Shown here: positions 1 to 64,000 of the stretch, one piece after another | How positions within the stretch are numbered: the first letter of the stretch is position 1 | Layout: each line of letters starts with the position of its first letter | Origin: Candidatus Zambryskibacteria bacterium RIFCSPHIGHO2_01_FULL_46_25 | GTDB taxonomy: Bacteria > Patescibacteriota > Minisyncoccia > Phycocordibacterales > Zambryskibacteraceae | Assembly (NCBI GenBank): GCA_001825155.1 | Contig: MHVH01000005.1 | Span: 3,528 to 67,527 of the forward strand | Direction of reading: 5' to 3' | Length of the DNA: 64,000 nucleotides | The notes under the pieces: generated by a model | Told to the model about the DNA's origin: nothing | The model's database searches: none | The model's input: the letters and a program-made list of their open reading frames with translations, nothing else | Made by a program: the position numbers and the translations under genes

Positions 1-512
1 CAGATGAGTATCAGCACGGCGCGGAGGAAGCGGGGCACGAGGTAAGGAGGATGAATCTGGGGGAAATGCGATTCGACCCCATCCTTCGGCACGGCTATCG
101 CTCTATCCAGGAACTTGAGCCGGATCTCAAAGCGTTTCAAGAGAACGTGAGTTGGTGCGAACACTTCGTCATCTTCTATCCGACCTGGTGGTCCACTATG
201 CCCGCGCTCCTCAAAGGCATTTTCGACCGGGCATGGCTTCCCGGTTTCGCTTACAAATTTACAAGCAGTTTCAGCTGGAAGAAATTGCACAAAGGCAAGA
301 CTGCGAGAGTCGTCATCACTTCCGACAACATCCCTTTCGCCGCCTACATCCTTTTCGGCGACACATCGAATGAAATCGCGAGAGCCATCCTCTGGTTTGC
401 CGGGTTTAAAGTGAGGATAAAAAAATTCGGCTACCTCAAACATTTCGGCTCCACCGGCCGCCGCGAGCGTATCAAACGCAAGGTTTATAATTTTGGGAAA
501 AAGGCGAAATAA
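1..512 (+). CDS. NAD(P)H dehydrogenase (quinone)/flavodoxin-like fold protein, 5-prime-truncated by window edge
   Basis: Reading frame is open from the window start (…DEYQHGAEEAGHEV…). C-terminal part carries the YPTWWSTMPALLKGIFDRAW motif typical of MdaB/NQO-type flavodoxin_2 proteins. Stop at 510-512. Confidence 0.55.
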   Translation, partial: DEYQHGAEEAGHEVRRMNLGEMRFDPILRHGYRSIQELEPDLKAFQENVSWCEHFVIFYPTWWSTMPALLKGIFDRAWLPGFAYKFTSSFSWKKLHKGKTARVVITSDNIPFAAYILFGDTSNEIARAILWFAGFKVRIKKFGYLKHFGSTGRRERIKRKVYNFGKKAK

Positions 513-712
513 ATGTCAAAGCTATCTGTCGGAACGGGGTGAACACAAGACAACATCCTAGACTAGACAACTCCATTCGTTATATCTCTTCGGCGGAGCG
601 CATCTCGTTTGAATTTAAGGTTAAGATACCTCTTCCAAGGAAGCTGTTTGGGAATCCGTAGATATTTATCGAATTATTAAAAAGACAGCCAACCCACGGA
701 ATGGGCTGGCTA

Positions 713-1396
713 TCATCTGCGAGAAGACTGCCTCTGGATGAAATTTGGGTTTGCTGTTGGATCGATAACCCGCATCTCATCGAGAAGAGAGAATGTTCCG
801 TTCCTATAGGATAGTCGTTTGAGTTCGCAGTGACGTGGATGGGCTAGTGACTCAAAGTATTCTTCTGTCCAGCCGAGCAGGCTCATTAAGAGGACACGAA
901 ACTCGAAGCCGTGGGTAATCACAAGCGTACACCCCTTCGATTTGTCTCGCGCTCTCTTTTGAAGTTTTTCAGCGAACAGACTGAAGCGGTTTAGCATTTC
1001 AGTACCGTTCTCACCACCAGGGAATTGGTAGCGAAGTACTCCCGTCAGATATCGTTGTTTCTCGATAACTGAGCGGTTGTGAATCGTTACGTTACCCCAG
1101 TTCTGTTTTGCGATGAGATGTTCTGTGGTCAGCGACCACTTAATGCGTGTGGGCATTGCCGACACCATAATTCCTGCCGTCTCCAATACCCGTTTACTGG
1201 GTGACAAGATTAGGTGTAGGTGCTTGCACATACCGAGGTGTTCAATCAGGCTCTGCCCCATGGATAAGGCCTGATCTTTCCCTTTGTCGCTGAGCGGCAT
1301 GTCTTCATCCGCGATGCGTTCATATGCGGATTTGTCGATGTCCTCCAGTGATTCGGCATGCCGCATCACGAAGAACATCTTGTCTTGTGTGTTCAT
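713..1396 (-). CDS. histidine phosphatase superfamily protein (phosphoglycerate-mutase-like)
   Basis: N-terminal RHAES motif (catalytic Arg-His of branch-1 histidine phosphatases) and a later THG motif. 227 aa. Confidence 0.7.
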   Translation of the reverse strand: MNTQDKMFFVMRHAESLEDIDKSAYERIADEDMPLSDKGKDQALSMGQSLIEHLGMCKHLHLILSPSKRVLETAGIMVSAMPTRIKWSLTTEHLIAKQNWGNVTIHNRSVIEKQRYLTGVLRYQFPGGENGTEMLNRFSLFAEKLQKRARDKSKGCTLVITHGFEFRVLLMSLLGWTEEYFESLAHPRHCELKRLSYRNGTFSLLDEMRVIDPTANPNFIQRQSSRR

Positions 1397-1448
1397 TCGT
1401 GACCTCCGTCATTGACAGGAAAACGTTTCTTTAGATATAATACCAGCT

Positions 1449-2009
1449 ATGAGTTCAGAAGTCAATATGTCCAAGTCGCTAGCTACATTTTTTCAAAAAG
1501 ACGTTTTTCCAAGCAAAAATGATAATTGGAAGGATCTTCTTTTTGAAGATCGGCTGACAGGAAAAGCTATTGTGTTTGATAATGAAAATAAAATAGCATT
1601 GGTTGGTACCAAAGTTAATTCTCTCTATCAACTTCCTGGCGGTGGAATAGATAGTAACGAATCTATTGAAGATGGTGTGATTAGAGAATGTTTGGAAGAG
1701 ATTGGGTGTGAAGTTACTCTTATAAAAAAGATTGGGGTGATTGATGATTATAGAAATAGAGATAAAAAACATTGCATTAACCACTGCTATGCAGCTAAAT
1801 TAGTTGGAGAAAAAGGCGCCCCCGCTCTTACAGAAGATGAGGCGAAAAATGGATTGCATGTAGTCTGGGTTTCTCTAGATGAAGCAGTCCAAATATTCGA
1901 TAAAGAAGTTTTACAACTGAAAAAGGGTGAAATACCTTTTTACAATACTGGTTACAATATTTTGCGAGATATATTCTTTCTTAAAGAGATGCAAAAGAAT
2001 ATTCAATGA
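1449..2009 (+). CDS. NUDIX hydrolase
   Basis: Nudix box GGIDSNESIEDGVIRECLEEIGC fits Gx5Ex7REUxEExGU. Lies in an AT-rich segment. Divergent from the histidine phosphatase gene. Confidence 0.8.
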   Translation: MSSEVNMSKSLATFFQKDVFPSKNDNWKDLLFEDRLTGKAIVFDNENKIALVGTKVNSLYQLPGGGIDSNESIEDGVIRECLEEIGCEVTLIKKIGVIDDYRNRDKKHCINHCYAAKLVGEKGAPALTEDEAKNGLHVVWVSLDEAVQIFDKEVLQLKKGEIPFYNTGYNILRDIFFLKEMQKNIQ

Positions 2010-2010
2010 A

Positions 2011-3033
2011 ATGACCAGGATCTTCCTTTTAACTGATTATCGAAGACAATTTTATTCATCAACAAAAAGTAGAGGGGGTGGAATAGACCTTATTCGATTG
2101 GCAGAATATTTTAAAAAATTAAATTTTGATTTAGTGGTGATGCCTTTTTCTGAGGTTGATCTACGAACACAAAATTATAAAAACGAATGGGTTTTATATC
2201 AATCCTCCGAAGATCCCAGTTTGTTTTATAGAAGTTATCTAGACGATATTGTCTTGGGACTATTCCTACAAGGGGCGAGGCTTATTCCTGACATCTATAA
2301 GTTTCGTGCCCACCACAATAAGCATTTTATGGAGATTCTACGAGATGTATCTGATATACCAGAAATAAAAAATATCAAGTCTGATCGCTACGGCACATAC
2401 GAAGATTATCTAAAGAATATAAATAAATTTAAAAACAATTCCTATGTATTGAAATCAAGTAATACATCAAAAAGTCGTGGAGTGTTTTTACTAAATAATA
2501 TAAAAGATAAATTAACTATACCAAGGAAAATATCTAACACTTTTTCTCTCAGAAATATTCAATACTATTTTGAAAGGTTAAGAACGGGTAAAAAACCTTT
2601 ATATATATCAAACAACCGAAAAAAATTCATTCTCCAGCCCTATATTGCCAGTCTTCAGGGGGATTATCGTGTTGTAGTGTATGGCGACAAGTTCTACGTT
2701 CTATATAGATCCAATAGAAAAAATGATTTTCGAGCTAGTGGAAGTATGATGTTTAACTATGAAATCGAATTGCCTCCTAACCTTTTAAATTTCGCCAAGA
2801 AAGTTTTTGATGGTTTTGATGTCCCATATATAGCGCTTGATATTGGTGTAAAAGATAACAATTTCTTTGTGTTTGAATTTCAATTTCTATCTTTTGGTCA
2901 ATACACACTTGAAAAATCAAAGTTCTTCTATCGACTTGAGGATAAGGATTGGATTAAGATATTTGAAGAGCCAGATCTTGAAAGAGAAATTTCTATATCT
3001 GTAATGAAGTTTATTAGTAAGCCAAAAAACTAA
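2011..3033 (+). CDS. ATP-grasp fold protein (RimK/D-Ala-D-Ala-ligase-like), function unknown
   Basis: ATG at 2011 directly after the NUDIX stop (ATGA overlap). C-terminal motifs (YRVVVYGDKFY, ALDIGVKDNNFFVFEFQ) resemble ATP-grasp carboxylate-amine ligases. AT-rich. Confidence 0.5.
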   Translation: MTRIFLLTDYRRQFYSSTKSRGGGIDLIRLAEYFKKLNFDLVVMPFSEVDLRTQNYKNEWVLYQSSEDPSLFYRSYLDDIVLGLFLQGARLIPDIYKFRAHHNKHFMEILRDVSDIPEIKNIKSDRYGTYEDYLKNINKFKNNSYVLKSSNTSKSRGVFLLNNIKDKLTIPRKISNTFSLRNIQYYFERLRTGKKPLYISNNRKKFILQPYIASLQGDYRVVVYGDKFYVLYRSNRKNDFRASGSMMFNYEIELPPNLLNFAKKVFDGFDVPYIALDIGVKDNNFFVFEFQFLSFGQYTLEKSKFFYRLEDKDWIKIFEEPDLEREISISVMKFISKPKN

Positions 3034-3037
3034 ATAT

Positions 3038-4771
3038 ATGTGCGGAATAGCTGGTTTTATAGATAAAAGTAATAAATATGATATTGCTGAGAGGGAAGAT
3101 CTTCTTCATCGAATGTTGGGCTTGATTGAGCATAGGGGAGGTGACTCTATGGGTATTAAAACTATAGGTTCGGTTACGATGGGTCATACCAGGTTATCAA
3201 TATTAGACGCAGATAAGCGAGCCTATCAGCCTATGGCAAGTGATAACACGGTGCTCTCTTTTAATGGTGAGATATATAATCACTCAAAACTTCGAAGTCA
3301 ATACTGTAAGAGTCAAAAAATAAGTTCTTACTCAGACACCTCAACACTTTTTGCTTTGTTGCAAACACTTTCGTTAAAGAAAGTACTGGCTCTAATTCAC
3401 GGTATGTATGCGTTTAGTTTCTTAGACATGAGAAACAAATCATTAAGCCTTATTTTAGATAAACTAGCAATCAAACCATTGTATTATGTAGACACTCCAG
3501 ATTTTTTTGCTTGGGCTTCAGAAATAAAAGCTTTCAAAGCAATTCCCGGTTTTAAGTTTAAGTTTCGTGATGATGGCTTGGAAGAATTTATGTGTTTTAG
3601 ATATATTGTTGGTGAAAAAACTTTATTTAAGAATATATACAAGATGCAAGCTGGTGAAATCTTAACTTTTTCGCTTAAGACAAATTTTTTTAACAAAAAA
3701 ATATATTACAAACTACAGAAATCAAAAAAACAAAGTGGATCATCCTTGAGCAGACTCTTAAAAGATAGTGTTTATAATCATCTGATGAGTGATATTCCAA
3801 CTGGAATCCAATTGAGTGGCGGGGTAGATTCTAGTCTGGTAGCTTATTTTGCCCAGAAGTTTTCTAAAAAACCACTTCATACATTTTCTATAGGTTTAAA
3901 AAACAATAAGTGGAATGAGTTTATATATTCTGATATGGTGGCGAAACTTTTGAAAACCAACCATCATAAAATAACTTTTTCAAAACGAGACTTTATTAGG
4001 TTGTTTTCAAAGCTCACCTATCATCTAGATGAGCCTATTGTTCATCCAAACACTATTCCTATGTATTTACTAGCAAAAGAAGCAAGAAAATACACAAAAG
4101 TTCTATTAACTGGTGAAGGGGCGGACGAAGTATTTTATGGGTACAACAGATATTTTCAAAAGCTTTTGAAATCAAGTAAAGACATCCTTATTTCCAATTC
4201 ATTTACTGACCCGAAGTTTGTCTCGTCTATCTTAAAAAAGTTTAACCCCGTTTTCTTGAAAAGACTAGCAATCATAAAAAATGTGGAAGGAGCAAGTATA
4301 GTCAATAGGGTGAGCTATTATGACGTTTATAGTTATTTACCACATGTCCTATTGAGGCAAGATAAGGCGGGAATGGTAGCGAATATAGAAAATAGGGTGC
4401 CTTTTCTTTATGATTCTGTTTGTGAGTACGGCTATAATTCAAAAGACAAAGTTGGAAAATATGGTGGTAAGAACTCAATTAAAAAGATCGCACTAAAATA
4501 TCTTCCTAAAGATTTAGTCTTAAGAAAGAAAATAGGTTTTGGCTTACCAATTTCCAACTGGCTGAAAGACAATAGTGGGTTTTTACCACACCTTTCTAAT
4601 TTAAAAAATCATCAAATAATTAAAAGGTATTTTATTAAAAGTGAGATTAATCAGCTTATTAATGAACATGTAGCAGAGGATAATGATCACTCAAGTATAC
4701 TGTTTACTCTCATTAGTTTGATGACATGGTATGACATTTTTATAAACACTTCCTTACCACATAAACCATAA
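3038..4771 (+). CDS. asnB: asparagine synthase (glutamine-hydrolysing), AsnB family, copy 1
   Basis: N-terminal MCGIAG (class II glutamine amidotransferase nucleophile Cys2). PP-loop SGGVDSS. 577 aa. AT-rich. Confidence 0.85.
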   Translation: MCGIAGFIDKSNKYDIAEREDLLHRMLGLIEHRGGDSMGIKTIGSVTMGHTRLSILDADKRAYQPMASDNTVLSFNGEIYNHSKLRSQYCKSQKISSYSDTSTLFALLQTLSLKKVLALIHGMYAFSFLDMRNKSLSLILDKLAIKPLYYVDTPDFFAWASEIKAFKAIPGFKFKFRDDGLEEFMCFRYIVGEKTLFKNIYKMQAGEILTFSLKTNFFNKKIYYKLQKSKKQSGSSLSRLLKDSVYNHLMSDIPTGIQLSGGVDSSLVAYFAQKFSKKPLHTFSIGLKNNKWNEFIYSDMVAKLLKTNHHKITFSKRDFIRLFSKLTYHLDEPIVHPNTIPMYLLAKEARKYTKVLLTGEGADEVFYGYNRYFQKLLKSSKDILISNSFTDPKFVSSILKKFNPVFLKRLAIIKNVEGASIVNRVSYYDVYSYLPHVLLRQDKAGMVANIENRVPFLYDSVCEYGYNSKDKVGKYGGKNSIKKIALKYLPKDLVLRKKIGFGLPISNWLKDNSGFLPHLSNLKNHQIIKRYFIKSEINQLINEHVAEDNDHSSILFTLISLMTWYDIFINTSLPHKP

Positions 4772-4821
4772 ATAGAGGGTTATTTTATTTCTTGTCATTA
4801 TGAGATACTCTTAATTTCATC

Positions 4822-5637
4822 ATGTCACTCAAAATAGGTATTGTCGGTCTCCCGAACGTTGGTAAATCCACGCTCTTCAACGCGCTCACCAAGCAGTCTG
4901 TGCCGGCGGAGAATTATCCTTTCTGCACCATTGATCCATCTGTTGGCATCGTGCCGGTGCCAGATGAGAGACTAGATAAACTCTCCGTTCTTTCGAAATC
5001 GAAGAAGACTATTCCGGCCGTGGTCGAGTTCGTCGACATCGCGGGCCTCGTGAGAGGCGCTTCGGAAGGGGAAGGTCTGGGCAACAAATTTCTCTCCCAC
5101 ATACGCGAAGTGGACGCCATTATTGAAGTGGTGCGAATTTTCGAAGACAAAGAAATAATCCACGTGCACGACAAGGTCGACCCGCTTTTCGATATCGAAA
5201 TCATCAATCTGGAGTTGAAAGCGGCGGGGATAGATAAACCGATTCTCTACGTTGTAAACACCAGCGAGGCTTCAGAGAACAGACGCGAGATGCTCGACAA
5301 GATTCCCGGGCCCTACATCGAGATAGATCCCATTTTCGGCACGGGCTTGGACAAACTTATCATCGAAGCATACAAGCTTCTCGACCTTATAACTTTTCTT
5401 ACGACTGGGGAGAAAGAAAGCAGAGCGTGGACGACGCATCGCGGGGCCACCGCGCCGGAAGCGGGCAAGTCTATCCACACCGATTTCAAAGACAAATTCA
5501 TCCGCGCCGAAGTCATACACTGGGATAAGCTTCTCGAAGCGGGCTCTTACGTTGCCGCCCGCGCCAAGGGCTGGGTCCGCATCGAAGGCAAAGAGTACAT
5601 CGTCCAAGATGGCGACGTCATGGAGTTTCTTATCTAG
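4822..5637 (+). CDS. ychF: Obg-family ribosome-binding ATPase YchF (compact form)
   Basis: G1 [16 protein letters not shown]3 motif, C-terminal TGS-like region (…[21 protein letters not shown]). 271 aa, shorter than the usual 360 or so. Confidence 0.8.
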
Positions 5638-5655
5638 CCGTCATATAATAGGCAT

Positions 5656-6210
5656 ATGAATACTTCAAATCGCATCGGGAAGTGGTCAGTCATTATCGGC
5701 ATTATGATTGTGCTTAACCTCTTCTTCAATTACGCTCTCTCGCTCGCTTACAAGAGCCCGGAGTACAACAATTTCTGTCCAAACGAGCAGGTTATCAACA
5801 TTCCCGATGATCAGAACGAGTGCGTGGCCCAGGGAGGCCAATGGACGGACAATGGCTACTACGGCAAACCTATGCCGGTCGGAGAAGTCGTTCCCATAGG
5901 TTATTGCGACCTCCAGTATACTTGCCGGCAAGAGTTTGAAGACGCGATGAAGAGCTACAACAGAAACATTTTCATTGTCTTGGTGGTTCTTGGAGCCGTG
6001 AGCGTCCTCGCAGGCAATTTCTTCGTTGGCAATGAGGTGATTGCCGGCGGCCTCTCGCTTGCCGGCGTGCTCTCTTTCCTCGTCGCCTCCGTACGCTACT
6101 GGAGCTCGGCCAATGACCTCATTCGCGTCATCATCCTCGCCATCGCCCTTGGACTCCTCTTCTGGATAGCGATTAAAAAATTCAACCAACGATCGACAAC
6201 CAACAACTAA
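5656..6210 (+). CDS. hypothetical membrane protein
   Basis: N-terminal and C-terminal hydrophobic helices. Competing minus-strand ORF 5686..6654 overlaps leuS and is judged spurious. Confidence 0.4.
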   Translation: MNTSNRIGKWSVIIGIMIVLNLFFNYALSLAYKSPEYNNFCPNEQVINIPDDQNECVAQGGQWTDNGYYGKPMPVGEVVPIGYCDLQYTCRQEFEDAMKSYNRNIFIVLVVLGAVSVLAGNFFVGNEVIAGGLSLAGVLSFLVASVRYWSSANDLIRVIILAIALGLLFWIAIKKFNQRSTTNN

Positions 6211-6216
6211 CAATAG

Positions 6217-8985
6217 ATGCAGGAATACGACCCGAAAAATATAGAAGCGAAGTGGCAGAAAGAGTGGGAGAAATCCGGTCTTTATCGTGCAGAGGATTCT
6301 TCCGAAAGGCCCAAGTATTACTCTCTCATTGAGTTTCCTTATCCTTCCGGCGATGGCTTGCATGTCGGTCATCCTCGCCCGTATATCGGCATGGATGTCA
6401 TTTCGAGGAAGAAGAGGATGGACGGCTTCAACGTGCTTTATCCCATAGGCTGGGACGCCTTCGGTTTGCCAACGGAGAATTATGCCATCAAGACCGGCCG
6501 TCCTCCGTCCGAAATTACGAAAGAGAATACCGACACATTCCGCAGACAAATCCAGTCTCTCGGAATATCTTTCGACTGGTCGCGGGAGATAAACACGACC
6601 GACCCGAAATATTACAAATGGACACAGTGGCTCTTCTTGAAATTTCTCGAACATGGTCTGGCGTACAAAGCAAAAATTCCGATTAATTGGTGTCCGCAGG
6701 ACAAAATTGGTTTAGCGAACGAAGAAGTCTTGTCCGTTGGCGGACAAGAAGTCTGCGAACGCTGCGGCACGCCGGTCGAACAGAGGGAGAAAGAGCAATG
6801 GATGCTTGCCATTATTAAGTACGCGGAGAAACTTTTGAGTGACCTGGACACTGTTGATTATCCCGAGCGCGTCAAAGTTCAGCAGAAAAATTGGATTGGA
6901 AAATCTGAAGGAGCGGAGATAGAATTTAAAATCAAAAATCAAAAACCAAAAATCAAAGTTTTTACCACTAGGCCGGATACCATTTTTGGCGCGACTTTTT
7001 TGGTAAAAGCGGGAAAAGAAGACAAATTCACGGGAAAGTATGCCATCAATCCGGCTACTAAAGAAGAGATTCCGATTTGGGAAGCAGAATATGTCATGGG
7101 CGACTACGGCACCGGAGCCATTATGGGCGTACCCGCGCATGATGAAAGGGATTATGATTTTGCTATTAAGCATGATTTGCAGATAAAACACGTAATAATG
7201 CCAGTTTTGCCGGATCCGACCAATCCTCATCGAACCGACAAAGAAGTCATTGTTCGCAAAGTTACTTTAAGCATCATCTATGATCCGAAAGCAAAGAAAT
7301 ATCTGTCTCTAAAATGGAAAAAAGTTCCGTGGAGAACTTTTATCACCGGTGGAATCGAAGAGGGGGAAGATCCGATACTGGCCGCAAGAAGGGAAATAGC
7401 GGAAGAAACAGGATACACGGATATTAATCTGGTTAGAGTCCTGGGAGGCAAGACCCAAGCGGAATTCTACGCGGAACACAAGGGCGTTAATCGCATCGCG
7501 TATGACACTTTGATCCTTTTTGAACTTGTAAGCGATGCGCGTCAGACAGTGGCAGCCGAAGAACTCGATAAACACGAGGTCGAATGGATAACCGAAGACG
7601 AATTTAAGAATGCGCGCATAAATCACTCGGAAATAGACATCATCAGGAAACGCATCGAGACCGGCAAGGATTTTTATATCGGAGAAGGCGTTCTCGTAGA
7701 TTCAGAAGGATTTGACGGTTCATCTAGCGAAGAAGCAAGGGGAAAGATTACCGAGAAATTTGGCAAAAAGGTTGTCAAATACAAACTCCGGGACTGGGTT
7801 TTTTCGAGGCAGAGATACTGGGGCGAGCCAATACCGGTTGTGCATTGCGCTAAGTGCGGCATTGTGCCGGTGCCGGAGAAAGATTTGCCGGTGCTGTTGC
7901 CGAAAGTCAAGAATTACGAGCCTACCGATACGGGCGAATCGCCGCTCGCGGCCATAGAAGAATGGGTCAATACATCGTGCCCTAAGTGCGGTGGCGATGC
8001 CAAGAGAGAGACCGACACCATGCCCAACTGGGCCGGTTCTTCGTGGTATTTCCTCGCTTATCTTTTCGACAAAAAGGGATTTGAGAATCCCGCATCCATT
8101 GAAAATTGGAAATTGCAAATTGAAAATTTCCGGCATTTCATGCCGGTTGACTGGTACAACGGTGGTATGGAGCACACGGTACTTCATCTTCTCTATTCGC
8201 GTTTCTGGAACAAATTCCTGTTTGATATTGGTCTTGTGCCGACAAGCGAGCCGTACAAGAAGCGCACTTCCCACGGTCTGATTCTCGCCGAAGGGGGAGA
8301 GAAGATGAGTAAGTCGAAGGGCAATGTCATTAATCCGGACGCAATCGTCGAGCGCTTCGGCGCGGATACCCTGCGGGTCTATGAGATGTTCATGGGCCCC
8401 TTCGAGCAGGCGATAGGGTGGAGTGAGGCATCGCTTGTCGGACCGAGAAAATTTTTAGAGAGGGTTTGGCGGTTGAAAGATAAAATTCACCAAGGCAAGG
8501 CCTTAGATACCAATTCCCAAGGCCTTGCCTTGGTTCATCGAACTATCAAGAAAGTGACTAATGATATCGAAGCGATGGGATTCAACACCGCAGTATCAAC
8601 CCTGATGATTTTTGCGAATGACTTGGAAAAAAGAAAAGGAATCTCTCAAGAAGAATACGAAACATTGCTAAAGTTGTTAGCGCCATTCGCGCCGCACATG
8701 ACAGAAGAATCGTGGCACCAACTTGGACATTCGATGTCCAAATCGATTCACGAAGAGCTCTGGCCCAAGTTCGATGAAACAAAACTTGTATCTGAGACTG
8801 TTACGATTGTGGTTCAGGTCAACGGCAAGGTACGTGCGAAGTTTACGACCCAGTCTATCGTGGAAGAAAAAGAGGCTATCGACTTGGCAATGAACTTACC
8901 CGAAACGCAAAAGTGGGTTGGGGATAAGAAGGTGGAGAAGACCATTTATGTGCCTGGAAAACTGGTAAATATCGTGGCAACTTGA
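6217..8985 (+). CDS. leuS: leucyl-tRNA synthetase with embedded Nudix-like domain
   Basis: HVGH (HIGH) motif, TTRPDT CP1 motif, KMSKS, C-terminal VQVNGKVRAK. About 140-aa insertion at aa 341-470 containing a perfect Nudix box GGIEEGEDPILAARREIAEETGY. Confidence 0.95.
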   Translation: MQEYDPKNIEAKWQKEWEKSGLYRAEDSSERPKYYSLIEFPYPSGDGLHVGHPRPYIGMDVISRKKRMDGFNVLYPIGWDAFGLPTENYAIKTGRPPSEITKENTDTFRRQIQSLGISFDWSREINTTDPKYYKWTQWLFLKFLEHGLAYKAKIPINWCPQDKIGLANEEVLSVGGQEVCERCGTPVEQREKEQWMLAIIKYAEKLLSDLDTVDYPERVKVQQKNWIGKSEGAEIEFKIKNQKPKIKVFTTRPDTIFGATFLVKAGKEDKFTGKYAINPATKEEIPIWEAEYVMGDYGTGAIMGVPAHDERDYDFAIKHDLQIKHVIMPVLPDPTNPHRTDKEVIVRKVTLSIIYDPKAKKYLSLKWKKVPWRTFITGGIEEGEDPILAARREIAEETGYTDINLVRVLGGKTQAEFYAEHKGVNRIAYDTLILFELVSDARQTVAAEELDKHEVEWITEDEFKNARINHSEIDIIRKRIETGKDFYIGEGVLVDSEGFDGSSSEEARGKITEKFGKKVVKYKLRDWVFSRQRYWGEPIPVVHCAKCGIVPVPEKDLPVLLPKVKNYEPTDTGESPLAAIEEWVNTSCPKCGGDAKRETDTMPNWAGSSWYFLAYLFDKKGFENPASIENWKLQIENFRHFMPVDWYNGGMEHTVLHLLYSRFWNKFLFDIGLVPTSEPYKKRTSHGLILAEGGEKMSKSKGNVINPDAIVERFGADTLRVYEMFMGPFEQAIGWSEASLVGPRKFLERVWRLKDKIHQGKALDTNSQGLALVHRTIKKVTNDIEAMGFNTAVSTLMIFANDLEKRKGISQEEYETLLKLLAPFAPHMTEESWHQLGHSMSKSIHEELWPKFDETKLVSETVTIVVQVNGKVRAKFTTQSIVEEKEAIDLAMNLPETQKWVGDKKVEKTIYVPGKLVNIVAT
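8098..8131. repeat. ATTGAAAATT-type 12-nt tandem repeat cluster, in-frame inside leuS (encodes IENWKLQIENF)
   Basis: attgaaaattggaaattgcaaattgaaaatttcc. Same repeat family as 32437..32470 and 34287..34319. Confidence 0.6.
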
Positions 8986-9032
8986 CACGGGTTGACATGG
9001 GAGTATGGTAATGATACAAATAACAGAAAGAT

Positions 9033-10067
9033 ATGGAAAAAATAGCAACCAGCTTTAAGCCGAAGGACGCAACCAAGAAGCTTTTGTCGATTCTCACCAA
9101 GCGTGGTCAGGATGTCATCGTCTCGCGCTATGGTCTCAGCGCCAAGGCGCAGAAACTCACACTTGACGCTATCGGCAAGAAATACAACATTACCCGTGAG
9201 CGCGTCCGCCAAATCGAGAATCATTCTCTCGCCGTTGTGCGAAAGTCAAAGGCATACAAAGAGACCCAGCCGGTTTTCGATGAACTCAAGGAAATTGTTT
9301 CCGCTCTCGGCGGAATCGTAGCGGAGAAAGACCTTTTGAAGCACTTGAGCAAGGATCTGGCCATCCAGAACCATTACCACTTTCTCCTGGTTATCGGAGA
9401 AGAATTCAAGCGTGAGAAAGAAGATGAGGAATTCCATCACCGCTGGAATGTGGATCAGGAGCTCGCGCAGAAGATCCAGAATACCTTAAAGAAGCTTTAC
9501 GCCAAGCTTACCGACGACGAGCTCGTGGTCGAGGGCGACCTCATAAGCTCTTTCCTCGAAGAGGTTAAGGATTTGAACGAAAAGTACAAGGACGAAGAGA
9601 TTATCAAGCGATGGCTTGGCATTTCTCACAAGATTGGCAAGAATCCTCTCGGCGAGTGGGGCAGAACCTCGTCTCCCAACGTCAATGCTAAGGGTATGCG
9701 CGACTACGCCTTCCTCGTCATTAGGAAGCACGGTTCGCCTATCCATTTCAAAGAAGTGGCCAAGGCTATTACCCAGTATTTCAATAAGAAGGCTCACGTG
9801 GCCACTACTCACAACGAGCTCATCAAGGACAAGCGCTTTGTTCTCGTTGGACGCGGTCTCTACGCTCTCGCCGAATGGGGCTACATGTCGGGCGTGGTTA
9901 AGGACGTCATCCGCAGCATTCTCACCAAAGAAGGCCCTCTGACCAAAGAAAAAATCGTTGAGAAAGTGCTCAAAGAACGTTACGTCAAAGAGAACACCAT
10001 TCTTGTTAATCTTCAGAATTCGAAATATTTCAAGAAAGACAAAGAGGGGAGGTATTCAAACGTTTAA
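9033..10067 (+). CDS. sigma-70 region-4-like HTH domain protein
   Basis: N-terminal …LDAIGKKYNITRERVRQIENHSLAVVRK matches the sigma-70 region 4.2 HTH signature. Rest unassignable. Confidence 0.5.
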   Translation: MEKIATSFKPKDATKKLLSILTKRGQDVIVSRYGLSAKAQKLTLDAIGKKYNITRERVRQIENHSLAVVRKSKAYKETQPVFDELKEIVSALGGIVAEKDLLKHLSKDLAIQNHYHFLLVIGEEFKREKEDEEFHHRWNVDQELAQKIQNTLKKLYAKLTDDELVVEGDLISSFLEEVKDLNEKYKDEEIIKRWLGISHKIGKNPLGEWGRTSSPNVNAKGMRDYAFLVIRKHGSPIHFKEVAKAITQYFNKKAHVATTHNELIKDKRFVLVGRGLYALAEWGYMSGVVKDVIRSILTKEGPLTKEKIVEKVLKERYVKENTILVNLQNSKYFKKDKEGRYSNV

Positions 10068-10087
10068 TCTCGGGGTAGAATATAAGA

Positions 10088-11338
10088 ATGTTCGAGGAAC
10101 TTGCTACTCTTTTTAACCAAGAGGTTTTCTCCATTGCCCTGCGCTTTCTCTTCTCTTCGTGGCCGGTTTGGGTACCACTTATTCTCATAAATCTCGCCTG
10201 GCGCGTCTGGCTCGATTACGTAAGAAGGGCGTGGATCAGTAAGCAGGGCTACGTATTCCTCGAGATCAGGTTGCCGAAAGATGTGGCCAAGTCTCCGGCT
10301 GCCATGGAGCTCGTTCTCCAGGGTATCTGGGAGAATGCCAACATTTCCACTCCCGCGGACGCTTTCTGGGAGGGGAAACTCCGCGAGTGGTTCTCGCTCG
10401 AAATCGTTTCGATCGGAGGGCAAGTCAGGCTCTTCATTTGGGCCTTCCCGCGGTGGAGGAAGATTATCGAGTCGAGGATTTACGCGCAGTATCCGGAGGC
10501 CGAAGTCTTCGAAGCCAAAGATTATGCTCTCGATCTCAAGTACGATCCGGACAAGACTATGAATGCCTGGGGCGTCAACACCGCTCTCGTCAAGCCCGAT
10601 GCTTATCCGATCAAGACGTACATAGAGTACGAACTCGACAAGAAGACGGGCGACGAACAGGAAGAGATCGTCGATCCCATCACTCCGGTAATCGAATATC
10701 TCGGTGCTCTGAAGCCGGGCGAGGTGGCCGGCATCCAGATTCTAATTCGTGCCCACGCCAAGGAAGGCTATCTCTATGGTCGCCTCATCACCAAGGAGAA
10801 TTGGCAGGGCGATATCAAGAAGGAGATCGAAAAAATGGTCAAGGAGGAGCAGCTGGCCAAACCTGTGGAAGACAGCAAGGGCGTAACCTTCCTCAATCTG
10901 ACAAAAACTCAGACCGAAACTATCGCGGCGATACAAAGGAACGCGGGTAAGCTCGCGTTCGATACCATGATTCGTCTCATGTATGCCGCTCCCAAAGATG
11001 AATTCGAGAAAACGCGAGGCATGGGCATTATCGGCTCCATGCGCCAGTTCGGTTCGGCAAATATGAATGGCATTAAACCGATTTTCTTTACCTTCACTCA
11101 CGCCTGGCAGGACTACAAGGGTATGCGCAAGAGAGTGCGAATGACAAACTTCCTCGATGCATATAAGAGAAGAGCCTTTTTCGGCATCCCTCATTATCAC
11201 TTGTTCGGAAGGCCTTACATCCTCACGACCGAGGAGCTTGCCACTATCTTCCATTTGCCCGGAGCGGTAGCCACCACGCCGTCTCTGGTTCGCGCGCCCT
11301 CGAAGAAAGCCGAAGCGCCCGCCAATCTTCCCATCTAA
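10088..11338 (+). CDS. hypothetical protein with N-terminal transmembrane helix
   Basis: Long ORF with good coding periodicity. No recognisable motifs. Confidence 0.45.
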   Translation: MFEELATLFNQEVFSIALRFLFSSWPVWVPLILINLAWRVWLDYVRRAWISKQGYVFLEIRLPKDVAKSPAAMELVLQGIWENANISTPADAFWEGKLREWFSLEIVSIGGQVRLFIWAFPRWRKIIESRIYAQYPEAEVFEAKDYALDLKYDPDKTMNAWGVNTALVKPDAYPIKTYIEYELDKKTGDEQEEIVDPITPVIEYLGALKPGEVAGIQILIRAHAKEGYLYGRLITKENWQGDIKKEIEKMVKEEQLAKPVEDSKGVTFLNLTKTQTETIAAIQRNAGKLAFDTMIRLMYAAPKDEFEKTRGMGIIGSMRQFGSANMNGIKPIFFTFTHAWQDYKGMRKRVRMTNFLDAYKRRAFFGIPHYHLFGRPYILTTEELATIFHLPGAVATTPSLVRAPSKKAEAPANLPI

Positions 11339-12219
11339 TGAAGGATCAATCGCAGGCAGTGAAGGTTTATTTATTTCTTGTGGGGATTATCGTGCTTGTG
11401 GCTGCTGTGAGATATCTTACGCCACCCAGCGATTTTCCAACCGGTTCCATGGTTACAGTAGTGGAAGGTTCAGGACTCTATGTGCTTGCGGAGAACTTAC
11501 AAGAACAAAATGTCATACGCTCTCCCTTTTGGTTTCGCGCTGCCGCTATACTTCTCGGCGGAGAAAGAGATATGAAAGCCGGCCAGTATTATATGGAGCG
11601 ACCCCAAAATCCCTTTTTCGTCGCCTGGCGTATCCATCAGGGTCGGTACGACGTCGAGACGGTCAGGCTTACTGTGCCGGAAGGATTTACAATAAAAAAG
11701 ATTTCCGCGCTTTTTGATGAACGCTTCCCATTTTTTGATAATGCGTATTTCGAGAACTCGGCTCCAGAAGGGTATCTCTTTCCGGACACGTACTTCGTGC
11801 CAGTTACCGCGTCGGCTTCTTCGACGGTAAAGATAATGCGAGACAATTTCATCAGAAAAATTTTCCCCGTAATGCCAGAAGTGGAGGATTCTGGGAAAGA
11901 GCTTGAAGATATCATCATCGTGGCCTCGCTCATAGAAGGGGAGGCGAATAATCAAAAAGATAGGGAAATAGTTTCCGGTATTTTGTGGAAGAGGCTCAAA
12001 ATAGGCATGCCGCTCCAAGTGGACGTGGAAAAGAAGACGTACGAATTCCAGGGCTTGCCAAAAAGCCCGATCAATAATCCCGGTCTCGACAGCATAAGGG
12101 CGGCACTTCATCCCACTTCGACGCCCTATCTCTATTATTTGACCGGTGATGACGGCAACATGTACTATTCCAAGACCTTTGACGAACATGTTGCCAAGAA
12201 GCAAAAATATATCAAGTAA
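11338..12219 (+). CDS. mltG: endolytic murein transglycosylase MltG/YceG
   Basis: N-terminal TM helix. YceG-like motifs (EGYLFPDTY, …GLPKSPINNPG…). Confidence 0.85.
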   Translation: MKDQSQAVKVYLFLVGIIVLVAAVRYLTPPSDFPTGSMVTVVEGSGLYVLAENLQEQNVIRSPFWFRAAAILLGGERDMKAGQYYMERPQNPFFVAWRIHQGRYDVETVRLTVPEGFTIKKISALFDERFPFFDNAYFENSAPEGYLFPDTYFVPVTASASSTVKIMRDNFIRKIFPVMPEVEDSGKELEDIIIVASLIEGEANNQKDREIVSGILWKRLKIGMPLQVDVEKKTYEFQGLPKSPINNPGLDSIRAALHPTSTPYLYYLTGDDGNMYYSKTFDEHVAKKQKYIK

Positions 12220-13327
12220 AAAGGTTTACGTCGGACTCTCCGGCGGGGTTGACTCTGCTGTCTCAGCAGCTTTGCTTAAGGAGCAAGGTTTCGATGTGAC
12301 CGGCGTTTTTATTAAGGCGTGGCAGCCAGAATGGATGGCTTGCATTTGGCGTGAGGAGCGCCGGGACGCCATGAGAGTTGCTCTCGCGCTTGATATTCCA
12401 TTTCTTTTTTTAGATTGCGAGCGTGAGTACAAGCAGGCGGTAGTGGATAAGATGATTGCCGAGTACAAAGCGGGCCGCACACCGAATCCGGACGTGCTCT
12501 GCAATCGGGAAATCAAGTTCAGCGTCTTTTGGGAAAAAGCTCGCGAACTCGGCGCGGACTATATTGCAACCGGGCATTATGCGAGAAATCCCTCCCTGCC
12601 CCTCCCTTTGTCAAGGGAGGGGAATAAAACTGATACCCCCTTGATAAAGAGGGCTGGGGGATTGTGTGAAGGAGTCGACAAAGAAAAAGATCAAAGTTAT
12701 TTTCTCTGGATTCTGACCGAAAAGGACTTGTCCCACGTCATTTTTCCGGTGGGAGATTTGGAGAAGAGGGAAGTGCGAGAACTCGCGCAGAAATTCAAAT
12801 TACCCGTGGCGGAGAAGAAGGATAGCCAGGGTATATGCTTCATGGGTGATGTTTCCATGGAGGAATTTCTCTCCCACTATGTTTCCGCGAAGCCCGGCAA
12901 AGTTATGAACGCCGATGGAGAAGTGATAGGCAGGCACGAAGGTCTTGTCTACTACACTATCGGCGAACGGCGCGGCTTCGAAGTGACAAAAAAGAGCGCC
13001 GCGAGCGGGCCGTTCTATATTGTGGCGAAGGACCCGGACACGAATACTCTTGTCGTATCTGACAAAGAAGAAGAGATTCTGGAATTTTCTCCGACCAAAA
13101 TACTTTTGAAAAATGTTAATTGGATTAATGAGCCAGAGAATTCGGAAATTTCCGGCAGAGTCCGCTATAGGGGAGAGAAATTGCCTCTAAGGCTGTCGGT
13201 TGTGGGTCGTCGGTTGTCTGTTGAATTCAAGAATCCCGTTCCCGGCCTCTCTCTCGGTCAGTCGCTGGTCTTCTACGACGGCGAGAATTGCCTCGGCGGC
13301 GGCATCATGGACAAAGTTTTGGAATAA
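12188..13327 (+). CDS. mnmA: tRNA-specific 2-thiouridylase MnmA
   Basis: PP-loop VGLSGGVDSAV, AEYKAGRTPNPDVLCN, C-terminal GQSLVFYDGENCLGGG. Start codon uncertain; ATG 12188 overlaps the mltG end. Carries an 81-bp in-frame repeat insertion. Confidence 0.85.
   Translation: MLPRSKNISSKKVYVGLSGGVDSAVSAALLKEQGFDVTGVFIKAWQPEWMACIWREERRDAMRVALALDIPFLFLDCEREYKQAVVDKMIAEYKAGRTPNPDVLCNREIKFSVFWEKARELGADYIATGHYARNPSLPLPLSREGNKTDTPLIKRAGGLCEGVDKEKDQSYFLWILTEKDLSHVIFPVGDLEKREVRELAQKFKLPVAEKKDSQGICFMGDVSMEEFLSHYVSAKPGKVMNADGEVIGRHEGLVYYTIGERRGFEVTKKSAASGPFYIVAKDPDTNTLVVSDKEEEILEFSPTKILLKNVNWINEPENSEISGRVRYRGEKLPLRLSVVGRRLSVEFKNPVPGLSLGQSLVFYDGENCLGGGIMDKVLE
12587..12667. mobile_element. 81-bp MITE-like miniature of the DUF559 TIR element, inserted in-frame in mnmA
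   Basis: Left part (aatccctccctgcccctccctttgtcaagggagggg) and right part (cccccttgataaagagggctgggggattgtgt) match the two termini of the element at 42228..42677. Length 81 is divisible by 3. Adds about 16 aa (…NPSLPLPLSREGNKTDTPLIKRAGGLCEG…) relative to canonical MnmA between GHYAR and DQSYFL. Confidence 0.6.
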
Positions 13328-13374
13328 TAATTATAGACAGCCCAAAATACATACTGAAGTGCACAAAATCCCAT

Positions 13375-13412
13375 ATACGTTATAATTATGCGGTCGCACA
13401 ATAGTAGCGTAT
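13375..13412. promoter_or_regulatory. 38-bp palindromic element (ATACGTTA-N22-TAgCGTAT), copy 1, overlapping the start codon of the PaaX-like gene
   Basis: atacgttataattatgcggtcgcacaatagtagcgtat. Near-identical copy at 14001..14038. Confidence 0.5.
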
Positions 13413-13977
13413 GGGTAAATTAGAAGAAAAAAGCGGAAAAAGATCCAAAAGAAAGCATTTGCAATACGCCATATTTCAAACTGTTGCCGCTGTCGGGGTT
13501 TTAAGCGCGGCTGTCATGGCCCCGAACGTACTAATTGCCATGGATAAGCTCGGCTCGATTCCAAACAGAAGACAGAAAGAATATATTAGTTCATCTGCCA
13601 GTAAATTAGTCAAGCGAGGACTGCTTCACTTCGATGGCAAAAGATATCAAATGACCTCAATAGGGGAGAGTCTATTCCGGCGTTGGCAATTTGCAGATTT
13701 CCAGATCCAAAAACCTAAGAGATGGGATAAAAAGTGGCGGGTTATGATTTTTGATATCCCGGAGAAGAAAAGAAAGATCAGAAATGATCTAACCACGTTA
13801 TTTCGCGCGGCCGGCATATACCGTCTCCAAAACAGCGTTTGGGTATATCCGTATGAATGCGAGGATATCATTACTTTGCTCAAAACCGATTTCGGCATCG
13901 GCAAGTATCTTCTATATATGATTGTCGATGAGCTTGAAAATGATAAATATTTGCGTCAGCACTTCGGTCTTATCTAG
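13411..13977 (+). CDS. PaaX-family transcriptional regulator (wHTH N-terminus, Cas2-like C-terminal region)
   Basis: WDKKWRVMIFDIPE…LQNSVWVYP resembles the PaaX WDGKW hinge and the Cas2/VapD core (catalytic-Asp region, QNSVF). 188 aa. Confidence 0.55.
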   Translation: MGKLEEKSGKRSKRKHLQYAIFQTVAAVGVLSAAVMAPNVLIAMDKLGSIPNRRQKEYISSSASKLVKRGLLHFDGKRYQMTSIGESLFRRWQFADFQIQKPKRWDKKWRVMIFDIPEKKRKIRNDLTTLFRAAGIYRLQNSVWVYPYECEDIITLLKTDFGIGKYLLYMIVDELENDKYLRQHFGLI

Positions 13978-14000
13978 CTCAATTTAATTAAAAAATCCCT

Positions 14001-14038
14001 ATACGTTAAAGTCATGCGGTCGCACAAAAGTAACGTAT
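14001..14038. promoter_or_regulatory. 38-bp palindromic element copy 2 (ATACGTTA-N22-TAACGTAT), about 58 nt upstream of the ATP-cone nuclease gene
   Basis: atacgttaaagtcatgcggtcgcacaaaagtaacgtat. TATAAT at 14083 follows. Confidence 0.5.
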
Positions 14039-14095
14039 CTACACAATTGGTGATGATTTAAAAACGATATCTTTTCTATCTGCTATAATATTTCC

Positions 14096-14938
14096 ATGCC
14101 GGAAACAGCGGACACGATAACTATAATCAAGGCTTCGGGGCAAAGAGAGGCTTTCGACCCGGAGAAACTGCGCTTCTCGCTTTTAAACTCCGGCGCGTCG
14201 CAGGAGGAGGCAGAAGAAGTGTTGAAGCATCTAGAGCCGGAGCTCAAGAACGGTATGTCTACGCATGATATTTACCATCATGCGTTCTCCATTCTCACCA
14301 AGATGAGCCGCCCGGTCGCCCGAAGTTATTCGTTGCGCCGCGCCGTCATGGATCTTGGCCCGTCTGGCTTTCCTTTCGAGGATTTCGTTGCCGAGATTTT
14401 GCGGGCTCAAGGTTTCCAGTGCATTACCCGCCAGACAGTTATAGGTGGCTGTGTGCCTCATGAGGTGGATGTCGTGGCTTACAACAACAAGAAACTTATT
14501 ATGGTTGAGGCCAAGTTCCACAACGAACTCGGCACGAAGTCCGATCTCAAGGTGGTGCTCTACGTCAAGGCGCGCTTCGATGACATCAAAGACAATGTAT
14601 ATGACTACGGCGGCAATGATAGAAAAGTTACAGACAGCTGGCTTGTGACCAATACCAAATTTTCCTCGACGGCGATCCACTATGCCGAGTGCAAGAATAT
14701 GACGCTTATCGGCTGGAATTATCCGGAGAAGAATAATCTCCAAGATATGATTGAGAACGAAGGTCTGCATCCCGTCACTTGTCTTACCACGCTTTCGAAC
14801 GATGAGAAAAAACAGCTTCTAGCTGGAGGCGTCGTGCTTTGCTCGAGTATCAAGGAGAGGCCACAGGTGCTTAAGGATCTTCTTGGCTCCGCCTTCGATG
14901 CTGATTCAGTACTTAATGAAATTAACGAACTAAAATAA
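14096..14938 (+). CDS. ATP-cone domain protein fused to PD-(D/E)xK (restriction-endonuclease-like) domain
   Basis: N-terminus ITIIKASGQREAFDPEKLRFSL is ATP-cone-like. Central HEVDVVAY…LIMVEAKF fits D-x(n)-E-x-K nuclease motifs. Confidence 0.6.
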   Translation: MPETADTITIIKASGQREAFDPEKLRFSLLNSGASQEEAEEVLKHLEPELKNGMSTHDIYHHAFSILTKMSRPVARSYSLRRAVMDLGPSGFPFEDFVAEILRAQGFQCITRQTVIGGCVPHEVDVVAYNNKKLIMVEAKFHNELGTKSDLKVVLYVKARFDDIKDNVYDYGGNDRKVTDSWLVTNTKFSSTAIHYAECKNMTLIGWNYPEKNNLQDMIENEGLHPVTCLTTLSNDEKKQLLAGGVVLCSSIKERPQVLKDLLGSAFDADSVLNEINELK

Positions 14939-14957
14939 TTCGACTAACTCACTATAA

Positions 14958-15407
14958 ATGATAAATCTTTTAAATATTTCCCCCGCTTACGAACCATTGG
15001 CCTACCTTGTGCTCGCGCTTGTGCTAGGTTCGCTTCTGGGCATGGAACGCACACTTGCTCACAAGACCGCCGGCGTTCGCACTTATGGGCTGGTTTCCAT
15101 GGGTTCGGCGCTCTTCATCCTAATTGCCAAGTACGTCATACCGACAGTAGAGGCTTATAACTACGACCCTATGCGCATAGCGGCCGGAGTTGTCATGGGC
15201 ATCGGTTTTCTCTGCGGCGGGGTAATCATCTTTAAGGACTCCCAGCTCTCCGGACTTACCACGGCGGCTGGACTCTGGGTGGCCGCGGGTATTGGCATGG
15301 CAGTCGGATATGGGCTAGTCATGCTCGCTGTCTTCGCTACCGCGGCAACGCTTGTCGTCTTTACGTTGTTCTGGTTTATCGAGCATAAAATAATCTCGAG
15401 AACTTAA
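14958..15407 (+). CDS. MgtC/SapB family membrane protein
   Basis: MgtC-type N-terminus (…LGSLLGMERTLAHKTAGVRTYGLVSMGSALF…) with 4-5 TM helices. Confidence 0.8.
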   Translation: MINLLNISPAYEPLAYLVLALVLGSLLGMERTLAHKTAGVRTYGLVSMGSALFILIAKYVIPTVEAYNYDPMRIAAGVVMGIGFLCGGVIIFKDSQLSGLTTAAGLWVAAGIGMAVGYGLVMLAVFATAATLVVFTLFWFIEHKIISRT

Positions 15408-15988
15408 TGGAAGAGAGGGAAGCCGAGCTCAAGAAGATTAAGGAAGATGTGTTAAATTTGACCGCCTCTCCGCTCTATGCGTATCGTGTAGAAAATAATT
15501 ACTTTCCGGTAATTGGAGAAGGCAATCACACGGCGAAAATTATGTTCATAGGCGAAGCGCCGGGGCAGAATGAGGCCAAGACTGGCAGACCTTTCTGCGG
15601 CAGGGCTGGAAAAGTGCTGGATACGCTTCTACAGAGTATCGGCATAGACAGGAAAGATGTTTACGTCACCAATATAGTTAAGGATCGACCGCCGGAGAAC
15701 CGCGACCCCTTGCCGGATGAAATCGAACTCTACGCGCCGTTTCTCGACCGGCAGATTGCCGCCATCAAGCCGGCGGTTATCGCCACTCTCGGTCGTTTCT
15801 CCATGCAATATGTCATGAGTCGATACGGGCTTGAGTTCGAGTTTGATAGTATTTCAAAAATTCACGGGCAAGTTTTTACTGCGGACAAATTCAAGGTCAT
15901 TCCTCTCTACCACCCCGCCGCTGCCATTTATAATCAGCACCTACTCGATACCCTGAAGGAAGATTTCAAAAAACTTGCAGATTTGTAG
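15407..15988 (+). CDS. uracil-DNA glycosylase, family 4
   Basis: GEAPGQNE…GRPFCGRAGKVL motif of family-4 UDG. Confidence 0.85.
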   Translation: MEEREAELKKIKEDVLNLTASPLYAYRVENNYFPVIGEGNHTAKIMFIGEAPGQNEAKTGRPFCGRAGKVLDTLLQSIGIDRKDVYVTNIVKDRPPENRDPLPDEIELYAPFLDRQIAAIKPAVIATLGRFSMQYVMSRYGLEFEFDSISKIHGQVFTADKFKVIPLYHPAAAIYNQHLLDTLKEDFKKLADL

Positions 15989-16037
15989 GGGATGTGGGAT
16001 AATAGGGAATAGATTGCTCACACTGATTGGAGTTGAT

Positions 16038-16274
16038 ATGAGTTGCTCTCATCCGATGGCGTCGCTCCACGTGATTTTGTTCGGCTTCGAGAACAGGTAC
16101 TGTTCTCGTTGCAAAAACATCATCAACGCACACGGCGAAGTGGTTCCGGCGCCGCCGGCGCCGGTTCCGAGCTTCGTCGAGAGTTGCGAGACGATCGTCG
16201 ACATGGCGGAGTTGCCGATCAAGCTCTTCCGCCTCGGTCGGTCTCTCCTGAGAGGTCGGCGTTTCGCGAGATAA
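16038..16274 (+). CDS. small hypothetical protein (78 aa), GC-rich
   Basis: GGAG 5 nt upstream of ATG 16038. Strong intrinsic terminator directly downstream. No homology recognised. Confidence 0.3.
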   Translation: MSCSHPMASLHVILFGFENRYCSRCKNIINAHGEVVPAPPAPVPSFVESCETIVDMAELPIKLFRLGRSLLRGRRFAR

Positions 16275-16287
16275 TGATCTCGTTCGA

Positions 16288-16318
16288 AAGGCCGGGCGTG
16301 TTCGCCCGGCCTTTTCTA
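16288..16318 (+). terminator. rho-independent terminator
   Basis: GGCCGGGCG-tgtt-CGCCCGGCC followed by TTTTCTATT. Confidence 0.7.
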
Positions 16319-16337
16319 TTGTGTTATATTCATTGTA

Positions 16338-17933
16338 ATGGATTCAGCCCAAATCAGGCAGAAATTCTTGAAATTTTTTGAGGAAAGAGGGCATGCCGTG
16401 GTGCCCTCCTCCTCACTCGTGCCGGAGGGGGACTCGTCTGTTCTCTTCACCACCGCGGGCATGCAGCAGTTCAAGCCTTACTATCTCGGTTCGAAAGATC
16501 CTATAAAAGATTTCGGCTCCAAGAATACTGTTTCAATACAGAAGAGCATGCGTACTTCCGACATAGACGAAGTGGGGGATGAGAGCCATCTCACGTTTTT
16601 CGAAATGCTTGGCAACTTCTCCTTCGGCGGCTACTGGAAGAAGGAGGCTATAGAATACGCGCACGAATTCATAACGAAGGAAATGGGTTTGAAAATAGAT
16701 TACGTAACCGTTTTTGAAGGGGAGGAAGGTGTGCCGGAAGATACGGAGTCCGCGGAAATTTGGAAATCAATTGATTCGGAAATTGTTATCAAGAAAGCCG
16801 GCCGAAAAGATAACTTCTGGGGTCCGACAGGGGAAGAAGGTCCGTGTGGACCGACGACAGAAATATATGTAAATGGTCTCGAAATTTGGAATATTGTCTT
16901 CAACGAGTATTACCAAGATAAAGCTAAGAAGCTAACGAAGCTAGAGAAGCTAGGAATAGACACCGGCATGGGTCTCGAGCGCCTTGCCATGGTTTCGCAA
17001 AATGTTTCAACTCTTTTTGAAACGGATCTTTTTGCGAATATAATTTCGCGGTTGCCCGACGAAGTGCCCATAAGAATCAAGAGGATTGTCGCGGATCACA
17101 CTCGCGCTATCGAAGCCATGCTGGGAGAAAATCTCCAACCGTCGAATAAGGACCAGGGTTATGTATTGCGCAGACTGATAAGGCGAGTGCTTATGTATGA
17201 AAATAAATATGTATTTAAATACGTAATTAATTCCGAAGTTTTCGATTCCGAAAGGAAGAAATTCAATGAGACCTTGGGATCTGGCTTAAAGCAGTTCGAA
17301 AGAGGTGTTGACCCGTTCATTCTTTTTACCACCTATGGCTTTCCAATCGAGTTGACCGAAGAGATTGCAAAAGAGAAGGGAGTCGCGGTTGATAGGAAAA
17401 AATTCGATGAGGATTTCAAACAACACCAGGAGATTTCCAAAGCGGGTATGGAGCAGAAATTCAAAGGCGGTTTGGGAGGGCACTCGGACATGGAGGTGAA
17501 GCTTCATACCGCCACGCACCTTTTGCATCAGGCGCTCCATGACGTCTTGGGTGACGAGGTGGGGCAGAAGGGCTCTAACATTACGCCCGAAAGATTGCGT
17601 TTTGACTTCTCTTTCCCCAGAAAGATGACTGAAGAAGAGAAAAAGAGGGTAGAAGAGATAGTAAATAAAAAAATCGCTGCCGCCCTTCCAGTGCAACACT
17701 CGGTGTTGCAGAAAGAGGAGGCGTTAAAGACCGGTGCGCGCCACTTCTTCGACCAGAAATATCCGGACGAAGTATCTATCTACTACATTGGCGAGTCGCT
17801 CGAAAGCGCGTACTCCAAGGAATTCTGTGGCGGGCCACATGTCGCGAATATAGGCGAGTTAGGGCATTTCAGAATTACGAACGAAGAATCGTCATCAGCC
17901 GGTGTTCGCCGGATAAAAGCGGTATTGGAATAG
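16338..17933 (+). CDS. alaS: alanyl-tRNA synthetase, compact form (catalytic core plus editing domain; no C-Ala domain)
   Basis: N-terminus aligns to AlaS motif 1 region (…VPSSSLVP…FTTAGMQQFK…), FFEMLGNFSFGGY, GMGLERLA. Editing-domain HTATHLLHQALH and CGGPHV. Only 531 aa. Confidence 0.8.
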   Translation: MDSAQIRQKFLKFFEERGHAVVPSSSLVPEGDSSVLFTTAGMQQFKPYYLGSKDPIKDFGSKNTVSIQKSMRTSDIDEVGDESHLTFFEMLGNFSFGGYWKKEAIEYAHEFITKEMGLKIDYVTVFEGEEGVPEDTESAEIWKSIDSEIVIKKAGRKDNFWGPTGEEGPCGPTTEIYVNGLEIWNIVFNEYYQDKAKKLTKLEKLGIDTGMGLERLAMVSQNVSTLFETDLFANIISRLPDEVPIRIKRIVADHTRAIEAMLGENLQPSNKDQGYVLRRLIRRVLMYENKYVFKYVINSEVFDSERKKFNETLGSGLKQFERGVDPFILFTTYGFPIELTEEIAKEKGVAVDRKKFDEDFKQHQEISKAGMEQKFKGGLGGHSDMEVKLHTATHLLHQALHDVLGDEVGQKGSNITPERLRFDFSFPRKMTEEEKKRVEEIVNKKIAAALPVQHSVLQKEEALKTGARHFFDQKYPDEVSIYYIGESLESAYSKEFCGGPHVANIGELGHFRITNEESSSAGVRRIKAVLE

Positions 17934-17980
17934 TTCGACTTCGCTCACTATAAATAATAAAATAAGGTATAATTACCAAT

Positions 17981-19285
17981 ATGCCGAAAAAAATTGAGGA
18001 TATAATCGTTTCCGACAGGAGAAGGAGCATTCGGGATATTCCTATTCCAGAAAGCAGGCGCAAGCTTCCTGCCAAAGCGCCGCGCATGGATGCGATAGAA
18101 GACACTTCATCTCTTCCTCCCGTACGCACGCCCATTCCTCGCCATAAGAAAGGTTTCCGCAGGAAAATATGGACTGCCGGTGCCGTTGCAGTTGTTATCC
18201 TGTTGTTCGCCATTCTCTCGCTTATGAATGGCGCGACATTGAGTTATGTGCCGAAATCGGCCGCTCTCGCGTTTGATAACGATGCCTACACCGCTCACAA
18301 GTCCGGCGCGAATGGCCTCTTCTATAGTGTGGTCAAGCTCTCTCGCGATAAAAGTATGAATGCTCCCGCTGGAGCTGAGCAGAATGTGAGCCGGAAGGCT
18401 TCCGGAGTAATAGTAGTCTACAACGATAGCGCCGAGTCCCAGCGCCTGGTTGAGAACACGCGTTTCGAATCTCCGTCCGGCAAGATTTATAGGATAAGCA
18501 AAGCAATAACCACGCCGGCAAGGAGAGCCGTAAGCGGCGTTACCCAACCCGGTTCCGTGGAGGCGACTGTCTATGCCGATGTGGCGGGTGAAGCGTATAA
18601 TTCCGCGCCGACGGATTTTACCGTTCCAGGACTTAAAGGTACTTCGCGCTATAGCACTATTTATGCTCGCTCGAAAACTCCTCTTGCCGGAGGCTTTGTC
18701 GGCATGGAAAAGGTAGTCAAGGCGGAGGACCTTAGCCGGACCAAGACGGAACTGGAAACCGCCTTAAGAGAAGAACTCTACCGCGAGGCGGAAGCGGAGG
18801 TGCCGGAGGACTTCATCCTTTTCCGAACTCTTTCAACATTTGATTTCGAAGATTTGCCCCAGGCTCCAGGTAGTGGCGGTAGCGCGGTTGTGAGTATGAG
18901 AGGCCACCTCTATGGCGTCATGTTCAAGAAGAGCGATTTCGCCGGTTTCCTCGCAGAGAAAAAACTCGGCACGGCTCCTGCTGAAATTATAGAAATTCCT
19001 GATTATTCCGCCCTTGAAATCGCCTTTGCCTCAGTACCTCCGGCGGATCTCCTGGCTTCAAACGATGTGAGTTTCAAAATTAAGGGTAATGCTCAGGCGG
19101 TTTGGGTAACAGACGAAGTTTCTCTCCGCGCCGATTTGGCTGGTCACCACAAGAGGGATGTGCCCGGCGTTCTCAACAATTATCCGACCATCGCTTCCGC
19201 GAGTGTTACCGTGAGACCGTTCTGGAAGTCCTCTGTTCCCGCCGAAGCGGAGAAAATCAAGATAACTAAACTCTCTTCCGAGTAG
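17981..19285 (+). CDS. hypothetical membrane-anchored protein
   Basis: Single TM helix near aa 65-90. Long, low-complexity extracytoplasmic region. Confidence 0.45.
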   Translation: MPKKIEDIIVSDRRRSIRDIPIPESRRKLPAKAPRMDAIEDTSSLPPVRTPIPRHKKGFRRKIWTAGAVAVVILLFAILSLMNGATLSYVPKSAALAFDNDAYTAHKSGANGLFYSVVKLSRDKSMNAPAGAEQNVSRKASGVIVVYNDSAESQRLVENTRFESPSGKIYRISKAITTPARRAVSGVTQPGSVEATVYADVAGEAYNSAPTDFTVPGLKGTSRYSTIYARSKTPLAGGFVGMEKVVKAEDLSRTKTELETALREELYREAEAEVPEDFILFRTLSTFDFEDLPQAPGSGGSAVVSMRGHLYGVMFKKSDFAGFLAEKKLGTAPAEIIEIPDYSALEIAFASVPPADLLASNDVSFKIKGNAQAVWVTDEVSLRADLAGHHKRDVPGVLNNYPTIASASVTVRPFWKSSVPAEAEKIKITKLSSE

Positions 19286-19286
19286 T

Positions 19287-19517
19287 ATGGCAAAAAGCGT
19301 CAATCCTATAGAGAAAACAGGTGTTGTTACGGAATCGCTTCCAAATATCATGTTCAAGGTTAAGCTCGATGATCCGCCAGTTGGCGGAGGTGAAGAAATA
19401 TTGACCTACCTTTCCGGCAAGATGAGACTCCACCGCATTAGGGTACTTGTGGGGGACAAAGTTATTATGGAGATGGAGCCCTATGGCGGCAAAGCCCGCA
19501 TAACCAAGCGTTTATAA
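19287..19517 (+). CDS. infA: translation initiation factor IF-1
   Basis: S1-like IF-1 sequence (…LPNIMFKVKLDD…SGKMRLHRIRVLVGDKV…). Confidence 0.9.
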   Translation: MAKSVNPIEKTGVVTESLPNIMFKVKLDDPPVGGGEEILTYLSGKMRLHRIRVLVGDKVIMEMEPYGGKARITKRL

Positions 19518-19565
19518 GAAAAGTCTTGCCAAGAAATCAGGCTTAGGTTACAATGCATTCTTGTC

Positions 19566-19682
19566 ATGAAAGTAAAGGCGGCGGTAAGAAAAATGTGCGC
19601 CAAATGCCAGATAGTCCGCAGGAAGGGCTATGTTTATGTTGTCTGCAAGGCCAATCCCCGTCATAAGCAAAGACAAGGTTAA
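19566..19682 (+). CDS. rpmJ: 50S ribosomal protein L36
   Basis: [38 protein letters not shown], 38 aa, C4 zinc-ribbon pattern. Not in the ORF track (below 60 aa). Confidence 0.85.
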
Positions 19683-20065
19683 TGAGAATACTCGGTATCA
19701 CCATTCCAGAAGAAAAGCGTCTTGAAATTGGCTTAACAATCCTTTACGGGGTTGGCCGTTCGCGCGCGCGTAGCATTCTCGACCAAGCCAAGATTCCTTA
19801 CGGCACCAAGTCCAAAGAGGCTACCGTCGAGCAGGAAAACAAGATTCGTTCTGTCATTGAGACCCTTATGCTTGAGGGAGACCTCAAGCGTGAAGTAACC
19901 AGCAACGTCAAGCGTCTCAAAGATATTAAGGCTTACCGGGGTATTCGTCACCAGCGAGGCTTGCCGACTAGGGGCCAGCGCACCAAGTCAAATTCTCGCA
20001 CCACGCGACCTTATCGAGGCAGGAAGACCATGGGCACAGGCAGGAAGATAGCGGAGAAGAAATAA
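19682..20065 (+). CDS. rpsM: 30S ribosomal protein S13
   Basis: S13 signature and position in the infA-rpmJ-rpsM-rpsK-rpsD-rpoA-rplQ order. Confidence 0.9.
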   Translation: MRILGITIPEEKRLEIGLTILYGVGRSRARSILDQAKIPYGTKSKEATVEQENKIRSVIETLMLEGDLKREVTSNVKRLKDIKAYRGIRHQRGLPTRGQRTKSNSRTTRPYRGRKTMGTGRKIAEKK

Positions 20066-20069
20066 AAAT

Positions 20070-20519
20070 ATGGGAAAGCAGAAAATCGTAACAATCAAAG
20101 ATACGGAGGTGAAAGTGGCGGATGCCGCTGTTGAGGCTGCTCCTGCTCAGCCGGTCAAGTCGTCCAAGAGGCGGGTCGATTCTGGCATTCTATGCGTTGA
20201 ATCTACTTACAACAACACCAAGCTTGTGCTGACCGATAATAAAGGAAACACTCTCGCCTGGTCTTCGAGTGGGAACCTTGGTTTCAAGGGAGCGAAGAAA
20301 GGCACTCCTTTTGCCGCCGCCAAGGTTGGAGAGGCGCTTGCCGTTAAGGCCGGGGATATGGGGGTAAAGGAAGTAAGGGTGGTAGTTAAAGGGGTCGGTT
20401 CCGGACGAGAGTCGGCTATTCGCGGATTTATTTCCAAAGGTATTAATCTTGTCGCCATCCGGGACATGACCCCGGTGCCTCATAATGGGCCGAAACCGCC
20501 TAAGCCGAGAAGGACATAA
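20070..20519 (+). CDS. rpsK: 30S ribosomal protein S11
   Basis: S11 conserved C-terminal region (…VKGVGSGRESAIRGF…). Confidence 0.9.
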   Translation: MGKQKIVTIKDTEVKVADAAVEAAPAQPVKSSKRRVDSGILCVESTYNNTKLVLTDNKGNTLAWSSSGNLGFKGAKKGTPFAAAKVGEALAVKAGDMGVKEVRVVVKGVGSGRESAIRGFISKGINLVAIRDMTPVPHNGPKPPKPRRT

Positions 20520-20520
20520 C

Positions 20521-21126
20521 ATGAAAATAGGACCGAAATACAAAATAGCAAGGCGTCTTGGAGCACCGATTTTCGAGAAAACCCAAGGACCGAAGTATGC
20601 CCTTTCTCTCGCGCGCAAGGAGAGAACCACAGCCAGGCGCGGTCGCCCAAAGAGCGAATATGGTCTCCAGCTTCTCGAGAAGCAGAAGGCGCGCTACAGC
20701 TACGGCATGACCGAAAGGCAATTCCGCATTTGCGTAGACAAAGCGCTTCGCTCAAGCTCTCCCGTACAGAAGCTCTTTGTCCTGCTTGAAACTCGTCTGG
20801 ACAATACGCTCTTCCGCGCTGGGATTGCCAAGACGCGCTCGGCCGCCAAGCAGATTGCCGGACATGGGCACGCTTTGGTGAATGGCCGTCGAGTGACCAT
20901 ACCATCAATGAGCCTCAAACTTGGCGATAAGGTGTCGATAAGAGAGGCATCTGCTGGAAGTATGCTCTTCTCGGATGCGGCCGATAGGATGAAAACGCTT
21001 GCCGCGCCTGCCTGGGTCAAGGTTGACCCTGAGCAGAGGGTGGCGGAAGTAGTGGGCGAGCCGGTGTACGTGCCAGGCGAACAACTCTTCGATCTCGGAG
21101 TCGTAATTGAATTCTATAACAGATAG
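20521..21126 (+). CDS. rpsD: 30S ribosomal protein S4
   Basis: Start MKIGPKYKIARRLG immediately after the rpsK stop. S4 domain. Confidence 0.9.
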   Translation: MKIGPKYKIARRLGAPIFEKTQGPKYALSLARKERTTARRGRPKSEYGLQLLEKQKARYSYGMTERQFRICVDKALRSSSPVQKLFVLLETRLDNTLFRAGIAKTRSAAKQIAGHGHALVNGRRVTIPSMSLKLGDKVSIREASAGSMLFSDAADRMKTLAAPAWVKVDPEQRVAEVVGEPVYVPGEQLFDLGVVIEFYNR

Positions 21127-21160
21127 TGTTATAATTATTACCTAATTTTTTCATAATATT

Positions 21161-22126
21161 ATGGCCGATTACACAATACATTTGCCTTCGAAGCCAAGAG
21201 TGGTTTCCGAGGAAGGGGATAGTGGAGTCTTCGAGATCGAAGGTCTTTACCCCGGCTACGGTCATACCCTAGGCAATAGCTTGAGACGCATCATCCTCTC
21301 CTCTCTTCCCGGTGTCGCTATTACCTCTGTCAAAATTGCCGGCGTGAGTCACGAGTTTTCGACGATAGAGGGTATTAAAGAGGATGTCGTAACCATCCTT
21401 CTTAACTTGAAGAAAATTCGTATGCGCTTCTCGACGGATGAATCACAAATTCTCTCTCTCAAGACTAAGGGCGAGAAAACTATCACAGCGGCAGATCTCG
21501 ATATTCCGGGCCAGGTGGAGATTCTTACCCCAGATGCTGTCATCGCGACCTTGACCTCCAAGTCGAGCGCTCTTGAGATTGAGATTAAGGCGGAGAAGGG
21601 ACTCGGCTTTATGCCGAAGGAAATGATTGAAAAATCCCGCGTAGACATTGGCTCCATCGCTCTCGATGGTATTTTTACGCCCATTCGTCGCGCCAGCTAC
21701 GAGGTGGAGAACATGCGCGTTGGCGACAGAACCGATTTCAATAAACTACGCCTGTTTATAGAGACGGATGGCACCATTACTCCGACCGAGGCTCTCACGG
21801 TCGCGATTGAGGTCATGATTAACCAGCTCAAGGCCATTGTCGGTTTCAAGGAGGAAATGCCTTTGGAGGAAGAGTTTCCTAAGTCTGCCGGAAGCTCTTC
21901 TGTCACAAGCCGGCCGGAAGTGGATCCGGAAGTGCTCAAGACCAGAATCGAATCTCTCGACATGGGTGCTCGCACACAGCACGCGCTTGCCGATGCCAAT
22001 ATTCGCACCGTCGGTGGCTTGGCCAGAAAGAAGGAAAAAGACCTTCTCGAGATAGAGGGTCTCGGCGCCAAGGGCATTCAGGAAATCAGGAAGGCTCTGG
22101 GAGAATTTGGCATTACTCTCAAGTAA
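21161..22126 (+). CDS. rpoA: DNA-directed RNA polymerase subunit alpha
   Basis: N-terminal dimerisation domain (…GYGHTLGNSLRRIILSSLPG…) and C-terminal alphaCTD helix-hairpin-helix. Confidence 0.95.
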   Translation: MADYTIHLPSKPRVVSEEGDSGVFEIEGLYPGYGHTLGNSLRRIILSSLPGVAITSVKIAGVSHEFSTIEGIKEDVVTILLNLKKIRMRFSTDESQILSLKTKGEKTITAADLDIPGQVEILTPDAVIATLTSKSSALEIEIKAEKGLGFMPKEMIEKSRVDIGSIALDGIFTPIRRASYEVENMRVGDRTDFNKLRLFIETDGTITPTEALTVAIEVMINQLKAIVGFKEEMPLEEEFPKSAGSSSVTSRPEVDPEVLKTRIESLDMGARTQHALADANIRTVGGLARKKEKDLLEIEGLGAKGIQEIRKALGEFGITLK

Positions 22127-22127
22127 A

Positions 22128-22475
22128 ATGCGGCACGGTAACAGCAACAGAAAATTCGGTAGGAAAACCGACCAGAGAAGGGCTCTGATGAAGTCCTTGG
22201 CGTACTCACTCGCGCTTAAGGGCAAGATCAAGACTACGGAAGCCAAGGCCAAGGAGCTCCGCCCATTTATGGAGAAGCTGGTTACTCTCGGCAAGAAGGA
22301 GACTCCCGCTTCCAAGAGGCTTCTCGTAAGTCGAGTAGGGGCGCCCGCCGCCAAGAAAATTTTCAACGATCTCGCGCCTACCTACAAGGAGAGAGCCGGT
22401 GGCTATCTTCGCATTACCAAGATGGTTCGCAGAAAGTCCGACGGCGCTCCCCAGGCGGTAATAGAATTTGTATAA
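22128..22475 (+). CDS. rplQ: 50S ribosomal protein L17
   Basis: MRHGNSNRKFGRKTDQRRALM… L17 N-terminus. Confidence 0.9.
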   Translation: MRHGNSNRKFGRKTDQRRALMKSLAYSLALKGKIKTTEAKAKELRPFMEKLVTLGKKETPASKRLLVSRVGAPAAKKIFNDLAPTYKERAGGYLRITKMVRRKSDGAPQAVIEFV

Positions 22476-22482
22476 CATGAAC

Positions 22483-22827
22483 ATGAAGCACACTATTGAT
22501 GCCAAAGGAAAAGTGCCCGGACGAATAGCGACGCAGGTAGCGGTTATTCTCATGGGGAAGAACAGAACAGACTTCGCCCGAAACAAAATTCCTGATGTCG
22601 AAGTCGAGGTCACTTCCGCCGGAGGTATGGTTCTAAACCAGAAGAAACTTACGGACAAGAAGTACGCTCGCCACTCACTCTATCCGGGAGGTCTTACGCT
22701 GGAATCGATGGCGCATGTCGTCGAGAAGAAGGGCGCCAAGGAAGTGCTCCGTCGCGCGGTTTATGGCATGCTCCCGAAGAACAAATTGCGCCCGCGCATG
22801 ATGAAGAATTTGAAAATCCATGAGTAA
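22483..22827 (+). CDS. rplM: 50S ribosomal protein L13
   Basis: MKHTIDAKGKVPGRIATQVA… Start could be 22468 or 22477. Confidence 0.88.
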   Translation: MKHTIDAKGKVPGRIATQVAVILMGKNRTDFARNKIPDVEVEVTSAGGMVLNQKKLTDKKYARHSLYPGGLTLESMAHVVEKKGAKEVLRRAVYGMLPKNKLRPRMMKNLKIHE

Positions 22828-23212
22828 AGAAAAATATTTAGAAGCAGTAGGGAGAAGGAAGACCGCGATTGCCCGCGTGCGCATCACGCCTGCGACGAAG
22901 TCCACCGTAGTCGTAAACGGGGGAGAATTCGAAAAATATTTCCCGACTCAAGAACTTCGCAGGACAATCCTTTCCGCCTTTAACGACGTGCCGGGCAAGT
23001 TCGAAGTCTCGGCCAAGCTTATCGGCGGTGGCATTTCTTCGCAAGCAGACGCCTTCCGCCACGGTATTGCCAGAGCTCTCCTCGTCCACGATGTGAACCT
23101 TCGCTCAATGCTCAAGCTCAAGGGCTTCCTCAAGCGCGACCCTCGCGCCAAGGAACGTCGCAAATTCGGTCTCAAGAAAGCCCGCAAAGCCCCGCAGTGG
23201 TCGAAGAGATAG
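22820..23212 (+). CDS. rpsI: 30S ribosomal protein S9
   Basis: …GGGISSQADAFRHGIARAL… and C-terminal KFGLKKARKAPQWSKR. Confidence 0.9.
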   Translation: MSKEKYLEAVGRRKTAIARVRITPATKSTVVVNGGEFEKYFPTQELRRTILSAFNDVPGKFEVSAKLIGGGISSQADAFRHGIARALLVHDVNLRSMLKLKGFLKRDPRAKERRKFGLKKARKAPQWSKR

Positions 23213-23214
23213 TC

Positions 23215-23237
23215 ACTTAGCTGTCCGACAGCTAAGT
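23215..23237. repeat. perfect palindrome ACTTAGCTGTC-CG-GACAGCTAAGT (copy 1). Probable bidirectional terminator
   Basis: Copies at 23581..23603 and 63372..63394. Located after the rpsI stop and downstream of the minus-strand small gene. Confidence 0.6.
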
Positions 23238-23318
23238 TGTGTGAATTTTTGCAAAACGAAACCCCGTACCAGAGCCGAAGCTTAGTACGGGGCGTGGGAT
23301 AGGTGTCGGCGGCGGGTT

Positions 23319-23501
23319 TCAGTCGGGGATGACACAGGCGGAAAACGAAACGATGTTCTTGCTACGTGCCAGTGCCATTTCTTCCGCGGCCTGCCGAATC
23401 TCCAGAGAGATGTTATCTCCCTCCTTGATTTCGATTTCCGTCGAATCGAGTTTGTTGTCGTGTATCTCGTCTTCTAAAACAACCATTACTAGCAACTTCA
23501 T
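23319..23501 (-). CDS. small acidic hypothetical protein (60 aa)
   Basis: ATG preceded by AAGGAGG at 7-nt spacing on the minus strand. AT-rich islet. Confidence 0.4.
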   Translation of the reverse strand: MKLLVMVVLEDEIHDNKLDSTEIEIKEGDNISLEIRQAAEEMALARSKNIVSFSACVIPD

Positions 23502-23580
23502 AGACAGCCTCCTTTTACTACCATACGCCAAATAAGTATTTTGTCAAATCTAAACTTGATTTATGCGGTTTTTATAATGC

Positions 23581-23603
23581 ACTTAGCTGTCGGACAGCTA
23601 AGT
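23581..23603. repeat. palindromic repeat copy 2 (ACTTAGCTGTC-GG-ACAGCTAAGT)
   Basis: Brackets the AT-rich small-gene insert together with copy 1. Confidence 0.6.
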
Positions 23604-23667
23604 GCTGAAGTGGAGGAATTCCAGTGGTTGAAGTTGCATATTATTTTGCCTAGAGCATACTAACATT

Positions 23668-24186
23668 ATGGTGAATATCTTTTGGGGAGTTCTTAGTGGT
23701 GTAATTACTTCAGCCATTCTTTTTCTTCTTTTTCTTTTGAAAGAAAAAGTTTTCAATCCTTGGTTAGAAAATAGGCTGTATAAGGGAGTGATGTTGGATG
23801 GGTCATGGACAGGCAAAAGATCACGCTCTCTCGCAAGTGTAAATCCTAAAACCGCCTCAACACATGAACTAAACATACAAATGGATCTTAAACAGAGTGG
23901 TTATAAAATCCAAGGCATTTTTTCGGCGGATTCAGGAATAACAATTCAGAAGGATAAAACGAGACAATATAGTAATGTATATAGAATACATGGGCATATT
24001 CAAGATAATTTTGTTGTTCTTGAATACTATCCATTTTCCAGAAAAAGAGTTGGTATAGGGACATTCTTACTTGAGGTTAGGGAGGGTGGCAAAAAGTTAG
24101 TGGGACACGCAACCTTTGTTTCTGAAGGGGCTATGAATATCGTAACTATGCAAGACATTACTCTCGATAGGGTTAGTGAGAATTAA
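23668..24186 (+). CDS. hypothetical protein with N-terminal transmembrane helix (172 aa)
   Basis: AT-rich. TM helix at aa 8-28. No recognisable domain. Confidence 0.4.
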   Translation: MVNIFWGVLSGVITSAILFLLFLLKEKVFNPWLENRLYKGVMLDGSWTGKRSRSLASVNPKTASTHELNIQMDLKQSGYKIQGIFSADSGITIQKDKTRQYSNVYRIHGHIQDNFVVLEYYPFSRKRVGIGTFLLEVREGGKKLVGHATFVSEGAMNIVTMQDITLDRVSEN

Positions 24187-24229
24187 GCCCTTGATTTTTT
24201 TTATAAATTAGATATTCTATAACCCACCT

Positions 24230-24763
24230 ATGGATCCAAAAAACGACGATTTTTCTATTGAAAGTACTGATCTTGACGACTCGGTGATAGCCGAGGAGCA
24301 TGCTAGTGAGTCCATACAGAAACTCAGGGCGAAGCTCAAGGAGGCGGAAGGGAAAGCCAAGGAGTATCTCGACGGTTGGCAGAGAGCGCAGGCCGACTTT
24401 GTTAATATAAGAAAGAGGGATGACGAAGCGAAGAATGAGTTCCTGAAGTTCGCCAATTCCGACCTCATATATCAGCTCATGCCGGTGCTCGACAGCCTGG
24501 AGCTCTCATTGCCGCATGACAACAAAGAACTTGAAGCCGTCTATAAGCAGCTTCTCTCTATCCTCAAGTCGAATGGTTTGGAAGAATCAAATCCCATGGG
24601 AATGGAATTTGATCCGCGCCTTCACGAATCCATTGGCACTCTTCCGGCCGAGACTGGCGAGGATGACCACAAAATTCTTGAAGTTGCGCAAAAAGGTTAT
24701 ATACTATCGGGGAAAATTATCAGACCCGCCAAAGTAAAGATTGGCGAATTTAACGGAAAATAA
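24230..24763 (+). CDS. grpE: nucleotide exchange factor GrpE
   Basis: GrpE motifs (…[15 protein letters not shown]…MPVLDSLE…). Confidence 0.9.
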
Positions 24764-24764
24764 A

Positions 24765-26648
24765 ATGGCTAAAATAATTGGAATCGATCTTGGAACAACT
24801 TTTTCCGCGGTGGCGGTAGTGGAAGCGGGCAACCCGAAGATTCTTGAGAACGCGGAGGGCGCGCGCACCACTCCTTCCATAGTCGCTATTTCGAAAACGG
24901 GTGAGCGTCTCGTTGGCCTTCTTGCCAAACGTCAGGCCGTTACCAATCCGAAGAATACTATCTTCGGCATCAAGCGCTTTATCGGTCACACTTATGCCGA
25001 CCCTGCCGTGCAGAAGGACAAGGTTACCGTGCCATTTGAGCTCAAGGAGGGTGCCAATGGCGGCGTAATGGTGAAGATAGGTGATAAAGACAATCGTCCG
25101 GAAGAAATTTCCGCCATGATTCTACAGAAACTTAAGGTCGATGCCGAAACCAGATTGGGCGAGAAGGTGACTGAAGCTGTCATCACCGTGCCAGCCTACT
25201 TCAACGACTCTCAGCGCCAGGCTACCAAGGATGCCGGTCAGATAGCCGGATTAAACGTATTACGCATTATCAATGAGCCCACGGCCGCCGCTCTGGCATA
25301 CGGCTTCAACAAGAAGAAGAATGAGCAGATTGCGGTCTTCGACTTCGGTGGAGGTACTTTCGACATCTCCATCCTCGAGGTTGGCGATGACGTGGTGGAG
25401 GTTAAGAGCACCGACGGCGACAGTCATCTCGGAGGCAAGGATATCGACCAGAAGGTTTTAAACTTCATCGCAGACGAGTTTAAGAAAGAATCAGGAATTG
25501 ATGTAAGAAGCGACGCTCTCGCTCTCCAGCGTCTCGATGAAGCGGCTGAGAAGGCAAAGATTGAACTCTCAACTGCAACCGAAACAGAAATAAATATTCC
25601 CTTCGTTACTTCCGATGCTTCCGGTCCAAGACACCTCCTCATGAAGCTTTCTCGTGCCAAACTCGAGGAACTCTCGAGAGAATTTGTGGACCGCGCCATG
25701 GAGATAACCAAGCGGGCCGTAGAGGCATCACCCTTCAAAATAAATGAGATTGAAGAAGTAATTCTTGTCGGCGGTCAGACTAGGATGCCTATGATTGCCG
25801 AAGCGGTGAAGGTCTTCTTCGGCAAGGAGCCGAACAAATCCATCAATCCGGACGAAGTGGTCGCCCTCGGCGCCGCCATCCAGGGAGGTATTCTCGCCGG
25901 AGATGTCAAAGACGTTTTGCTTCTTGATGTTATCCCGCTTTCTCTCGGCATCGAGACCATGGGCGGAGTGGCTACCAAGCTTATCGAGAAGAACACCACC
26001 ATCCCTTCCGCGAGGTCGCAGATATTCTCCACCGCGGCTGACAACCAGACCAGCGTGGAGATTCATATCGTCCAAGGCGAGCGCGCCATGGCCGCCGACA
26101 ACAAGAGTCTCGGCCGATTTATTCTCGACGGCATACCGCCGTCGCCCAGAGGCATGCCCCAAGTTGAGGTGACCTTCGACATCGACGCCAATGGCATATT
26201 GAACGTGAAGGCCAAGGACAAGACCACCAACAAAGAACAATCGATAAGAATCGAGGCCTCCTCCGGACTCTCGAAGGAAGATATCGAGAAGATGCAGAAA
26301 GACGCCGAAACGAATGCTGCCGAAGACCAGAAGAAGAAGGAGTTAGTTGACGCCAAGAATACCGCCGAACAACTTGCCTACACCGCTGAGAAATCTCTTA
26401 AAGATGCTCCATCTGTGCCGGAAGACATCAAGTCAGGAGTTAATGGCAAAATTGACGCATTGAAAAAAGAAAAAGAAAGCGGCACTTTGGAATCCATCAA
26501 GTCCGCCACCGAGGCACTCTCGGCGGAGATGCAGAAGATAGGGGAGTACCTCAACAAACAATCAACAACTGACAATAAACAAGAAGGTCCGGAAGTGAAG
26601 GACGCTGAGGTTAAGGAAGAGCCCAAGAAAGAAGAGGAGAATAAATAA
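24765..26648 (+). CDS. dnaK: molecular chaperone DnaK (Hsp70)
   Basis: [26 protein letters not shown], full Hsp70 architecture. Start directly after the grpE stop. Confidence 0.97.
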
Positions 26649-26670
26649 TGGTTCGACAGCCTCACCATAA

Positions 26671-27546
26671 ATGAAGGATTACTACAAGATTCTGGGTGTT
26701 AATAAGGACGCAAGCCAGGACGAGATTAAGAAGGCGTTCAGGAAGCTTGCGCACGCGCACCATCCGGACAAGTCTGGCGGCGACGAAGCCAAGTTCAAGG
26801 AAGCCAACGAAGCTTACTCCGTGCTCTCGGACAAGAAGAAACGCACGCAATATGACCAGTTTGGTTCGGCTACTGGACCAGCCGGGGGCTGGTCCAGCAC
26901 CAACGGTTTCAATCCATCGGATTTCGGCTTCTCCGCCGATTTTGGCGGATTCTCCGGATTTGGCCAGCAGGGATTCGATGCCGGAGATTTGGGTGATATT
27001 CTCTCATCTATTTTCGGCGGTAGACGAGTGCGCCGCGGCAGGGATATCGCGGTTGATATAGAATTATCTTTCCAAGAATCAATCTTTGGCGCACAACGCA
27101 AAGTGGTTATTAATTCCAAATTTGTGAAGCAGAAAGAGGTTTCCATCTCCGTGCCGCCCGGTATCGACGACGGACAGATGATAAGACTCTCCGGCATGGG
27201 CGAGACGCTTGATGGCGGGCTGCCGGGCGACCTGTATGTCAAGGTTCACGTGCGAAGGCATCCGTATCTTCGTAAGGACGGATACAATCTCGCCATGGAC
27301 TTACGAGTACTTCTCTCGGATTCGCTTCTCGGCGCCGAGAAGAAGATTGCCACGCTTGATGGCGAAATTACCTTGAAGGTTCCTTCCGGCACCAAGCATG
27401 GCACAATTCTCCGGGTGAAGGGCAGGGGCGTGCCGAGCGAGCGCGGCAGAGGCGACCTTTATATCCGCATTCTCATAGACATCCCCGAGAAGCTCTCCAA
27501 AGAACAAAAGAAACTCGTTGAGGAATTAAAGAAACAGGGGTTATAA
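26671..27546 (+). CDS. dnaJ: DnaJ-like co-chaperone, J-domain plus C-terminal domains, without Cys-rich zinc finger (CbpA-type)
   Basis: J-domain DYYKILGV…HPDK. G/F-rich region. No CxxCxGxG repeats. Confidence 0.8.
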   Translation: MKDYYKILGVNKDASQDEIKKAFRKLAHAHHPDKSGGDEAKFKEANEAYSVLSDKKKRTQYDQFGSATGPAGGWSSTNGFNPSDFGFSADFGGFSGFGQQGFDAGDLGDILSSIFGGRRVRRGRDIAVDIELSFQESIFGAQRKVVINSKFVKQKEVSISVPPGIDDGQMIRLSGMGETLDGGLPGDLYVKVHVRRHPYLRKDGYNLAMDLRVLLSDSLLGAEKKIATLDGEITLKVPSGTKHGTILRVKGRGVPSERGRGDLYIRILIDIPEKLSKEQKKLVEELKKQGL

Positions 27547-27553
27547 TTACATA

Positions 27554-28504
27554 ATGTCTAAAAAGATACTATTATCCGGGGTAAAGCCGACGGGGAGGCC
27601 GCATGTCGGCAACTATTTCGGCGCCATGAAGCAGTTCGTCGAGCTCCAGAGTCAATACGAGAGTTACATCTTCATCGCGGACCTGCACGCCCTAACTACC
27701 GTCCAGAACAGGCAAGAGCTTGAGGAGAACACGACGGGCGTGCTTCTCGACTACATGGCCATAGGCCTCGATCCAAAGTCGGTAACGATTTACAAACAAT
27801 CTGACGTGCCACAGGTGGCGGAGCTTGCATGGATTTTCAACTGTCTTACAACTGTGCCCTACCTCGAGCGTGCTCACGCTTACAAGGACGCTGTTGCCAA
27901 CAAGAAGGAGCCGAATGTGGGCCTATTTGACTACCCCATGCTCATGGCGGCGGATATCTTGATACAAGATGCGGATGTTGTACCTGTGGGTCAGGACCAG
28001 AAGCAACATGTAGAGATTGCTCGCGACACGGCAGAAAAATTCGACAGAATTTTTCAAAAATGCTTCAAACTACCAGAACCTCTTATACTCGATACTGTGG
28101 CGACCGTTCCCGGCACAGATGGCAGGAAGATGAGCAAGAGTTATAACAACACCATTCCGCTTTTCGCGAGCGATGAAGAGATAGAAAAAGCGGTGATGGG
28201 TATTGTAACCGACTCTGGCGCTGATGTTCCGGAAAATGTTTACGCTATCCACGCGCTCCTTCGTGACAGAGTTTCGCTTGACGCTCTTTATGCCGAGAAC
28301 AAGGGTCAGTACAAGAAGCTCAAGGAATTGCTTATCGAGGACTTGAAAGCCATGATTACCCCCATGCGCGAGAGGCGCCAGGCGCTCGAAGAAGATAAGT
28401 CTGCCGTGCTCGAAGTGCTCAAAGCCGGCGGCCTCGTTGCCCACGAGAGAGCCGAGAAGAAGATGGAGGAGGTGAGAAAAGCAGTGGGATTAAAATTATA
28501 CTGA
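27554..28504 (+). CDS. trpS: tryptophanyl-tRNA synthetase
   Basis: GVKPTGRPHVGNY (HIGH-like) and KMSKS. About 316 aa, class Ic. Confidence 0.9.
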   Translation: MSKKILLSGVKPTGRPHVGNYFGAMKQFVELQSQYESYIFIADLHALTTVQNRQELEENTTGVLLDYMAIGLDPKSVTIYKQSDVPQVAELAWIFNCLTTVPYLERAHAYKDAVANKKEPNVGLFDYPMLMAADILIQDADVVPVGQDQKQHVEIARDTAEKFDRIFQKCFKLPEPLILDTVATVPGTDGRKMSKSYNNTIPLFASDEEIEKAVMGIVTDSGADVPENVYAIHALLRDRVSLDALYAENKGQYKKLKELLIEDLKAMITPMRERRQALEEDKSAVLEVLKAGGLVAHERAEKKMEEVRKAVGLKLY

Positions 28505-28505
28505 A

Positions 28506-29747
28506 ATGATACAAGGATTCATACACGCATTAAGAATTCAGTCGAAGATTATTTTTGTCGTGGTAAGAAATCTCAAGGGCCTGACACAAGTTGTGGTCAC
28601 GGCGGATAATCCGGAATTTGATAAAGCGAAGAATCTTACTCTTGAATCAGTCATACGATGCACAGGGGAGATGAAGGATGCTCCACAAGCGCCTGGAGGG
28701 TCAGAAATGCATCCTTCTAGAATTGAGGTTCTTAGCGCCGCTGAGCCAGAACTGCCAATCCCTGTCGTAGTTAAGGGCAGTGACGAAGAAACGGAGGCAC
28801 CGACCCGTTTCGACTACCGCTGGCTTGACTTGCGAAAGCCCGAGAAGACAAAAATTTTTAAAGTCTGGACGGAATTCGAGAAAGGCTGGCGCAAATACTG
28901 GGACGAAAACGGATACATCCAGCTCTATCCGCCAGCATTCATGTCCATTCCGTCGGAGACGGGGGCAGATGTTTTTGAGGTGAAGTACTTCGACCGCAAG
29001 GCTTATCTGGCCCAGTCGCCGCAATTCTACAAGCAGATGGCTATGGCCGCGGGTATGGAGAAGGTTTTCATGGTTGGACCGGTTTTCCGCGCCGAACAGT
29101 CGTTTACCACACGCCACGTAACGGAGTTCACCGGCTGGGACTTCGAAATCTCATACATCAACGACCACAACGATGTCATGGATGCCGAAGAGGGGATGAT
29201 TGTGGCTGGCTTCGAGCAACTCAAGAAAGCTTTTCCTGACCTCGACATAACGATTCCCAAAAGACCCTTCCCGAGAATTACCATGGTTGAGGCAAAAAAG
29301 ATTCTCTCCGGCATGGGTATTCCGTCGCCCGAAGAGCACGACCTTGCGCCCGAGGAAGAGAGAGCCATTTCGGAATATGTAGAGAAGGAAATGGGACACG
29401 AATTTGTTTTTATCACCGAGTATCACAAATCCAAGAGCGCTTTCTACCACATGCGCCTCGACGAGAACTCCGACAGAAGCCGCCGGGCGGACTTGCTTTA
29501 CCGTGGCATAGAAGTGACGACCATGGCTCAGCGCGAACACAGAGTGGAAATTTTGGAAAAGCAGGCACTGGAGAAGGGTATGAATCTTGAGCCACTCAAG
29601 GATTACATCAACTTCTTCCGCTGGGGTTGTCCGCCGCATGGCGGCGCCGGTATCGGTCCGGCTCGCTTTATCATGAGAATTCTCGACTTGCCCAACGTTC
29701 GCGAAGCAACGTATTTGCCAAGAGACGTGAAGAGATTGAATCCATAA
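28506..29747 (+). CDS. aspS: aspartyl-tRNA synthetase, archaeal/eukaryal type (class IIb). AsnRS not fully excluded
   Basis: QSPQFYKQ, FRAEQSFTTRH (motif 2), GGAGIGPARFIMRILDLPNVREATYLPRD (motif 3). Strong resemblance to archaeal AspRS. Confidence 0.8.
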   Translation: MIQGFIHALRIQSKIIFVVVRNLKGLTQVVVTADNPEFDKAKNLTLESVIRCTGEMKDAPQAPGGSEMHPSRIEVLSAAEPELPIPVVVKGSDEETEAPTRFDYRWLDLRKPEKTKIFKVWTEFEKGWRKYWDENGYIQLYPPAFMSIPSETGADVFEVKYFDRKAYLAQSPQFYKQMAMAAGMEKVFMVGPVFRAEQSFTTRHVTEFTGWDFEISYINDHNDVMDAEEGMIVAGFEQLKKAFPDLDITIPKRPFPRITMVEAKKILSGMGIPSPEEHDLAPEEERAISEYVEKEMGHEFVFITEYHKSKSAFYHMRLDENSDRSRRADLLYRGIEVTTMAQREHRVEILEKQALEKGMNLEPLKDYINFFRWGCPPHGGAGIGPARFIMRILDLPNVREATYLPRDVKRLNP

Positions 29748-29753
29748 ATAAAA

Positions 29754-29788
29754 GAAACCCGCCACCGATCGCGATGGCGGGTTTCGCC
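29754..29788. terminator. bidirectional rho-independent terminator between convergent aspS and the 101-aa gene
   Basis: CCCGCCACCGATCGCGATGGCGGG flanked by T-runs on both strands. Confidence 0.7.
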
Positions 29789-29804
29789 GTGATCGGGGCG
29801 GGTA

Positions 29805-30110
29805 TTACTCGATGGCCCAGAATCCGTTCGTGATGTCCCAGTTGACCTCACGACCGAACCGTCGGAGCAGTTTGTCGGTCATCTTGTACATGATCTCTTC
29901 GCTGCTCTTCTTCATGCCATCGTATTCGTACGTGAAGGCGATGCCGAACTGGTTCGTGCCACACGAGCGCACAACCATGAATTTGAACTTGGTTCCCTCG
30001 TCGCCCTGCTTGACCTCCAGGGCGAAGCTCTTCACTTCGTCCAAGGAAATCATCCGGGAAAACTTGATTTGGCCGTTGATGAGGAAGCCTTCGTAACGAA
30101 ACTGAGCCAT
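29805..30110 (-). CDS. hypothetical protein (101 aa), GC-rich
   Basis: GGAGG SD upstream of ATG on the minus strand. A palindrome AAGTACGC-N6-GCGTACTT (30152..30173) lies upstream. Confidence 0.4.
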   Translation of the reverse strand: MAQFRYEGFLINGQIKFSRMISLDEVKSFALEVKQGDEGTKFKFMVVRSCGTNQFGIAFTYEYDGMKKSSEEIMYKMTDKLLRRFGREVNWDITNGFWAIE

Positions 30111-30276
30111 CTGATACCTCCGTAAGGAGTGAAAGGAACATAAGTACGCGACATTGCGTACTTCTTAATCCTATCATACTTCACTCTAAATGTCAAGCTT
30201 TTGCGAGGAAATGGCTCAAATGCGAGGTTTTAGCCCTTCGACAAGCTCAGGGTAAAGGATATATAATGTTATTTAA

Positions 30277-30972
30277 ATGACTGCCGGATTTTCTGTAAAA
30301 ACCGAAGTGTTTGAAGGACCCTTGGATCTCCTGCTTGAGCTTGTGAGCAAGCGGAAGCTCTTCGTCAATGATGTATCGCTTTCCGAAGTGGCGGACGACT
30401 TCATCCGCCACATCTCGGAAATGGAGGAATACTCCCTTTCTCTCTCCGCGGAATTTATCCTCGTCGCCTCGACTCTGATGCTTATCAAATCGCGCTCGCT
30501 CCTGCCGACACTCGAGTTTACCGAGGAGGAAGAAGAAAGCATCCACGACCTTGAGAATAGGCTGTTAGCCTATTCTCACACCCAAGAGCTGGCAGCAAAA
30601 CTCAAAGCAATTTTCGGCAAGAGCATCATTTTCGAGAAGACGCCCTCAAAGAATCCTCTCATAGTCTTCTCTCCGGATGCCGAAACCAATCCGGAGAGCC
30701 TTCTCTCCGCTCTCGAGCGAGTTATAGAAGCGCTGCCGAAGAAAGAGGTTCTCTCCAAGGTTACGGTCAAGAAGGTTATTAGCCTTGAAGAGATGATCGA
30801 AAAGCTCACGGAACGGATATCAAAGTCCGGGAAATTGTATTTCAAAGATCTCAAACATAAAGACAAGATCTCGATGATCGTGGGTTTTCTCGCCATGCTC
30901 GAGCTTGTGAAGCGCGGCATTATCAGCGTGAAGCAGCACAGTCGGAACGAAATTGAAATCGAACATGCTTGA
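30277..30972 (+). CDS. scpA: segregation and condensation protein A
   Basis: ScpA N-terminus (…FEGPLDLLLELV…). Confidence 0.85.
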   Translation: MTAGFSVKTEVFEGPLDLLLELVSKRKLFVNDVSLSEVADDFIRHISEMEEYSLSLSAEFILVASTLMLIKSRSLLPTLEFTEEEEESIHDLENRLLAYSHTQELAAKLKAIFGKSIIFEKTPSKNPLIVFSPDAETNPESLLSALERVIEALPKKEVLSKVTVKKVISLEEMIEKLTERISKSGKLYFKDLKHKDKISMIVGFLAMLELVKRGIISVKQHSRNEIEIEHA

Positions 30973-31507
30973 ACAAAAAATAGAATCAATACTGTTGTTC
31001 AAAAACGAGCCGGTCACTCTCGCGGAGCTTTCCAAGATACTTAATGTCCCGCGAGAGAATTTACAATTTGCAATTTCCAATTTACAAAAAAAATATGAGA
31101 ATTCGGGAATAGTTATCATCACGGATGGAGAGAATTACAGCCTCGGCACGCATCCAGACAATTCGGAACTGATAGAAGAAATTCAGAAAGAGGAGCTCAA
31201 CCGCGACATCGGGCGGGCGGGGCTCGAAACTCTGGCGATTATCCTGTATCGTGGGCCGGTATCGAGGAGAGAGATTGACTACATCAGAGGCGTCAATTCG
31301 AGCTTCATCCTGCGTTCGCTCCTCATCCGCGGTCTTGTCGAGCGAACCGATATTCCAGGCGAACGAAGCTACAGTTACAAGCCGACGCTGAAGCTCCTTG
31401 AACATCTCGGAGTGTCGCGCCGAGAGGATTTGCCGGAGTATGGCGCGGCGGAGAAGAAGGTGGAAGAATTTATCCAAAGCGGCATAGATGGAGAGAAAGA
31501 TGATTAA
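30953..31507 (+). CDS. scpB: segregation and condensation protein B
   Basis: ScpB winged-helix signature …GLETLAIILYRGPVSRREIDYIRGV…. Confidence 0.85.
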   Translation: MKSNMLEQKIESILLFKNEPVTLAELSKILNVPRENLQFAISNLQKKYENSGIVIITDGENYSLGTHPDNSELIEEIQKEELNRDIGRAGLETLAIILYRGPVSRREIDYIRGVNSSFILRSLLIRGLVERTDIPGERSYSYKPTLKLLEHLGVSRREDLPEYGAAEKKVEEFIQSGIDGEKDD

Positions 31508-32447
31508 AAAATTTTTTAAAAACAGGGAGCTCGAGATTAAATTTTTTGTATTTTTGGCAATGGGATTGTCACTCCTTTTACTCGTATCGTATGTCTTGGG
31601 TTCGAAGATTGAGAGAGGGGACAATTCTGTAGGGACGGGACTTGTCCAGAGCCGATTCCCGGAAATGATGCTTAAGGCTAAGGCCGCTTATGTCTACGAT
31701 GCTCGCACCAAGACTGTTCTTTATGCCAAAAACGAGAATACTCGCATGCCGCTCGCCTCGCTTACCAAGGTCATGTCGGCTCTCGTGGCAAAAGAGCTTA
31801 GTCCGGACTATTCCACCGTAACGATTAGTCGTAGCGCTCTCGATACGGATGGCGACAGCGGTCTTCGTCCGGGAGAGAAATGGAGGCTCAAAGATATTCT
31901 CGACTTTTCCCTCGTGGCTTCTTCGAACGACGGCATGCGCGCGGTGGCTCTTGCTCTGGGTGCGCTTGAGCAATCCGATGCCTCCGATGAAGAAATTATC
32001 GGAGAGTTCGTCTCTCGCATGAACAGGAAGGCGGCGGAGATTGACCTCAAGAATACTTATTTCCGCAATGAGACGGGGCTCGATGAGACGGAATTCAAGG
32101 GCGGAGCCTACGGCACGGCAAGGGACATGTCTTCTCTCATGGAGTATATTCTCCTTTATCATCCCGACTTGCTTGAGGCTACGCAAGAGGTTTCCATGTT
32201 CGCCTTGTCTCTTGACGACTATCGCCACGAAGCAAAGAATACCAATCCTCTGGCCGGGAGGATTCCCGGTCTTGTGGCATCGAAGACCGGCTTCACCAAT
32301 ACTGCCGGAGGCAATCTGGCTCTCATATTCGACCCGGAGCTTGGTCGGCCGATTGTCGTTACCATTCTCGGTTCGACCGAAGAGGGCCGATTCGAAGACG
32401 CACAAACACTCATTAATGCTACTCTCAAGCATCTCAATGAAAATTGA
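31488..32447 (+). CDS. D-alanyl-D-alanine carboxypeptidase (peptidase S11, PBP5-like)
   Basis: Signal/TM N-terminus. SLTK (SxxK) active-site motif and SSND-like SxN motif (VASSNDG). Confidence 0.8.
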   Translation: MERKMIKKFFKNRELEIKFFVFLAMGLSLLLLVSYVLGSKIERGDNSVGTGLVQSRFPEMMLKAKAAYVYDARTKTVLYAKNENTRMPLASLTKVMSALVAKELSPDYSTVTISRSALDTDGDSGLRPGEKWRLKDILDFSLVASSNDGMRAVALALGALEQSDASDEEIIGEFVSRMNRKAAEIDLKNTYFRNETGLDETEFKGGAYGTARDMSSLMEYILLYHPDLLEATQEVSMFALSLDDYRHEAKNTNPLAGRIPGLVASKTGFTNTAGGNLALIFDPELGRPIVVTILGSTEEGRFEDAQTLINATLKHLNEN

Positions 32448-32470
32448 AAATTATAAATTGAAAATTTTAC
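32437..32470. repeat. ATTGAAAATT-type tandem repeat cluster upstream of asnB copy 2
   Basis: aatgaaaattgaaaattataaattgaaaatttta. Spans the dacB-like C-terminus (…HLNEN*) and the asnB2 intergenic region. Confidence 0.6.
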
Positions 32471-32474
32471 CCCT

Positions 32475-34319
32475 ATGTGCGGAATAACAGGGATCACAGA
32501 CAAAAACCTAGCGAAGAAAGAGTTCATCGAGAAGATGACCACTGTTATCGCCCACAGAGGCCCTGATGACGACGGTTTTCTCGTCGACGAACATGTCGCG
32601 CTTGGCATGAGGCGACTTTCAATTATTGATTTAGTCCACGGGGAACAGCCTATTGCGACGCCTGACGGTCGATATAAAATTTTCTTCAACGGTGAGATTT
32701 ACAACTATAAAGAATTAAAGAAAGAGTTGAATAATTATCAATATAAAACCGAGAGTGACACGGAAGTAATACTGGCAGGATTTGTGAAGTGGGGTCCGGA
32801 AGTTCTGAAAAAGCTCCGCGGAATGTTTGCCTTTTGTATTTATGATACGCAGGAGAAGAAAATTTTCTTGGCTCGGGATTTCTTCGGCATAAAACCCTTA
32901 TATTACTGGACACAGGCAAGGCCTATGGGTCCCATAGGCCTTGCCTGTGTAGCGTTTTCTTCCGAGATAAAAAGTTTCTTTGAGTTACCCGGATTCAAGC
33001 CGGAGGTGAATGATGCCGCCGTCTACAACTATCTTTCATACCAATACAATCCGCTGGAAGAAACTTTTTTCAAAAATGTTTTCAAGCTTCCTCCCGCGCA
33101 CTATCTGACGATCGATCTCAAGACTGGCAAGTGGGAGAAGAAGCGCTATTGGCAGTTCAAGTTCTCTCCAGAAGAAGCTCTGGACGAGGAGAATACGCGC
33201 AAAGAGATTCTAAATACGATGGAGGATTCGGTGGCGCATCATATGATTGCCGATGTGCCGGTGGGTTCCTTCTTGTCGGGTGGTATAGATTCCTCTATCA
33301 TCGCAACCTTGATGCAGAAAGTTCGTGGCGAGAAAAAAATAAAAACCTTTACCGTCGGTTTCAACTCTGTAAGCGAAGGTAGGGAAGCGAAAGAGACTTC
33401 AGAGCCGCTTGGTACAGACCATACGGAAATCAGTGTCGGGGCCGAAGAATACTTTGCCACCTTACCCAAGGCGGTGTGGCACTTCGACGAGCCGGTGGCG
33501 GACCCGTCGGCCATCGGGCTTTATTTCCTGGCTCGCGAGGCGAGAAAACACGTCAAGGTGGTGCTCTCGGGAGAAGGCGCCGACGAGCTCTTCGGTGGAT
33601 ACAACATTTATCTCGCGCCCATTGCCGCCGAGAGATTGCGCAAGTTTCCGAAATTCATTTTGAAATTAATCAGTGTACTGCCATTCCGCGGTAGAAACTA
33701 TGCTCAAAGAGCTCTCTTGAAGCTCGAAGACTGGTACATAGGCAATGCCTTAGTATTTAAGCCAGAAGAGATTAGGTCTCTCTGGCGAGACAACCCTATG
33801 TCAAGGGGCATCCTTGACACTCTATATCGAGAAGCGGCTGGGCTCAGCGATTCGACCAAGATGCAATACATAGACATAAACACTTGGCTAGTGGGTGACA
33901 TCCTCGCCAAGGCGGACAAGATGACTATGGCACATTCGCTCGAGCTCCGAGTGCCGTTTTTGGACAGCTCCGTAGCGACACTTGCTTCAAAGCTTCCGAA
34001 TAAATTTAAGTGGCATAATGGTGTAACGAAGTATCTCTTGCGGGAAGCTTTCAAAAATGTTTTGCCGGAATCCACGCGTAAGCGCAAGAAGCTCGGTTTC
34101 CCGACGCCGGTGCGTGAATGGATTACGAAAGAGAGAACGAATGTCATTCTCGAAAATCCATATATCAAATCGCATTTCGATGTTGCAAAAATCGAAGAAT
34201 TGATTAGCGACCATATCTCAAAAAGAACCGACAACTCGCGCAAAATCTACCTCCTCCTCATGCTCGCCCTCTGGTACAATGTATTTATTGAAAATTCTAA
34301 ATTGAAAATTGAAAATTAA
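32475..34319 (+). CDS. asnB: asparagine synthase (glutamine-hydrolysing), AsnB family, copy 2
   Basis: MCGITG N-terminus. SGGIDSS PP-loop. 614 aa. C-terminus (…IENSKLKIEN*) is encoded by the tandem repeat. Confidence 0.85.
   Translation: MCGITGITDKNLAKKEFIEKMTTVIAHRGPDDDGFLVDEHVALGMRRLSIIDLVHGEQPIATPDGRYKIFFNGEIYNYKELKKELNNYQYKTESDTEVILAGFVKWGPEVLKKLRGMFAFCIYDTQEKKIFLARDFFGIKPLYYWTQARPMGPIGLACVAFSSEIKSFFELPGFKPEVNDAAVYNYLSYQYNPLEETFFKNVFKLPPAHYLTIDLKTGKWEKKRYWQFKFSPEEALDEENTRKEILNTMEDSVAHHMIADVPVGSFLSGGIDSSIIATLMQKVRGEKKIKTFTVGFNSVSEGREAKETSEPLGTDHTEISVGAEEYFATLPKAVWHFDEPVADPSAIGLYFLAREARKHVKVVLSGEGADELFGGYNIYLAPIAAERLRKFPKFILKLISVLPFRGRNYAQRALLKLEDWYIGNALVFKPEEIRSLWRDNPMSRGILDTLYREAAGLSDSTKMQYIDINTWLVGDILAKADKMTMAHSLELRVPFLDSSVATLASKLPNKFKWHNGVTKYLLREAFKNVLPESTRKRKKLGFPTPVREWITKERTNVILENPYIKSHFDVAKIEELISDHISKRTDNSRKIYLLLMLALWYNVFIENSKLKIEN
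34287..34319. repeat. ATTGAAAATT-type tandem repeat cluster forming the 3-prime end of asnB copy 2
   Basis: attgaaaattctaaattgaaaattgaaaattaa. Confidence 0.6.
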
Positions 34320-34324
34320 TCCCC

Positions 34325-35377
34325 ATGGACATCTTAAAAATTATTAGTCCGACGGTTATGGCATTCTTTATCGGCATTTTCATCACGCCGTTCTTCACTA
34401 AGTATTTCTACAAATACAAAATGTGGAAGAAGTCTCCTCGCACCGAAGCGGGGGACATTACTTCCGACCACTTCAAGAAAATTCACAATACCGACTTGGA
34501 AATTTCAACTCCGCGCGTCGGTGGCATTATCATCTGGGCATCCGTATTTATCACAGTCGCGGTTATTTACATCCTCTCGATTGTTTTCCCATATGACGCG
34601 ATAGGGGAGCTGTCCTTCTTCAGCCGCTCGCAGACCGTGGTGCCTCTGGGAGCCTTCTTCCTCGCGGCACTCATCGGCCTCTTGGACGACTTACTGCAAA
34701 TATTCGGCCAGGGGAGTTATGCCAAAGATGCCTTGGTTTATCGCAAGGTAAAAATTGTTTTCGTCACGCTCATCGGCCTTGCTATCGCTACCTGGTTTTA
34801 CTTCAAGCTTGATTTCACTTCCATCCACATACCATTTGATGGGCCGTGGGAGCTCGGAATCTGGTTTATACCGTTTTTCGCTCTGGTAATGCTCGCCACC
34901 TTCTCCACTTCGGTCATAGACGGCCTCGACGGCCTGGCCGGGGGGGTGATGGCCTCTTGCTTCACCGCTTTTGCCGCCATCGCCTTCCTCGGAAGCCAGT
35001 ACGACATCTCGGCGCTCTCTGGGGCCATCGCCGGCGGCATATTGGCCTTCCTCTGGTTCAATGTGCCGCCGGCGAGATTCTACATGGGCGAGACCGGCAT
35101 GCTCGCGCTTACTGTGGCGCTCTCGGTTATCGCCTTTCTCACCGATTCTGTTCTCCTCTTGCCGGTAATCGCCTTACCGCTGGTGCTTACCACTCTCTCG
35201 GTTATTATCCAGATTGGTGTTTACAAAGTCTTCAATCATCGTCGGGTTTTCCTCGTCGCTCCGCTTCATCATCATTTCCAAGCTCTTGGTTGGCCGCGCG
35301 AGAAAGTGGTTATGCGCTACTGGATTGTTTCCGTTGTCTGCGCCATTACCGGAGTAATACTCTATCTTGTCAGCTAA
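34325..35377 (+). CDS. mraY: phospho-N-acetylmuramoyl-pentapeptide transferase
   Basis: Polytopic membrane protein. GLLDDL and PLHHHF motifs of MraY/GT4. Confidence 0.9.
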   Translation: MDILKIISPTVMAFFIGIFITPFFTKYFYKYKMWKKSPRTEAGDITSDHFKKIHNTDLEISTPRVGGIIIWASVFITVAVIYILSIVFPYDAIGELSFFSRSQTVVPLGAFFLAALIGLLDDLLQIFGQGSYAKDALVYRKVKIVFVTLIGLAIATWFYFKLDFTSIHIPFDGPWELGIWFIPFFALVMLATFSTSVIDGLDGLAGGVMASCFTAFAAIAFLGSQYDISALSGAIAGGILAFLWFNVPPARFYMGETGMLALTVALSVIAFLTDSVLLLPVIALPLVLTTLSVIIQIGVYKVFNHRRVFLVAPLHHHFQALGWPREKVVMRYWIVSVVCAITGVILYLVS

Positions 35378-36461
35378 AATCGCTCAGCTTAAAGAATGGT
35401 ATGAAGAGCACGAAAGAAGGCTGGCAACCTTCTCGCTCCTGTTCGGCTTCGTATTCGACTCACTCACTCTTACGCGCATTGATGCCTTGCAAGACAATCT
35501 CTGGCTTTTCGGCAACTTGGTGGTAATAGGTGTCTGCATAATCCTTCTTAACCGGCAGGAAAATGATGGCATACAAGACAAAGAAGTTTCGAAGCACTTC
35601 TGGCTGTATAACCTGCTCCAGTTCGGCTTCGGAAACATACTCGGCGGATTCTTTGTCCTCTACTTCAGAAGTGGCACGCTTGCCGTATCTTGGCCGTTTC
35701 TTCTCATCTTACTTGTCGCCATGGTGGCAAACGAGCTTTTCCAGAAGCGCTACGCTCGACTCGTTCTGCAAATCTCGTTTCTCTATCTCACTATTTACGC
35801 CTTCCTAATCTTTATTGTGCCTATAGCTCTTCACAGGATTGGGGCATGGATTTTCCTCGCGAGCGGGCTTGTAAGTCTCCTTGCCGTATGGCTCTTCCTC
35901 ATCGCTTTACATCAGTTCTCGAGAGAGAGGTTCAGGGAGAGCCGGGTCTCCATTGTCCGCTCGGTAGCCGCGATTTTCGCGGTTATGAACATTCTCTACT
36001 TCACCAATCTTATCCCGCCCATCCCACTCTCGCTCAAGGATGCCGGCATTTATCATAATGTGGAAAAATTACCGAGCGGCAGATACAGCGTGCTCGAAGA
36101 AGAGGAGAAGGGGATTATGAGTTTCTTCGACTTCCGCAAAGACATTCACCTGGTCTCCGGCAATACACTCTTTGCTTACAGCGCCATTTATTCTCCGTCC
36201 GACCTTGATACCCAGATTGTCCACGAATGGCAGCATTACGACGAGAAGCAGGGCGAGTGGCTTACAAGCACCACTATTCCACTCCGCCTCTCCGGCGGCA
36301 GGGTAGAGGGCTTCCGCACGTATTCGAGCAAATCGAGCCTTGCTCCAGGCCCATGGCGCGTAAACGTCTCGACTCCCAGGGGCCAACTATTGGGCCGCAT
36401 AAATTTCGAAATAGTTTCTGTCAATTCCTATCCGGCAATAAAAGCCGTTGTGAAGGATTAA
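35367..36461 (+). CDS. hypothetical polytopic membrane protein with C-terminal soluble domain
   Basis: About 6 TM helices, then a domain of about 130 aa. No motif recognised. Confidence 0.45.
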   Translation: MSAKIAQLKEWYEEHERRLATFSLLFGFVFDSLTLTRIDALQDNLWLFGNLVVIGVCIILLNRQENDGIQDKEVSKHFWLYNLLQFGFGNILGGFFVLYFRSGTLAVSWPFLLILLVAMVANELFQKRYARLVLQISFLYLTIYAFLIFIVPIALHRIGAWIFLASGLVSLLAVWLFLIALHQFSRERFRESRVSIVRSVAAIFAVMNILYFTNLIPPIPLSLKDAGIYHNVEKLPSGRYSVLEEEEKGIMSFFDFRKDIHLVSGNTLFAYSAIYSPSDLDTQIVHEWQHYDEKQGEWLTSTTIPLRLSGGRVEGFRTYSSKSSLAPGPWRVNVSTPRGQLLGRINFEIVSVNSYPAIKAVVKD

Positions 36462-36602
36462 CGGCTGACTCAAGGGTGGTTTTGTTATCCACAAGTTGAG
36501 AACATATTATCCCCACATGTCAAGTTGACATACTAACCACTAGGCGTAGGGTTTAAGACATTCTATATTTAGAAGTTTGTATTACACAATAAAATTAAAA
36601 AT

Positions 36603-38985
36603 ATGACAAAATTGCTGCGGGGGGGGGGCTTTACTAGGTAATTCATTCAAACTTCTACTTGTTTTCACAGTTGCCTTCGGCGGCTTTTTTGTTGCTAATT
36701 CGGCACAGGCGGCTACGATAAATGTCCCGGCTGAGCAGGCGACCATTCAAGCAGCAATTACTGCTGCGAATCCTGGCGACATAATTAATGTCGCGGCGGG
36801 GACATATCCCGAAAATGTTTCAATAAGTGGCAAGACAAATCTCACAATTCAGGGCGCTGGAATTTCAACCATCGTTGAACCAGCAAGCGGAATCGGTTTT
36901 GCAATCACGAATTCTAGCAACATAACAATCAAGAATCTCAAAATTCACACCGTCGGCACCGATGCACACGGCGTCTGGGTTGCTGGAACCCCTAGCGGTA
37001 GTGCGGTGACCGGTCTTACAGTGCAGGATGACACAATCGTTGTGGATGGCTACTCCAGCGGTATTTACGCTGGGTGGGTAGATACGACACCTCACTCGGG
37101 GTGGCTTATCGGTGGGTCAGGACACGGGAACACTATAGAAGTGAACTCTGGCGCAGGAGTTACAGGCGATGGAATGGATCTCTATGACGTATCTGACTCG
37201 GAAGTAAGTTACAACACGATTACGCTTACAAACCCGACTGATAGTACGCCCGTTATTTGGTCAAGTGAACTCTCCAATCTGAACAATCTAAAATTCGAGC
37301 ACAATACGATGAGCGGTTCTACCGGTAGCGAAGTATGGATTGGTACGGATTTCAGTAGCCAATCACCTGATACATCTATCTCGACCGTCTCCGTGTTGGG
37401 CAACACGTTCGGCAACTGGGGTGTGCGCGCGTTGAAACTCGAAGGATCTGTTACGGGGGTGTCCGTAAATGCCAACATCTTCCAGATGACTGCGGATACG
37501 ACTCAAGTAATCGGTGGTACCGCTGCGCCTAGTGCAACAGGGACGGGAAATACGTTTAATATTTCTCTCCCGGCAAAAATTCAAAAAGCGGTAGACGCGG
37601 CATTTGCCGGCGACACTATTAATGTTGCCGCAGGGACGTATGACGAACAGCTAACTGTAGATAAGGATGTAACGATCAGTGGCGTTTCCGGTGCGATTCT
37701 CCAGCCGACGGGAAACGATGATGCTTGGGACATCCAATTTGCCAGTGGCGGAAGCGGCGCGACCTTAGAGGGATTCACTCTCGACTTTAACGGTTCTGCT
37801 AATGATAGGGATGGAAGAGGTATAGGAATTAGCGATTCCGGCGGTCCGACAGTCACAAATGTCACGATTCAGAATAACGACATTACTATGGGTGTGGGTG
37901 TAGGTGCAGCGACGGGTGGACTGGAGGGCGTGGGTATTCAGACTGGCCTTAATGCCGATATAGGCGGTTTGCAAATACTGGATAACGACTTTCATGCCGG
38001 CAGTACTGTAATAACTGATGGCAATTCACAGGGTGAGGAAGGAATCTATGTAAATCCGAGCTCCGGTACCGGAGAGATAACCATATCCGGCAACACATTC
38101 GACGGAGAGTTGTTTACTGGCATCTCAATCGAGTCGGATAACGTCACAGTAAGCAACAATACCGTGACTCGTACGAGTATCGTCCAGAACACTAACGGCA
38201 TAAGAGTCAATGAATTCTACGGAAGTAAGACTTACAGCATAACCATAAGTGATAACGTTGTCAGCGGATTCGATAACGGCTTGCGTCTTGGTAGCGGAAG
38301 CGATGGGGGGTCGACATTAGCAGTAACCGTGGAGAATAACACGATTACTGACAACACCCGTGGTATTTGGGTCAGAAACGATGCAGTAGTAACCGCTTCA
38401 GGCAATACATTCTCAGGTAATACATCGAATCCCGAAATTCTTGCCGGAAGTGACGGAACTGTCAACGGAGTAAATGTCTGGGGAAATCCAGTCGTCACAA
38501 TCAACGGTGATGTAAATATGGGGGTTTGGGATAGAAACGGTTTCAGTGATCCTGGCGCTTCTGCTACAGACAGCTCTGGCGCTTCAGTTGATGTGGTTGT
38601 TACTGGCTCAGTAAACATATCCATAGCAGGCACATACACCTTGACTTATACGGCTACTGATATGTTTGGGAATACGGCATCTGCTGATCGCACAGTTACT
38701 GTAAGAATCGCAAGTGGCGGAGGCGGGGGGTCTTCGAACGGCGGAGGCGGCAGGAGTTCCGGAGCAGCTTCGCCTAGAGCTCTTCAGGCGGTGAATGCGG
38801 CCGGAGTAACTCTGCCCGTTCCCGCGGCCGGAGTCATAGGACAGGTTCTCGGTGCTTCTACTGTTAGTCCGGAGATACAGGCCCAAATTGATTCCATCAA
38901 ACTAACTCTAAGAGGTCTCATCTCACAACTCATTGCTCTGCTTCAACAGCAGCTTGCAGCCGCTATCGCGTCTCAGGGAAATTAG
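36603..38985 (+). CDS. secreted right-handed beta-helix repeat surface protein. Start codon out of frame as sequenced (G10 tract), putative phase-variable gene
   Basis: ATG 36603 then G10 (36619..36628). As sequenced: MTKLLRGGGFTR*. The frame from 36607 has no ATG, GTG or TTG before the signal peptide (…SFKLLLVFTVAFGGFFVANSAQA|ATINVPA). G9 would give one continuous ORF. Beta-helix repeats (NNTITDN, NVTIQNND…). Gly-rich C-terminal region. Confidence 0.6.
36619..36628. repeat. G10 homopolymeric tract between start codon and signal-peptide coding region
   Basis: Counted directly: ctgcGGGGGGGGGGcttt. Confidence 0.9.
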
Positions 38986-39008
38986 CAATTAATTCTGGTG
39001 CTTGGCCC

Positions 39009-39038
39009 AAAAAACCGCCTTGACTTAGGCGGTTTTTT
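39009..39038 (+). terminator. rho-independent terminator after the beta-helix protein gene
   Basis: AAAAAACCGCCTTGACTTAGGCGGTTTTTTGG. Confidence 0.75.
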
Positions 39039-39055
39039 GGTTAATAGTTAATCTT

Positions 39056-39958
39056 ATGATTTCTTGGCTCAAGAGGCACTTCATACCGCACGAGGGGAAT
39101 GGTCACAGACCTCATATTCTGCATAGGAAGAATGCCGCCCAACTCGTGGGAGTGGTGCTACTTTTCGAACTTGCGCTATTTATCTTGCCAGGGCTCAACT
39201 TCGCCGGCTTCGTCAATAGTCTCAATCTTGGCGCGGTCTTGCCCGGAGTGCTCTCGACGCTTACCAATGAGAAGAGGCTGGCGGAGAACATGCCACAGCT
39301 TCTCGAGAATCCTTTGCTTATGCAATCGGCCCAGCTCAAGGCGGAAGACATGGCGACAAAAAGTTATTTCGCTCACACTTCTCCGGAAGGGAAGACTCCG
39401 TGGTATTGGCTCAAGCAAGTTGGTTACTCGTATGCCTATGCCGGAGAGAACTTGGCGGTGAACTTCGTTGATTCCGAAGATGTGACGGAAGCTTGGATGA
39501 ATTCTCCAACTCATCGCGCCAATATCGTAAGCGGTGCTTACACTGAGATAGGGACAGGCATCGCGACGGGCGTGTACAAGGGCAATAATGCCGTTTTTGT
39601 CGCCCAGGTTTACGGCCGTCCGGCATTGTTTAACCCCTCGCTTCTACCGGCTGCGGCGCAGAAGTCTGCCGGTTTGAACCGAGTGGTGCAAGAAACGACA
39701 AGGTTTTTCCAAGAAGCGGCCGCATCGCCCAGGCGCACGACAGACGCCGTGCTCTTTAGTGTCATGGGCATCATTACTCTCGCGCTCCTTTTCAATATCT
39801 TTATCAAAATCAGGCACCAACATCCGGATCTTATATTAAACGGCGCGGTGGTCATGGTGGTAATTCTCGCTCTCCACATCGGCAACGGATATGTTTCAAA
39901 AGATCATGGCTTGGAAACGTCTTTTATCGCCTACAACGCCTCAGAAGTAGAAGAATAG
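39056..39958 (+). CDS. CAP/SCP/PR1-like (YkwD-type) domain protein with N- and C-terminal TM segments
   Basis: …SYFAHTSPEGKTPWYW…YAGENLA…WMNSPTHRANI… CAP-domain signature. Confidence 0.7.
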   Translation: MISWLKRHFIPHEGNGHRPHILHRKNAAQLVGVVLLFELALFILPGLNFAGFVNSLNLGAVLPGVLSTLTNEKRLAENMPQLLENPLLMQSAQLKAEDMATKSYFAHTSPEGKTPWYWLKQVGYSYAYAGENLAVNFVDSEDVTEAWMNSPTHRANIVSGAYTEIGTGIATGVYKGNNAVFVAQVYGRPALFNPSLLPAAAQKSAGLNRVVQETTRFFQEAAASPRRTTDAVLFSVMGIITLALLFNIFIKIRHQHPDLILNGAVVMVVILALHIGNGYVSKDHGLETSFIAYNASEVEE

Positions 39959-39977
39959 TGTTATAATTTCGCACAAG

Positions 39978-41078
39978 ATGCGAAGCAGGATAAAAGTCGA
40001 TAAGCCTTTTTTGGTCATCACGATTATACTCATCGTGGCGGGCTTTTTTATTTTCTCCTCCGCTTCTTTGGGCCTCTTGGCGAAGGAGAGTTCAAACTAT
40101 TCGAGTGTCGCGTTCTCGCAAACCGTCCTCGGCCTTTTCCTCGGCACGATTGCCATGATTCTGGCGGCCAGGCTCGATTACAAAATATGGAAAAAATGGG
40201 CTTTCTATCTCCTCATCCTGGCGGTAATTTTAAATATCATTGTTCTCATTCCTGACATCGGTTTCGAGCATGGCGGCGCGCGAAGATGGCTACGGGTAGG
40301 AGAGCTTTCTCTCCAGCCGGCCGAGGTACTCAAGTTCGCCTTCATCATCTACTTTGCCGCCTGGGCGGCGGGAGTTAAGGAAAAGATATCTACCTTCTCC
40401 ATGGGCCTCTTGCCCCTCATGACTCTCCTTGGCCTCTGTGGCATTCTCCTTCTTCTCCAGCCGGACACGGACAACTACATGGTCATCGTCGCGACCGGCA
40501 TGGGCATGTTCATAGCGGCGGGCGGTCGATGGCGGCACGTGTTAATACTGGGACTTATAGGACTTATAGGACTTATAGGACTTGCGGTAGCAAGGCCGTA
40601 TGTCATGCAGAGGATTACGACTTTTCTCAATCCGACATTGGACTCTCTTGGCTCCGGTTATCAGATACAGCAAAGCCTTATCGCTATCGGTTCCGGAGGT
40701 CTCTTCGGCACCGGTTTTGGTCAGAGTATTCAGAAATTTACCTATCTCCCGGAGCCGGTGGGCGATTCTATCTTTGCCGTGGCCGGAGAAGAGTTCGGCT
40801 TCGTGGGTTCGGTTTTGCTTATCGCGATATTCACCCTTTTTGCCGTGCGAGGGCTCAAAATCGCCGGCAATATGGAAGATAGGTTCGGTAGACTGGTGGT
40901 TGCTGGAATTGTTATAATGATTATCTCCCAGGCATTCGTCAATATAGGCGCCATGCTAGGAGTAATACCGCTTTCAGGCATTACCTTGCCCTTCGTCTCG
41001 CATGGCGGCACCTCTCTTTTCTTGAGCCTGTTTGAGATTGGCGTAATCCTTTCAGTATCCAAATCGCAAAAATCATGA
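39978..41078 (+). CDS. ftsW: SEDS-family peptidoglycan glycosyltransferase FtsW/RodA
   Basis: 10-TM SEDS topology and conserved C-terminal …GVIPLSGITLPFVSHGGTSL… Contains a 3x 9-bp tandem repeat (ggacttata) encoding LIGLIGLIG. Confidence 0.85.
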   Translation: MRSRIKVDKPFLVITIILIVAGFFIFSSASLGLLAKESSNYSSVAFSQTVLGLFLGTIAMILAARLDYKIWKKWAFYLLILAVILNIIVLIPDIGFEHGGARRWLRVGELSLQPAEVLKFAFIIYFAAWAAGVKEKISTFSMGLLPLMTLLGLCGILLLLQPDTDNYMVIVATGMGMFIAAGGRWRHVLILGLIGLIGLIGLAVARPYVMQRITTFLNPTLDSLGSGYQIQQSLIAIGSGGLFGTGFGQSIQKFTYLPEPVGDSIFAVAGEEFGFVGSVLLIAIFTLFAVRGLKIAGNMEDRFGRLVVAGIVIMIISQAFVNIGAMLGVIPLSGITLPFVSHGGTSLFLSLFEIGVILSVSKSQKS

Positions 41079-42220
41079 GAATTTTATTTACCGGCGGAGG
41101 CACAGGAGGACACTTCTACCCGATTATCTCCATTGCCGATGAGCTCAAAGCTCTCGCCAAGGACAAGAGGCTTCTTGAGCTCGAGCTCTTCTACATGTCG
41201 CCTACGCCATATGATGCAGGAACGCTCTTCGAGCACGGCCTCGAATACAGGAAGAATAGCGCCGGCAAATTGCGCCGCTCGAAATCCGGCTTGAACCTTT
41301 TCCGCAATTTCTTCGACTTATTTAAAACAGGGTGGGGGATTATCACGTCGGTTGTGCAGGTCTTCAATCTCTATCCAGACGTGGTCTTTGGCAAGGGCGG
41401 GTACGCGAGTTTCCCGGCGCTTCTGGCGGCAAGAATCTTGCGCATACCGGTCGTCATCCACGAATCCGACAGCGTGCCGGGCAAGGTTAACTTATGGGCG
41501 GGCAAATTCGCCCAAAAGGTCGCCGTTTCCTACAAAGAAGCTGGGCAGTTTTTTCCCCCGGAAAAAACTGCCTATACCGGCCAGCCTGTGCGCCGAGAAA
41601 TCGCTTCGCCGCTTCTCGAGGGAGCGAGAGAATTTCTGGGCCTCAAGGAGGATGTGCCGGTCGTCCTCATCCTTGGTGGCTCTCAAGGCTCGCAGAAAAT
41701 CAATGCCGCCGTTCTCGAAGCTTTGAAAGAACTTTTGGAGAAATACGCCGTCATCCATCAGACGGGAGGCAATAACTTCGCCGAGGTCAAAGCGACAGCC
41801 GAGGCGGTGCTCTACGGCTCAACGCACAAAGACCGCTACAAGCCATTCGATTATCTCAACACTCTGGCCATGCGCATGGCGGCCGGCCTCGCCACCATAG
41901 TGGTTTCCCGCGCCGGCTCCGCCATATTCGAAATTGCTTCGTGGGGCGCGCCATCGATTATCATCCCCATTAACGAGAAGGTGAGCCACGACCAGCACTC
42001 TAACGCCTTCGCCTATGCTCGCTCCGGTGCCTGTACCGTGGTGGAAGAAATTAATCTCTCTCCCAACATCCTCATATCCGAGATCGACAGGCTTATAGGA
42101 GACAAAATACTTACGGAAAACATGAAGGCGGCCGCTAAAGTATTCTACAAACCCGACGCCGCCAAGCTCGTGGCGGAAGAGATACTAAAGATAGCATTGG
42201 AGCATGAGATAGAGAAATAG
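41075..42220 (+). CDS. murG: undecaprenyldiphospho-muramoylpentapeptide beta-N-acetylglucosaminyltransferase
   Basis: MRILFTGGGTGGHFYP N-terminus (GT28). Confidence 0.9.
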   Translation: MRILFTGGGTGGHFYPIISIADELKALAKDKRLLELELFYMSPTPYDAGTLFEHGLEYRKNSAGKLRRSKSGLNLFRNFFDLFKTGWGIITSVVQVFNLYPDVVFGKGGYASFPALLAARILRIPVVIHESDSVPGKVNLWAGKFAQKVAVSYKEAGQFFPPEKTAYTGQPVRREIASPLLEGAREFLGLKEDVPVVLILGGSQGSQKINAAVLEALKELLEKYAVIHQTGGNNFAEVKATAEAVLYGSTHKDRYKPFDYLNTLAMRMAAGLATIVVSRAGSAIFEIASWGAPSIIIPINEKVSHDQHSNAFAYARSGACTVVEEINLSPNILISEIDRLIGDKILTENMKAAAKVFYKPDAAKLVAEEILKIALEHEIEK

Positions 42221-42227
42221 ATAAATA

Positions 42228-42677
42228 AATCCTCCCCCATAAATCCCTCCAACCCCCCTTTATCAAGGGAGGTGAATCATGAAATACAATTTTATTCCAT
42301 ATGATAAAAATCTGGTACTCCGGGCCAGAGAATTAAGAAATAATCAAACGGAAGCAGAGAAATACTTTTGGACCAATGTTCTTAAAAGTAAAAAATTCAA
42401 GACTTTCATATTTTTGAGACAAAAACCGGTTGGAAATTTCATTGTCGATTTCTACTGCTCGCGTTTGTTACTCGGCATAGAAATTGACGGCCATATCCAT
42501 GACAAGAATAGGGATAAAGAAAGAGATAATATATTAAAAGAGAAATTCGGGATTACGGTCCTTAGGTATAGAAACGAAGATGTTATGGATAATCCTGAAA
42601 AAATTGTGAAAGACCTATTGCGACAAATGAAAGGTTGATCCCTCCCTTGATAAAGGGAGGGCAGGGAGGGATTGTGT
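42228..42677. mobile_element. about 450-bp element with imperfect terminal inverted repeats (AATCC(C)TCCC… / …GGGAGGGATTGTGT) carrying a DUF559/Vsr-like nuclease gene
   Basis: Left end cctcccccataaatccctccaacccccctttatcaagggagg. Right end ccctcccttgataaagggagggcagggagggattgtgt, the reverse complement of the left end. A miniature derivative lies at 12587..12667. Confidence 0.6.
42279..42638 (+). CDS. DUF559-type endonuclease-domain protein (Vsr/PD-(D/E)xK-like)
   Basis: …RQKPVGNFIVDFYCSRLLLGIEIDGHIHD… signature of the DUF559/very-short-patch-repair-like fold. 119 aa. AT-rich. Confidence 0.7.
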   Translation: MKYNFIPYDKNLVLRARELRNNQTEAEKYFWTNVLKSKKFKTFIFLRQKPVGNFIVDFYCSRLLLGIEIDGHIHDKNRDKERDNILKEKFGITVLRYRNEDVMDNPEKIVKDLLRQMKG

Positions 42678-42689
42678 TAAAATGAGCCC

Positions 42690-43913
42690 ATGCAACAGAA
42701 AACTAGTGAAAAAGTGGTAGTCCGTATCCCGCCGTCGCCAACGGGCTTTTTCCACATTGGCCGAGCGCGTATGGCGTTGTTTAATTATCTCTTTGCCAAA
42801 AAACATGGCGGAGAAATCGTTTTTCGACTTGAGGACACAGACAAGGAGCGTTCCAAAAAAGAATTTGAAGAAGACATTATCGAATCGTTAAAATGGCTCG
42901 GCATTTCGTATGACCAAGGTCCATTCAGACAGTCGGAGAGGGGAGAGATATACAAAAAATATATTCAGAAGATGCTCGATAACGGCACGGCCTATGTTTC
43001 GCACGAGACGGAAGGGGAAAACAAGGAAGTCATCAGATTCAAGAATCCAAACAAGACCGTAACTTTTTCCGATGAGATACGAGGCGAAATATCTTTCGAT
43101 ACGACCGAACTGAAAGATTTTGTAGTGGCAAGAAATATAGATGATCCTTTGTATCACCTAACGGTTGTTATAGATGACCATGAGTCAGGTATTACGCATG
43201 TTATACGCGGAGAGGACCATATCTCCAACACTCCTCGTCAGATTCTTCTACAAGAAGCGATTGGCGCGAATAGGCCTGTGTATGCTCACCTACCCATGAT
43301 TCTTGCCCCCGACAGGTCGAAGATGTCTGCGAGGCATGGGGCCGTGTCCGTTCGCGAATACCGTGCCATGGGTTATTTGCCTCATGCCTTCAACAATTAC
43401 CTCGCGTTACTCGGCTGGAATCCGGGTACGGAGCAGGAAATATTTACCATGGAGGAGCTTATCGAGCAGTTCGATTTGAAAAAAATTCAGAAAGGCGGGG
43501 CCATATTTGACCAAAAAAAGCTCGACTGGGTAAACAAAGAGCATATCAAACTTCTGCCCGAAGCCGAGCAGAAAAAATTATTGTTGAAAAGCATCGAAAA
43601 CGAACCCTACATGACGGGTGAGCCAGAGCTTGATGTGGAGAAAATTTGCTGGAGGTATATAAATCAGGGAGAAACCATACGTCATTTAGAAAAAGTTAAG
43701 GAGCTTCTGAAAGAAGAATGGACTATATATAAAAGAGAAATAATGGCTTATTCAGAACAAGAGGGAAGAGGCAACGTTCTCTGGCCCGTGCGCTACGCGC
43801 TTACCGGTGCAGAAGCTTCCCCGGACCCGTTTATCATGCTGGAATTCCTGGGCAAAGAGAAGTCCCTTAAGCGTATCGAAAAAGCTATAATGGCTCTAAA
43901 GAATGCCAAATAG
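42690..43913 (+). CDS. gltX: glutamyl-tRNA synthetase (compact)
   Basis: PSPTGFFHIGRAR (HIGH) and KMSAR (KMSKS variant). 407 aa. Confidence 0.9.
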   Translation: MQQKTSEKVVVRIPPSPTGFFHIGRARMALFNYLFAKKHGGEIVFRLEDTDKERSKKEFEEDIIESLKWLGISYDQGPFRQSERGEIYKKYIQKMLDNGTAYVSHETEGENKEVIRFKNPNKTVTFSDEIRGEISFDTTELKDFVVARNIDDPLYHLTVVIDDHESGITHVIRGEDHISNTPRQILLQEAIGANRPVYAHLPMILAPDRSKMSARHGAVSVREYRAMGYLPHAFNNYLALLGWNPGTEQEIFTMEELIEQFDLKKIQKGGAIFDQKKLDWVNKEHIKLLPEAEQKKLLLKSIENEPYMTGEPELDVEKICWRYINQGETIRHLEKVKELLKEEWTIYKREIMAYSEQEGRGNVLWPVRYALTGAEASPDPFIMLEFLGKEKSLKRIEKAIMALKNAK

Positions 43914-45192
43914 ATTTTTCATTGTTTTATTTGTGTTCTGTGTTCTGGGTTTTTCATCTCTTGCTCTAGCGGTTAGTCCGGCCGAGCTATCGACGCAGAT
44001 TGAGAGCGTGCGCCGCGAGCGTGAGGCTCTGGTCGAAGAGCAGACACGCCTGCAGGCGGAACTTGAGGCGATCAATCGTGAGAGCCAGTCGCTTGGTACG
44101 GCGGTCAAGTCTCTTGACGCCACAAAGAAGAAGATTGCCGCCGACATCAAGGTAACGCAGTCGAAAATTTCTTCCACCGACCTATCCATTCGCTCGCTTG
44201 AGAACAATATGGCGGACAAGGAGGAGAAGATTGGCGCGCATGAGAAGGCGATTGCTCTTGCTCTGCAATCCGTCTCGATTTACGATACGCGTCCACTCTG
44301 GGTTGATATGCTTGCCGCAACGAGTTTCTCGGATGCGTGGCGGGACAGGACTCAGCTTGAAGGCTTGAGTGCTTCTCTCAATGATGAAGTGACGAGCCTG
44401 AGAGAAACGAAAAATATTTTAAGCGAAGAGAAGAAGAAAAAGGAGGCCGCGAAGAAGCAGATTGTCTCGCTCCAAGGAGAGCTTACCGGACAGAAGACCG
44501 TTGTCGAAGAAAGCCAGAAAGCGAAGGAACGCTTGCTCGCCGAGACCAAGAACAAGGAAGCGGTTTACCAGCAGATGATCAAGGAGAATCTCGAGAGGCA
44601 GGCGCGGTTCGAGAAGGATATCTATGAACTCGAGTCCCAGCTCAAAATAGCTCTCGACCCATCACTCATCCCTGACCAACGGCACGGCTTGCTCTCCTGG
44701 CCTCTGGACAAAATTTTTGTCACCAACTTTTTCGGCAAAGTAAGCGGTGCCGCGCTTCGTATCTATGCCTCCGGCTCGCACAATGGCGTGGATTTGCGCG
44801 CTTCCCAAGGTACGAGAGTCTTGGCGATGCTTGGTGGGGTAGTAGAGGGCACCGGTAATACCGACAACCAAAGAGGTTGTTATTCTTACGGTCGCTGGGT
44901 GCTTATAAAACACGGCAACGGTCTCACTTCGATTTATGCGCACCTCTCGGCCTCTCTCGTCTCAACCGGGCAAGAGATTAAAACTGGACAGCTTATAGGC
45001 TACTCCGGCGGCACGCCGCGCACCTCTGGTGCCGGCTACTCGACCGGTCCGCATCTCCATGTTGGTCTCTTCGCGAGCCAGGGAGTCTCAGTGCGCCAAT
45101 TTACTCAGAGCATTGGTTGCAAGCAGATTGTCCTGCCCATCGCCGACATCAAGGCCTATCTCGACCCCCTTGCGTATCTGCCTTCTCTCTAA
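43903..45192 (+). CDS. M23-family peptidoglycan DD-metalloendopeptidase with N-terminal coiled coil (EnvC/NlpD-like)
   Basis: Signal peptide. Long coiled coil. C-terminal HNGVDL…HLH M23 motifs. Confidence 0.8.
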   Translation: MPNRFFIVLFVFCVLGFSSLALAVSPAELSTQIESVRREREALVEEQTRLQAELEAINRESQSLGTAVKSLDATKKKIAADIKVTQSKISSTDLSIRSLENNMADKEEKIGAHEKAIALALQSVSIYDTRPLWVDMLAATSFSDAWRDRTQLEGLSASLNDEVTSLRETKNILSEEKKKKEAAKKQIVSLQGELTGQKTVVEESQKAKERLLAETKNKEAVYQQMIKENLERQARFEKDIYELESQLKIALDPSLIPDQRHGLLSWPLDKIFVTNFFGKVSGAALRIYASGSHNGVDLRASQGTRVLAMLGGVVEGTGNTDNQRGCYSYGRWVLIKHGNGLTSIYAHLSASLVSTGQEIKTGQLIGYSGGTPRTSGAGYSTGPHLHVGLFASQGVSVRQFTQSIGCKQIVLPIADIKAYLDPLAYLPSL

Positions 45193-45204
45193 TATGCTTA
45201 ATTT

Positions 45205-45483
45205 ATGAGTAAGAAAAAAGGATTCATTTCGACACTCCTCATCATCATAGCGGCTTTGGCGGCGCTAAAATATTTTTTGAACTGGTCCATCTTCGACGCG
45301 GCGGCTTCCGACCAGGGGCAGGGGACTATCGCTTATGTCAGAGATGTCTTGAACACGGTTTGGGCTTACATTGGTTCTCCGGTTACTTACGCTTGGTATG
45401 AAGTGGTGGTACCTCTCTTCAGCTTCGCCTTCGATTCCCTAAGGCAGCTCATAGGAGAAGGAAGAAGCGCTCTAGGACAATAA
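45205..45483 (+). CDS. small hypothetical membrane protein
   Basis: N-terminal TM helix. 92 aa. A further 38-aa hydrophobic ORF follows at 45490..45606. Confidence 0.35.
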   Translation: MSKKKGFISTLLIIIAALAALKYFLNWSIFDAAASDQGQGTIAYVRDVLNTVWAYIGSPVTYAWYEVVVPLFSFAFDSLRQLIGEGRSALGQ

Positions 45484-45629
45484 CTTATTATGCTGAAGCC
45501 TTTTAAAATAATTTTATTCTTTTTTCTTGCAGTCATATATGTTCCGGCGTATTTGCTTATGCAGTTCACTTTCTCATGGTGGTCTGGACTTCTGGGAGGG
45601 GATTGAAGCGAATACTTGGAGCTTCAATC

Positions 45630-45692
45630 GGCCGGAAGCTGACGAGCTGAGGCGGGGTCGCGGAAATTTCTAGCAAGAAATTATCCGTGACT
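45630..45692. repeat. left copy of the roughly 65-bp direct repeat bracketing the GC-rich pyrE/pyrF islet
   Basis: ggccggaagctgacgagctgaggcggggtcgcggAAATTTCTagcaAGAAATTatccgtgact. Right copy at 47642..47708. Confidence 0.6.
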
Positions 45693-45710
45693 TGATTTTA
45701 ATAATAGAAA

Positions 45711-45738
45711 GGGCCGGCAGCGCATGCGCTGCCGGCCC
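45711..45738 (-). terminator. GC-rich hairpin downstream of the pyrE-like gene (terminator or cassette-boundary element)
   Basis: GGGCCGGCAGCGCATGCGCTGCCGGCCC. Near-identical element at 46551..46575. Confidence 0.6.
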
Positions 45739-45757
45739 TCGTTCGTTCGAAACCGCA

Positions 45758-46474
45758 CTACACGGAGAACTGGTGCGCCTTGATCTCCTCCTCGACGGCG
45801 GCCACTGCTGTCTTGGACCACATGCCCAACTCGCCGTACGCGTACGTGATGTCGAGGAGGTTGTAGACGACCACGATCTTCTGGAAGCCTGCCGCAGTCA
45901 GGCGTGGCACGGCACCCTGCTGGCGATCGATCCAGATGAGGCATGGCATCTCGTGCCCGGGGTAGCCGTCTTCGATACCTCGCTCCGCTGCGACGACTTT
46001 CGAACGTCCGTCGGTCACGACGTTATCGATCCACCAGTACTGATGGCGGGCCAGGTCCGGCCGACCGTTGATCCAGACTTTTTTGTGCGCGCCGTGCTGC
46101 TTCGGCTGCTCGCGCATCACTCGGTGCCCGATCGGCTGCGCCGTCCACGCCATCTCTTTCAGGAGGCTGAGGCTGCTAAGGGAGGCCGCCTGGGCGAGGG
46201 TGTTGCCGGCCACCGGCACGCCGATGAGACATTGCTGGCGGCTCTCATCGAGGTCGGTGTTGTCGTAGACGACCCGCGCCAGCTTCAGGCCGATGAGGCT
46301 CGCCAGCTGAGGGTTGTCGGTGAGATCTTCGCGACCGAAGACGTAGACGTGCGACATGATGCCGGATGCGAGCTTGAACGGCTCATCGCTGCGTCGCACG
46401 AATCCGCACTTACTCATCATGGCGAGGATGTCAAGATCCTCATTGGTATACTTAGCGCCGGATGGGACTTGCAT
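45758..46474 (-). CDS. pyrE: orotate phosphoribosyltransferase-like type I PRTase
   Basis: FKLASGIMSHVYVF (compare FTLKSGRKSPYFFN of OPRT), LIGVPVAGNTLA, and PRPP-binding VWIDNVVTDGRS. SD GGAGA upstream. GC-rich. Confidence 0.6.
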   Translation of the reverse strand: MQVPSGAKYTNEDLDILAMMSKCGFVRRSDEPFKLASGIMSHVYVFGREDLTDNPQLASLIGLKLARVVYDNTDLDESRQQCLIGVPVAGNTLAQAASLSSLSLLKEMAWTAQPIGHRVMREQPKQHGAHKKVWINGRPDLARHQYWWIDNVVTDGRSKVVAAERGIEDGYPGHEMPCLIWIDRQQGAVPRLTAAGFQKIVVVYNLLDITYAYGELGMWSKTAVAAVEEEIKAHQFSV

Positions 46475-46550
46475 GACAGATCTCCTCTCGAAACAGGATT
46501 AAACGATACGATCTAGGGCTAGACTATCAGATAAGGAAGGGAAGTCAAAA

Positions 46551-46575
46551 GGGCCGACAGCTACGCTGCCGGCCC
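46551..46575 (-). terminator. GC-rich hairpin downstream of the pyrF-like gene (second copy)
   Basis: GGGCCGACAGCTACGCTGCCGGCCC followed by ctcgattgttgttc, paralleling ctcgttcgttcg after copy 1. Confidence 0.6.
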
Positions 46576-46597
46576 TCGATTGTTGTTCTTGCTCGTT

Positions 46598-47503
46598 CTA
46601 CGCTGCCACGAGATAGTAGGGGATGTAGAGGTTGATCTCGTCGCGCGTCTTCTTCGCCGCAGCTCCCGGATCATCCGCGAAGATGATGCCGGAAGACGAG
46701 TTGATGGCGATGGAGCCTGCACCCATGTAGGCGGCCTTGACGGTTTCCTCGACGAAGCCGCTCTGTGTGCCAATGCCGGGGATGAGGAACCACAACTGGT
46801 TGCCGACGATTTCACGCCCCTTGACGAGATGTCGCGAGTAGATCGGTTCCGATGTGTACGGGCTCTTGTGTGCGGCGCCCATGACCACGCCGGCGTTCTC
46901 GAGAACGCCAAACTCGGTCGACCAGTCGAGGATGTCCCGAACCATCGCTTCCCAGACTATGCGCACGTCGGCAAGCAGTCGGTCTTGAACTCGCCACGCC
47001 GCAGGATTGCTGGTGCGGCCGAGGCCGACCAGCGCCCGGCCGGGGTACTTCGGGTCCACAAGGGCCTTGAGCGTGTCGGAGCCCATGTAACCGTTGTAGT
47101 TCATCCCGTCGACGCCGTCGAGAAGGAAGTGAGCGTCACGGTACTGACGCTGGGTGCGGTCGATGTCACCGCGCTTGCAGTCGAGGAAGACGGGGATGTC
47201 CGGGTACTTCTCGTGGATGTAGGCGACGATGGAGCGGAGTGCTTCCGCTCCTCCCACCAGTGCCTCCCAGTGGGCGCGCTGAGGCTTGAACATGCTGGCG
47301 TAGAGAGCGGTCGCATCGACGACACCCTTCATCCAGTAGAGCACCACGGTGCCTTGCAACTCCTCCGTGATGTCTTCCCAGGTACGGCAGCCGAAGTGGT
47401 CCAGAACTGTCTGGGGCACCTTCTCGAGAAGTGGGTCGAGGCCGACGCAGAGGAGGCTGTTGACGGCGATTTGACGAGCGGTCAGTGCGGCACGGAAGTT
47501 CAT
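46598..47503 (-). CDS. pyrF: orotidine-5-phosphate decarboxylase, long (type 2) form
   Basis: LCVGLDP and FLDCKRGDIDRT (DxKxxDIxxT) OMPDC signatures. Start set at ATG 47503 with AAGGAG 8 nt upstream. GC-rich. Confidence 0.65.
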   Translation of the reverse strand: MNFRAALTARQIAVNSLLCVGLDPLLEKVPQTVLDHFGCRTWEDITEELQGTVVLYWMKGVVDATALYASMFKPQRAHWEALVGGAEALRSIVAYIHEKYPDIPVFLDCKRGDIDRTQRQYRDAHFLLDGVDGMNYNGYMGSDTLKALVDPKYPGRALVGLGRTSNPAAWRVQDRLLADVRIVWEAMVRDILDWSTEFGVLENAGVVMGAAHKSPYTSEPIYSRHLVKGREIVGNQLWFLIPGIGTQSGFVEETVKAAYMGAGSIAINSSSGIIFADDPGAAAKKTRDEINLYIPYYLVAA

Positions 47504-47641
47504 ATCTAGGCTCCTTATTGATTGTGTGCGTTTCCTGCCCGCTACATTAGCAGAATGGACGAAAATAGGGAAGTGTGGTGCTTTTCGAAAAATGGGCATA
47601 TTCCCCTACCGCTGCGGTGGGGGAGAGGAGCGAGTGCTCGC

Positions 47642-47708
47642 AGCTCCTCTCGGCCGGAACTCACGCCGGTGAGTGAGGCGGGGTCGCGCAAAAACTCAGC
47701 AGAGTTTT
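47642..47708. repeat. right copy of the roughly 65-bp direct repeat bracketing the GC-rich islet
   Basis: ggccggaactcacgccggtgagtgaggcggggtcgcgcAAAAACTCagcaGAGTTTTatgcgtgact. The internal hairpin differs from the left copy by compensatory changes. Confidence 0.6.
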
Positions 47709-47825
47709 ATGCGTGACTAGTGCAAAAGAGCGCATATGGTGTAATTCGCCAAGCTTTATCCAAAAGCCTTCTTATCCCCATAAGTTCGTTTTACATATAT
47801 TGTGCGAACCTATACAATATAGAAT

Positions 47826-48788
47826 ATGAGCCGTCCCCTGCCAATAAAAGACTACATCCTCCCCTTCCTCGATTACTGCGAGATTGAAAAAGGTTTGTCG
47901 AACAATACGCAGAAAAATTATAAGCAGTATCTCCTACTCTTCATTCGCTGGCTCGAAAAAATTAGCGAATCGGATTTAAAGCCCGAGGACCTTACCCCCA
48001 AGCATATCTGGGATTATCGGCTCTATCTGGCTCGCGGCTATAAGGCTCCAGGAGGCTCGTTTCTCGGTAAGAAGAGCCAAAACTATTACCTCATAGCGGT
48101 TAGAAGCCTTTTAAACTATTTTGCCGAACATGATATCGTTTCGCTCCCCTCTTCGAAAATAAAATTGGCGAAGCAGAAATCTGAGGAAACAATTTCTTTT
48201 CTCGACACGAGCGACGTGGAGAAAATGCTCAAGATTCCGGACGTCTCAACTTTGGGCGGTTTGCGCGACAGGGCTATAATGGAACTCTTTTTCTCATCCG
48301 GAATGCGCATCTCCGAGCTTGTGGCTTTAAACGCCGATCAACTCTCCTTTCTCTCCGACAAGAAGACTGACAAGACCTATGAGCTCTCAATCATAGGCAA
48401 AGGCAAACACATGAGAACCATCTTCATCTCTCCTCGCGCGGCCGGGTGGCTAAGACAGTATCTTAATAAGCGTCACGACGTGCATAAGCCACTATTCCTT
48501 AACTCGCGACCGGATGATGAGGACAACAATCGCCTCTCTCCCCGCTCGATACAGAAAATGATTTCGCGTTGCGCCATGCTCGCCGGACTTTCTAAAAAAG
48601 TTACGCCTCACACTCTGCGTCATAGCTATGCGACTGATCTACTCTCCCACGGAGCGGACCTCCGAAGCGTCCAGGAGCTTTTGGGTCACAAGAATGTGGC
48701 CACCACTCAGATATATACCCACGTTACCAACAAACAACTCCGCGATATCCACGAGAAGTTCCATGGTGGACAAGATATGAAGAAATAA
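47826..48788 (+). CDS. tyrosine site-specific recombinase, XerC/XerD-like
   Basis: …LRHSYATDLLSHGADLRSVQELLGHKNVATTQIYTHV… with the R…HxxR…Y catalytic signature. Confidence 0.85.
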   Translation: MSRPLPIKDYILPFLDYCEIEKGLSNNTQKNYKQYLLLFIRWLEKISESDLKPEDLTPKHIWDYRLYLARGYKAPGGSFLGKKSQNYYLIAVRSLLNYFAEHDIVSLPSSKIKLAKQKSEETISFLDTSDVEKMLKIPDVSTLGGLRDRAIMELFFSSGMRISELVALNADQLSFLSDKKTDKTYELSIIGKGKHMRTIFISPRAAGWLRQYLNKRHDVHKPLFLNSRPDDEDNNRLSPRSIQKMISRCAMLAGLSKKVTPHTLRHSYATDLLSHGADLRSVQELLGHKNVATTQIYTHVTNKQLRDIHEKFHGGQDMKK

Positions 48789-48945
48789 AGCCCGCCCGCC
48801 GAGCGCAATGCTCGGCGGGCGGTAATCGTGATGCCATGACATAAATGTCTCAAAGTTTTACTTTGATTTCGGTCAGCGCATGTGTCTTCCTCCATTTACC
48901 AGATTATCCTGATTTGAACCGATTGTCCAGAAATTCTAAAACAAC

Positions 48946-48970
48946 AAACCCCGCCGGATTGGCGGGGTTT
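48946..48970. terminator. bidirectional terminator hairpin
   Basis: AAACCCCGCCGGATTGGCGGGGTTTGTTGTT. T-rich on both strands. Confidence 0.65.
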
Positions 48971-48991
48971 GTTGTTCCGCCAGTTGGCGGA

Positions 48992-49468
48992 TTATTTCTT
49001 AGCGACTTCGTCCGACTCGCTAAATTTGCCAACGGCAAATTTAGACCAGCAGGCCGAGGACGACATCCAGGGCTTGGCGCCTTGCTTCTCGTAGAGATAG
49101 CGGGCGTAGGCCACGTTGTCATCAATGTTGTGTAGGTCGAGACCTAGCTTTACGGCATCCTTCTCGTGATAAAGGAGGTTAATTTGCATTACCCCTCTGT
49201 CATAGGTGTTCTTCTCGCCGCGGAGCACCTCTCCCTTGGAGTTGTAGTGCCTGTTGCGGGATTCGCACTTGCCGATCTTGGCGAGAATTGGAGTGGCCGC
49301 GAAGTAATCGTTAAGGAATTTCTCAACGTTCTTCGGATCAGTAAGCGGCATATAGTCTTCTGATTTGACCTCAAGAGAGATCTGCTGAACTTCGATTCCA
49401 TTGTCAGTAGCAGTCACCGGAGATGTAATCGCCGGGAGGACTGACAGAGCGCCGGAAGAAAAAGTCAT
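48992..49468 (-). CDS. secreted lytic-transglycosylase-like (SLT/lysozyme-like) small protein
   Basis: Signal peptide. …KCESRNRHYN…RGVMQINLLYH… resembles the SLT catalytic E-S … G-L/V-M-Q motif. Confidence 0.5.
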   Translation of the reverse strand: MTFSSGALSVLPAITSPVTATDNGIEVQQISLEVKSEDYMPLTDPKNVEKFLNDYFAATPILAKIGKCESRNRHYNSKGEVLRGEKNTYDRGVMQINLLYHEKDAVKLGLDLHNIDDNVAYARYLYEKQGAKPWMSSSACWSKFAVGKFSESDEVAKK

Positions 49469-49676
49469 GAGAAGACTAATGGTAGTAAGCTGAATAATAA
49501 CAGTAGGATAAATTGGTAATCTTGAGTGGCAGTTTCCGTGAGGTCCCTAGAGACCCGCTCTCTCAAGCGAAAAGCCAGCTCTTCGCTGACTTACCTACAT
49601 ACTAGCATACTTCAATCTTGCTGTCAAGCATTTTGTGTGGTCCAGTATATAATAAGTGGCTCTGTTAAGCCATATA

Positions 49677-50051
49677 TTATCTAGGTTTGCAGTTAGATGC
49701 CAGGGTATAACCGGATGTCTCTGCTACCTCCGAGGAAACAAAGACGATTTTATTGGTTTCCGATATCTGTTTGGTGCCTGGACAGTGTAAATAATGGTAT
49801 TTCTTGCCATTTTTCGAAGCTACCACCTGGGTGGAATTTTCAATGGCATTCAGGACTGAGGCAGAATTGGAAATTTCCGGATTGTATTCAATTTGGATAC
49901 CTTCCCTCTCCCCTCCTCCGTATAGCAGACCCAGACCGAAGGAGAGCCCGGCGATAAGCAGTATAACCAGAGCCAAGAAGAACTTCTTGAACATAGGAAA
50001 ACGCTCTATGTGTCCCCTATTGTCAAACTCAACTTCTTCTGATAAACTCAT
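49677..50051 (-). CDS. hypothetical membrane-anchored protein (124 aa)
   Basis: TM helix, then a small Cys-containing domain. No assignment. Confidence 0.4.
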   Translation of the reverse strand: MSLSEEVEFDNRGHIERFPMFKKFFLALVILLIAGLSFGLGLLYGGGEREGIQIEYNPEISNSASVLNAIENSTQVVASKNGKKYHYLHCPGTKQISETNKIVFVSSEVAETSGYTLASNCKPR

Positions 50052-50072
50052 TGGGCTTAATTATACCAGGCC

Positions 50073-50351
50073 ATGGCACATAAGAAATCAGCTGGCAAGA
50101 CAAAAAACGGCCGAGATTCCAATGCGAAATACTTGGGAATCAAGGTTACTCCGGGAGCAATGGCTCGCGTCGGCTCTGTTCTTGTGCGTCAGCGAGGCAC
50201 CGACGTGCTCCCAGGTCAGAATGTCTCCATGGGCAAGGACCATACCCTCTTCGCTTCAAAGGACGGCAAGGTATCTCTTACCTACAAACGCAAGATCCAT
50301 TTCGACAACACGATTATGAAGAAGAAGGTTATGAACGTTCTTCCCGCCTAA
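50073..50351 (+). CDS. rpmA: 50S ribosomal protein L27
   Basis: [24 protein letters not shown]… L27 signature. Confidence 0.9.
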
Positions 50352-50607
50352 GCTTCTCCAAAGCTTCTTCTTTCTCCCTCCTCTTCTCTTCTCTCTTGGC
50401 TTGTTTTTCCTGAATCCTTTTATCCTCGGCTTCCCTATACTTCTCTTCCTGTGCCTTGAGCTGTCTGACCGCCGCCAGTCCCGGGCCGTCCGCCACGACA
50501 GCAAGTTTGTTGGGTATAAGGAAATTTATGGCATAACCGTCGGAAACCTGACGCTCCTCAAACTTCCTTCCTGTTCCTTTAACGTCTTTTAGAAAAATGA
50601 CTTTCAT
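50329..50607 (-). CDS. rplI: 50S ribosomal protein L9-like (N-terminal domain plus long helix only)
   Basis: [37 protein letters not shown] matches the L9 N-domain. The remainder is a K/E-rich helix. Convergent 23-nt overlap with rpmA. Confidence 0.6.
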
Positions 50608-50703
50608 GGGCATTAATGATAGCGCGTAACGGTTTTTCTAAATATTGACACCTAATAAAATTTGGCGTATTTTTGTGCCAGGAAGTTCAGATTGGAGGGT
50701 GTG

Positions 50704-51123
50704 ATGCAGCAGCGCGTAGGTCTTTTTTTTGTGCCGGGACCGTCGATTACGGTTGATATGTTTTATGTCAACCTTAAGGAGTGGATCAAGGAGTTCAAGG
50801 TTTCGCTCATGGTTGTCGTCACTTACGACCGCGTTTACGACCGCGTTGGTCTCGCTTTTGCCTGGGACTTTTCCCAGGGTGTGGGGCTTTCAGAGTTGCT
50901 TGACCAGATGAAAGCTCACATGGAGCGAACCTTCGAGACTAGAGGAGAGGTGTTTGTTGCCGAAACCGAATCGGCAGAATTCAGCCCTCTGATGGAAGCA
51001 TTCATCGATCTCAAGAATGCTTACAAAGCCCAAGCCGAAGCTCTGCTCAATGAACGTGAACAAACGAAGCGATATCGGGAGGAACTGGCAATTCTTCAAG
51101 GAGCGGTCAAGAATCTTCGCTGA
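50704..51123 (+). CDS. hypothetical protein (139 aa)
   Basis: GGAGG SD before ATG 50704. TTGACA at 50646. Confidence 0.35.
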   Translation: MQQRVGLFFVPGPSITVDMFYVNLKEWIKEFKVSLMVVVTYDRVYDRVGLAFAWDFSQGVGLSELLDQMKAHMERTFETRGEVFVAETESAEFSPLMEAFIDLKNAYKAQAEALLNEREQTKRYREELAILQGAVKNLR

Positions 51124-51205
51124 TCCGCGGCAGCCCCTACTCTGGGGCTGCCGTCTCGTTTTGACAACTTTCGCAGATTGCGCCATATTATTGAGCGGAG
51201 GCTGT

Positions 51206-51595
51206 ATGAGATTAGCGGTACTTTACGAAGGTCCGAAAGACGAGGTTCTGAGAGTTCATGCTGACGAACTCAACGAATCGTGCGGAAGGGAGTACTCCCG
51301 AGAGATAGCGGAAGATGGGAGTTCGATCCTAGTCCTGCCAAAGGACTACACCAGGTATGGCGACGGGCTGAAGGAGCTGGAAGAGCTGTGGCAGCTCTCT
51401 TGGAAGGTCACACGGGCTCCTTTCGTGCCGTACGTGAAGCTCCCTGGCGCCGAGTATTTCGTGGCGCTGGCATACGCCGTTGTGGAGCTCGAGAAGCAGA
51501 GCTGGCTCAGACTAGCCTTCGTGCTCGGCGAGCCTGGCTTCGACGACCTGTCCTCTCATCCGATGTCCGGCAGTCTCGGCGTCGAACGGGATTAG
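51206..51595 (+). CDS. hypothetical protein (129 aa)
   Basis: GGAGG SD before ATG 51206. Followed by a perfect palindromic terminator. Confidence 0.35.
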   Translation: MRLAVLYEGPKDEVLRVHADELNESCGREYSREIAEDGSSILVLPKDYTRYGDGLKELEELWQLSWKVTRAPFVPYVKLPGAEYFVALAYAVVELEKQSWLRLAFVLGEPGFDDLSSHPMSGSLGVERD

Positions 51596-51609
51596 TGCGA
51601 CACAACAAG

Positions 51610-51637
51610 CCCGGCGGCAGGAATTCCTGCCGCCGGG
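51610..51637. terminator. perfect palindromic hairpin (CCCGGCGGCAGGAATTCCTGCCGCCGGG) plus T-run
   Basis: Followed by TTCTTCGTTTTTATTT on the plus strand. Lies between convergent genes. Confidence 0.7.
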
Positions 51638-51647
51638 TTCTTCGTTT

Positions 51648-52871
51648 TTATTTATTCAAAATCTCAAGCGCTTTGTTCATCTGCGGATCGCGGCCGGCCT
51701 GGAAGTCCGCTGGAGTGCGGATGATTTGATAATCCGGTTCTATCCCCCTCTCCGATATTGAAAGGCCGTTTGGCGTAAGCCATCTTGCCACCGTGACCTT
51801 GAGCGAGGTCTCTGAAGTGATGTCCACGAGTTCTTGCACCGACCCCTTGCCGAAAGTTGTTTCCCCGACGAGTATGGCCCGTCCATGTTCGGCCAAGGCG
51901 CCAGCCAAAATTTCCGAAGCGGAGGCGGAACCCTTGTCTATAAGAATTACGAAATCAAGTTTCCTGTTAGCGAAGATATCATATCCCCTGCTTCTATATG
52001 CCCGCTCCTCCCTTCTGTCGCCGAAGTCCTCCCGCACGATTACCTTGCTTGCCGGCAGAAACCGACTTGCCATGTCTATGGCCGCTTCAAGATAACCGCC
52101 CGGATTGCCACGCAAGTCGAGAATGAGTTTGTCCGAGCCGGAGAGGATAAATTCGCGCAAGGCTCCGCGGAAAAGATTTGGCGATTGTTCCGAGAAGCTG
52201 TATAACTCGATAACGAAGATTCCTCCCGGAAGCGTTTTGGTATTGATAACCGGTATATTGATGACATCGCGAATAATTTTTACTTCGAAAGGCTCTTTCG
52301 TTCCGTTTCTAAAGACCGTAAGCGCCACGGTTGTGCCTCGGGGTCCGCGAATGAGCTGGACGGCATCTTCCGTAGTAAGGCCGTTCGTGTCTTTGTCACC
52401 AATTTTTATAATTCTGTCTCCCGCCAGCATACCGGCGCCGGAAGCTGGACTGCCCTTCAGAGGTGCTATCACCGTAATCGCTCCCTCTTGAGCCAAGACT
52501 TCCATACCCACTCCTTCGAAGTTGCCACGGATATCAGAGGCGAAGAGCTCTGACTCCACCGGCGGGAAGAAGACGGTATACGGGTCGCCGAGTGATGCTG
52601 CCAAGCCCTCGATAGCCCCATAGAGCTTATCTTCGTCCCCCACTGTTGCCACGGTGGTGCTTGCGGGCACGTACTTCTCATTGATGATATTCCACGTTTT
52701 CCAGAAAGGGCTGAAGTCGATGTTATCGACTTCAGCAGATTCGGCATTCTCGACGCTTGAAACGGCGCCGGAAATCCGGTTTTCACCGGAGCGGAATCCC
52801 ATGCTGTAGAAAACGAAAGCGATAATCACTCCGAGTCCGATGATAGCCCCGTGTCTTTTTAAGAATTCCAT
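51648..52871 (-). CDS. ctpA: carboxyl-terminal processing protease (peptidase S41) with PDZ domain
   Basis: …GDRIIKIGDKDTNGLTTEDAVQLIRGPRGTTV… (PDZ) and …IDLRGNPGGYL… S41 motifs. Start taken at MEFLKRHG. Confidence 0.85.
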   Translation of the reverse strand: MEFLKRHGAIIGLGVIIAFVFYSMGFRSGENRISGAVSSVENAESAEVDNIDFSPFWKTWNIINEKYVPASTTVATVGDEDKLYGAIEGLAASLGDPYTVFFPPVESELFASDIRGNFEGVGMEVLAQEGAITVIAPLKGSPASGAGMLAGDRIIKIGDKDTNGLTTEDAVQLIRGPRGTTVALTVFRNGTKEPFEVKIIRDVINIPVINTKTLPGGIFVIELYSFSEQSPNLFRGALREFILSGSDKLILDLRGNPGGYLEAAIDMASRFLPASKVIVREDFGDRREERAYRSRGYDIFANRKLDFVILIDKGSASASEILAGALAEHGRAILVGETTFGKGSVQELVDITSETSLKVTVARWLTPNGLSISERGIEPDYQIIRTPADFQAGRDPQMNKALEILNK

Positions 52872-52899
52872 TCGAAGTATTTTAACATATAATGGTGAT

Positions 52900-54261
52900 A
52901 TGACACTCAAGCTTCACAATACTTTGACGGGCAAGGAGGAGGAATTCCACCCGATAGAGAAAAGCAAGACAAAGATGTTTGTCTGTGGGCCTACCGTTTA
53001 CGACTATTCCCATCTGGGCCACGGCAAGACCTATACCCAGTTTGACGTAATCGCCCGGGCACTAAGGTATCTGGGCCATGAATTGACTTACGTCGTGAAT
53101 ATTACCGATATAGACGACAAGATAATAAAACGCGCCACCGAACGAGGGGTGGATCCGGCCGCACTTGCGCAGGAATACGAAAAGGCCTATGTCGAAGATA
53201 TGCGGGCTCTTAATGTAGTGAATATAGATAAATACGCTCGCGCCCATGATTATGTGCCGGAAATAGTAAGTCAGGTAAAGCGTTTGATTGAGAATGGTTT
53301 GGCGTACAAAATCTCCGACGGTTATTACTTCGACGTAAAGAAATTCGATGATTACGGGAAGCTGTCCAGGAGAAATATTTTGAAACCCAATGACGCGGTT
53401 TCGCGCATAGACGAGAATCCGGAGAAGAGAAATCCGGGCGATTTTTGCTTGTGGAAATTACGCAAGAAAGGCGAACCATTCTGGTCATCGGAGTTGGGCG
53501 AGGGCCGTCCAGGCTGGCACATAGAGGACACCGCCATTACCGAGAAAGAGTTCGGAGCGCAATACGATATTCACGGCGGCGCCGTGGATCTCATTTTCCC
53601 GCACCATGAAGCGGAAATCGCCCAGATGGAATCAATCTCGGGCAAGAAGCCCTTGGTTCGTTATTGGCTCCATACGGGTTTTTTAAACATCAGTTCCGAA
53701 AAAATGTCTAAGAGTCTCGGCAACTTCCTCACCATCCGAGATGTATTGGCGAAGGGCGTTTCTCCCCTGGCTTTGCGCTATTACTTCCTCACCGCGCATT
53801 ACCGCACGCCCATGGATTTCTCGTGGGAAGCGCTCGAAGCGGCGCAGAACGCATACCGCAAACTCAAGGAGTTTGTTTCCACCCCCACCAGCCTCCCCCT
53901 TACCAAGGGGGAGGTGCCAGAGGCGGAGGGGGTGTATTTGGATGAATTTAAATCTGCGCTTGAAAACGATTTAAATACTCCAGAAGCGCTAGGGGTGGTG
54001 TGGAATCTTATCAAAGATGAATCAATCTTCCCCGCCAACAAGCGCGCGACGCTTCTTGAATTCGACAAAGTACTCGGCCTCGACCTGGAACACAATGAAT
54101 TTTTGAATGTGCCGCCGGAAGTCGTTGAGCTGGGTGAACAAAGACAGAAGGCAAAGGAGAATAAAAATTTTGCCGAAGCGGATAAGATAAGGCAAGAGAT
54201 CGAGAACAAGGGCTTCGAAATCCGCGACACCGAAGGCACGTTTATTATAATGAAGAAATAG
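52900..54261 (+). CDS. cysS: cysteinyl-tRNA synthetase
   Basis: MTLKLHNTLTGKEEEFHPI…MFVCGPTVYDYSHLGHGKTY (HIGH) and KMSKS. Confidence 0.9.
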   Translation: MTLKLHNTLTGKEEEFHPIEKSKTKMFVCGPTVYDYSHLGHGKTYTQFDVIARALRYLGHELTYVVNITDIDDKIIKRATERGVDPAALAQEYEKAYVEDMRALNVVNIDKYARAHDYVPEIVSQVKRLIENGLAYKISDGYYFDVKKFDDYGKLSRRNILKPNDAVSRIDENPEKRNPGDFCLWKLRKKGEPFWSSELGEGRPGWHIEDTAITEKEFGAQYDIHGGAVDLIFPHHEAEIAQMESISGKKPLVRYWLHTGFLNISSEKMSKSLGNFLTIRDVLAKGVSPLALRYYFLTAHYRTPMDFSWEALEAAQNAYRKLKEFVSTPTSLPLTKGEVPEAEGVYLDEFKSALENDLNTPEALGVVWNLIKDESIFPANKRATLLEFDKVLGLDLEHNEFLNVPPEVVELGEQRQKAKENKNFAEADKIRQEIENKGFEIRDTEGTFIIMKK

Positions 54262-54265
54262 AAAA

Positions 54266-54290
54266 GGTTCGACGTTGACAACGTCGAACC
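54266..54290. terminator. perfect palindromic hairpin GGTTCGACGTTGACAACGTCGAACC, terminator for the Cys-rich gene (minus strand) and cysS
   Basis: T-run follows on the minus strand. Confidence 0.65.
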
Positions 54291-54300
54291 TGCACGGCGG

Positions 54301-54558
54301 TTACTTGGTCGGGATAGGACAGGAGCAGTACTTCACTTTTTTGCTTGGCGCTCCCATCTTGATGCCGTGGCAGTGCGGACAGAATATCCGCTTGCACCTG
54401 TTGCACTCATGATCTTCAACTTCCCCGAGAATGCATGATGGACATGATCCCTCGCAGCCACAGCGATTGTTGGGATTTACCCCGTCCCACTCTCCGACGA
54501 CGACAGGGAATCTGTCTGTAGGATACTCGTATGTCAGCTCATCAATCTTAGGATTCAT
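54301..54558 (-). CDS. small Cys-rich protein (85 aa, 12 Cys), probable metal-binding
   Basis: CGCEGSCPSC…CNRCKRIFCPHCH…CSCP. AAGGAG SD. Preceded by the shared 65-bp upstream repeat. Confidence 0.45.
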   Translation of the reverse strand: MNPKIDELTYEYPTDRFPVVVGEWDGVNPNNRCGCEGSCPSCILGEVEDHECNRCKRIFCPHCHGIKMGAPSKKVKYCSCPIPTK

Positions 54559-54580
54559 TAGGAACTCCTTCCGCGGAATA

Positions 54581-54645
54581 CTCTACAATAATATTTAAAC
54601 TTCCGCAACTACATAATAACAATACGACCGTCGGCTTATTATGTA
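54581..54645. promoter_or_regulatory. 65-bp upstream repeat copy 1 (contains inverted repeat TACATAATAA-N…-TTATTATGTA)
   Basis: ctctacaataatatttaaacttccgcaactacataataacaatacgaccgtcggcttattatgta. Copy 2 at 55307..55375. Confidence 0.55.
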
Positions 54646-54692
54646 TACGATTTAAAAACGCTATAGCGTAGTTATTTCGTAATAAAACGAAT

Positions 54693-54721
54693 CGCCGGAC
54701 GTCCCATCGGGACGTCCGGCG
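54693..54721 (-). terminator. palindromic terminator after the 166-aa gene
   Basis: CGCCGGACGTCCCATCGGGACGTCCGGCG followed by a T-rich tract on the minus strand. Confidence 0.6.
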
Positions 54722-54734
54722 TGAAAAGAACAGA

Positions 54735-55235
54735 CTAGAGAAGTTGCTCCAGGCGGCTTGTCAATTCTCTCTCGACCTCGCAGAGCCCCCCGACTTCTTC
54801 ACGAATTTTCCTGGCGGCCATGTCGTCCATGACGTGAAAGTCGACGATTGTCCCAATCATCGTCGCCACGTTATGGACCTTCATCAACAAGTCCTCGACG
54901 TCTTCTGGTAGTTCGCCCGAAATCGGGAAGACCCCGAGGAAATCGAAGAGCTTGTTGACCATGCTGCGGTTGATCTTCGACACGATGCCGGTCATCGCCC
55001 GGTCAATATCCGTGTCCTGGTACGTTTCCAGGAGCTCGAGGGAAATCTCGATGTTTTCCCCGTCGAACTTGCGCTCGCCGGGCAGAACTCTCACGAAGTT
55101 CCTTCGTACTCCTGGACCGTTCGGGTCTGTTTCCTCCGGCCATTCCGTAATCTGGAGCTGATTCGGTATCTTCCCCAGTTCTTCCAACAGCCGGGCCAGC
55201 GCCTGAATCGGAACCCTTGTCTTGAAAAGAGCCAT
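54735..55235 (-). CDS. hypothetical protein (166 aa)
   Basis: AGGAGG SD. Monocistronic unit with its own repeat-containing upstream region and terminator. Confidence 0.45.
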   Translation of the reverse strand: MALFKTRVPIQALARLLEELGKIPNQLQITEWPEETDPNGPGVRRNFVRVLPGERKFDGENIEISLELLETYQDTDIDRAMTGIVSKINRSMVNKLFDFLGVFPISGELPEDVEDLLMKVHNVATMIGTIVDFHVMDDMAARKIREEVGGLCEVERELTSRLEQLL

Positions 55236-55306
55236 GCTGTCCTCCTGTAGGCAAAGCCTACCTGGAAACTTCGAGTGCGGAATTGCTCTCGAATGGACAA
55301 CCTAAA

Positions 55307-55375
55307 CTCTACAATAATATTTAAATATACGCAACTACATAATAAGCCGACGACCGTTTGCTTATTATGTAGTTG
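55307..55375. promoter_or_regulatory. 65-bp upstream repeat copy 2 (CAACTACATAATAA-N16-TTATTATGTAGTTG)
   Basis: ctctacaataatatttaaatatacgcaactacataataagccgacgaccgtttgcttattatgtagttg. Confidence 0.55.
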
Positions 55376-55402
55376 TGGCTAGGGAGTTACAAAATAAAAG
55401 AC

Positions 55403-55431
55403 CGCGCCCCTCGATGTTACTCGGGGCGCGG
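55403..55431 (-). terminator. GC-rich terminator after the 80-aa gene
   Basis: CCGCGCCCCTCGATGTTACTCGGGGCGCGG followed by TCTTTTATTTTG on the minus strand. Confidence 0.65.
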
Positions 55432-55457
55432 CTGAGGACTTCTTTGGCTTTTTCGCT

Positions 55458-55700
55458 CTACCTCCGGCGGGGAGAGCTGGTCAGTTGACGAACGAGCTCG
55501 CCGAAGGTGAAAGTTCCTGGCGAGTTGACCACCACCTCTTTGTCGAAAGTGATGTGGCAGATTTGGGCGACGCCAATCGCTCTTGAGCTGCCGAAGACAT
55601 ACCCGTCTTCTGTCAGCGTTTCTCGTGGGATGTGGAGCCAGCGGCTGACGTAGCTGGCTATCTCTTCTCGAGACGGGGTTCTTGTTGCATAATCGCGCAT
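55458..55700 (-). CDS. hypothetical small protein (80 aa)
   Basis: GGAGG SD 5 nt before ATG 55700 (minus). Confidence 0.35.
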   Translation of the reverse strand: MRDYATRTPSREEIASYVSRWLHIPRETLTEDGYVFGSSRAIGVAQICHITFDKEVVVNSPGTFTFGELVRQLTSSPRRR

Positions 55701-55776
55701 CAATACCTCCTGTTTTGCACCATGCCTTTTCTTACAATACTGCATTTTTATAATAAGTCAAATATAAAAAGGAAAA

Positions 55777-55800
55777 GAGCGAGCGCGTTAGCGCTCGCTC
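55777..55800 (-). terminator. perfect palindrome GAGCGAGCGC-GTTA-GCGCTCGCTC plus T-run (minus strand)
   Basis: Follows a possible 66-aa Lys/Arg/Pro-rich ORF (55788..55988, minus). Confidence 0.5.
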
Positions 55801-56050
55801 CTCTGCCGGCTTCCCCTCGGGATCCGCTGGACGGGCGGGTTGTCGAGCCCGTCGAAGCGGCTCCCGCTTCCCGGCCAGGTTGGCGCGGGACGTTTGGGAG
55901 GGGCCGGCTTTCTGGTGGTCTTCATACATGCCTCTCTTTTTATATCATACACCCAAATACTTAATTTGTCAAGTGTTATCTTATTCACAACTTAAACACC
56001 GTTTTCTGCCCATTTCTAGATTGTTTCTATAAGACTCGAACTGATACGAT

Positions 56051-57481
56051 GTGTTCATGCAAATTGTCGGCACCTCCACCCTAAACAGCGCCGGGCTGCG
56101 CATCCCTCCCCACTCGGCTGAAGCCGAGATGGCTCTCTTGGGTTCTATCATGCTTCGTCCGGACGCCATTTACGAAATCTTGGACATCGTTACACCTACC
56201 TCATTTTATTTCGAGAAACATCGAACGATTTTCGAAGCGATGCTCGAACTTTTTGGCAAACACAGTCCGATAGATATTCTCTCTCTTTCCTCACGCTTGA
56301 AGGAGAAGGACCAGCTCGAGCGTCTTGGCGGCACGACTTATCTTACGGAACTTTCTAACACGGTTCCCTCATCCGCGAACGTCAAGCACTACGCCGAGAT
56401 TGTGATGAAGAAATATATGATGAGGCAACTTATAGAAGCCTCCGAGCATCTCTCGCATTTAGGCTTCAACGAAGCTGGTGATCTTGAGGAAATTCTGGAC
56501 GCGGCGGAGAAAAAAGTTTTTGACATCACCCAGCACTTCGCCGGTTCGGCGCGCTTCAAAGATCTCACTCCCCTTCTCACGGAAGCGTTCGAAAGATTTG
56601 AGAAGCTCTCAAGCGCTGAGCACGAGCTCCGCGGCGTGCCAACCGGGTTCAAATCACTTGACGACATTCTCGGCGGCTTCCAGAATTCCGACCTCATCAT
56701 CATTGCCGCCAGGCCCTCGGTCGGCAAGACAGCTCTCGCTCTCGATATCGCCAGGAGAACCGCAAGCGAGCATCAGACTCCCGTCGGCGTTTTCTCGCTC
56801 GAGATGAGCGCTGACCAGCTTGTTGACAGAATTGTCGCTGCCCAATCGAAGACCGACTCCTCTATCATCAGGAAAGGCATAAGGACACAGGCGGGCACTT
56901 GGCGCGAAGACGTGTTCAAGAATATTCGCGACGCCCTCGACGATCTTTCTCGTACTCCTATCTTCATAGACGACCAACCGGGCAATACCATTATGAAAAT
57001 GAGAAGTGCCGCGAGGAAGCTCAAGATTGAAAAGGGTCTCAAGCTCCTTGTCGTCGATTACCTCCAGCTCATGGTGCCATCTACCACCCGCACCAACGAC
57101 TCGATGGTCCAGCAAGTGACCGAGATCTCCCGCTCCCTAAAGCATCTAGCCCGCGAGCTCAACATTCCGGTCATCGCACTCTCGCAAATGTCGCGCGCCA
57201 TCGAGACCCGCGGTGGCAAGCCTAAGCTCTCCGACCTGCGCGACTCTGGCTCTCTCGAGCAGGACGCGGACGCGGTTATCTTCATCCACAGTAACGAAGA
57301 GGATTTGCGCGATGAGAGCGGCCACATGAAAGATGTGCAGAGGAAAGAGCTTATCATAGCCAAACACAGGAACGGTCCCTTAGGCTCGGTCATTCTAGAC
57401 TTTCACACTCGCTTCAACACCTTCGTCGAGATAGATTTCTCGAACTATGGCAAAGCGGAAGAAGATTTTAAGAGCTTCTAA
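56051..57481 (+). CDS. dnaB: replicative DNA helicase DnaB
   Basis: N-terminal domain (…PHSAEAEMALLGSIM…). RecA-like core with Walker A (GKTALALD) and DnaB motifs. Confidence 0.9.
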   Translation: MFMQIVGTSTLNSAGLRIPPHSAEAEMALLGSIMLRPDAIYEILDIVTPTSFYFEKHRTIFEAMLELFGKHSPIDILSLSSRLKEKDQLERLGGTTYLTELSNTVPSSANVKHYAEIVMKKYMMRQLIEASEHLSHLGFNEAGDLEEILDAAEKKVFDITQHFAGSARFKDLTPLLTEAFERFEKLSSAEHELRGVPTGFKSLDDILGGFQNSDLIIIAARPSVGKTALALDIARRTASEHQTPVGVFSLEMSADQLVDRIVAAQSKTDSSIIRKGIRTQAGTWREDVFKNIRDALDDLSRTPIFIDDQPGNTIMKMRSAARKLKIEKGLKLLVVDYLQLMVPSTTRTNDSMVQQVTEISRSLKHLARELNIPVIALSQMSRAIETRGGKPKLSDLRDSGSLEQDADAVIFIHSNEEDLRDESGHMKDVQRKELIIAKHRNGPLGSVILDFHTRFNTFVEIDFSNYGKAEEDFKSF

Positions 57482-57484
57482 AAC

Positions 57485-58105
57485 ATGAATTCCATCGACA
57501 AACTTACGGAAATATTTTCGAAATTTCCGGGCATTGGGCCTAGGCAGGCGAAACGTTTTGTCTACTATATTCTCTCAAGGAATGGCAGTTTCTCGAGTGA
57601 GCTTGTCACGGCGGTTGAGAATTTGAAGAAAGAGATAACACAGTGTGCCGAATGCCAGAGGTTTTTCGTTTACCCCGAGCGGAGTCGGGGGGCGAAACTT
57701 TGTTCTATCTGTGCCGATGATACTCGCGACAGTTCAATGTTAATGCTCGTGCCACGCGATATTGACCTTGAAGCGGTGGAGAGAAGCGGAGGCTACAAGG
57801 GCTACTACTTTGTCCTTGGTGGAGTGGTGCCGATTCTTGAGAAAGAGCCGGAGAAAAAGATAAGAATAAATAAGTTACAAGAAACAATTTCCAAAAGAAA
57901 AAATTTGAAAGAAGTGATTCTTGCCATGAATGCCAATGCCGACGGCGAGCATACGGCCGATTACATAAAAGAGCAGTTATCCACAGCTTACCAAGGCAAG
58001 GCCTTGGCGTTTTCGATTCTTGGGCGCGGGCTATCGACTGGCATCGAACTTGAATACGCCGACCCGGAAACCCTCAAAAACGCCTTTTTGCATAGGACGA
58101 AATAA
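57485..58105 (+). CDS. recR: recombination protein RecR
   Basis: HhH (…FPGIGPRQAKR…), C4 zinc finger (CAECQ…CSICAD), Toprim. Confidence 0.9.
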   Translation: MNSIDKLTEIFSKFPGIGPRQAKRFVYYILSRNGSFSSELVTAVENLKKEITQCAECQRFFVYPERSRGAKLCSICADDTRDSSMLMLVPRDIDLEAVERSGGYKGYYFVLGGVVPILEKEPEKKIRINKLQETISKRKNLKEVILAMNANADGEHTADYIKEQLSTAYQGKALAFSILGRGLSTGIELEYADPETLKNAFLHRTK

Positions 58106-58501
58106 CTATTTTATCGAATCGATTACGACCTCGAAGTAAGGTTGACGGTGGCCGTATTTCTTGAAATAGCGGGACTTCTGCTTGTATTTGATAACATCGA
58201 CTGTCTTGTATCGGGCAATTTTATTTAAAGTGGCGGAGACGTAGGAACCTTTGATGAAAGGGTTGCCGAGAGTAACCTCAGATGCGCCGTTGTCGGTCAT
58301 GAGAACATTGTCGAAGGTGATGGAGTCACCCTCTTTGTACTCTCCAACTATCTTCTCAATCTTGACCCTATCCCCAACCCTCGCTCTGTACTGCTTGCCT
58401 CCGGTGGCGAAGACGGCAAATAACCCTGAGGTGCTAGGGGCTAGGGGCTTGGTTCTAGCTTTGGAGACGGGCTTTTTGGGAGCTTTTACAGCTTCTGTCA
58501 T
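58106..58501 (-). CDS. rplU: 50S ribosomal protein L21 with Lys/Pro/Ala-rich N-terminal extension
   Basis: …FAVFATGGKQYRARVGDRVKIEKI… L21 core. About 27-aa basic N-terminal extension. Confidence 0.85.
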   Translation of the reverse strand: MTEAVKAPKKPVSKARTKPLAPSTSGLFAVFATGGKQYRARVGDRVKIEKIVGEYKEGDSITFDNVLMTDNGASEVTLGNPFIKGSYVSATLNKIARYKTVDVIKYKQKSRYFKKYGHRQPYFEVVIDSIK

Positions 58502-58507
58502 AGCGCT

Positions 58508-59569
58508 TTATTCTACTGATGGTTTGTCCAAAGTCAACGCCTCGACCTCCATGCCGGTACCGGTAATGCGAAGCACGTCTTTATCAATCTTTTTGAACTC
58601 TTTGCCAGCGGAATTGTAGTGGTTGACGGTGGTCGAGAGGGCGTTTCCCAGCTTGCCGTAATACTCCTCGTATGCCGAAAGGTGCTTCTGGAGGTCGCCG
58701 ACATTCTTGATGATGGTCTTGACCGACTCTTCTATCTGCATGCCCTTAAGGCCCTGGAGCACGGTCTGGAGGTATGCTAGGAATGATGTCGGGGAAACGA
58801 TGAGTACGTGGTATTTGGAAGCGGCGCGCTGGATGAGAGACTCGGAATCTTCCTTCAAGGCGCCGATTTTGTTTACAATAAGGTCGTAGTAAATCGCTTC
58901 GTGCGGTATGAACATGAAAGCGAAGTCCATGGTCCCTTGTCCCGGTTGAATATATTTTGCCGTCTCGGCAATTCTGTTCTTGAGGTCGGCGACGAAGACC
59001 TTCTCGAGACTTTCTCTCTGCATCGAGTCCTTCTCCTCCACGATGCGGTTGTAATTTTCAAGCGAGAACTTGGAATCAATCGGAATAATTTTATCCTTCA
59101 CGAATACTGCCGCATCAACTATGGTGCCGTCCGGGAACGGATACTGCATTTGGTAGCTCCCTGGTGGCAAAACATTTTTGAGCAGCGTTTCGAGATAATA
59201 CTCGCCGAGCACTCCGCGCTGCTTCGGATTCTTCAAAATATCCTGGAGACTTTGCAGCTGGTCGGCGAAGGAGATAACCTGCTTATTGGTCTCATCGAGC
59301 TTGGTCAGTCCTTGCGTTACTTCTCTTATGAGTTTGGCCGACTCGCCGAACTGGGTGCGCACGGACTCGTTCATCATCTTGGTGCTCTCCGCCATTTTGT
59401 GGTCCACAGTTCTCGAAAGTTCGTTAAGTTGGGTTAAGAGCAAGTTCAATCCTTCCCCACCCCCTTCTTTCTTTTTCCCGGCAAGTTGGAAAACAAGCCA
59501 CACATTGACTAAAAGGAGCGCTGCTACGATAATGAGTGTCCAATCCATAACCAGATTATAACATGTCAC
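58508..59569 (-). CDS. rmuC: DNA recombination protein RmuC
   Basis: N-terminal TM. Coiled coil. …QRGVLGEYYLETLLKNVLP… RmuC signature. Confidence 0.8.
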   Translation of the reverse strand: MTCYNLVMDWTLIIVAALLLVNVWLVFQLAGKKKEGGGEGLNLLLTQLNELSRTVDHKMAESTKMMNESVRTQFGESAKLIREVTQGLTKLDETNKQVISFADQLQSLQDILKNPKQRGVLGEYYLETLLKNVLPPGSYQMQYPFPDGTIVDAAVFVKDKIIPIDSKFSLENYNRIVEEKDSMQRESLEKVFVADLKNRIAETAKYIQPGQGTMDFAFMFIPHEAIYYDLIVNKIGALKEDSESLIQRAASKYHVLIVSPTSFLAYLQTVLQGLKGMQIEESVKTIIKNVGDLQKHLSAYEEYYGKLGNALSTTVNHYNSAGKEFKKIDKDVLRITGTGMEVEALTLDKPSVE

Positions 59570-60015
59570 TCCACCAAGATATAAAAGTGCAGATGGTCGA
59601 AGCTATGAAAGCTAGAGAAGCTACGAAGCTTTCCGTTTTGCGCGGGCTTATGGCTTCTTTCACCAACGAGCTTGTGGCGAAGAAGAGGAAGCCGGACGAA
59701 GAACTTGGGGATGAAGATGCTCTCTCCGTTATCTCTCGCGCCGTCAAGCAGAGGAAGGATTCTATAGAACAATTCGAGAAAGGCAATCGCCAGGACCTCG
59801 CGGATGTCGAGAAGGCGGAAATGGCAATCCTCGAAACGTATCTCCCCGCCCAGATGTCTCAGGAAGAAGTGGAATCGTTCATCAATGATAAGATAACGAA
59901 AGAGAATCCAGAGAAAGATAAGAAGAATCAGTTCATGGGTCTGGTGATGAAAGAACTCAAGGGCCGAACTGACGGAAGCGTGGTCAAAGAAGCCCTTGAC
60001 AAAGTCTGGGGTTAG
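59563..60015 (+). CDS. GatB/YqeY domain protein
   Basis: YqeY-like sequence (…LSVLRGLMASF…KQRKDSIEQFEKGNRQDLA…). Confidence 0.8.
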   Translation: MSLHQDIKVQMVEAMKAREATKLSVLRGLMASFTNELVAKKRKPDEELGDEDALSVISRAVKQRKDSIEQFEKGNRQDLADVEKAEMAILETYLPAQMSQEEVESFINDKITKENPEKDKKNQFMGLVMKELKGRTDGSVVKEALDKVWG

Positions 60016-60049
60016 TGCTAAGATAGAAAATAGAAATGGAGGTTCTCTC

Positions 60050-60190
60050 ATGAGAAAAGTGCATTTGGGATGCCGTCGTGGCCGCAAGGGTCGTCGGACG
60101 CGCAAGCCGGCGGCGACCCTCAGCAAGCTCATGCGAAAAATGAAGGCGACGGGCGTGCAACCCGACCCGCCGCACTGGCAGGACAGGTAA
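60050..60190 (+). CDS. very basic small ORF (46 aa), GC-rich
   Basis: GGAGG SD 7 nt upstream. Strong terminator immediately after. Confidence 0.3.
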   Translation: MRKVHLGCRRGRKGRRTRKPAATLSKLMRKMKATGVQPDPPHWQDR

Positions 60191-60196
60191 GGTTTC

Positions 60197-60230
60197 AAAA
60201 AGGGCAGGCGCCCGTTGCGCCTGCCCTTTT
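60197..60230. terminator. rho-independent terminator (AAAAGGGCAGGCGC-CCGTT-GCGCCTGCCCTTTT)
   Basis: Perfect 13-bp stem flanked by A/T runs. Bidirectional. Confidence 0.75.
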
Positions 60231-60325
60231 CCTATCCCCCACTTTTCATTGACGCTGTACCGCGCTTATAAGAGAATTGGGCTAGAAATCTAGTCGTTCA
60301 CAACTCACAATCGGAGGTCTCGCCC

Positions 60326-60517
60326 ATGTTTCCAGTCTCGCCTCGCCAGTGGTGCCAGGATCGTCGCAGATATACCAGACGCAGTACCCACCGTATCGAC
60401 AGGACGGGCAAGCGAGCGCACGAGCTCAACCGCGCGTCAGAGTCCGGACCACTCGCGAATCACCAAGCGCAAGTTGCCGCTGAGAAGAGAGCCGAGTCAA
60501 GCGACGACGAGGAGTAG
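60326..60517 (+). CDS. small ORF (63 aa; Arg-rich N-terminus, acidic C-terminus), GC-rich
   Basis: GGAGG SD 8 nt upstream. Terminator hairpin 60545..60575 (TGGCCGGCACTTGCGTGCCGGTCA + TTTTTGT). Confidence 0.3.
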   Translation: MFPVSPRQWCQDRRRYTRRSTHRIDRTGKRAHELNRASESGPLANHQAQVAAEKRAESSDDEE

Positions 60518-60656
60518 ATTCCGTGTTAGTTTTCATCTAAAACCGTGGCCGGCACTTGCGTGCCGGTCATTTTTGTCCCACAACCTTGCTATCCACACTT
60601 TTGGCAGCCGAAATGTATTAAAATAGTTTAACAATTATCAATTAGCGAGAAGTCTA

Positions 60657-62954
60657 ATGAAGCCAAAATTCGCCACCAGCAAGAACGCCAATCTAAAAAC
60701 TATTATCAAGCGAGACGGAAGCAAAGTCCCTCTCAATCCAAAGAAGATTACGAATGCGGTCACGAGGGCTTTGCAAGAGACGAAGGAGTACCGTCCGGGC
60801 GTGGCGGAGAAGATTACTGACGCGGTGGTGAGGAAGCTTGCTTTGCGAAAGTCCTACGACAAGAAGTATGTGCCAATGGTTGAGGGCATCCAGGATCTCG
60901 TGGAGATGGAGCTCATGCTTCAAAAATTTACGGCTACGGCCAAGGCCTACATTCTCTACCGGGCCGAGCGCACCAAGTCTAGAGAGCAGAACGCCATGAT
61001 TCCTCAGGAGGTCAAAGACAAAATTGCCGAGAGCAGTAAGTACTTTAAAGCTCCATATCAAGAATTTATTTTCTACCAGTTCTATTCCAAGTGGAGGCCG
61101 GAGTTCGGACGCCGAGAAACTTGGGTTGAGGCGATAGACCGCTTCATGGATTATATGAAAGTGAAGATGGGCAGCATGCTCACTACTGGTGAATACTCGG
61201 AAGTGCGCGAAGCGATTTTGAAGCAGGACATCTGTCCTTCCATGCGCCTCTTGTGGTCGGCGGGCAAAGCATGCGATGCATCAAACGTTTGCGCTTACAA
61301 CTGCGCCTATATCGCCCCGGTTTCCTGGCGAGACCTTTCCGAGATTATGTATGTCTCAATGTGTGGCGCCGGGTGCGGCTTCTCCGTTGAACCGGAGAAC
61401 GTGGGCAAGTTCCCACAGATTAAAAAGCAGACCGGTCATATGGCGCCAAAAATTGTGATTGAAGACAGCAAGGAAGGATGGTGCAAGGCCTTTGTGGAGG
61501 CCTGCACCGCATGGGAGAAGGGCAAGGACGTGGAACTCGATTATTCTCTCATTCGTCCGGCTGGGGCTAAACTAGCGACCATGGGTGGTCGCGCTTCGGG
61601 CCCCGCTCCCCTTCAGGAACTTATGCAATTTACGAAGAGGAAGATGCTCGCCAAGCAGGGCCGCAGGCTCACCACTCTCGATTTGCATGACATCATCTGC
61701 CAAATAGGGCTTATTGTCGTTGCTGGCGGCGTGCGTCGCTCAGCGCTCATCTCCCTCTCTTCTCTTGATGACACCGATATTCGCGATGCCAAGAAGGGCA
61801 CCTTCTGGCAGACGGAGGGCCAGCGCTCGATGGCCAATAATTCCGCGGTCTATGAAGCCAAACCAACGGCCGAGGAATTCATGCAGGAGTGGACATCCCT
61901 TGTCACTTCGCACTCAGGCGAGCGAGGTATCTTCAATCGCGGAGGCTTGCAGTTCCAGGTGCCCAAGAGGCGCTGGGAAGTGCTCAAGAAGGCAAAATTG
62001 CCGGGAGTCAATCCTTGCGGCGAGATTTATCTCCAATCCAAACAATTCTGCAATCTGACTTCTATTGTGGTTAGGCCGGCGGACGATATGGAAAATCTGA
62101 AGAAGAAAATGCGTCTTGCGACTCTTCTCGGCACCTACCAGGCGACACTTACCGACTTCGGTTATCTTTCGAAAGAGTGGAAGAAAAATTGCGAGAAGGA
62201 ACAATTGCTCGGTGTTTCTATCACAGGCTATTACGACAACGAACTCATAAGGGATGATAAAAACCTGCAAGCCTTGCGCGAAGAATCGATAAAAACGAAC
62301 AAGAAGTACGCCAAGCGTTTCGGCAAGAACGAATCGACAGCCATCACTTGCGTGAAGCCGCACGGCAACTCCGGCCAGCTTCTGGGCGTGGGCTCCGGCA
62401 TGCACACTTGGTACTCCCACTACTACATCCGCCGCGTGAGAATCTCCGCCAATGACCCACTTTTGAAGCTCGCCAGAAACCAGGGCGTGCCTGTATTTCC
62501 GGAAGTTGGTTACTCAACTTCGAATGCCGCGACCATGGTTATGGAATTCCCTTGCAAGGCTCCCGAAGGCGCTTTGGTCAATAAGGACGTGACCGCTCTT
62601 GAGATGCTTGAGGAGTGGAAGAGACTCAAGGTAAACTTCACCGAGCATAATCCTTCTGTCACCATATACATTGGCGATGACGAATGGATCTCGGTGGCGA
62701 ACTTCGTTTACAAGAACTGGGATATCGTGGGCGGACTCTCCTTCCTTCCAAGGTCGAACCATGTCTACCAACTCGCCCCGTATGAGGAGATAACGAAAGA
62801 AGAATACGAAAGAAGGGTCAAGGAGCTTCGCCATCTGGACTTCTCGAAACTCGTTGTTTATGAGCAAGAAGACAATACTGTTGGTGCCAGAGAATTGGCC
62901 TGCGCCGGTGGAGTTTGCGAAATTGATGTGGTGCCGGCAGAAGCAGCGGCGTAA
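60657..62954 (+). CDS. nrdJ: ribonucleotide reductase, class II (adenosylcobalamin-dependent) with N-terminal ATP-cone
   Basis: ATP-cone (…IIKRDGSKVPLNPKKITNAV…). Active site …NPCGEIYLQSKQFCNLTSIVV…. C-terminal CAGGVCE redox pair. 765 aa. Confidence 0.85.
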   Translation: MKPKFATSKNANLKTIIKRDGSKVPLNPKKITNAVTRALQETKEYRPGVAEKITDAVVRKLALRKSYDKKYVPMVEGIQDLVEMELMLQKFTATAKAYILYRAERTKSREQNAMIPQEVKDKIAESSKYFKAPYQEFIFYQFYSKWRPEFGRRETWVEAIDRFMDYMKVKMGSMLTTGEYSEVREAILKQDICPSMRLLWSAGKACDASNVCAYNCAYIAPVSWRDLSEIMYVSMCGAGCGFSVEPENVGKFPQIKKQTGHMAPKIVIEDSKEGWCKAFVEACTAWEKGKDVELDYSLIRPAGAKLATMGGRASGPAPLQELMQFTKRKMLAKQGRRLTTLDLHDIICQIGLIVVAGGVRRSALISLSSLDDTDIRDAKKGTFWQTEGQRSMANNSAVYEAKPTAEEFMQEWTSLVTSHSGERGIFNRGGLQFQVPKRRWEVLKKAKLPGVNPCGEIYLQSKQFCNLTSIVVRPADDMENLKKKMRLATLLGTYQATLTDFGYLSKEWKKNCEKEQLLGVSITGYYDNELIRDDKNLQALREESIKTNKKYAKRFGKNESTAITCVKPHGNSGQLLGVGSGMHTWYSHYYIRRVRISANDPLLKLARNQGVPVFPEVGYSTSNAATMVMEFPCKAPEGALVNKDVTALEMLEEWKRLKVNFTEHNPSVTIYIGDDEWISVANFVYKNWDIVGGLSFLPRSNHVYQLAPYEEITKEEYERRVKELRHLDFSKLVVYEQEDNTVGARELACAGGVCEIDVVPAEAAA

Positions 62955-63039
62955 ACTTATACCAAGCTAGACCCCTCACACAGCCTTCCCCTTCGCAGGG
63001 GCGGGTTTTTGCATACAAACAAAAAGGCCCACGCGCGGT

Positions 63040-63145
63040 GCGGGCCAGTGGTTGTAGCGGGAGGGCTGGCTGGACTTATGGAGCCAAGTGGGAAGGACAG
63101 GACAGTCCTCCATGCCTGGCGGGAACCAACCCTACCCGCACCCAT
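63040..63145 (+). ncRNA. candidate structured small RNA (class undetermined; SRP-RNA-like size)
   Basis: Closing helix GGTGCGGG…CCCGCACC with nested stems (GGTTG/CAACC, ATGGAG/CTCCAT, GGAC/GTCC). GC-rich. Between nrdJ and tRNA. Confidence 0.25.
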
Positions 63146-63228
63146 ATTATAAGACGTATGATTCTTGAATTCAAGTCAGAATTGTGTCTTGAAAAGAGCC
63201 CAAATTTCCGCTAGAGTATGCGGGTTAG

Positions 63229-63300
63229 GGCCCTATCGTCTATCGGCTAGGACACAGCCTTCTCAAGGCTGGAAGCGGAGTTCGATTCTCCGTAGGGTCA
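63229..63300 (+). tRNA. tRNA-Glu (anticodon CTC)
   Basis: Hand-folded cloverleaf. Acceptor GGCCCTA/TAGGGTC (one G-U). D-arm GTCT…GGAC. Anticodon stem CAGCC/GGCTG with loop TTCTCAA. T-arm CGGAG-TTCGATT-CTCCG. Discriminator A. No encoded CCA. Confidence 0.6.
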
Positions 63301-63371
63301 TAAAAACATGTTATGTTTTTATGAGTCGCAGGCACGACGGTGCCGAGGCGTGACCACACAAGATTTGCCTT

Positions 63372-63394
63372 ACTTAGCTGTCCAACAGCTAAGT
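63372..63394. repeat. palindromic repeat copy 3 (ACTTAGCTGTC-CA-ACAGCTAAGT)
   Basis: Third member of the 23215 and 23581 family. Followed by a perfect 22-bp palindrome ACACTATGATA/TATCATAGTGT at 63401..63422. Confidence 0.6.
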
Positions 63395-63483
63395 TGTGAC
63401 ACACTATGATATATCATAGTGTCCTACGTTATCTTTTAGCTATAGCAGAATTGTAACGTATGTGAATTTTTGCAAACGCGAAG

Positions 63484-63621
63484 CTATTTCTTTATCTGTT
63501 TCCAGAGCCAGATGCCGGCGAGGATGAGGTCAATGACGATAATCAAGCAGACAATCGAGCCGAAGATTCCCCATCCGTCCCCTACCCCAGCTCCATCGAA
63601 TCCATAGCCAAATCTCATCAT
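63484..63621 (-). CDS. small Gly-rich membrane peptide (45 aa), YjcZ-like
   Basis: MMRFGYGFDGAGVGDGWGIFGSIVCLIIVIDLILAGIWLWKQIKK. No obvious SD. Confidence 0.3.
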   Translation of the reverse strand: MMRFGYGFDGAGVGDGWGIFGSIVCLIIVIDLILAGIWLWKQIKK

Positions 63622-63656
63622 AGTATTTTTTGTTAATTATACCTCTCAATTATACT

Positions 63657-64000
63657 CTACTTAAACTCCACCGCGAAGCGGTACATGCCCATGGAGCAGA
63701 AGCCGTCGAGGGTACCGGCTTCCGGGGTGCCGAGGTCTATATCGGTGGTACCCGTTTGCGGTAGAAACATGCTTACGTTCCTCTTCGGTATGCGGAGCGA
63801 TAGTGAGCAATCGAAGGTACCGCCGGTCTTCATGCGGAGAATAGTCGGCAAGCCGGCTTCCGCAACCGAATTCTTGGGCCTATAGCCGCCCTTGGCGGAG
63901 ATTTCGATTATCTGAACTCCGTCTACGATACTTACGTTGTTGGCAGGCAAGCTGTCTTGAGCGGGCACGCTTCGCCAAAGGAAGATTATTCCTGCCGCCA
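63657..64000 (-). CDS. hypothetical protein, N-terminus beyond the window end
   Basis: ORF open to the window edge on the minus strand. No motif recognised. Confidence 0.3.
   Translation of the reverse strand, partial: AAGIIFLWRSVPAQDSLPANNVSIVDGVQIIEISAKGGYRPKNSVAEAGLPTILRMKTGGTFDCSLSLRIPKRNVSMFLPQTGTTDIDLGTPEAGTLDGFCSMGMYRFAVEFK

Follow-up and report, generated by a model that had tools for sequence, protein, structure and literature searches.

The RPEs of Rickettsia are short palindromes located in frame in unrelated housekeeping genes and, according to PMC10969869 (citing Ogata et al.), are translated as an extra peptide compatible with the fold of the host protein. In the REPIN/RAYT system hairpins are arranged as inverted doublets and a single resident, vertically kept gene of the nuclease type is flanked by the repeats, whose sequence is lineage-specific (PMC3116915). 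The Vsr/DUF559 structural group of nucleases includes a proven homing endonuclease, I-Bth0305I (PMC3424549, PMC3239194), and free-standing Vsr-like homing endonuclease genes have hairpins that sequester the ribosome binding site (PMC2677866). A search of the literature for DUF559 with repeats, inverted repeats or Patescibacteria found no description of such an association, nor did any of the 25 papers in it that mention DUF559 contain one, the coverage being mostly of non-subscription journals so that novelty is unproven. DUF559 is a very large family that includes YcjD of E. coli, and we know of no nuclease activity, target or transposition chemistry for it.

The window (the whole stretch of 64,000 nucleotides analysed here) holds a palindromic insert within mnmA and a small DUF559 gene flanked by related modules (Table 1). 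We regard the insert as probably derived, in non-autonomous form, from a repeat system associated with a nuclease. Like the RPEs, with which it was compared by description, the mnmA insert is palindromic, in frame and apparently translated. RPEs are about 100-150 bp and occur only in Rickettsia and its relatives, and neither a nuclease nor an autonomous partner is known to go with them, whereas the mnmA repeat is about 85 bp, belongs to Patescibacteria and corresponds to the end module of a gene unit for the DUF559 nuclease. The likeness to RPEs drawn in the original prediction holds as an analogy. The DUF559 modules resemble REPINs in forming inverted hairpin doublets, in flanking a gene with the same repeats and in their lineage-specific sequence. 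RAYTs, however, are transposases of the HUH/Y1 (IS200/IS605-like) type and REPINs lie outside genes, while DUF559 belongs to the PD-(D/E)XK nucleases (Vsr-like), its repeats carry an additional outer box, and repeats and gene alike can sit in frame inside other genes.

As in a MITE, the insert is small (about 86 bp), has two inverted arms and no open reading frame, and shares its ends with a longer gene-carrying unit, but it lacks a target-site duplication and its DUF559 partner is syntenically fixed and not a known transposase. Several features recall the Vsr-like (EDxHD) homing endonucleases, in which a nuclease of the Vsr/DUF559 group behaves as selfish DNA (PMC2677866, PMC3239194, PMC3424549). 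DUF559 is found beside highly conserved motifs of essential genes, the free-standing form has a hairpin at its ribosome binding site, and a LeuRS site is common to Patescibacteria and Bacteroidota with a patchy distribution, the last applying to the embedded clade described below and not to the free-standing copy of the window. Known homing endonuclease genes either have the protection of an intron or intein or leave the host gene divided into two parts. By comparison, no intein was found in the DUF559 hosts in a search for Hint domains, no Rfam intron was matched in the window's insert or unit, and from its reading frame the domain seems to remain part of the finished host protein by way of module-encoded linkers. 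A defining feature is thus missing with respect to each family, namely the target-site duplication of MITEs, the Y1 transposase of RAYTs and the splicing element of homing endonuclease genes.

Table 1. Location of the host gene, its insert and the related DUF559 unit and modules in the window
Feature	Position	Strand	Evidence
mnmA (tRNA 2-thiouridine synthase), host gene	12188..13327	+	ORF; Pfam tRNA_Me_trans, _M, _C
Palindromic two-armed insert (module doublet without nuclease gene)	12586..12671	+	Alignments to both DUF559-unit ends; missing in L002
Insert left module	12586..12625	+	34/35 to reverse complement of 42640-42677; perfect 8-bp stem; strict three-box scan match
Insert right module, degenerate	12636..12671	+	About 85% to 42636-42680 with 3 gaps; nhmmer E=7.9e-8 (model built including this arm)
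Left module of resident unit	42240..42278	+	Sequence; inverted repeat with right end
DUF559 gene, 119 aa, free-standing, Vsr-like PD-(D/E)XK nuclease fold	42279..42638	+	Pfam PF04480 E=1.6e-28
Right module of resident unit	42639..42677	+	Sequence; conservation versus L098 and L007
Possible diverged solo module in cysS (weak evidence)	53880..53917	+	Perfect 8-bp C/G hairpin, TTACCAA loop, outer C-rich box

The mnmA reading frame is full length and unbroken through the insert, all three MnmA Pfam domains are present, and its start (ATG at 12188, stop at 13327) is the one called on a near-identical contig (L001). Between the TGHYAR and KDQSYFLW motifs the insert region is read in the host frame as NPSLPLPLSREGNKTDTPLIKRAGGLC. 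The left module is composed of an outer C-box CCCTCCC (12590-12596) and a hairpin CCCCTCCC-TTTGTCAA-GGGAGGGG (12599-12622) followed by GAAT, the arm reading AATCCCTCCC-TG-CCCCTCCC-TTTGTCAA-GGGAGGGG, and the right module of a hairpin CCCCC-TTGATAAA-GAGGG (12636-12653), CT, an outer G-box GGGGG and a terminal ATTGTGT. The left arm (12586-12621) agreed at 33-34 of 35 positions with the right end of the DUF559 unit (42640-42677) taken in reverse complement, and this end as a blastn-short query against the 64-kb window recovered the same arm (33/35, E=3e-8). The left arm is also about 85% identical to the left end of the unit, and the right arm (12631-12670) has a similar identity, with three small gaps, to the unit right end in direct orientation. 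The window gave five matches to the core hairpin pattern, where shuffled sequence predicted 0.00. Only one mini copy and one full copy, besides one doubtful hairpin, are present in the 64 kb.

These alignments, significant on formal comparison with the ends of the unit at 42 kb, together with the stop-free frame bear out the original prediction of a gene-less, DUF559-related palindrome read in frame in mnmA. Its extent had been given as exactly 81 bp (12587-12667), while the similarity runs from about 12586 to 12671 and the net gain over an insert-free ortholog is 60 bp, or 20 codons instead of 27. The two halves had been taken for the two termini of the unit; both are indeed related to its ends, but each is closer to the right end and there is not one half per end. 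An identical mnmA insert is carried by L001, an independent metagenome contig that differs from the window at 22 of 21,140 positions, so an assembly artefact can be excluded.

At this site GHYAR-N-ADGK-LF-EG is found in L002, the nearest ortholog that has no insert (protein 77% identical), and the closest relatives have no extra residues there. Twenty-four residues in the window's MnmA stand for the four (ADGK) of L002, the insert taking the place of about 12 nt, and the terminus GGGATTGTGT, which comes from the element, now encodes Leu-Cys where the empty site has CTG TTC. No direct repeat that would represent a target-site duplication was found at the insert junctions by comparison with the L002 empty site. 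The insert is free of stops in the mnmA frame and three of its six frames are open, so that the in-frame state is what selection would leave and is not improbable for a single case; frame preservation in mnmA, taken alone, is weak evidence for the explanation. Just inside the arms are GAAT...TGAT, which match the Shine-Dalgarno spacer and stop-codon region of the free-standing unit, and their retention is consistent with internal deletion of the open reading frame, copying of the ends alone being also possible. The insert would be transcribed and translated together with mnmA.

In the resident unit the left-module hairpin lies at 42253-42272 and its G-arm GGGAGG constitutes the Shine-Dalgarno sequence, 5-6 nt upstream of the ATG. 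The DUF559 protein covers 106 of the 109 positions of the PF04480 profile, belongs to NCBIfam PRK09767/YcjD and has a PDB relative in 3hrl (E=3.7e-24), and Pfam gave DUF559 only and no Y1_Tnp match in the gene of the unit. Its stop codon abuts the right hairpin, the right module consisting of CCCTCCC-TTGATAAA-GGGAGGG, CA, an outer G-box GGGAGGG and ATTGTGT; positions 42655-42670 form a G3-N-G3-NN-G3-N-G3 motif of the G-quadruplex type.

DUF559 is also located between murG and gltX in six relatives (L007, L013, L014, L016, L017 and L098), and the resident unit is therefore a syntenically conserved gene and not a recent insertion. Such stability across relatives indicates that it does not move often. 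The original prediction, of a 450-bp DUF559-carrying element at 42 kb, is amended in this respect. The right module of the window shares 91% identity with its counterpart in L098 and 95% with the one in L007, while murG, gltX and the DUF559 reading frame have 71-73% DNA identity between the window and L098; a non-coding module conserved above the adjoining coding DNA is under selection and is read by something. In the syntenic relative L003 the module pair in mnmA does not match that relative's own resident unit, so mini copies need not derive from the local unit, and the local match seen in the window is not general. The syntenic murG-gltX loci also hold nested modules.

A survey of DUF559 loci was undertaken in which a scan of genome contigs with the single DUF559 protein gave five loci only and a metagenome scan with an alignment as query gave 80 of the 84 loci used. 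Flanking inverted repeats of a common three-box architecture were present in approximately 55 of the 84, in many lineages (z>5 versus shuffles). From outside to inside, an end module has an outer C-rich box, 2-3 nt and a hairpin whose arms repeat the box, and the opposite end is the complement, with the hairpin followed by an outer G-box. Stems and loops are lineage-specific, and both ends within one unit match each other. A strict three-box scan identified 251 modules in the 534 kb of these loci against none after block shuffling. Of these, 141 were no more than 120 nt from a DUF559 gene, in loci that had been chosen for DUF559, and the other 110 were away from DUF559 and included doublets and tandem arrays. 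Many loci have the stop codon inside the loop of the right hairpin, although the position of the stop relative to the hairpin is variable. Rfam returned no family match in the stretches scanned, the window's insert and DUF559 unit. On these comparisons DUF559 is coupled to the modules family-wide.

The phenomenon is far wider than mnmA, as whole in-frame DUF559 cassettes occur in genes for LeuRS, TGT, an RsmI-like methylase and restriction or methylase enzymes. The leuS gene of L003 is 151 codons longer than that of the window, the extra length being a complete in-frame DUF559 domain joined to the host by LTPNPLSEGKGE and ALPFGEGWGGV, which correspond to translated modules. This insertion is absent from L001, L002 and the window. 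A protein search with the region identified approximately 20 LeuRS proteins carrying DUF559 in Patescibacteria and Bacteroidota (Flavobacteriaceae, Mariniflexile, Bacteroidia), and at least 16 of them showed both junctions at one shared position, with NWIGxSxGAxIxF preceding and VFTTRPDT following. The same search found DUF559 at a second LeuRS site, in TGT of Zambryskibacteria and in an RsmI-like methylase, and the TGT-DUF559 fusion protein was present on at least 24 contigs. Among the metagenome loci DUF559 was in frame in HsdS, N6 and N4 methylases, a DUF1156 methylase, a Type ISP enzyme and an MmeI-type enzyme. In the DNA of L096 and L097 three-box modules were located at both DUF559 junctions.

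The embedded copies have lost the start and stop codons, are in frame at both junctions and keep every invariant residue, the D, ExDG, H and R positions being found in free-standing and embedded copies alike. Those in LeuRS, TGT and RsmI were 51-70% identical to each other, whatever the host gene or phylum, compared to only 38-44% with the free-standing copy of the window, a pattern that points to one lineage having moved between genes. By these identities the embedded DUF559 form a sister clade of the window's free-standing one, and cassettes of DUF559 plus modules are shown to have passed from one host gene to another without loss of the frame. The host genes gave no intein or Hint domain, and no target-site duplication was seen at the leuS or tgt copies. 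Module-only sites were also observed: in L053 the LeuRS insertion site is occupied by a solo right-end module (HPSSSEEGTGEV), and in L005 a solo end module lies at the tip of a PNPase hairpin, flanked by GIAMG and DIxGxEDHxGDMDF. The mnmA insert of the window fits a series with these putative remnants.

The complete unit consists of two inverted modules bracketing the small DUF559 gene, with one such unit resident between murG and gltX, and an origin of the mnmA insert can be proposed from it. The mini copy may have arisen when a whole unit inserted and later lost its open reading frame, or by copying of the ends alone. It takes the place of a four-residue beta-hairpin turn that lies between TGHYA and KDQSYFLW, both conserved motifs, and would be translated as a 24-residue disordered loop rich in Pro, Leu, Ser and Gly that the enzyme tolerates. 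The DUF559 nuclease may recognise or cut the modules or the target, and spread could then occur through copying during the repair of a break or nick, either in a homing-like manner or by mobilisation in trans like that of REPIN/RAYT. Selection would keep only those copies that preserve the frame, in tolerant loops next to conserved motifs. The lack of a target-site duplication at the in-gene copies, the stable position of the resident unit, the low copy number in the window and the mismatch in L003 count against this explanation.

A broader reading, which we put forward tentatively and hold to be somewhat short of probable, is that DUF559 cassettes with three-box ends make up an unrecognised class of selfish element, a homing-type nuclease with neither intron nor intein whose hairpin ends double as flexible linkers, the cassette and its gene-less remnants persisting in frame in essential genes of several phyla. 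If true, this would provide a partner enzyme and an origin for in-frame palindromic insertions, a biological role for the DUF559 family and, besides introns and inteins, a third way for a mobile nuclease to inhabit an essential gene, kept in the protein on hairpin-encoded linkers. It would also account for many of the 'partial' or oddly long annotations of LeuRS, TGT, MnmA and methylases in CPR and Bacteroidota metagenomes, mark permissive insertion sites in these same proteins and offer a small (119 aa) predicted nuclease with a defined DNA module.

The modules could instead be an independent REP-like family spread by another enzyme or by recombination, which DUF559 recruited as expression signals or which favours DUF559 as a landing site, the mnmA insert then being unrelated to the nuclease. 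The Shine-Dalgarno sequence in the left hairpin and the stop codon, which in many loci adjoins the right hairpin loop or lies within it, agree with a role in expression, and the 110 modules in arrays and doublets away from DUF559, the syntenic stability of the resident gene and the mismatch between the mini copy of L003 and its own resident unit also speak for independent repeats. Such repeats do not as readily explain inverted modules with lineage-specific stems at both ends of most loci in distant lineages, or the 141 modules close to DUF559, even though the loci were chosen for that gene. Moreover, the modules accompany the nuclease into unrelated hosts where no Shine-Dalgarno sequence or stop is needed or present, which independent recruitment as expression signals leaves unexplained. 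We therefore judge this alternative, the main one, unlikely.

An AlphaFold model of MnmA built from 62 orthologs (mean pLDDT 89.4, pTM 0.86) matched the solved MnmA structures 2hma and 2det in Foldseek with TM scores of 0.87-0.89. Insert residues 126-150, which lie between the short strands 123-125 and 151-153, were modelled without secondary structure (pLDDT about 54), and the insert is an extended, probably disordered tip of a beta-hairpin. Of 121 aligned orthologs, 56 carry additional residues at precisely this place, 35 of them at least eight, while at each of the remaining internal positions length varies in three sequences or fewer. The insert of the window itself is missing from L002 and from most orthologs.

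Extra loops of this kind lacking any repeat signature would have counted against a mobile origin, and wherever the DNA of such orthologs was readable (L003, L092 and L093) the extra residues were encoded by palindromes of their own, of unrelated families. At the same site, mnmA of L003 has another C/G-box doublet of a different module subfamily, that of L092 a GGAAGAAAAAACG...CGTTTTTTCTTC palindrome and that of L093 a AATTTCCAATT/AATTGAAAATT palindrome. The loop is a hotspot into which palindromes of four or more families have inserted, and peptide patterns suggest further ones. No full DUF559 was found in the MnmA loop in the best 120 of 8000 MnmA matches. In one ortholog (P0016) the insert is partly similar.

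CPR bacteria have unusual insertions in rRNA genes, and the insert could be left untranslated if the outer boxes paired and the segment were removed from the mRNA as an intron-like or processed piece, or were bypassed by the ribosome. The whole insert can adopt a fold in which its ends pair at long range (RNA MFE -38.4 kcal/mol), but the z-score of -2.4 is modest, and the absence of a stop in the host frame, the calling of all 56 loop-bearing MnmA orthologs as continuous proteins and the lack of Rfam matches in the insert and unit or of intein/Hint domains in the hosts make removal very improbable. Splicing would also not require embedded DUF559 to lose its start and stop and to be in frame at both junctions.

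About as improbable is that the inserted peptide or the DUF559 domain is a selected functional addition, nucleic-acid-binding or regulatory, rather than selfish DNA. In its favour, all the housekeeping hosts seen are RNA enzymes (MnmA, LeuRS, TGT, RsmI-like and PNPase) and the others DNA methylases or restriction enzymes, the embedded domains retain their conserved residues, and the TGT fusion is recurrent across contigs. Against it, the distribution is patchy among close relatives, the MnmA site is shared by palindromes of unrelated kinds, disorder is predicted for the mnmA peptide, one DUF559 lineage is found in unrelated hosts and decayed remnants exist. The least credible alternative is an ordinary lineage-specific expansion of a loop that is hypervariable in length, its likeness to the DUF559 flanks arising by chance among low-complexity C/G-run hairpins or from palindrome-generating replication errors in situ, as the identity of 33-34/35 (E=3e-8) includes the outer box and the loop and shuffles gave neither pattern matches in the window nor three-box modules in the loci.

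A third in-frame copy was considered in cysS (52840..54261) and is regarded as no more than possible, the nhmmer match having an E-value of only 0.16 and the hairpin adding no length in comparison with 150 CysRS representatives or PDB 3tqo. The hairpin stretch is read in this gene as PTSLPLTKGEV.

In L003, a syntenic relative of the window, the leuS gene (3587-6808) carried a whole DUF559 domain in frame (+151 aa, insert about 4300-4745) with translated hairpin modules on both sides of the domain. At least 16 further LeuRS proteins, from both Patescibacteria and Bacteroidota, were filled at this same insertion site. A NUDIX domain (Pfam PF00293) was located within the LeuRS open reading frame of the window (leuS 6217..8982), its near-identical counterpart L001, L003 and the MnmA ortholog locus L093, and was absent from the LeuRS of L092, another MnmA ortholog locus. 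The NUDIX domain in the LeuRS of the window's clade is a further in-frame domain insertion. Many genes were split on the contig of the Bacteroidia LeuRS-DUF559 locus (L096, Bacteroidia bacterium GCA_026003415.1), including truB, bacA and leuS in pieces, which suggests that this assembly is rich in frameshifts. 'Partial' LeuRS-DUF559 proteins from records of this type should not be taken as truly fractured genes.

Tandem arrays of modules were present in four comparison loci. Some were read as repeated peptides in restriction/methylase genes (SPLTPTLSPLHKGGEGEGSGG three times and SPCPADIPLGKGDSSTAPLGKGGSRGD four times). Others were intergenic, with periods of 66 bp and 170 bp. The E. coli K-12 DUF559 gene ycjD (L095, NC_000913.3 1351100-1352100) has its start at a hairpin that is long and perfect (CACCTCATTCTGACAA...TTGTCAGAATGAGGTG). 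After the gene come CCCTCTCCCTGAAAGAGCGAGGGGG, a partial duplicate of the gene's 3' end, and GGGTTAGGGG. This locus may be a culturable model of the link between module and nuclease.

The A/T-rich repeat TTGAAAATTGGAAATTGCAAATTGAAAATT formed a second repeat family in the window. The copy within leuS was in frame and encoded the peptide IENWKLQIEN, another copy was inside a 191-aa open frame, and the MnmA-loop insert of L093 was a member of this family. The perfect palindrome ACTTAGCTGTCSGACAGCTAAGT, two of whose three copies were followed by TGTGAATTTTTGCAAA, is probably a regulatory site or one more intergenic repeat. In the DUF559 unit, the right end included GGGAGGGCAGGGAGGG, a canonical motif of the G-quadruplex type, and the complement of this motif was present in the mnmA insert, on its left arm.

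Shortly 3' of mnmA, a PaaX_M-like ORF of 188 aa was located between 48-nt direct repeats. This gene was missing at the mnmA-downstream position in L002 (which is without the mnmA insert), L003 and L093, and the ORF with its repeats therefore looks like a small inserted unit. The 66-nt direct repeats had an inverted component as well, and the approximately 690 nt between them contained a 166-aa ORF.

Coordinates of repeats and associated frames (window positions unless a locus is named)
Feature	Position	Detail
A/T-rich repeat	8097-8129	within leuS
A/T-rich repeat	31058-31087	within 191-aa frame (30932..31504)
A/T-rich repeat	32435-32467, 34286-34318	
Perfect palindrome	23214-23241, 23581-23607, 63372-63398	
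G-quadruplex-type motif	42655-42670	
48-nt direct repeats	13365-13412, 13991-14038	83% identical
PaaX_M-like ORF	13411..13977	
66-nt direct repeats	54580-54645, 55306-55378	86% identical
166-aa ORF	54735..55235	minus strand
Module arrays	L047:2147-2285, L090:3519-3817, L041:947-1237, L054:62-593

Follow-up and report, generated by a model that had tools for sequence, protein, structure and literature searches.

What is the role of a palindrome that stands at both ends of a short regulator gene, and does it tie that gene to the nuclease gene behind it? In the window, which is the 64-kb stretch of DNA analysed here and comes from an ultra-small bacterium of the Patescibacteria, two copies of a 38-bp palindrome flank the gene for a 188-aa PaaX-like protein (mini-PaaX), and a gene for an ATP-cone nuclease follows (Table 1). 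A preliminary description had read this arrangement as an autoregulated, ligand-controlled regulator-nuclease module, possibly active in defence.

Table 1. Features of the locus and further palindrome units in the window
Feature	Position	Strand	Remarks
5' repeat copy	13365..13412		Palindrome 13375-13412; TATAAT at 13381-13386; its final AT belongs to the mini-PaaX start codon
mini-PaaX gene, 188 aa	13411..13977	+	Pfam PF20803 match, AF2 model, Foldseek
3' repeat copy	13991..14038		Palindrome 14001-14038; begins 23 nt after the regulator stop
Predicted extended -10 of nuclease gene, TGCTATAAT	14081..14089	+	Read from sequence
ATP-cone + Mrr_cat (PD-(D/E)xK) protein, 280 aa	14096..14938	+	Pfam
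Two abutting units, family D1, 36-nt phase	54609..54682		Units 54609-54646 and, weaker, 54645-54682
Cognate copy of the 54609 unit	55335..55372		Precedes TTGCGT-17 nt-TAGAGT on the minus strand
Orphan unit	63424..63461		Arms CTACGTTA/TAACGTAT, core GCTATAGC

The mini-PaaX protein

Behind a basic N-terminal tail come a predicted winged helix-turn-helix (wHTH) domain at about residues 38-82, the hinge WDKKW (105-109) and, at 103-174, a Cas2-like domain. The Cas2-like domain matches PaaX_M (PF20803) with E = 1.5e-18 and 67 bits (cutoff 24), and the same match is present in 120 of 120 among the homologues listed. The PaaX_C effector domain (PF08223) gives no match in the protein, which ends at residue 188, directly past the Cas2-like domain. 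For the wHTH, there is no Pfam match to the PaaX N-terminal model; TIGR02277 (phenylacetate operon repressor) aligns residues 58-159 with 25.2 bits, under its equivalog cutoff of 264.55. The AF2 model contains a helix-helix-wing arrangement at the N-terminus, but with pLDDT <50 for residues 1-62, while the C-terminal domain has pLDDT >80. In Foldseek, E. coli W PaaX (8a39) and Rv0674 (3kfw) rank highest; Cas2 structures come next, with a probability of about 0.9. The alignment with 8a39 extends over 176 columns, of which the wHTH part lies in the low-confidence portion of the model. A membrane anchor formed by hydrophobic residues 17-45 was considered and dropped because alignment by eye places this stretch on helices 1-2 of the wHTH in E. 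coli PaaX.

Similarity to Cas2 itself is partial. The TIGR01573 (cas2) cutoff is marginally passed (25.0 vs 24.5), with only model positions 3-41 of 96 aligned, and Pfam Cas2 (PF09827) scores 15.3 bits, below its cutoff of 23.8. The Cas2 signature is retained, including D115. The Cas2-like domain is the one through which PaaX proteins ordinarily dimerise. The earlier pairing of PaaX with a Cas2-like region is borne out by the PF20803 match, but it is not an unusual combination; it is the known PaaX architecture in Pfam, here without the effector domain. The "Cas2" labels that pipelines give to some family members are probably misannotations. A CRISPR link was rejected, as the window contains neither a repeat-spacer array nor cas1.

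From these matches, the gene product is likely to be a shortened PaaX-type DNA-binding protein that combines a wHTH with a Cas2-like dimerisation domain and has no effector domain. Because the PaaX effector domain is missing, ligand control is without basis and no response to phenylacetyl-CoA is expected. There are no paa genes near the locus. The family comprises 2880 representatives at 50% identity, nearly all of 180-200 aa. Among the papers searched, none connects PaaX with Cas2 or with Patescibacteria.

Palindromes at both ends of the regulator gene

The 5' palindrome reads ATACGTTATAATTATGCGGTCGCACAATAGTAGCGTAT and the 3' palindrome ATACGTTAAAGTCATGCGGTCGCACAAAAGTAACGTAT. The two copies, which the preliminary description had reported, are real: they are identical at 33 of 38 positions, and with one indel the repeat extends to 48 nt at 83% identity. 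A 14-mer core common to both copies occurs only twice in the window, and a 38-mer match at ≤3 mismatches is found in 0 of 100 shuffles. Both palindromes have 8-bp outer arms, with complementarity of 7/8 and 8/8 in the two copies, and inner arms TGCG/CGCA around a central GT, for an overall geometry of 8-N22-8. The reported overlap with the regulator start codon is likewise confirmed. The 3' palindrome ends 57 nt ahead of the nuclease ATG (14096). No -35 box was found for the regulator gene, and a simple sigma-70 scan of positions 13000-15200 yields no two-hexamer promoter. The 18-nt leader of the mini-PaaX gene contains no Shine-Dalgarno sequence (SD).

The bracketing pattern recurs across the family. 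Both cognate sites are present in 29 of 29 homologues of at least 51% identity, and also in most distant homologues. In all close homologues the 5' site abuts the ATG. A perfect TATAAT occupies palindrome positions 7-12 in 21 of 27 5' sites vs 4 of 28 3' sites. By this comparison, the autoregulation that had been proposed is well supported. The 3' cognate site lies 8-49 nt past the stop codon in 29 of 29 close homologues; in the wider family it is present at 39 of 66 loci, at a median distance of 27 nt from the stop. The gene after the 3' site is on the plus strand at 17 loci and on the minus strand at 21, and the spacing is independent of the next gene. Under strict geometry, 59 of the 72 palindromes at 65 loci are no more than 260 nt away from the ends of the gene, and this zone covers 7% of the sequence. 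Shuffled sequences contain 0-2 palindromes. Distant family members have perfect 18-bp palindromes. Across the sequences compared, the 3' palindrome is found family-wide, and its position is tied to the regulator stop codon instead of the following gene.

Within a locus the 5' and 3' sites match, at up to 37-38 of 38 positions, and both arms and core differ among paralogues inside one genome. Among proteins with ACGTTA arms, Y58 is kept in 23 of 24 (the exception, L016, has F). All four ACAT-arm proteins carry S, S, V or I here instead, and in distant subfamilies other helices go with other arms. The arms covary with the recognition helix, and the Y58 correlation may stem from a single clade. 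Mutual information selected residues 126-133 of the Cas2-like helix as candidate readers of the core; no conclusion is drawn because the site classes coincide with clades. Arm changes are compensatory, from ACGTTA/TAACGT to ACATTA/TAATGT and to ACGATA/TATCGT. G.T vs A.C mismatches number 19 vs 23 in 5' sites and 25 vs 16 in 3' sites. The sites would act as double-stranded DNA, not RNA, because these mismatches have no strand bias.

The nuclease gene and orphan palindromes

The domains assigned earlier to the nuclease hold up. Its ATP-cone (PF03477) scores 26.6 bits against a cutoff of 25.8 and its Mrr_cat domain (PF04471) 33 bits against a cutoff of 21, with D125 and E138-A-K140 present. The C-terminal part matches AF1548 (PDB 1y88) with E = 3.6e-27. 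The nuclease TATAAT (14084-14089) had been placed just behind the palindrome but lies 45 nt past it. The predicted extended -10 is separated from the nuclease ATG by 6 nt, which is a leaderless-mRNA geometry. Relative to the start from this extended -10, the centre of the 3' palindrome is at about -76.

The nuclease belongs to a conserved block, DUF8128-YceG-MnmA-nuclease-MgtC-UDG-AlaS, that occurs with or without the regulator. In L132 and L133 the nuclease follows mnmA after 12 and 27 nt, with no regulator, no palindrome and no room for a site. The corresponding gap in L134 consists of 253 nt of unrelated DNA without a regulator, and ARAGORN finds no tRNA in it. Another relative has a methyltransferase in the gap, and in L101 the gap contains a solo site that looks like a recombinant of the two flanks. 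In all, the regulator is missing from the block in L132, L133, L134 and one further place. The nearest orthologues (L002, L004, L015, L093, L097 and L124) have regulator and nuclease side by side, separated by a conserved site, and extra DNA separates the two in L001, L076 and L113. The pairing is not conserved overall: the nuclease adjoins the regulator at 4 of 69 regulator loci. Class-A orthologues of the regulator are always beside mnmA, which is consistent with vertical descent and loss. As a system, the pair matches none of the PADLOC defence models; the only hits are partial ones to Cas2 for the regulator and a weak one to PDC-S02 (E = 1e-4) for the nuclease. With nothing convincing from PADLOC, the suggested defence role was rejected. 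Judged from gene order, the nuclease is probably a bystander from the housekeeping block and not part of the regulator unit. Its annotation as a target of mini-PaaX proteins is unsupported.

About six palindrome units occur in the 64 kb. In the D1 pair, the unit at 54609-54646 has arms CTACATAATAA and core ACGACCGT, and the unit at 54645-54682 has core CGCTATAGCG. On the minus strand, both are upstream of a promoter-like sequence and the SD of an 85-aa Cys-rich ORF. Their cognate copy at 55335-55372 is directly followed, on the same strand, by TTGCGT-17 nt-TAGAGT and the SD of a 166-aa ORF (54735-55235). No PaaX-like gene with the specificity of these units is present in the window. The orphan unit at 63424-63461 has the core type of the paralogue L003 and is beside other palindromes, downstream of a tRNA.

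Related genomes contain about 40 orphan sites of the same type, which are intergenic, adjoin unrelated housekeeping genes and have no regulator gene. Orphan sites often form arrays of different palindromes with a phase of exactly 36 bp. They have no consistent orientation relative to flanking genes and tend to be nearer the stop of the upstream gene than the start of the next. A role as promoters of the next gene was rejected, as the TATAAT-like half faces along that gene and against it about equally often. A plain promoter-operator model leaves this placement and orientation unaccounted for. Textbook repression does not cover the conserved 3' site or the arrays with their exact phase; looping, roadblocking or a REP-like element may lie behind them.

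Proposed mechanism and comparison with known systems

The reading we favour, and regard as probable, is that mini-PaaX is an autorepressor with paired predicted operators. We infer binding, repression and a function for the 3' site from the sequence architecture, its conservation and the covariation of proteins and sites. A mini-PaaX dimer would bind the 38-bp palindrome, ATACGTTA-N6-TGCG-RY-CGCA-N6-TAACGTAT, with two wHTH domains on the outer 8-bp arms and the core occupied by a central dimer or by the basic N-terminal tails. The 5' site is predicted to hold the -10 of the gene, with the transcription start at the palindrome centre and the start codon at its edge, so that occupancy would switch the gene off. 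The 3' site would be part of the regulator unit, most likely as an auxiliary operator that either loops with the 5' site or acts as a roadblock limiting read-through in either direction. Patescibacteria would have many such protein/site pairs, paralogous and mutually insulated, of which this unit is one. Further copies of each site type occur at other places in the genomes, frequently adjacent to one another with a phase of 36 bp.

A dedicated module, in which one repressor and one operator control both regulator and nuclease, possibly with nucleotide sensing, is unlikely. It draws on the adjacency of the two genes in the nearest orthologues and on the lack of an intrinsic terminator between them, which makes read-through from the autoregulated promoter possible. 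These points are outweighed by a 3' site that trails every family member whatever gene comes next, a site centre at about -76 from the nuclease's own predicted start, a nuclease block that persists without the regulator in several relatives and the rarity of the pairing; ligand control has, in addition, no effector domain to act through. An RNA reading is the least probable of all. Here a 5' hairpin would hide the start codon, with translational autoregulation through an RRM-like Cas2 domain, and a 3' hairpin would stabilise or terminate the mRNA. The predicted folds (-11.9 and -9.0 kcal/mol; z-scores -2.9 and -2.5), the compensatory arm changes, the AT of the ATG in the stem and the perfect palindromes of distant members are compatible with hairpins. 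However, the folds are modest, G.U-compatible mismatches are not in excess over A.C in the sense orientation, the central N6 spacers lack complementarity, orphans are found in either orientation and an Rfam search returns no family for the palindromes. The left arm, moreover, would not be transcribed, because the conserved TATAAT sits in it.

The palindromes can also be viewed at the scale of the genome. That mini-PaaX proteins and palindromes form a Patescibacteria-specific, genome-wide system of paralogous Cas2-like DNA binders, either REP/RAYT-like or with an insulator or roadblock function, is distinctly unlikely. In such a system the palindromes would bracket their own genes and build 36-bp-phased mosaics at gene ends, and in evolution the proteins might stand as an intermediate between Cas2 and PaaX-type regulators. 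Quite improbable is a selfish origin, in which palindrome-gene-palindrome is a present or past mobile or recombinogenic cassette, orphans and arrays are its products and the Cas2-like protein spreads or maintains its own palindromes. Cognate palindromes do bracket the gene as REPs do RAYT genes, several paralogues per genome each have their own palindrome type, and the orphans beside housekeeping genes are often in BIME-like mosaics. At the mnmA-nuclease junction the unit is either there in full or missing, the L101 site looks recombinant and D115 is kept. On the other hand, class-A orthologues stay beside mnmA, copy number is low, there is no transposase fold or target-site duplication, and the Cas2-like domain is the usual one of PaaX. 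A phage or mobile origin was rejected after a search of viral contigs gave no relative. The placement of TATAAT and ATG fits regulation and not mobility.

To our knowledge, Patescibacteria, with their tiny genomes, have almost no characterised transcription factors. The 2880 clusters of PaaX-derived proteins of about 190 aa would supply a testable regulatory family, in which every gene lies between readable cognate sites of its own product. Such natural protein/site pairs could help to decode how the helix reads DNA.

Among known systems, the closest is PaaX of E. coli and Pseudomonas with its operators (Px, Pa, Pz, pac). The E. coli PaaX operator is TGATTC-N27-GAATCA, 39 bp, and PaaX autorepresses Px by steric hindrance (PMC9493321). 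The likeness in geometry noted earlier stands, with footprints of 38 vs 39 bp. Common to both are a WDxxW hinge, the Cas2-like PF20803 domain and a fold for which 8a39 is the top structural match, and in mini-PaaX an N-terminal wHTH is predicted as well. Short inverted operator arms with a long spacer are shared too, and the predicted mini-PaaX site likewise overlaps the gene's own promoter, for which autorepression by promoter occlusion would be the common mode. In contrast to PaaX (about 305-316 aa), mini-PaaX is shorter, lacks PaaX_C and nearby paa genes and has a stronger Cas2 signature (FDIPExKRxxR...LQxSVW). Its site has an extra inner palindrome and a second cognate copy after the stop; genomes carry many paralogues, and sites occur in phased arrays.

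Cas2 shares the ferredoxin-like beta-alpha-beta-beta-alpha-beta domain and the beta1 aspartate motif. Unlike Cas2, mini-PaaX has this domain fused to a predicted wHTH, and its neighbours are mnmA and the nuclease. RAYT genes with REPs and BIMEs resemble the present units in having a single gene between cognate extragenic palindromes, several paralogue/palindrome pairs per genome, and extra intergenic palindromes near gene 3' ends in mixed-type mosaics. However, mini-PaaX is not an HUH/Y1 (IS200-like) transposase; it has only PaaX_M and Cas2-like matches and a predicted fold that matches PaaX. Its sites are far fewer in copy number, have no conserved GTAG-type cleavage motif, and the 5' palindrome is built into promoter and start codon. 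With repressors that use auxiliary operators (lac O1/O2, gal OE/OI) and with roadblocks, too, a site on the promoter is paired with a cognate site a few hundred bp downstream, in a geometry that suits looping or roadblocking. The difference from lac and gal is that the second mini-PaaX site is, family-wide, past the stop codon of the regulator's own gene.

Palindromes flanking the regulator gene

In the window, which comes from a Candidatus Zambryskibacteria (Patescibacteria) genome, the two copies of the 38-bp element lie where the preliminary description placed them, at either end of the regulator gene (gene A). The copies are identical at 33 of 38 positions and sit inside a direct repeat of 48 nt that has a single indel. 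Shuffled sequence produces nothing resembling them. Both have 8-bp outer arms (ATACGTTA / TAACGTAT), 6-nt spacers without complementarity and an inner palindrome, TGCG-GT-CGCA. Given a -10 element at 13381-13386, the predicted transcription start site is the centre of the 5' palindrome, whose edge coincides with the start codon. Gene A has no Shine-Dalgarno sequence; clear ones precede the genes at 54.3-55.2 kb.

Coordinates of the genes, palindromes and other repeats in the window
Feature	Position	Strand	Remark
Gene A (mini-PaaX regulator)	13411-13977	+	188 aa
Gene B (ATP-cone/Mrr_cat nuclease)	14096-14938	+	280 aa
38-bp element, 5' copy	13375-13412		
38-bp element, 3' copy	14001-14038		
TGCTATAAT to ATG of gene B	14081-14098		
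Further units	54609-54682, 55335-55372		arms differ from gene A palindrome
Two small genes with 66-nt repeats	54301-55372	-	
Orphan unit	63424-63461		
Second palindrome family	23213-23237, 23581-23605, 63372-63398		
ORF	23319-23531	-	70 aa
Hairpin-forming element	12586-12621, 42638-42672		
GC-rich hairpins	8489-8534, 32910-32950		

The homologue scan of species-representative genomes yields 69 loci with 27-78% identity, and a genome often has several of them. The 29 homologues with 51% identity or more (metagenome loci counted) all share this layout. The final two bases of the 5' palindrome are the AT of the ATG, and another cognate palindrome follows the stop codon at a distance of 8-49 nt. 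A perfect TATAAT is present at positions 7-12 in 21 of 27 5' copies versus 4 of 28 3' copies. Distant homologues (Moranbacteria, Paceibacteria and others) have palindromes of the same geometry on both sides, with wholly different sequence. If palindromes are defined strictly, 478 kb contain 72, of which 59 fall within 260 nt of the ends of the regulator gene (0-2 in shuffled sequence). Family-wide, the 3' site is a median of 27 nt from the regulator stop codon (interquartile range 15-41) and a median of 97 nt from the start of the next gene (range -83 to 361). Of 38 next genes, 21 are on the opposite strand. The anchor of the 3' site is the stop codon of the regulator rather than the start of the next gene.

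The regulator protein and its cognate sites

The gene A protein, 100% identical to a protein of a RIFCSPHIGHO2_12 MAG, matches Pfam PaaX_M ('PaaX protein central Cas2-like domain', E = 1.5e-18) and has no Pfam match to the PaaX C-terminal domain. In its AlphaFold2 model, residues 103-188 are confident and the N-terminus is poor. Among PDB matches to the model, E. coli W PaaX (8a39) and Rv0674 (3kfw) rank first and many Cas2 structures come next. The PaaX-like and Cas2-like regions noticed earlier are present, but together they make up the architecture already known for PaaX rather than a new one. Unlike PaaX, the protein ends right after the Cas2-like domain and is therefore a "mini-PaaX" lacking the effector domain. 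Its Cas2 signature is also stronger than that of PaaX. Because a partial match clears the NCBIfam cas2 cutoff (TIGR01573) by 0.5 bit, public databases list some homologues (P0080, P0095 and P0110) as 'CRISPR-associated endonuclease Cas2'. They are mini-PaaX proteins, here without a CRISPR context, and no CRISPR array was found in the window. Clustered at 50% identity, the family comprises 2880 representatives, almost all of them 180-200 aa long. The literature search found no paper tying PaaX to Cas2 or to Patescibacteria.

The two sites of one locus are alike (37-38 of 38 positions shared in the closest pairs), and the arms and cores of paralogues from one genome differ. Judged by sequence, the palindromes are cognate to the regulator protein. 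Changes in the putative recognition helix go with changes in the outer arms, in cases that may lack phylogenetic independence: of the 24 proteins with ACGTTA arms, 23 retain Y58 (F in locus L016), and it is replaced in all four with ACAT arms. Helix positions 59, 60 and 64 are changed in L010, which has ACGATA arms, and subfamilies with other helices carry other arms.

Sites away from the regulator gene

A single class-specific pattern scan of metagenome contigs yields 62 loci, with approximately 40 sites that have no PaaX-like gene nearby. These orphan sites are intergenic and adjoin unrelated housekeeping genes (the rpoD 3' end at four loci, gyrA, smc/rnr, trmD/rpoB, aspS, glyS and ribosomal protein genes). 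Their TATAAT-like half points along and against the neighbouring genes about equally. Many form arrays of two to three abutting units that have a common terminal AT and each their own core, e.g., GCGACCGC beside CACTATAGTG. Adjacent units are exactly 36 nt apart in 19 of 22 pairs, several loci being the same region in different samples. In the window, the further units each lie just upstream of the promoter-like sequence of a small minus-strand gene. These units and the sites away from the gene thus extend the system beyond a single gene pair.

Of the two small, uncharacterised minus-strand genes, one encodes a Cys-rich protein of 85 aa and the other a 166-aa protein without a Pfam family. The 66-nt repeat upstream of each includes promoter-like sequence and a palindrome of 38 bp with the same geometry; a cognate mini-PaaX paralogue is absent from the window. 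The L090 contig, which has no PaaX-like gene, contains near-identical doublets 2.1 kb apart (174-247 and 2300-2373), each made up of a class-A unit (the gene A type) and a TCAC-N4-GTGA unit. These flank two small uncharacterised ORFs of 129 and 184 aa.

In the second palindrome family, CACTTAGCTGTC(C/G)GACAGCTAAGTG, two copies flank the 70-aa ORF just after rpsI and the third adjoins the orphan 38-bp unit. The palindrome also adjoins 38-bp units in L073 and L108. The hairpin-forming element (~36 nt), ATCCCTCCCTGCCC(C)TCCCTTT(G/A)TCAAGGGAGGG, lies in frame within mnmA, where it resembles the in-frame insertions of Rickettsia-type palindromic elements; its residues are missing in relatives such as L074. 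The second occurrence is reverse-complemented in an intergenic gap. The two long GC-rich hairpins have AGGCAAGGCCT...AGGCCTTGCCT in common and are likely to be related intrinsic terminators or a further repeated palindrome.

The nuclease, probable autorepression and comparison with PaaX

The preliminary description proposed a ligand-controlled module of regulator and nuclease. Pfam confirms the ATP-cone and PD-(D/E)xK domain calls for gene B (ATP-cone and Mrr_cat, with D125 and E138-x-K140 present). The nuclease is homologous to AF1548, an uncharacterised protein of solved structure. It lies downstream of the regulator only in the nearest orthologues (4 of 69 genome loci and several metagenome contigs) and is part of a conserved block, DUF8128-YceG-MnmA-nuclease-MgtC-UDG-AlaS. 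It follows mnmA by 12 nt in L132 and by 27 nt in L133, with the regulator absent and no space for a palindrome. The mnmA-nuclease gap is 253 nt of unrelated DNA in L134 (2748-3000) and holds a methyltransferase gene in one further relative. A tRNA-like stretch (GCTCATTGGTAGAGCGCCAGC...) is present in the L134 gap, where ARAGORN found no tRNA. The nuclease has its own TGcTATAAT ending 6 nt before the ATG, so the palindrome centre falls near -76. This spacing is the geometry of a leaderless mRNA. With so few co-located pairs, a block that occurs without the regulator and a 3' site anchored to the stop codon, a dedicated module is unlikely; ligand control is not supported because the regulator has no effector domain. 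By gene order, the nuclease is a neighbour of the regulator and probably not a partner, and the 3' site might have some effect on read-through into it.

The mnmA-nuclease gap of L101 contains a single site with a 5'-copy-like left half and a 3'-copy-like right half, which looks like the expected product of recombination between the two flanking repeats. That the locus as a whole is a REP/RAYT-like or recombinogenic cassette is quite improbable. It is more doubtful still that the palindromes are RNA hairpins: among arm mismatches in the sense orientation, G.T is not in excess over A.C, which argues for a double-stranded DNA site.

Autorepression by the mini-PaaX, with a 5' operator and a 3' auxiliary operator, is the reading we consider probable. 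A dimer would bind its own palindrome with the wHTH domains placed 30 bp apart on the outer arms and the core covered by the Cas2-like dimer or basic N-terminal tails. Occupancy of the 5' site would block the -10 and the start site, and the 3' site would act via looping or roadblock. Confidence is higher for binding and lower for the role of the 3' site. Simple repression does not account for the 3' sites and phased arrays.

The E. coli PaaX operator is TGATTC-N27-GAATCA, and PaaX represses its own promoter through steric hindrance (PMC9493321). The footprint of the 38-bp element matches this operator, in agreement with the likeness first proposed. The self-bracketing layout and the site arrays are unusual; the proposed repressor and its operator are of the known PaaX type.

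What the first reader, a model, noticed from the sequence alone, without database searches (positions are those of the whole stretch)
36603..38985. Out-of-frame G10 tract separates the ATG from the signal peptide of a large beta-helix surface protein (candidate slipped-strand phase-variable adhesin)
Seen directly: ATG 36603 is followed 13 nt later by GGGGGGGGGG (36619..36628). As sequenced the ATG frame stops after 12 codons (MTKLLRGGGFTR*). The long ORF, which encodes a textbook signal peptide (…SFKLLLVFTVAFGGFFVANSAQA|ATINVPA) and about 750 aa of right-handed beta-helix repeats, lies in the -1 frame. That frame has no ATG, GTG or TTG between an in-frame TGA at 36604 and the signal peptide. 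Removing one G (G9) yields one seamless ORF, MTKLLRGGALLGNSFKLLLVF…. Homopolymer-length switching at the 5-prime end of a surface-protein gene is the canonical contingency-locus architecture in host-associated bacteria (established knowledge). Such a locus in a reduced-genome bacterium that likely depends on cell-surface contact would be notable (inference). A homopolymer basecalling error is the trivial alternative.
Basis: partly seen in the sequence, partly recalled or inferred. Interest (0 to 1): 0.8.

Follow-up and report, generated by a model that had tools for sequence, protein, structure and literature searches.

The report
Poly-G frameshift switch in surface-protein gene
A run of ten Gs just after the start codon knocks a large secreted beta-helix protein of a groundwater Parcubacteria (CPR) bacterium out of frame; the run is real rather than a sequencing error, and a related gene has the same run in in-frame and out-of-frame lengths, so this is probably an on/off switch caught in the off state.

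Summary
ATG 36603 is followed by G10 (36619-36628). The ATG frame stops after 12 codons. The signal peptide and about 750 further codons lie in the next frame, which has no canonical start before GTG 37006. G6, G9 or G12 would restore one ORF (792-794 aa).

The source is Parcubacteria GW2011_GWA1_47_10 (Rifle aquifer). Twelve other contigs from different assemblies all carry exactly G10, and no other homopolymer of 7 or more inside a window ORF breaks a frame. A base-calling error is therefore very unlikely. No in-frame allele of this locus was found anywhere.

A diverged homolog (about 73% nt identity, homologous upstream region) has a poly-G run at the same codons. It occurs as G8 (in frame, 724 aa, 2 contigs) and G6 (out of frame, 5 contigs) on otherwise near-identical DNA, and G6 sits on two SNP backgrounds.

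The best reading is a slipped-strand contingency locus whose consensus state is OFF (confidence about 0.55). Rivals are a recently inactivated gene and rescue by transcriptional or ribosomal slippage. "Adhesin" is not shown: the fold is a generic double beta-helix, closest to polysaccharide lyases and tailspikes. It is a candidate new member of a known kind of switch, in a lineage where I found no earlier report.

The parts
36469..36534 (+). Upstream block conserved with the homologous gene. It contains TTATCCACA (36485-36493) and the perfect palindrome ATGTCAA-G-TTGACAT (36517-36531). It is a possible promoter or operator region.
   Evidence: blastn gives 74% identity over 66 nt to the region upstream of the homolog in L007; alignment A2; sequence read.
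36568..36595 (+). Promoter-like site TTTAGA-16 nt-TAAAAT. The second hexamer ends 7 nt before ATG 36603, which would give a leaderless or very short-leader mRNA (inference).
   Evidence: Consensus scan, 9 of 12 matches. Many other window genes have a TATAAT-like box just upstream of the ATG, and only 6 of 49 have an SD-like motif.
36603..36641 (+). Start codon ATG (36603-36605) and the 12-codon frame-0 reading MTKLLRGGGFTR, ending at TAA 36639-36641. This is the product as sequenced (G10, OFF).
36619..36628 (+). G10 homopolymer on the coding strand, at codons 6-9 in the n-region of the signal peptide. This is the candidate slipped-strand switch. In-frame lengths are G6, G9 and G12.
   Evidence: Identical G10 in 12 other contigs. 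Replaced by a 10-N scaffold gap in L073.
36628..36711 (+). Rest of the signal-peptide coding sequence in the +1 frame (residues A9-A36 of the G9 product). It comprises n-region charges K3, R6 and K16, the h-region LLLVFTVAFGGFFVA, and the c-region NSAQA, with predicted cleavage before A37.
   Evidence: Translation and hydropathy. Heuristic only; SignalP was not available.
36712..38985 (+). Mature protein coding region plus stop. Beta-helix domain 1 is at about 36715-37527, beta-helix domain 2 at about 37537-38466, the Ig-like domain at about 38497-38703, and the Gly-rich disordered linker and long C-terminal helix at 38707-38982.
   Evidence: Pfam Beta_helix 2.3e-17, Bact_surface_Ig-like 1.5e-15, NosD 1.4e-09. 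AlphaFold2 model with mean pLDDT 82.9 and pTM 0.76.
37006..38985 (+). The 659-aa ORF annotated in public records (KKU49999.1). It starts at an internal GTG inside beta-helix domain 1 and lacks the signal peptide, so it is a gene-calling consequence of the frameshift, not a plausible native product.
   Evidence: There is no SD or -10-like context upstream of GTG 37006.

Best explanation
This is a candidate translational contingency locus. A poly-G tract sits in the n-region of the signal-peptide coding sequence of a secreted or surface double beta-helix protein. It gains or loses G residues by slipped-strand mispairing during replication. At G6, G9 or G12 the ATG at 36603 reads through into the signal peptide and the 790-odd-aa protein is exported. 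At G10, the consensus state in every sample seen, translation ends after 12 codons and the protein is not made. Shown here: the architecture, the reality and reproducibility of G10, the lack of any alternative start, and tract-length alleles (one in-frame length and one out-of-frame length) at the same codons of a homologous gene. Inferred: that this locus itself switches reversibly within the population, and that switching is adaptive. It could, for example, vary a carbohydrate-binding or carbohydrate-cleaving surface protein that is exposed to hosts, phages or grazers.
For: (1) G10 on the coding strand, 16 nt after the ATG, toggles a full-length product against a 12-codon one. (2) It is not an assembly artefact. 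Twelve distinct contigs from different samples and assemblers all have G10, including contigs found through the neighbouring DUF2914 gene, which does not depend on tract state. All 13 other homopolymers of 7 or more inside window ORFs leave frames intact. (3) The homologous gene (cluster of P0002/P0128) shares about 73% nt identity in the common half and a homologous upstream block. It carries ATG-5 codons-poly-G at the same place. It is G8 and in frame (MKKLLTGGVVIG..., 724 aa) in L007 and L008. It is G6 and out of frame in L009, L010, L011, L072 and L074. About 4 kb of flanking DNA is otherwise identical apart from one 4-SNP cluster, and G6 occurs on both SNP haplotypes. G8 and G6 both occur among original scaffolds made by the same pipeline (L007 and L074). 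(4) The tract is kept in both genes although neighbouring codons have diverged (TTG CTG CGG against TTA TTA ACG), and GGG is the rarest Gly codon at 13.5%. (5) It meets published in-silico criteria for poly-G phase-variable genes: at least 7 G, in the ORF, G on the coding strand, and tract variability between members of a homology group (PMC6321876). (6) The 2.36-kb downstream frame is fully intact and folds into a confident model. (7) In one sample the scaffold has a 10-N gap exactly at the tract (L073). This is compatible with read-level length heterogeneity but is not proof of it.
Against: No tract-length variant and no in-frame allele of this locus exists in any of the 13 assemblies, or as a protein in the collection searched. 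At consensus level the locus looks fixed OFF. The homolog alleles differ by 2 nt, and no intermediate was seen in a trustworthy contig (L012 with G7 is error-ridden). Many of the assemblies come from one field site, and some may re-use the same reads, so independence is less than the count suggests. More distant homologs have no 5' tract, and only two genes with this design were found, so a genome-wide set of such loci is not shown. No read-level, transcript or protein data were available.
Confidence: 0.55

Rival explanations
1. This is a recently inactivated gene, a pseudogene or one locked OFF. The poly-G tract is simply a mutational hot spot. A +1 slip became fixed in this population, and the gene is on its way to decay, with no adaptive reversible switching.
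For: Every assembly of this locus has the same out-of-frame length, and no in-frame allele is known. In the homolog the out-of-frame G6 allele is also the commoner one, 5 contigs against 2.
Against: The 786-codon downstream frame, the signal peptide and the upstream conserved block are all intact. A tract this long is expected to revert frequently (established for G8-G11 tracts in Campylobacter and Neisseria, PMC6321876). A poly-G run is retained at the same codons in two genes only about 73% identical, against codon bias. The homolog exists in both states on near-identical backgrounds.
Confidence: 0.25
2. The gene is expressed from the G10 template by recoding. Either RNA polymerase slips on the G run and makes some G9 transcripts, or the ribosome shifts +1 on GGG GGG GGC. 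The result is a constitutive low level of full-length protein rather than DNA-level switching.
For: Both out-of-frame alleles seen, window G10 and homolog G6, are in the same 'in-frame length plus one nucleotide' configuration. A homopolymer lets tRNA-Gly or the nascent RNA re-pair perfectly after a 1-nt slip (inference). G10 is stable across samples.
Against: The homolog also exists as a directly in-frame G8 allele, so the frameshift configuration is not conserved as it is at programmed sites. No stimulatory element such as a rare or stop codon at the shift site, or a downstream structure, was identified. The terminator-like hairpin at 36669-36685 lies 40 nt downstream, inside the signal-peptide h-region. 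To my own knowledge, efficient transcriptional slippage is documented mainly for A/T runs. Two of three possible offsets being equal is weak evidence (chance about 1/2).
Confidence: 0.1
3. This is a sequencing or assembly artefact: the true genome has G9 and the extra G is a consensus error.
For: Homopolymers are error-prone. One scaffold has a gap at the tract, which shows that the region is hard to assemble.
Against: Exactly G10 appears in 12 other contigs built by at least three pipelines from different samples. No other homopolymer in the window disrupts a gene. These are short-read assemblies (MEGAHIT-style k141 contig names); to my own knowledge the original Rifle data are Illumina, for which a uniform +1 error in a consensus is not expected. 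Different gene callers all had to pick internal starts, giving 659, 654 and 603 aa.
Confidence: 0.03

Closest known systems
Neisseria gonorrhoeae/meningitidis pilC1/pilC2, which phase-vary through a poly-G tract in the signal-peptide coding region
   Same: A homo-guanine tract lies inside the signal-peptide coding region of an exported surface-associated protein. Frameshifts in the tract switch expression on and off independently of RecA (PMC5354566). Paralogous copies can be in different states, as the window gene and its homolog are here.
   Different: PilC is a type IV pilus tip or biogenesis protein (PilY1 family), not a beta-helix protein. Switching there is shown experimentally, whereas here it is inferred from assemblies. 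The organism here is a groundwater CPR bacterium, not a human pathogen.
Campylobacter jejuni poly-G contingency genes (the 'phasome')
   Same: Poly-G of 8-11, mostly 9 or 10, on the coding strand within ORFs. Many control surface structures. The in-silico criteria are at least 7 G, location in the ORF, and variability among homology-group members (PMC6321876). The window tract meets the first two, and its homology group meets the third.
   Different: Campylobacter has tens of such loci per genome. Only one G/C run of 8 or more exists in this 64-kb window, and only two genes of this design were found. Campylobacter isolates commonly differ in tract length at a given locus, but this locus shows G10 in all assemblies.
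Opa proteins of Neisseria and HopZ/SabA-type outer-membrane proteins of Helicobacter pylori (own knowledge)
   Same: Repeat-length changes inside the signal-peptide coding region shift the mature protein in or out of frame. The leader tolerates in-frame length changes.
   Different: Those repeats are CTCTT pentamers or CT dinucleotides, not a homopolymer, and the proteins are unrelated outer-membrane beta-barrels.
Hypervariable PTD-repeat gene of a Gracilibacterium (CPR)
   Same: It is a CPR surface or extracellular protein gene for which repeat-mediated (slipped-strand) variability was proposed from metagenomic assemblies, and it also broke the assembly (PMC6851277).
   Different: That locus has in-frame 9-nt repeats that vary protein sequence and length. 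It is not a frameshifting homopolymer giving ON/OFF expression.
Two-domain right-handed beta-helix polysaccharide lyases (PL6 alginate lyases such as AlyGC), RbmB, and phage tailspikes
   Same: These are the best structural matches to the predicted mature protein. PL6 enzymes also have two tandem beta-helix domains. Pfam Beta_helix and NosD score above their thresholds.
   Different: TM-scores are only about 0.2 and sequence identity is 10-14%. Catalytic residues were not examined. The window protein adds an Ig-like domain, a Gly-rich linker and a C-terminal helix shared with other CPR proteins.

Membership tests
SSR-mediated translational phase-variable gene (contingency locus) | A homopolymeric G/C tract at or above the length shown to be hypermutable (at least 7-8 nt) | tested here: met
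   G10 at 36619-36628. Thresholds are from PMC6321876.
SSR-mediated translational phase-variable gene (contingency locus) | The tract lies within the reading frame, so that changes not divisible by 3 toggle a full-length product against a truncated one | tested here: met
   G6, G9 and G12 give 792-794 aa, and all other lengths give 9-13 codons. There is no alternative start before 37006.
SSR-mediated translational phase-variable gene (contingency locus) | Tract length differs between closely related genomes or samples at this same locus | tested here: not met
   All 12 other contigs spanning the tract have G10, and no in-frame product is in the protein collection. This holds at consensus level only. 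One scaffold has an N-gap at the tract.
SSR-mediated translational phase-variable gene (contingency locus) | Tract length varies among members of the homology group | tested here: met
   The homolog is G8 (L007, L008) or G6 (L009, L010, L011, L072, L074) on near-identical DNA, and G6 is found on two SNP haplotypes. The window gene is G10.
SSR-mediated translational phase-variable gene (contingency locus) | High-frequency, reversible switching within a clonal population, with matching change in expression | not testable with these tools
   This needs read pile-ups, single-cell or amplicon data, or culture. The organism is uncultivated.
Programmed +1 ribosomal frameshift gene (prfB-type) | The frameshift configuration is conserved among homologs and has a defined stimulatory context | tested here: not met
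   The homolog has a directly in-frame G8 allele encoding the full protein. No in-frame stop or rare codon sits at the shift site.
Sec-type cleavable signal peptide | A positively charged n-region, a hydrophobic h-region of about 10-15 residues, and a small-x-small (AXA) c-region | tested here: met
   K3, R6 and K16; LLLVFTVAFGGFFVA with Kyte-Doolittle 9-mer means up to 2.2; AQA before A37. This is heuristic; SignalP was not run.
Right-handed parallel beta-helix proteins (Pfam Beta_helix/NosD; pectate-lyase-like fold) | A profile match above the curated threshold and a predicted beta-helix fold | tested here: met
   PF13229 scores 63.5 bits (cut-off 25.9) and PF05048 scores 38.2 bits (cut-off 23.6). 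The model shows two beta-helix domains at pLDDT mostly above 90. Foldseek hits to beta-helix enzymes and tailspikes reach E down to 2.5e-08.
Bacterial adhesin | Demonstrated or specifically predicted binding to a host or substrate surface | not testable with these tools
   Only one adhesin (PfbA, rank 48) is among the fold matches, and lyases, epimerases and tailspikes dominate. No binding data exist.

The most novel reading that the evidence does not exclude
CPR/Patescibacteria, which are ultra-small, reduced-genome and presumed episymbiotic bacteria, use classical homopolymer slipped-strand phase variation to switch a family of secreted beta-helix, carbohydrate-active surface proteins on and off. 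In this reading the window gene (G10, OFF) and its homolog (G8 ON, G6 OFF) are the first two members of a CPR 'phasome' in a non-pathogen groundwater setting. That would imply bet-hedging against phages, hosts or grazers well outside the host-adapted pathogens where contingency loci were defined.
Probability: 0.45. Interest if true: 0.65.

Novelty: new member of a known kind. Interest (0 to 1): 0.5.

Why it matters
Homopolymer contingency loci are textbook biology for host-adapted pathogens such as Neisseria, Haemophilus, Campylobacter and Helicobacter. Full-text searches of the held library found no report of them in CPR/Patescibacteria. The nearest case is an in-frame repeat gene in a Gracilibacterium.

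If confirmed, this locus and its homolog would show that uncultivated groundwater episymbionts also hedge their bets on surface-protein expression. They would also give a simple marker, tract length in read pile-ups across the Rifle time series, for following selection on a CPR surface protein in situ.

There is a practical point too. Public annotation of this gene (KKU49999.1 at 659 aa, OHA90261.1 at 654 aa, OHB06799.1 at 603 aa) is an N-terminally truncated artefact that hides the signal peptide and part of the first beta-helix domain.

Tried and rejected
(1) Pattern scan of JGI metagenome contigs with a variable gap across the tract: 0 hits, because the collection does not hold this locus. 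It therefore gave no information on tract length.

(2) Protein-guided scan of GTDB species representatives: 49 loci, all distant (51% identity or less). None has a G/C run of 8 or more at the 5' end of the homologous gene, and the source genome was not retrieved. The tract is therefore specific to the two close genes, and no wider family was found.

(3) Protein-guided scan of metagenome contigs: only two loci, both the homolog. One was new (L072, G6).

(4) Searching for an ON product: the 793-aa query found no full-length or N-terminal-fragment protein at high identity, and cluster members are all 659 aa or shorter.

(5) Alternative starts: there is no ATG/GTG/TTG in frame before 37006, and the rare starts (ATA/ATT/ATC) begin only after the signal peptide. 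Rejected.

(6) L012 (homolog, G7) was discounted, because the contig has clustered substitutions near its ends and around the tract that look like assembly errors.

(7) Sequence search of the PDB gave only a weak Ig-like domain hit. The fold search gave generic beta-helix hits with TM about 0.2, so no specific function could be assigned.

(8) Rfam and tRNA scans of the window found nothing near the locus.

(9) The idea that the run is explained by base composition or codon bias was rejected. GGG is the rarest Gly codon, and only 4 of 108 Gly-Gly pairs use GGGGGG.
Full report
WHAT IS THERE. ATG 36603-36605 is followed 13 nt later by ten Gs (36619-36628). The ATG frame reads MTKLLRGGGFTR and stops at TAA 36639-36641. 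The next frame has a TGA at 36604-36606, overlapping the ATG, and is then open to the stop at 38983-38985. Its first ATG/GTG/TTG is GTG 37006. Rare initiators (ATA/ATT/ATC) occur in that frame only from 36718, after the signal peptide. Rebuilding the gene with every tract length from G5 to G14 shows that G6, G9 and G12 give a single ORF of 792-794 aa. All other lengths terminate after 9-13 codons. The restored N-terminus has a typical secretion signal: charges at K3, R6 and K16, a hydrophobic core LLLVFTVAFGGFFVA, and AQA before A37 (heuristic only). The tract lies in the n-region, where adding or losing a glycine should be tolerated.

IS IT MORE THAN CHANCE. G runs in the window fall off as 20 (length 5), 3 (length 6) and 1 (length 7), and then comes this run of 10. 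Dinucleotide-preserving shuffles are more permissive: a G9 pattern gives a mean of 0.41 matches, and 12 of 100 shuffles reach 2 or more. The run alone is therefore only mildly improbable, with p of about 0.1. Its position adds the weight. It is on the coding strand, in the first 26 nt of a secreted-protein ORF. It is made of the rarest glycine codon (GGG 13.5%; only 4 of 108 Gly-Gly pairs are GGGGGG). A diverged homolog has a poly-G run at the same codons (see below).

SOURCE AND REALITY OF G10. The annotated product (659 aa from GTG 37006) is KKU49999.1 of Parcubacteria group bacterium GW2011_GWA1_47_10. Identical sequences with other arbitrary internal starts (654, 603 and 365 aa) are annotated in Candidatus Zambryskibacteria MAGs. 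I fetched contigs that carry this product. To avoid selecting for the broken state, I also fetched contigs that carry the upstream DUF2914 gene and the JGI copies. Twelve distinct contigs span the tract. They come from different samples and pipelines: original Anantharaman-style scaffolds, MEGAHIT k141 re-assemblies, an NCBI MAG and two JGI assemblies. Every one has exactly G10. Thirteen other homopolymers of 7 or more lie inside ORFs of the window, and none breaks a frame. A consensus homopolymer error is therefore very unlikely. The search with the 793-aa restored protein found no full-length or N-terminal-fragment protein, so no assembly anywhere has this locus in frame. One scaffold from a slightly different strain (L073, 3 SNPs over 5.8 kb) has a 10-N gap that replaces window positions 36611-36629. 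The assembler broke exactly at the tract in that sample. This could reflect mixed tract lengths or poor reads through poly-G, and I cannot tell which.

THE KEY COMPARATIVE RESULT. The nearest non-identical relative is a gene cluster (P0002, P0128-P0131) from the same aquifer. Its C-terminal half is 62% identical in protein and about 73% in DNA. Its N-terminal domain is unrelated, and a 66-nt upstream block is 74% identical to window 36469-36534. Its 5' end has the same design: ATG AAA AAA TTA TTA AC(G)n TAG TTA TCG. In L007 and L008 the tract is G8, and the ORF runs from that ATG through a signal peptide (MKKLLTGGVVIGLAFLFSGVVQA...) to give 724 aa. In L009, L010, L011 (=L071), L072 and L074 the tract is G6, the ATG frame stops after 16 codons, and gene callers start at a downstream TTG to give 698 or 694 aa. 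Across about 4 kb the good contigs differ only by this 2-nt indel and one cluster of four SNPs far downstream. G6 is found with both SNP haplotypes, so tract length is uncoupled from the linked background. G8 (L007) and G6 (L074) both occur among scaffolds from the same original pipeline, which rules out an assembler effect. L012 (G7) is littered with clustered substitutions, so I discount it. A poly-G run at this position is therefore demonstrably length-polymorphic in this gene family, and the in-frame form is a normal directly translated gene.

THE PROTEIN. Pfam finds Beta_helix, NosD and a bacterial-surface Ig-like domain. An AlphaFold2 model built on 26 homologs (pLDDT 82.9, pTM 0.76) shows two tandem right-handed beta-helix domains, an Ig-like domain, a disordered Gly-rich linker and a long C-terminal helix. 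The linker-plus-helix module is shared with P0128 and the otherwise different P0005. Foldseek against the PDB returns only generic beta-helix matches with TM about 0.2. These are two-domain PL6 alginate lyases, the RbmB lyase, mannuronan epimerase and phage tailspikes, with the pneumococcal adhesin PfbA at rank 48. The protein is best described as an exported carbohydrate-binding or carbohydrate-cleaving beta-helix protein. 'Adhesin' is one possibility, not a finding.

START-SITE CONTEXT. Only 6 of 49 ORFs in the window have an SD-like motif, and many have a TATAAT-like box a few nucleotides before the ATG. ATG 36603 fits this pattern: a promoter-like TTTAGA-16-TAAAAT ends 7 nt upstream. GTG 37006 has no such context and lies inside the first beta-helix domain. 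ATG 36603 is therefore the credible start. A leaderless transcript would make an internal rescue start even less likely (inference).

MECHANISM AND RIVALS. The best-supported explanation is a slipped-strand contingency locus whose population consensus is OFF (confidence 0.55). It meets the structural criteria used for poly-G phase-variable genes (at least 7 G, in frame, G on the coding strand; PMC6321876), and its homology group shows tract variability. The closest named precedent is Neisseria pilC, which switches through a homo-guanine tract in its signal-peptide region (PMC5354566). The defining behaviour, reversible length change within a population at this locus, was not observed: between-assembly variation at this locus was tested and not found. 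Membership therefore remains 'candidate'.

The main rival is a recently fixed frameshift, a gene on the way to decay (0.25). Against it are the intact 2.36-kb frame and signal peptide, the retention of the tract against codon bias in two genes about 73% identical, and the two-state homolog. A second rival is rescue from the G10 template by transcriptional slippage or +1 ribosomal frameshifting (0.10). It is not excluded, because both OFF alleles (window G10, homolog G6) are 'in-frame plus one'. However, the in-frame G8 allele shows that the frameshift configuration is not conserved. An artefact is now very unlikely (0.03).

NOVELTY AND INTEREST. The mechanism is a known kind. What would be new is its occurrence in CPR/Patescibacteria from groundwater. 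Full-text searches found no such report, and the nearest case is an in-frame 9-mer repeat gene in a Gracilibacterium (PMC6851277). I rate it a (candidate) new member of a known kind, with interest 0.5. It is a well-supported, testable lead with a clear decisive experiment (read pile-ups over the tract across the Rifle samples), but it is not yet a demonstration, and a specialist would not find the mechanism itself surprising.

Noticed in passing
window 36517-36531: A perfect palindrome ATGTCAA-G-TTGACAT lies about 75 nt upstream of ATG 36603, inside the upstream block conserved with the homolog (which has TGTCGACTTGACA). It looks like an operator for a dimeric regulator, or it overlaps a -35 element.
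   Followed up: partly
window 36485-36493: An exact DnaA-box consensus TTATCCACA lies in the same conserved upstream block (TTATACACA in the homolog). Its significance is unknown, and it may be coincidence.
   Followed up: no
window-wide; examples at 17981, 27554, 39978 and 43903: Only 6 of 49 ORFs have an SD-like 4-mer upstream, and many have a TATAAT-like box 6-12 nt before the ATG. This suggests widespread leaderless or very short-leader mRNAs in this Parcubacteria genome.
   Followed up: partly
window 6217-8985: The leucyl-tRNA synthetase has a NUDIX hydrolase domain (Pfam PF00293, E 4e-13, residues 353-473) inserted next to or within the editing domain. This is an unusual domain fusion.
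   Followed up: no
window 2001-4000 (ORFs 1927-3033 and 3038-4771): This segment has 32% GC against about 49% for the window. It holds an ORF with no Pfam match, a second asparagine-synthase paralog (the other is at 32475-34319), and four 7-nt A/T runs. It may have been acquired horizontally.
   Followed up: partly
window 38707-38982; also the C-termini of P0128 and P0005: A conserved C-terminal module is shared by otherwise different CPR beta-helix proteins. It consists of a Gly-rich disordered linker, a GQVLGA motif and a roughly 35-residue amphipathic helix. No Pfam family matches it, and there is no LPXTG motif although a sortase gene lies near the homolog. It may be a lineage-specific anchoring or oligomerisation module.
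   Followed up: partly
window 37579-38371 compared with L007 1862-2654: The two genes are domain mosaics. The shared half is about 73% identical in DNA, with one 56-nt exact block at window 37681, while the N-terminal domains are unrelated. This suggests domain swapping or recombination within the family.
   Followed up: partly
window 34325-42220: Three exported-protein genes (DUF2914, the beta-helix gene and a CAP/SCP-family gene) sit between mraY and ftsW-murG in the cell-division and cell-wall cluster.
   Followed up: no
L073 positions about 925-945 (equivalent to window 36611-36629): A scaffold from sample SAMN03202998 has a 10-N gap exactly at the poly-G tract, so the assembly broke there in that sample only.
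   Followed up: partly
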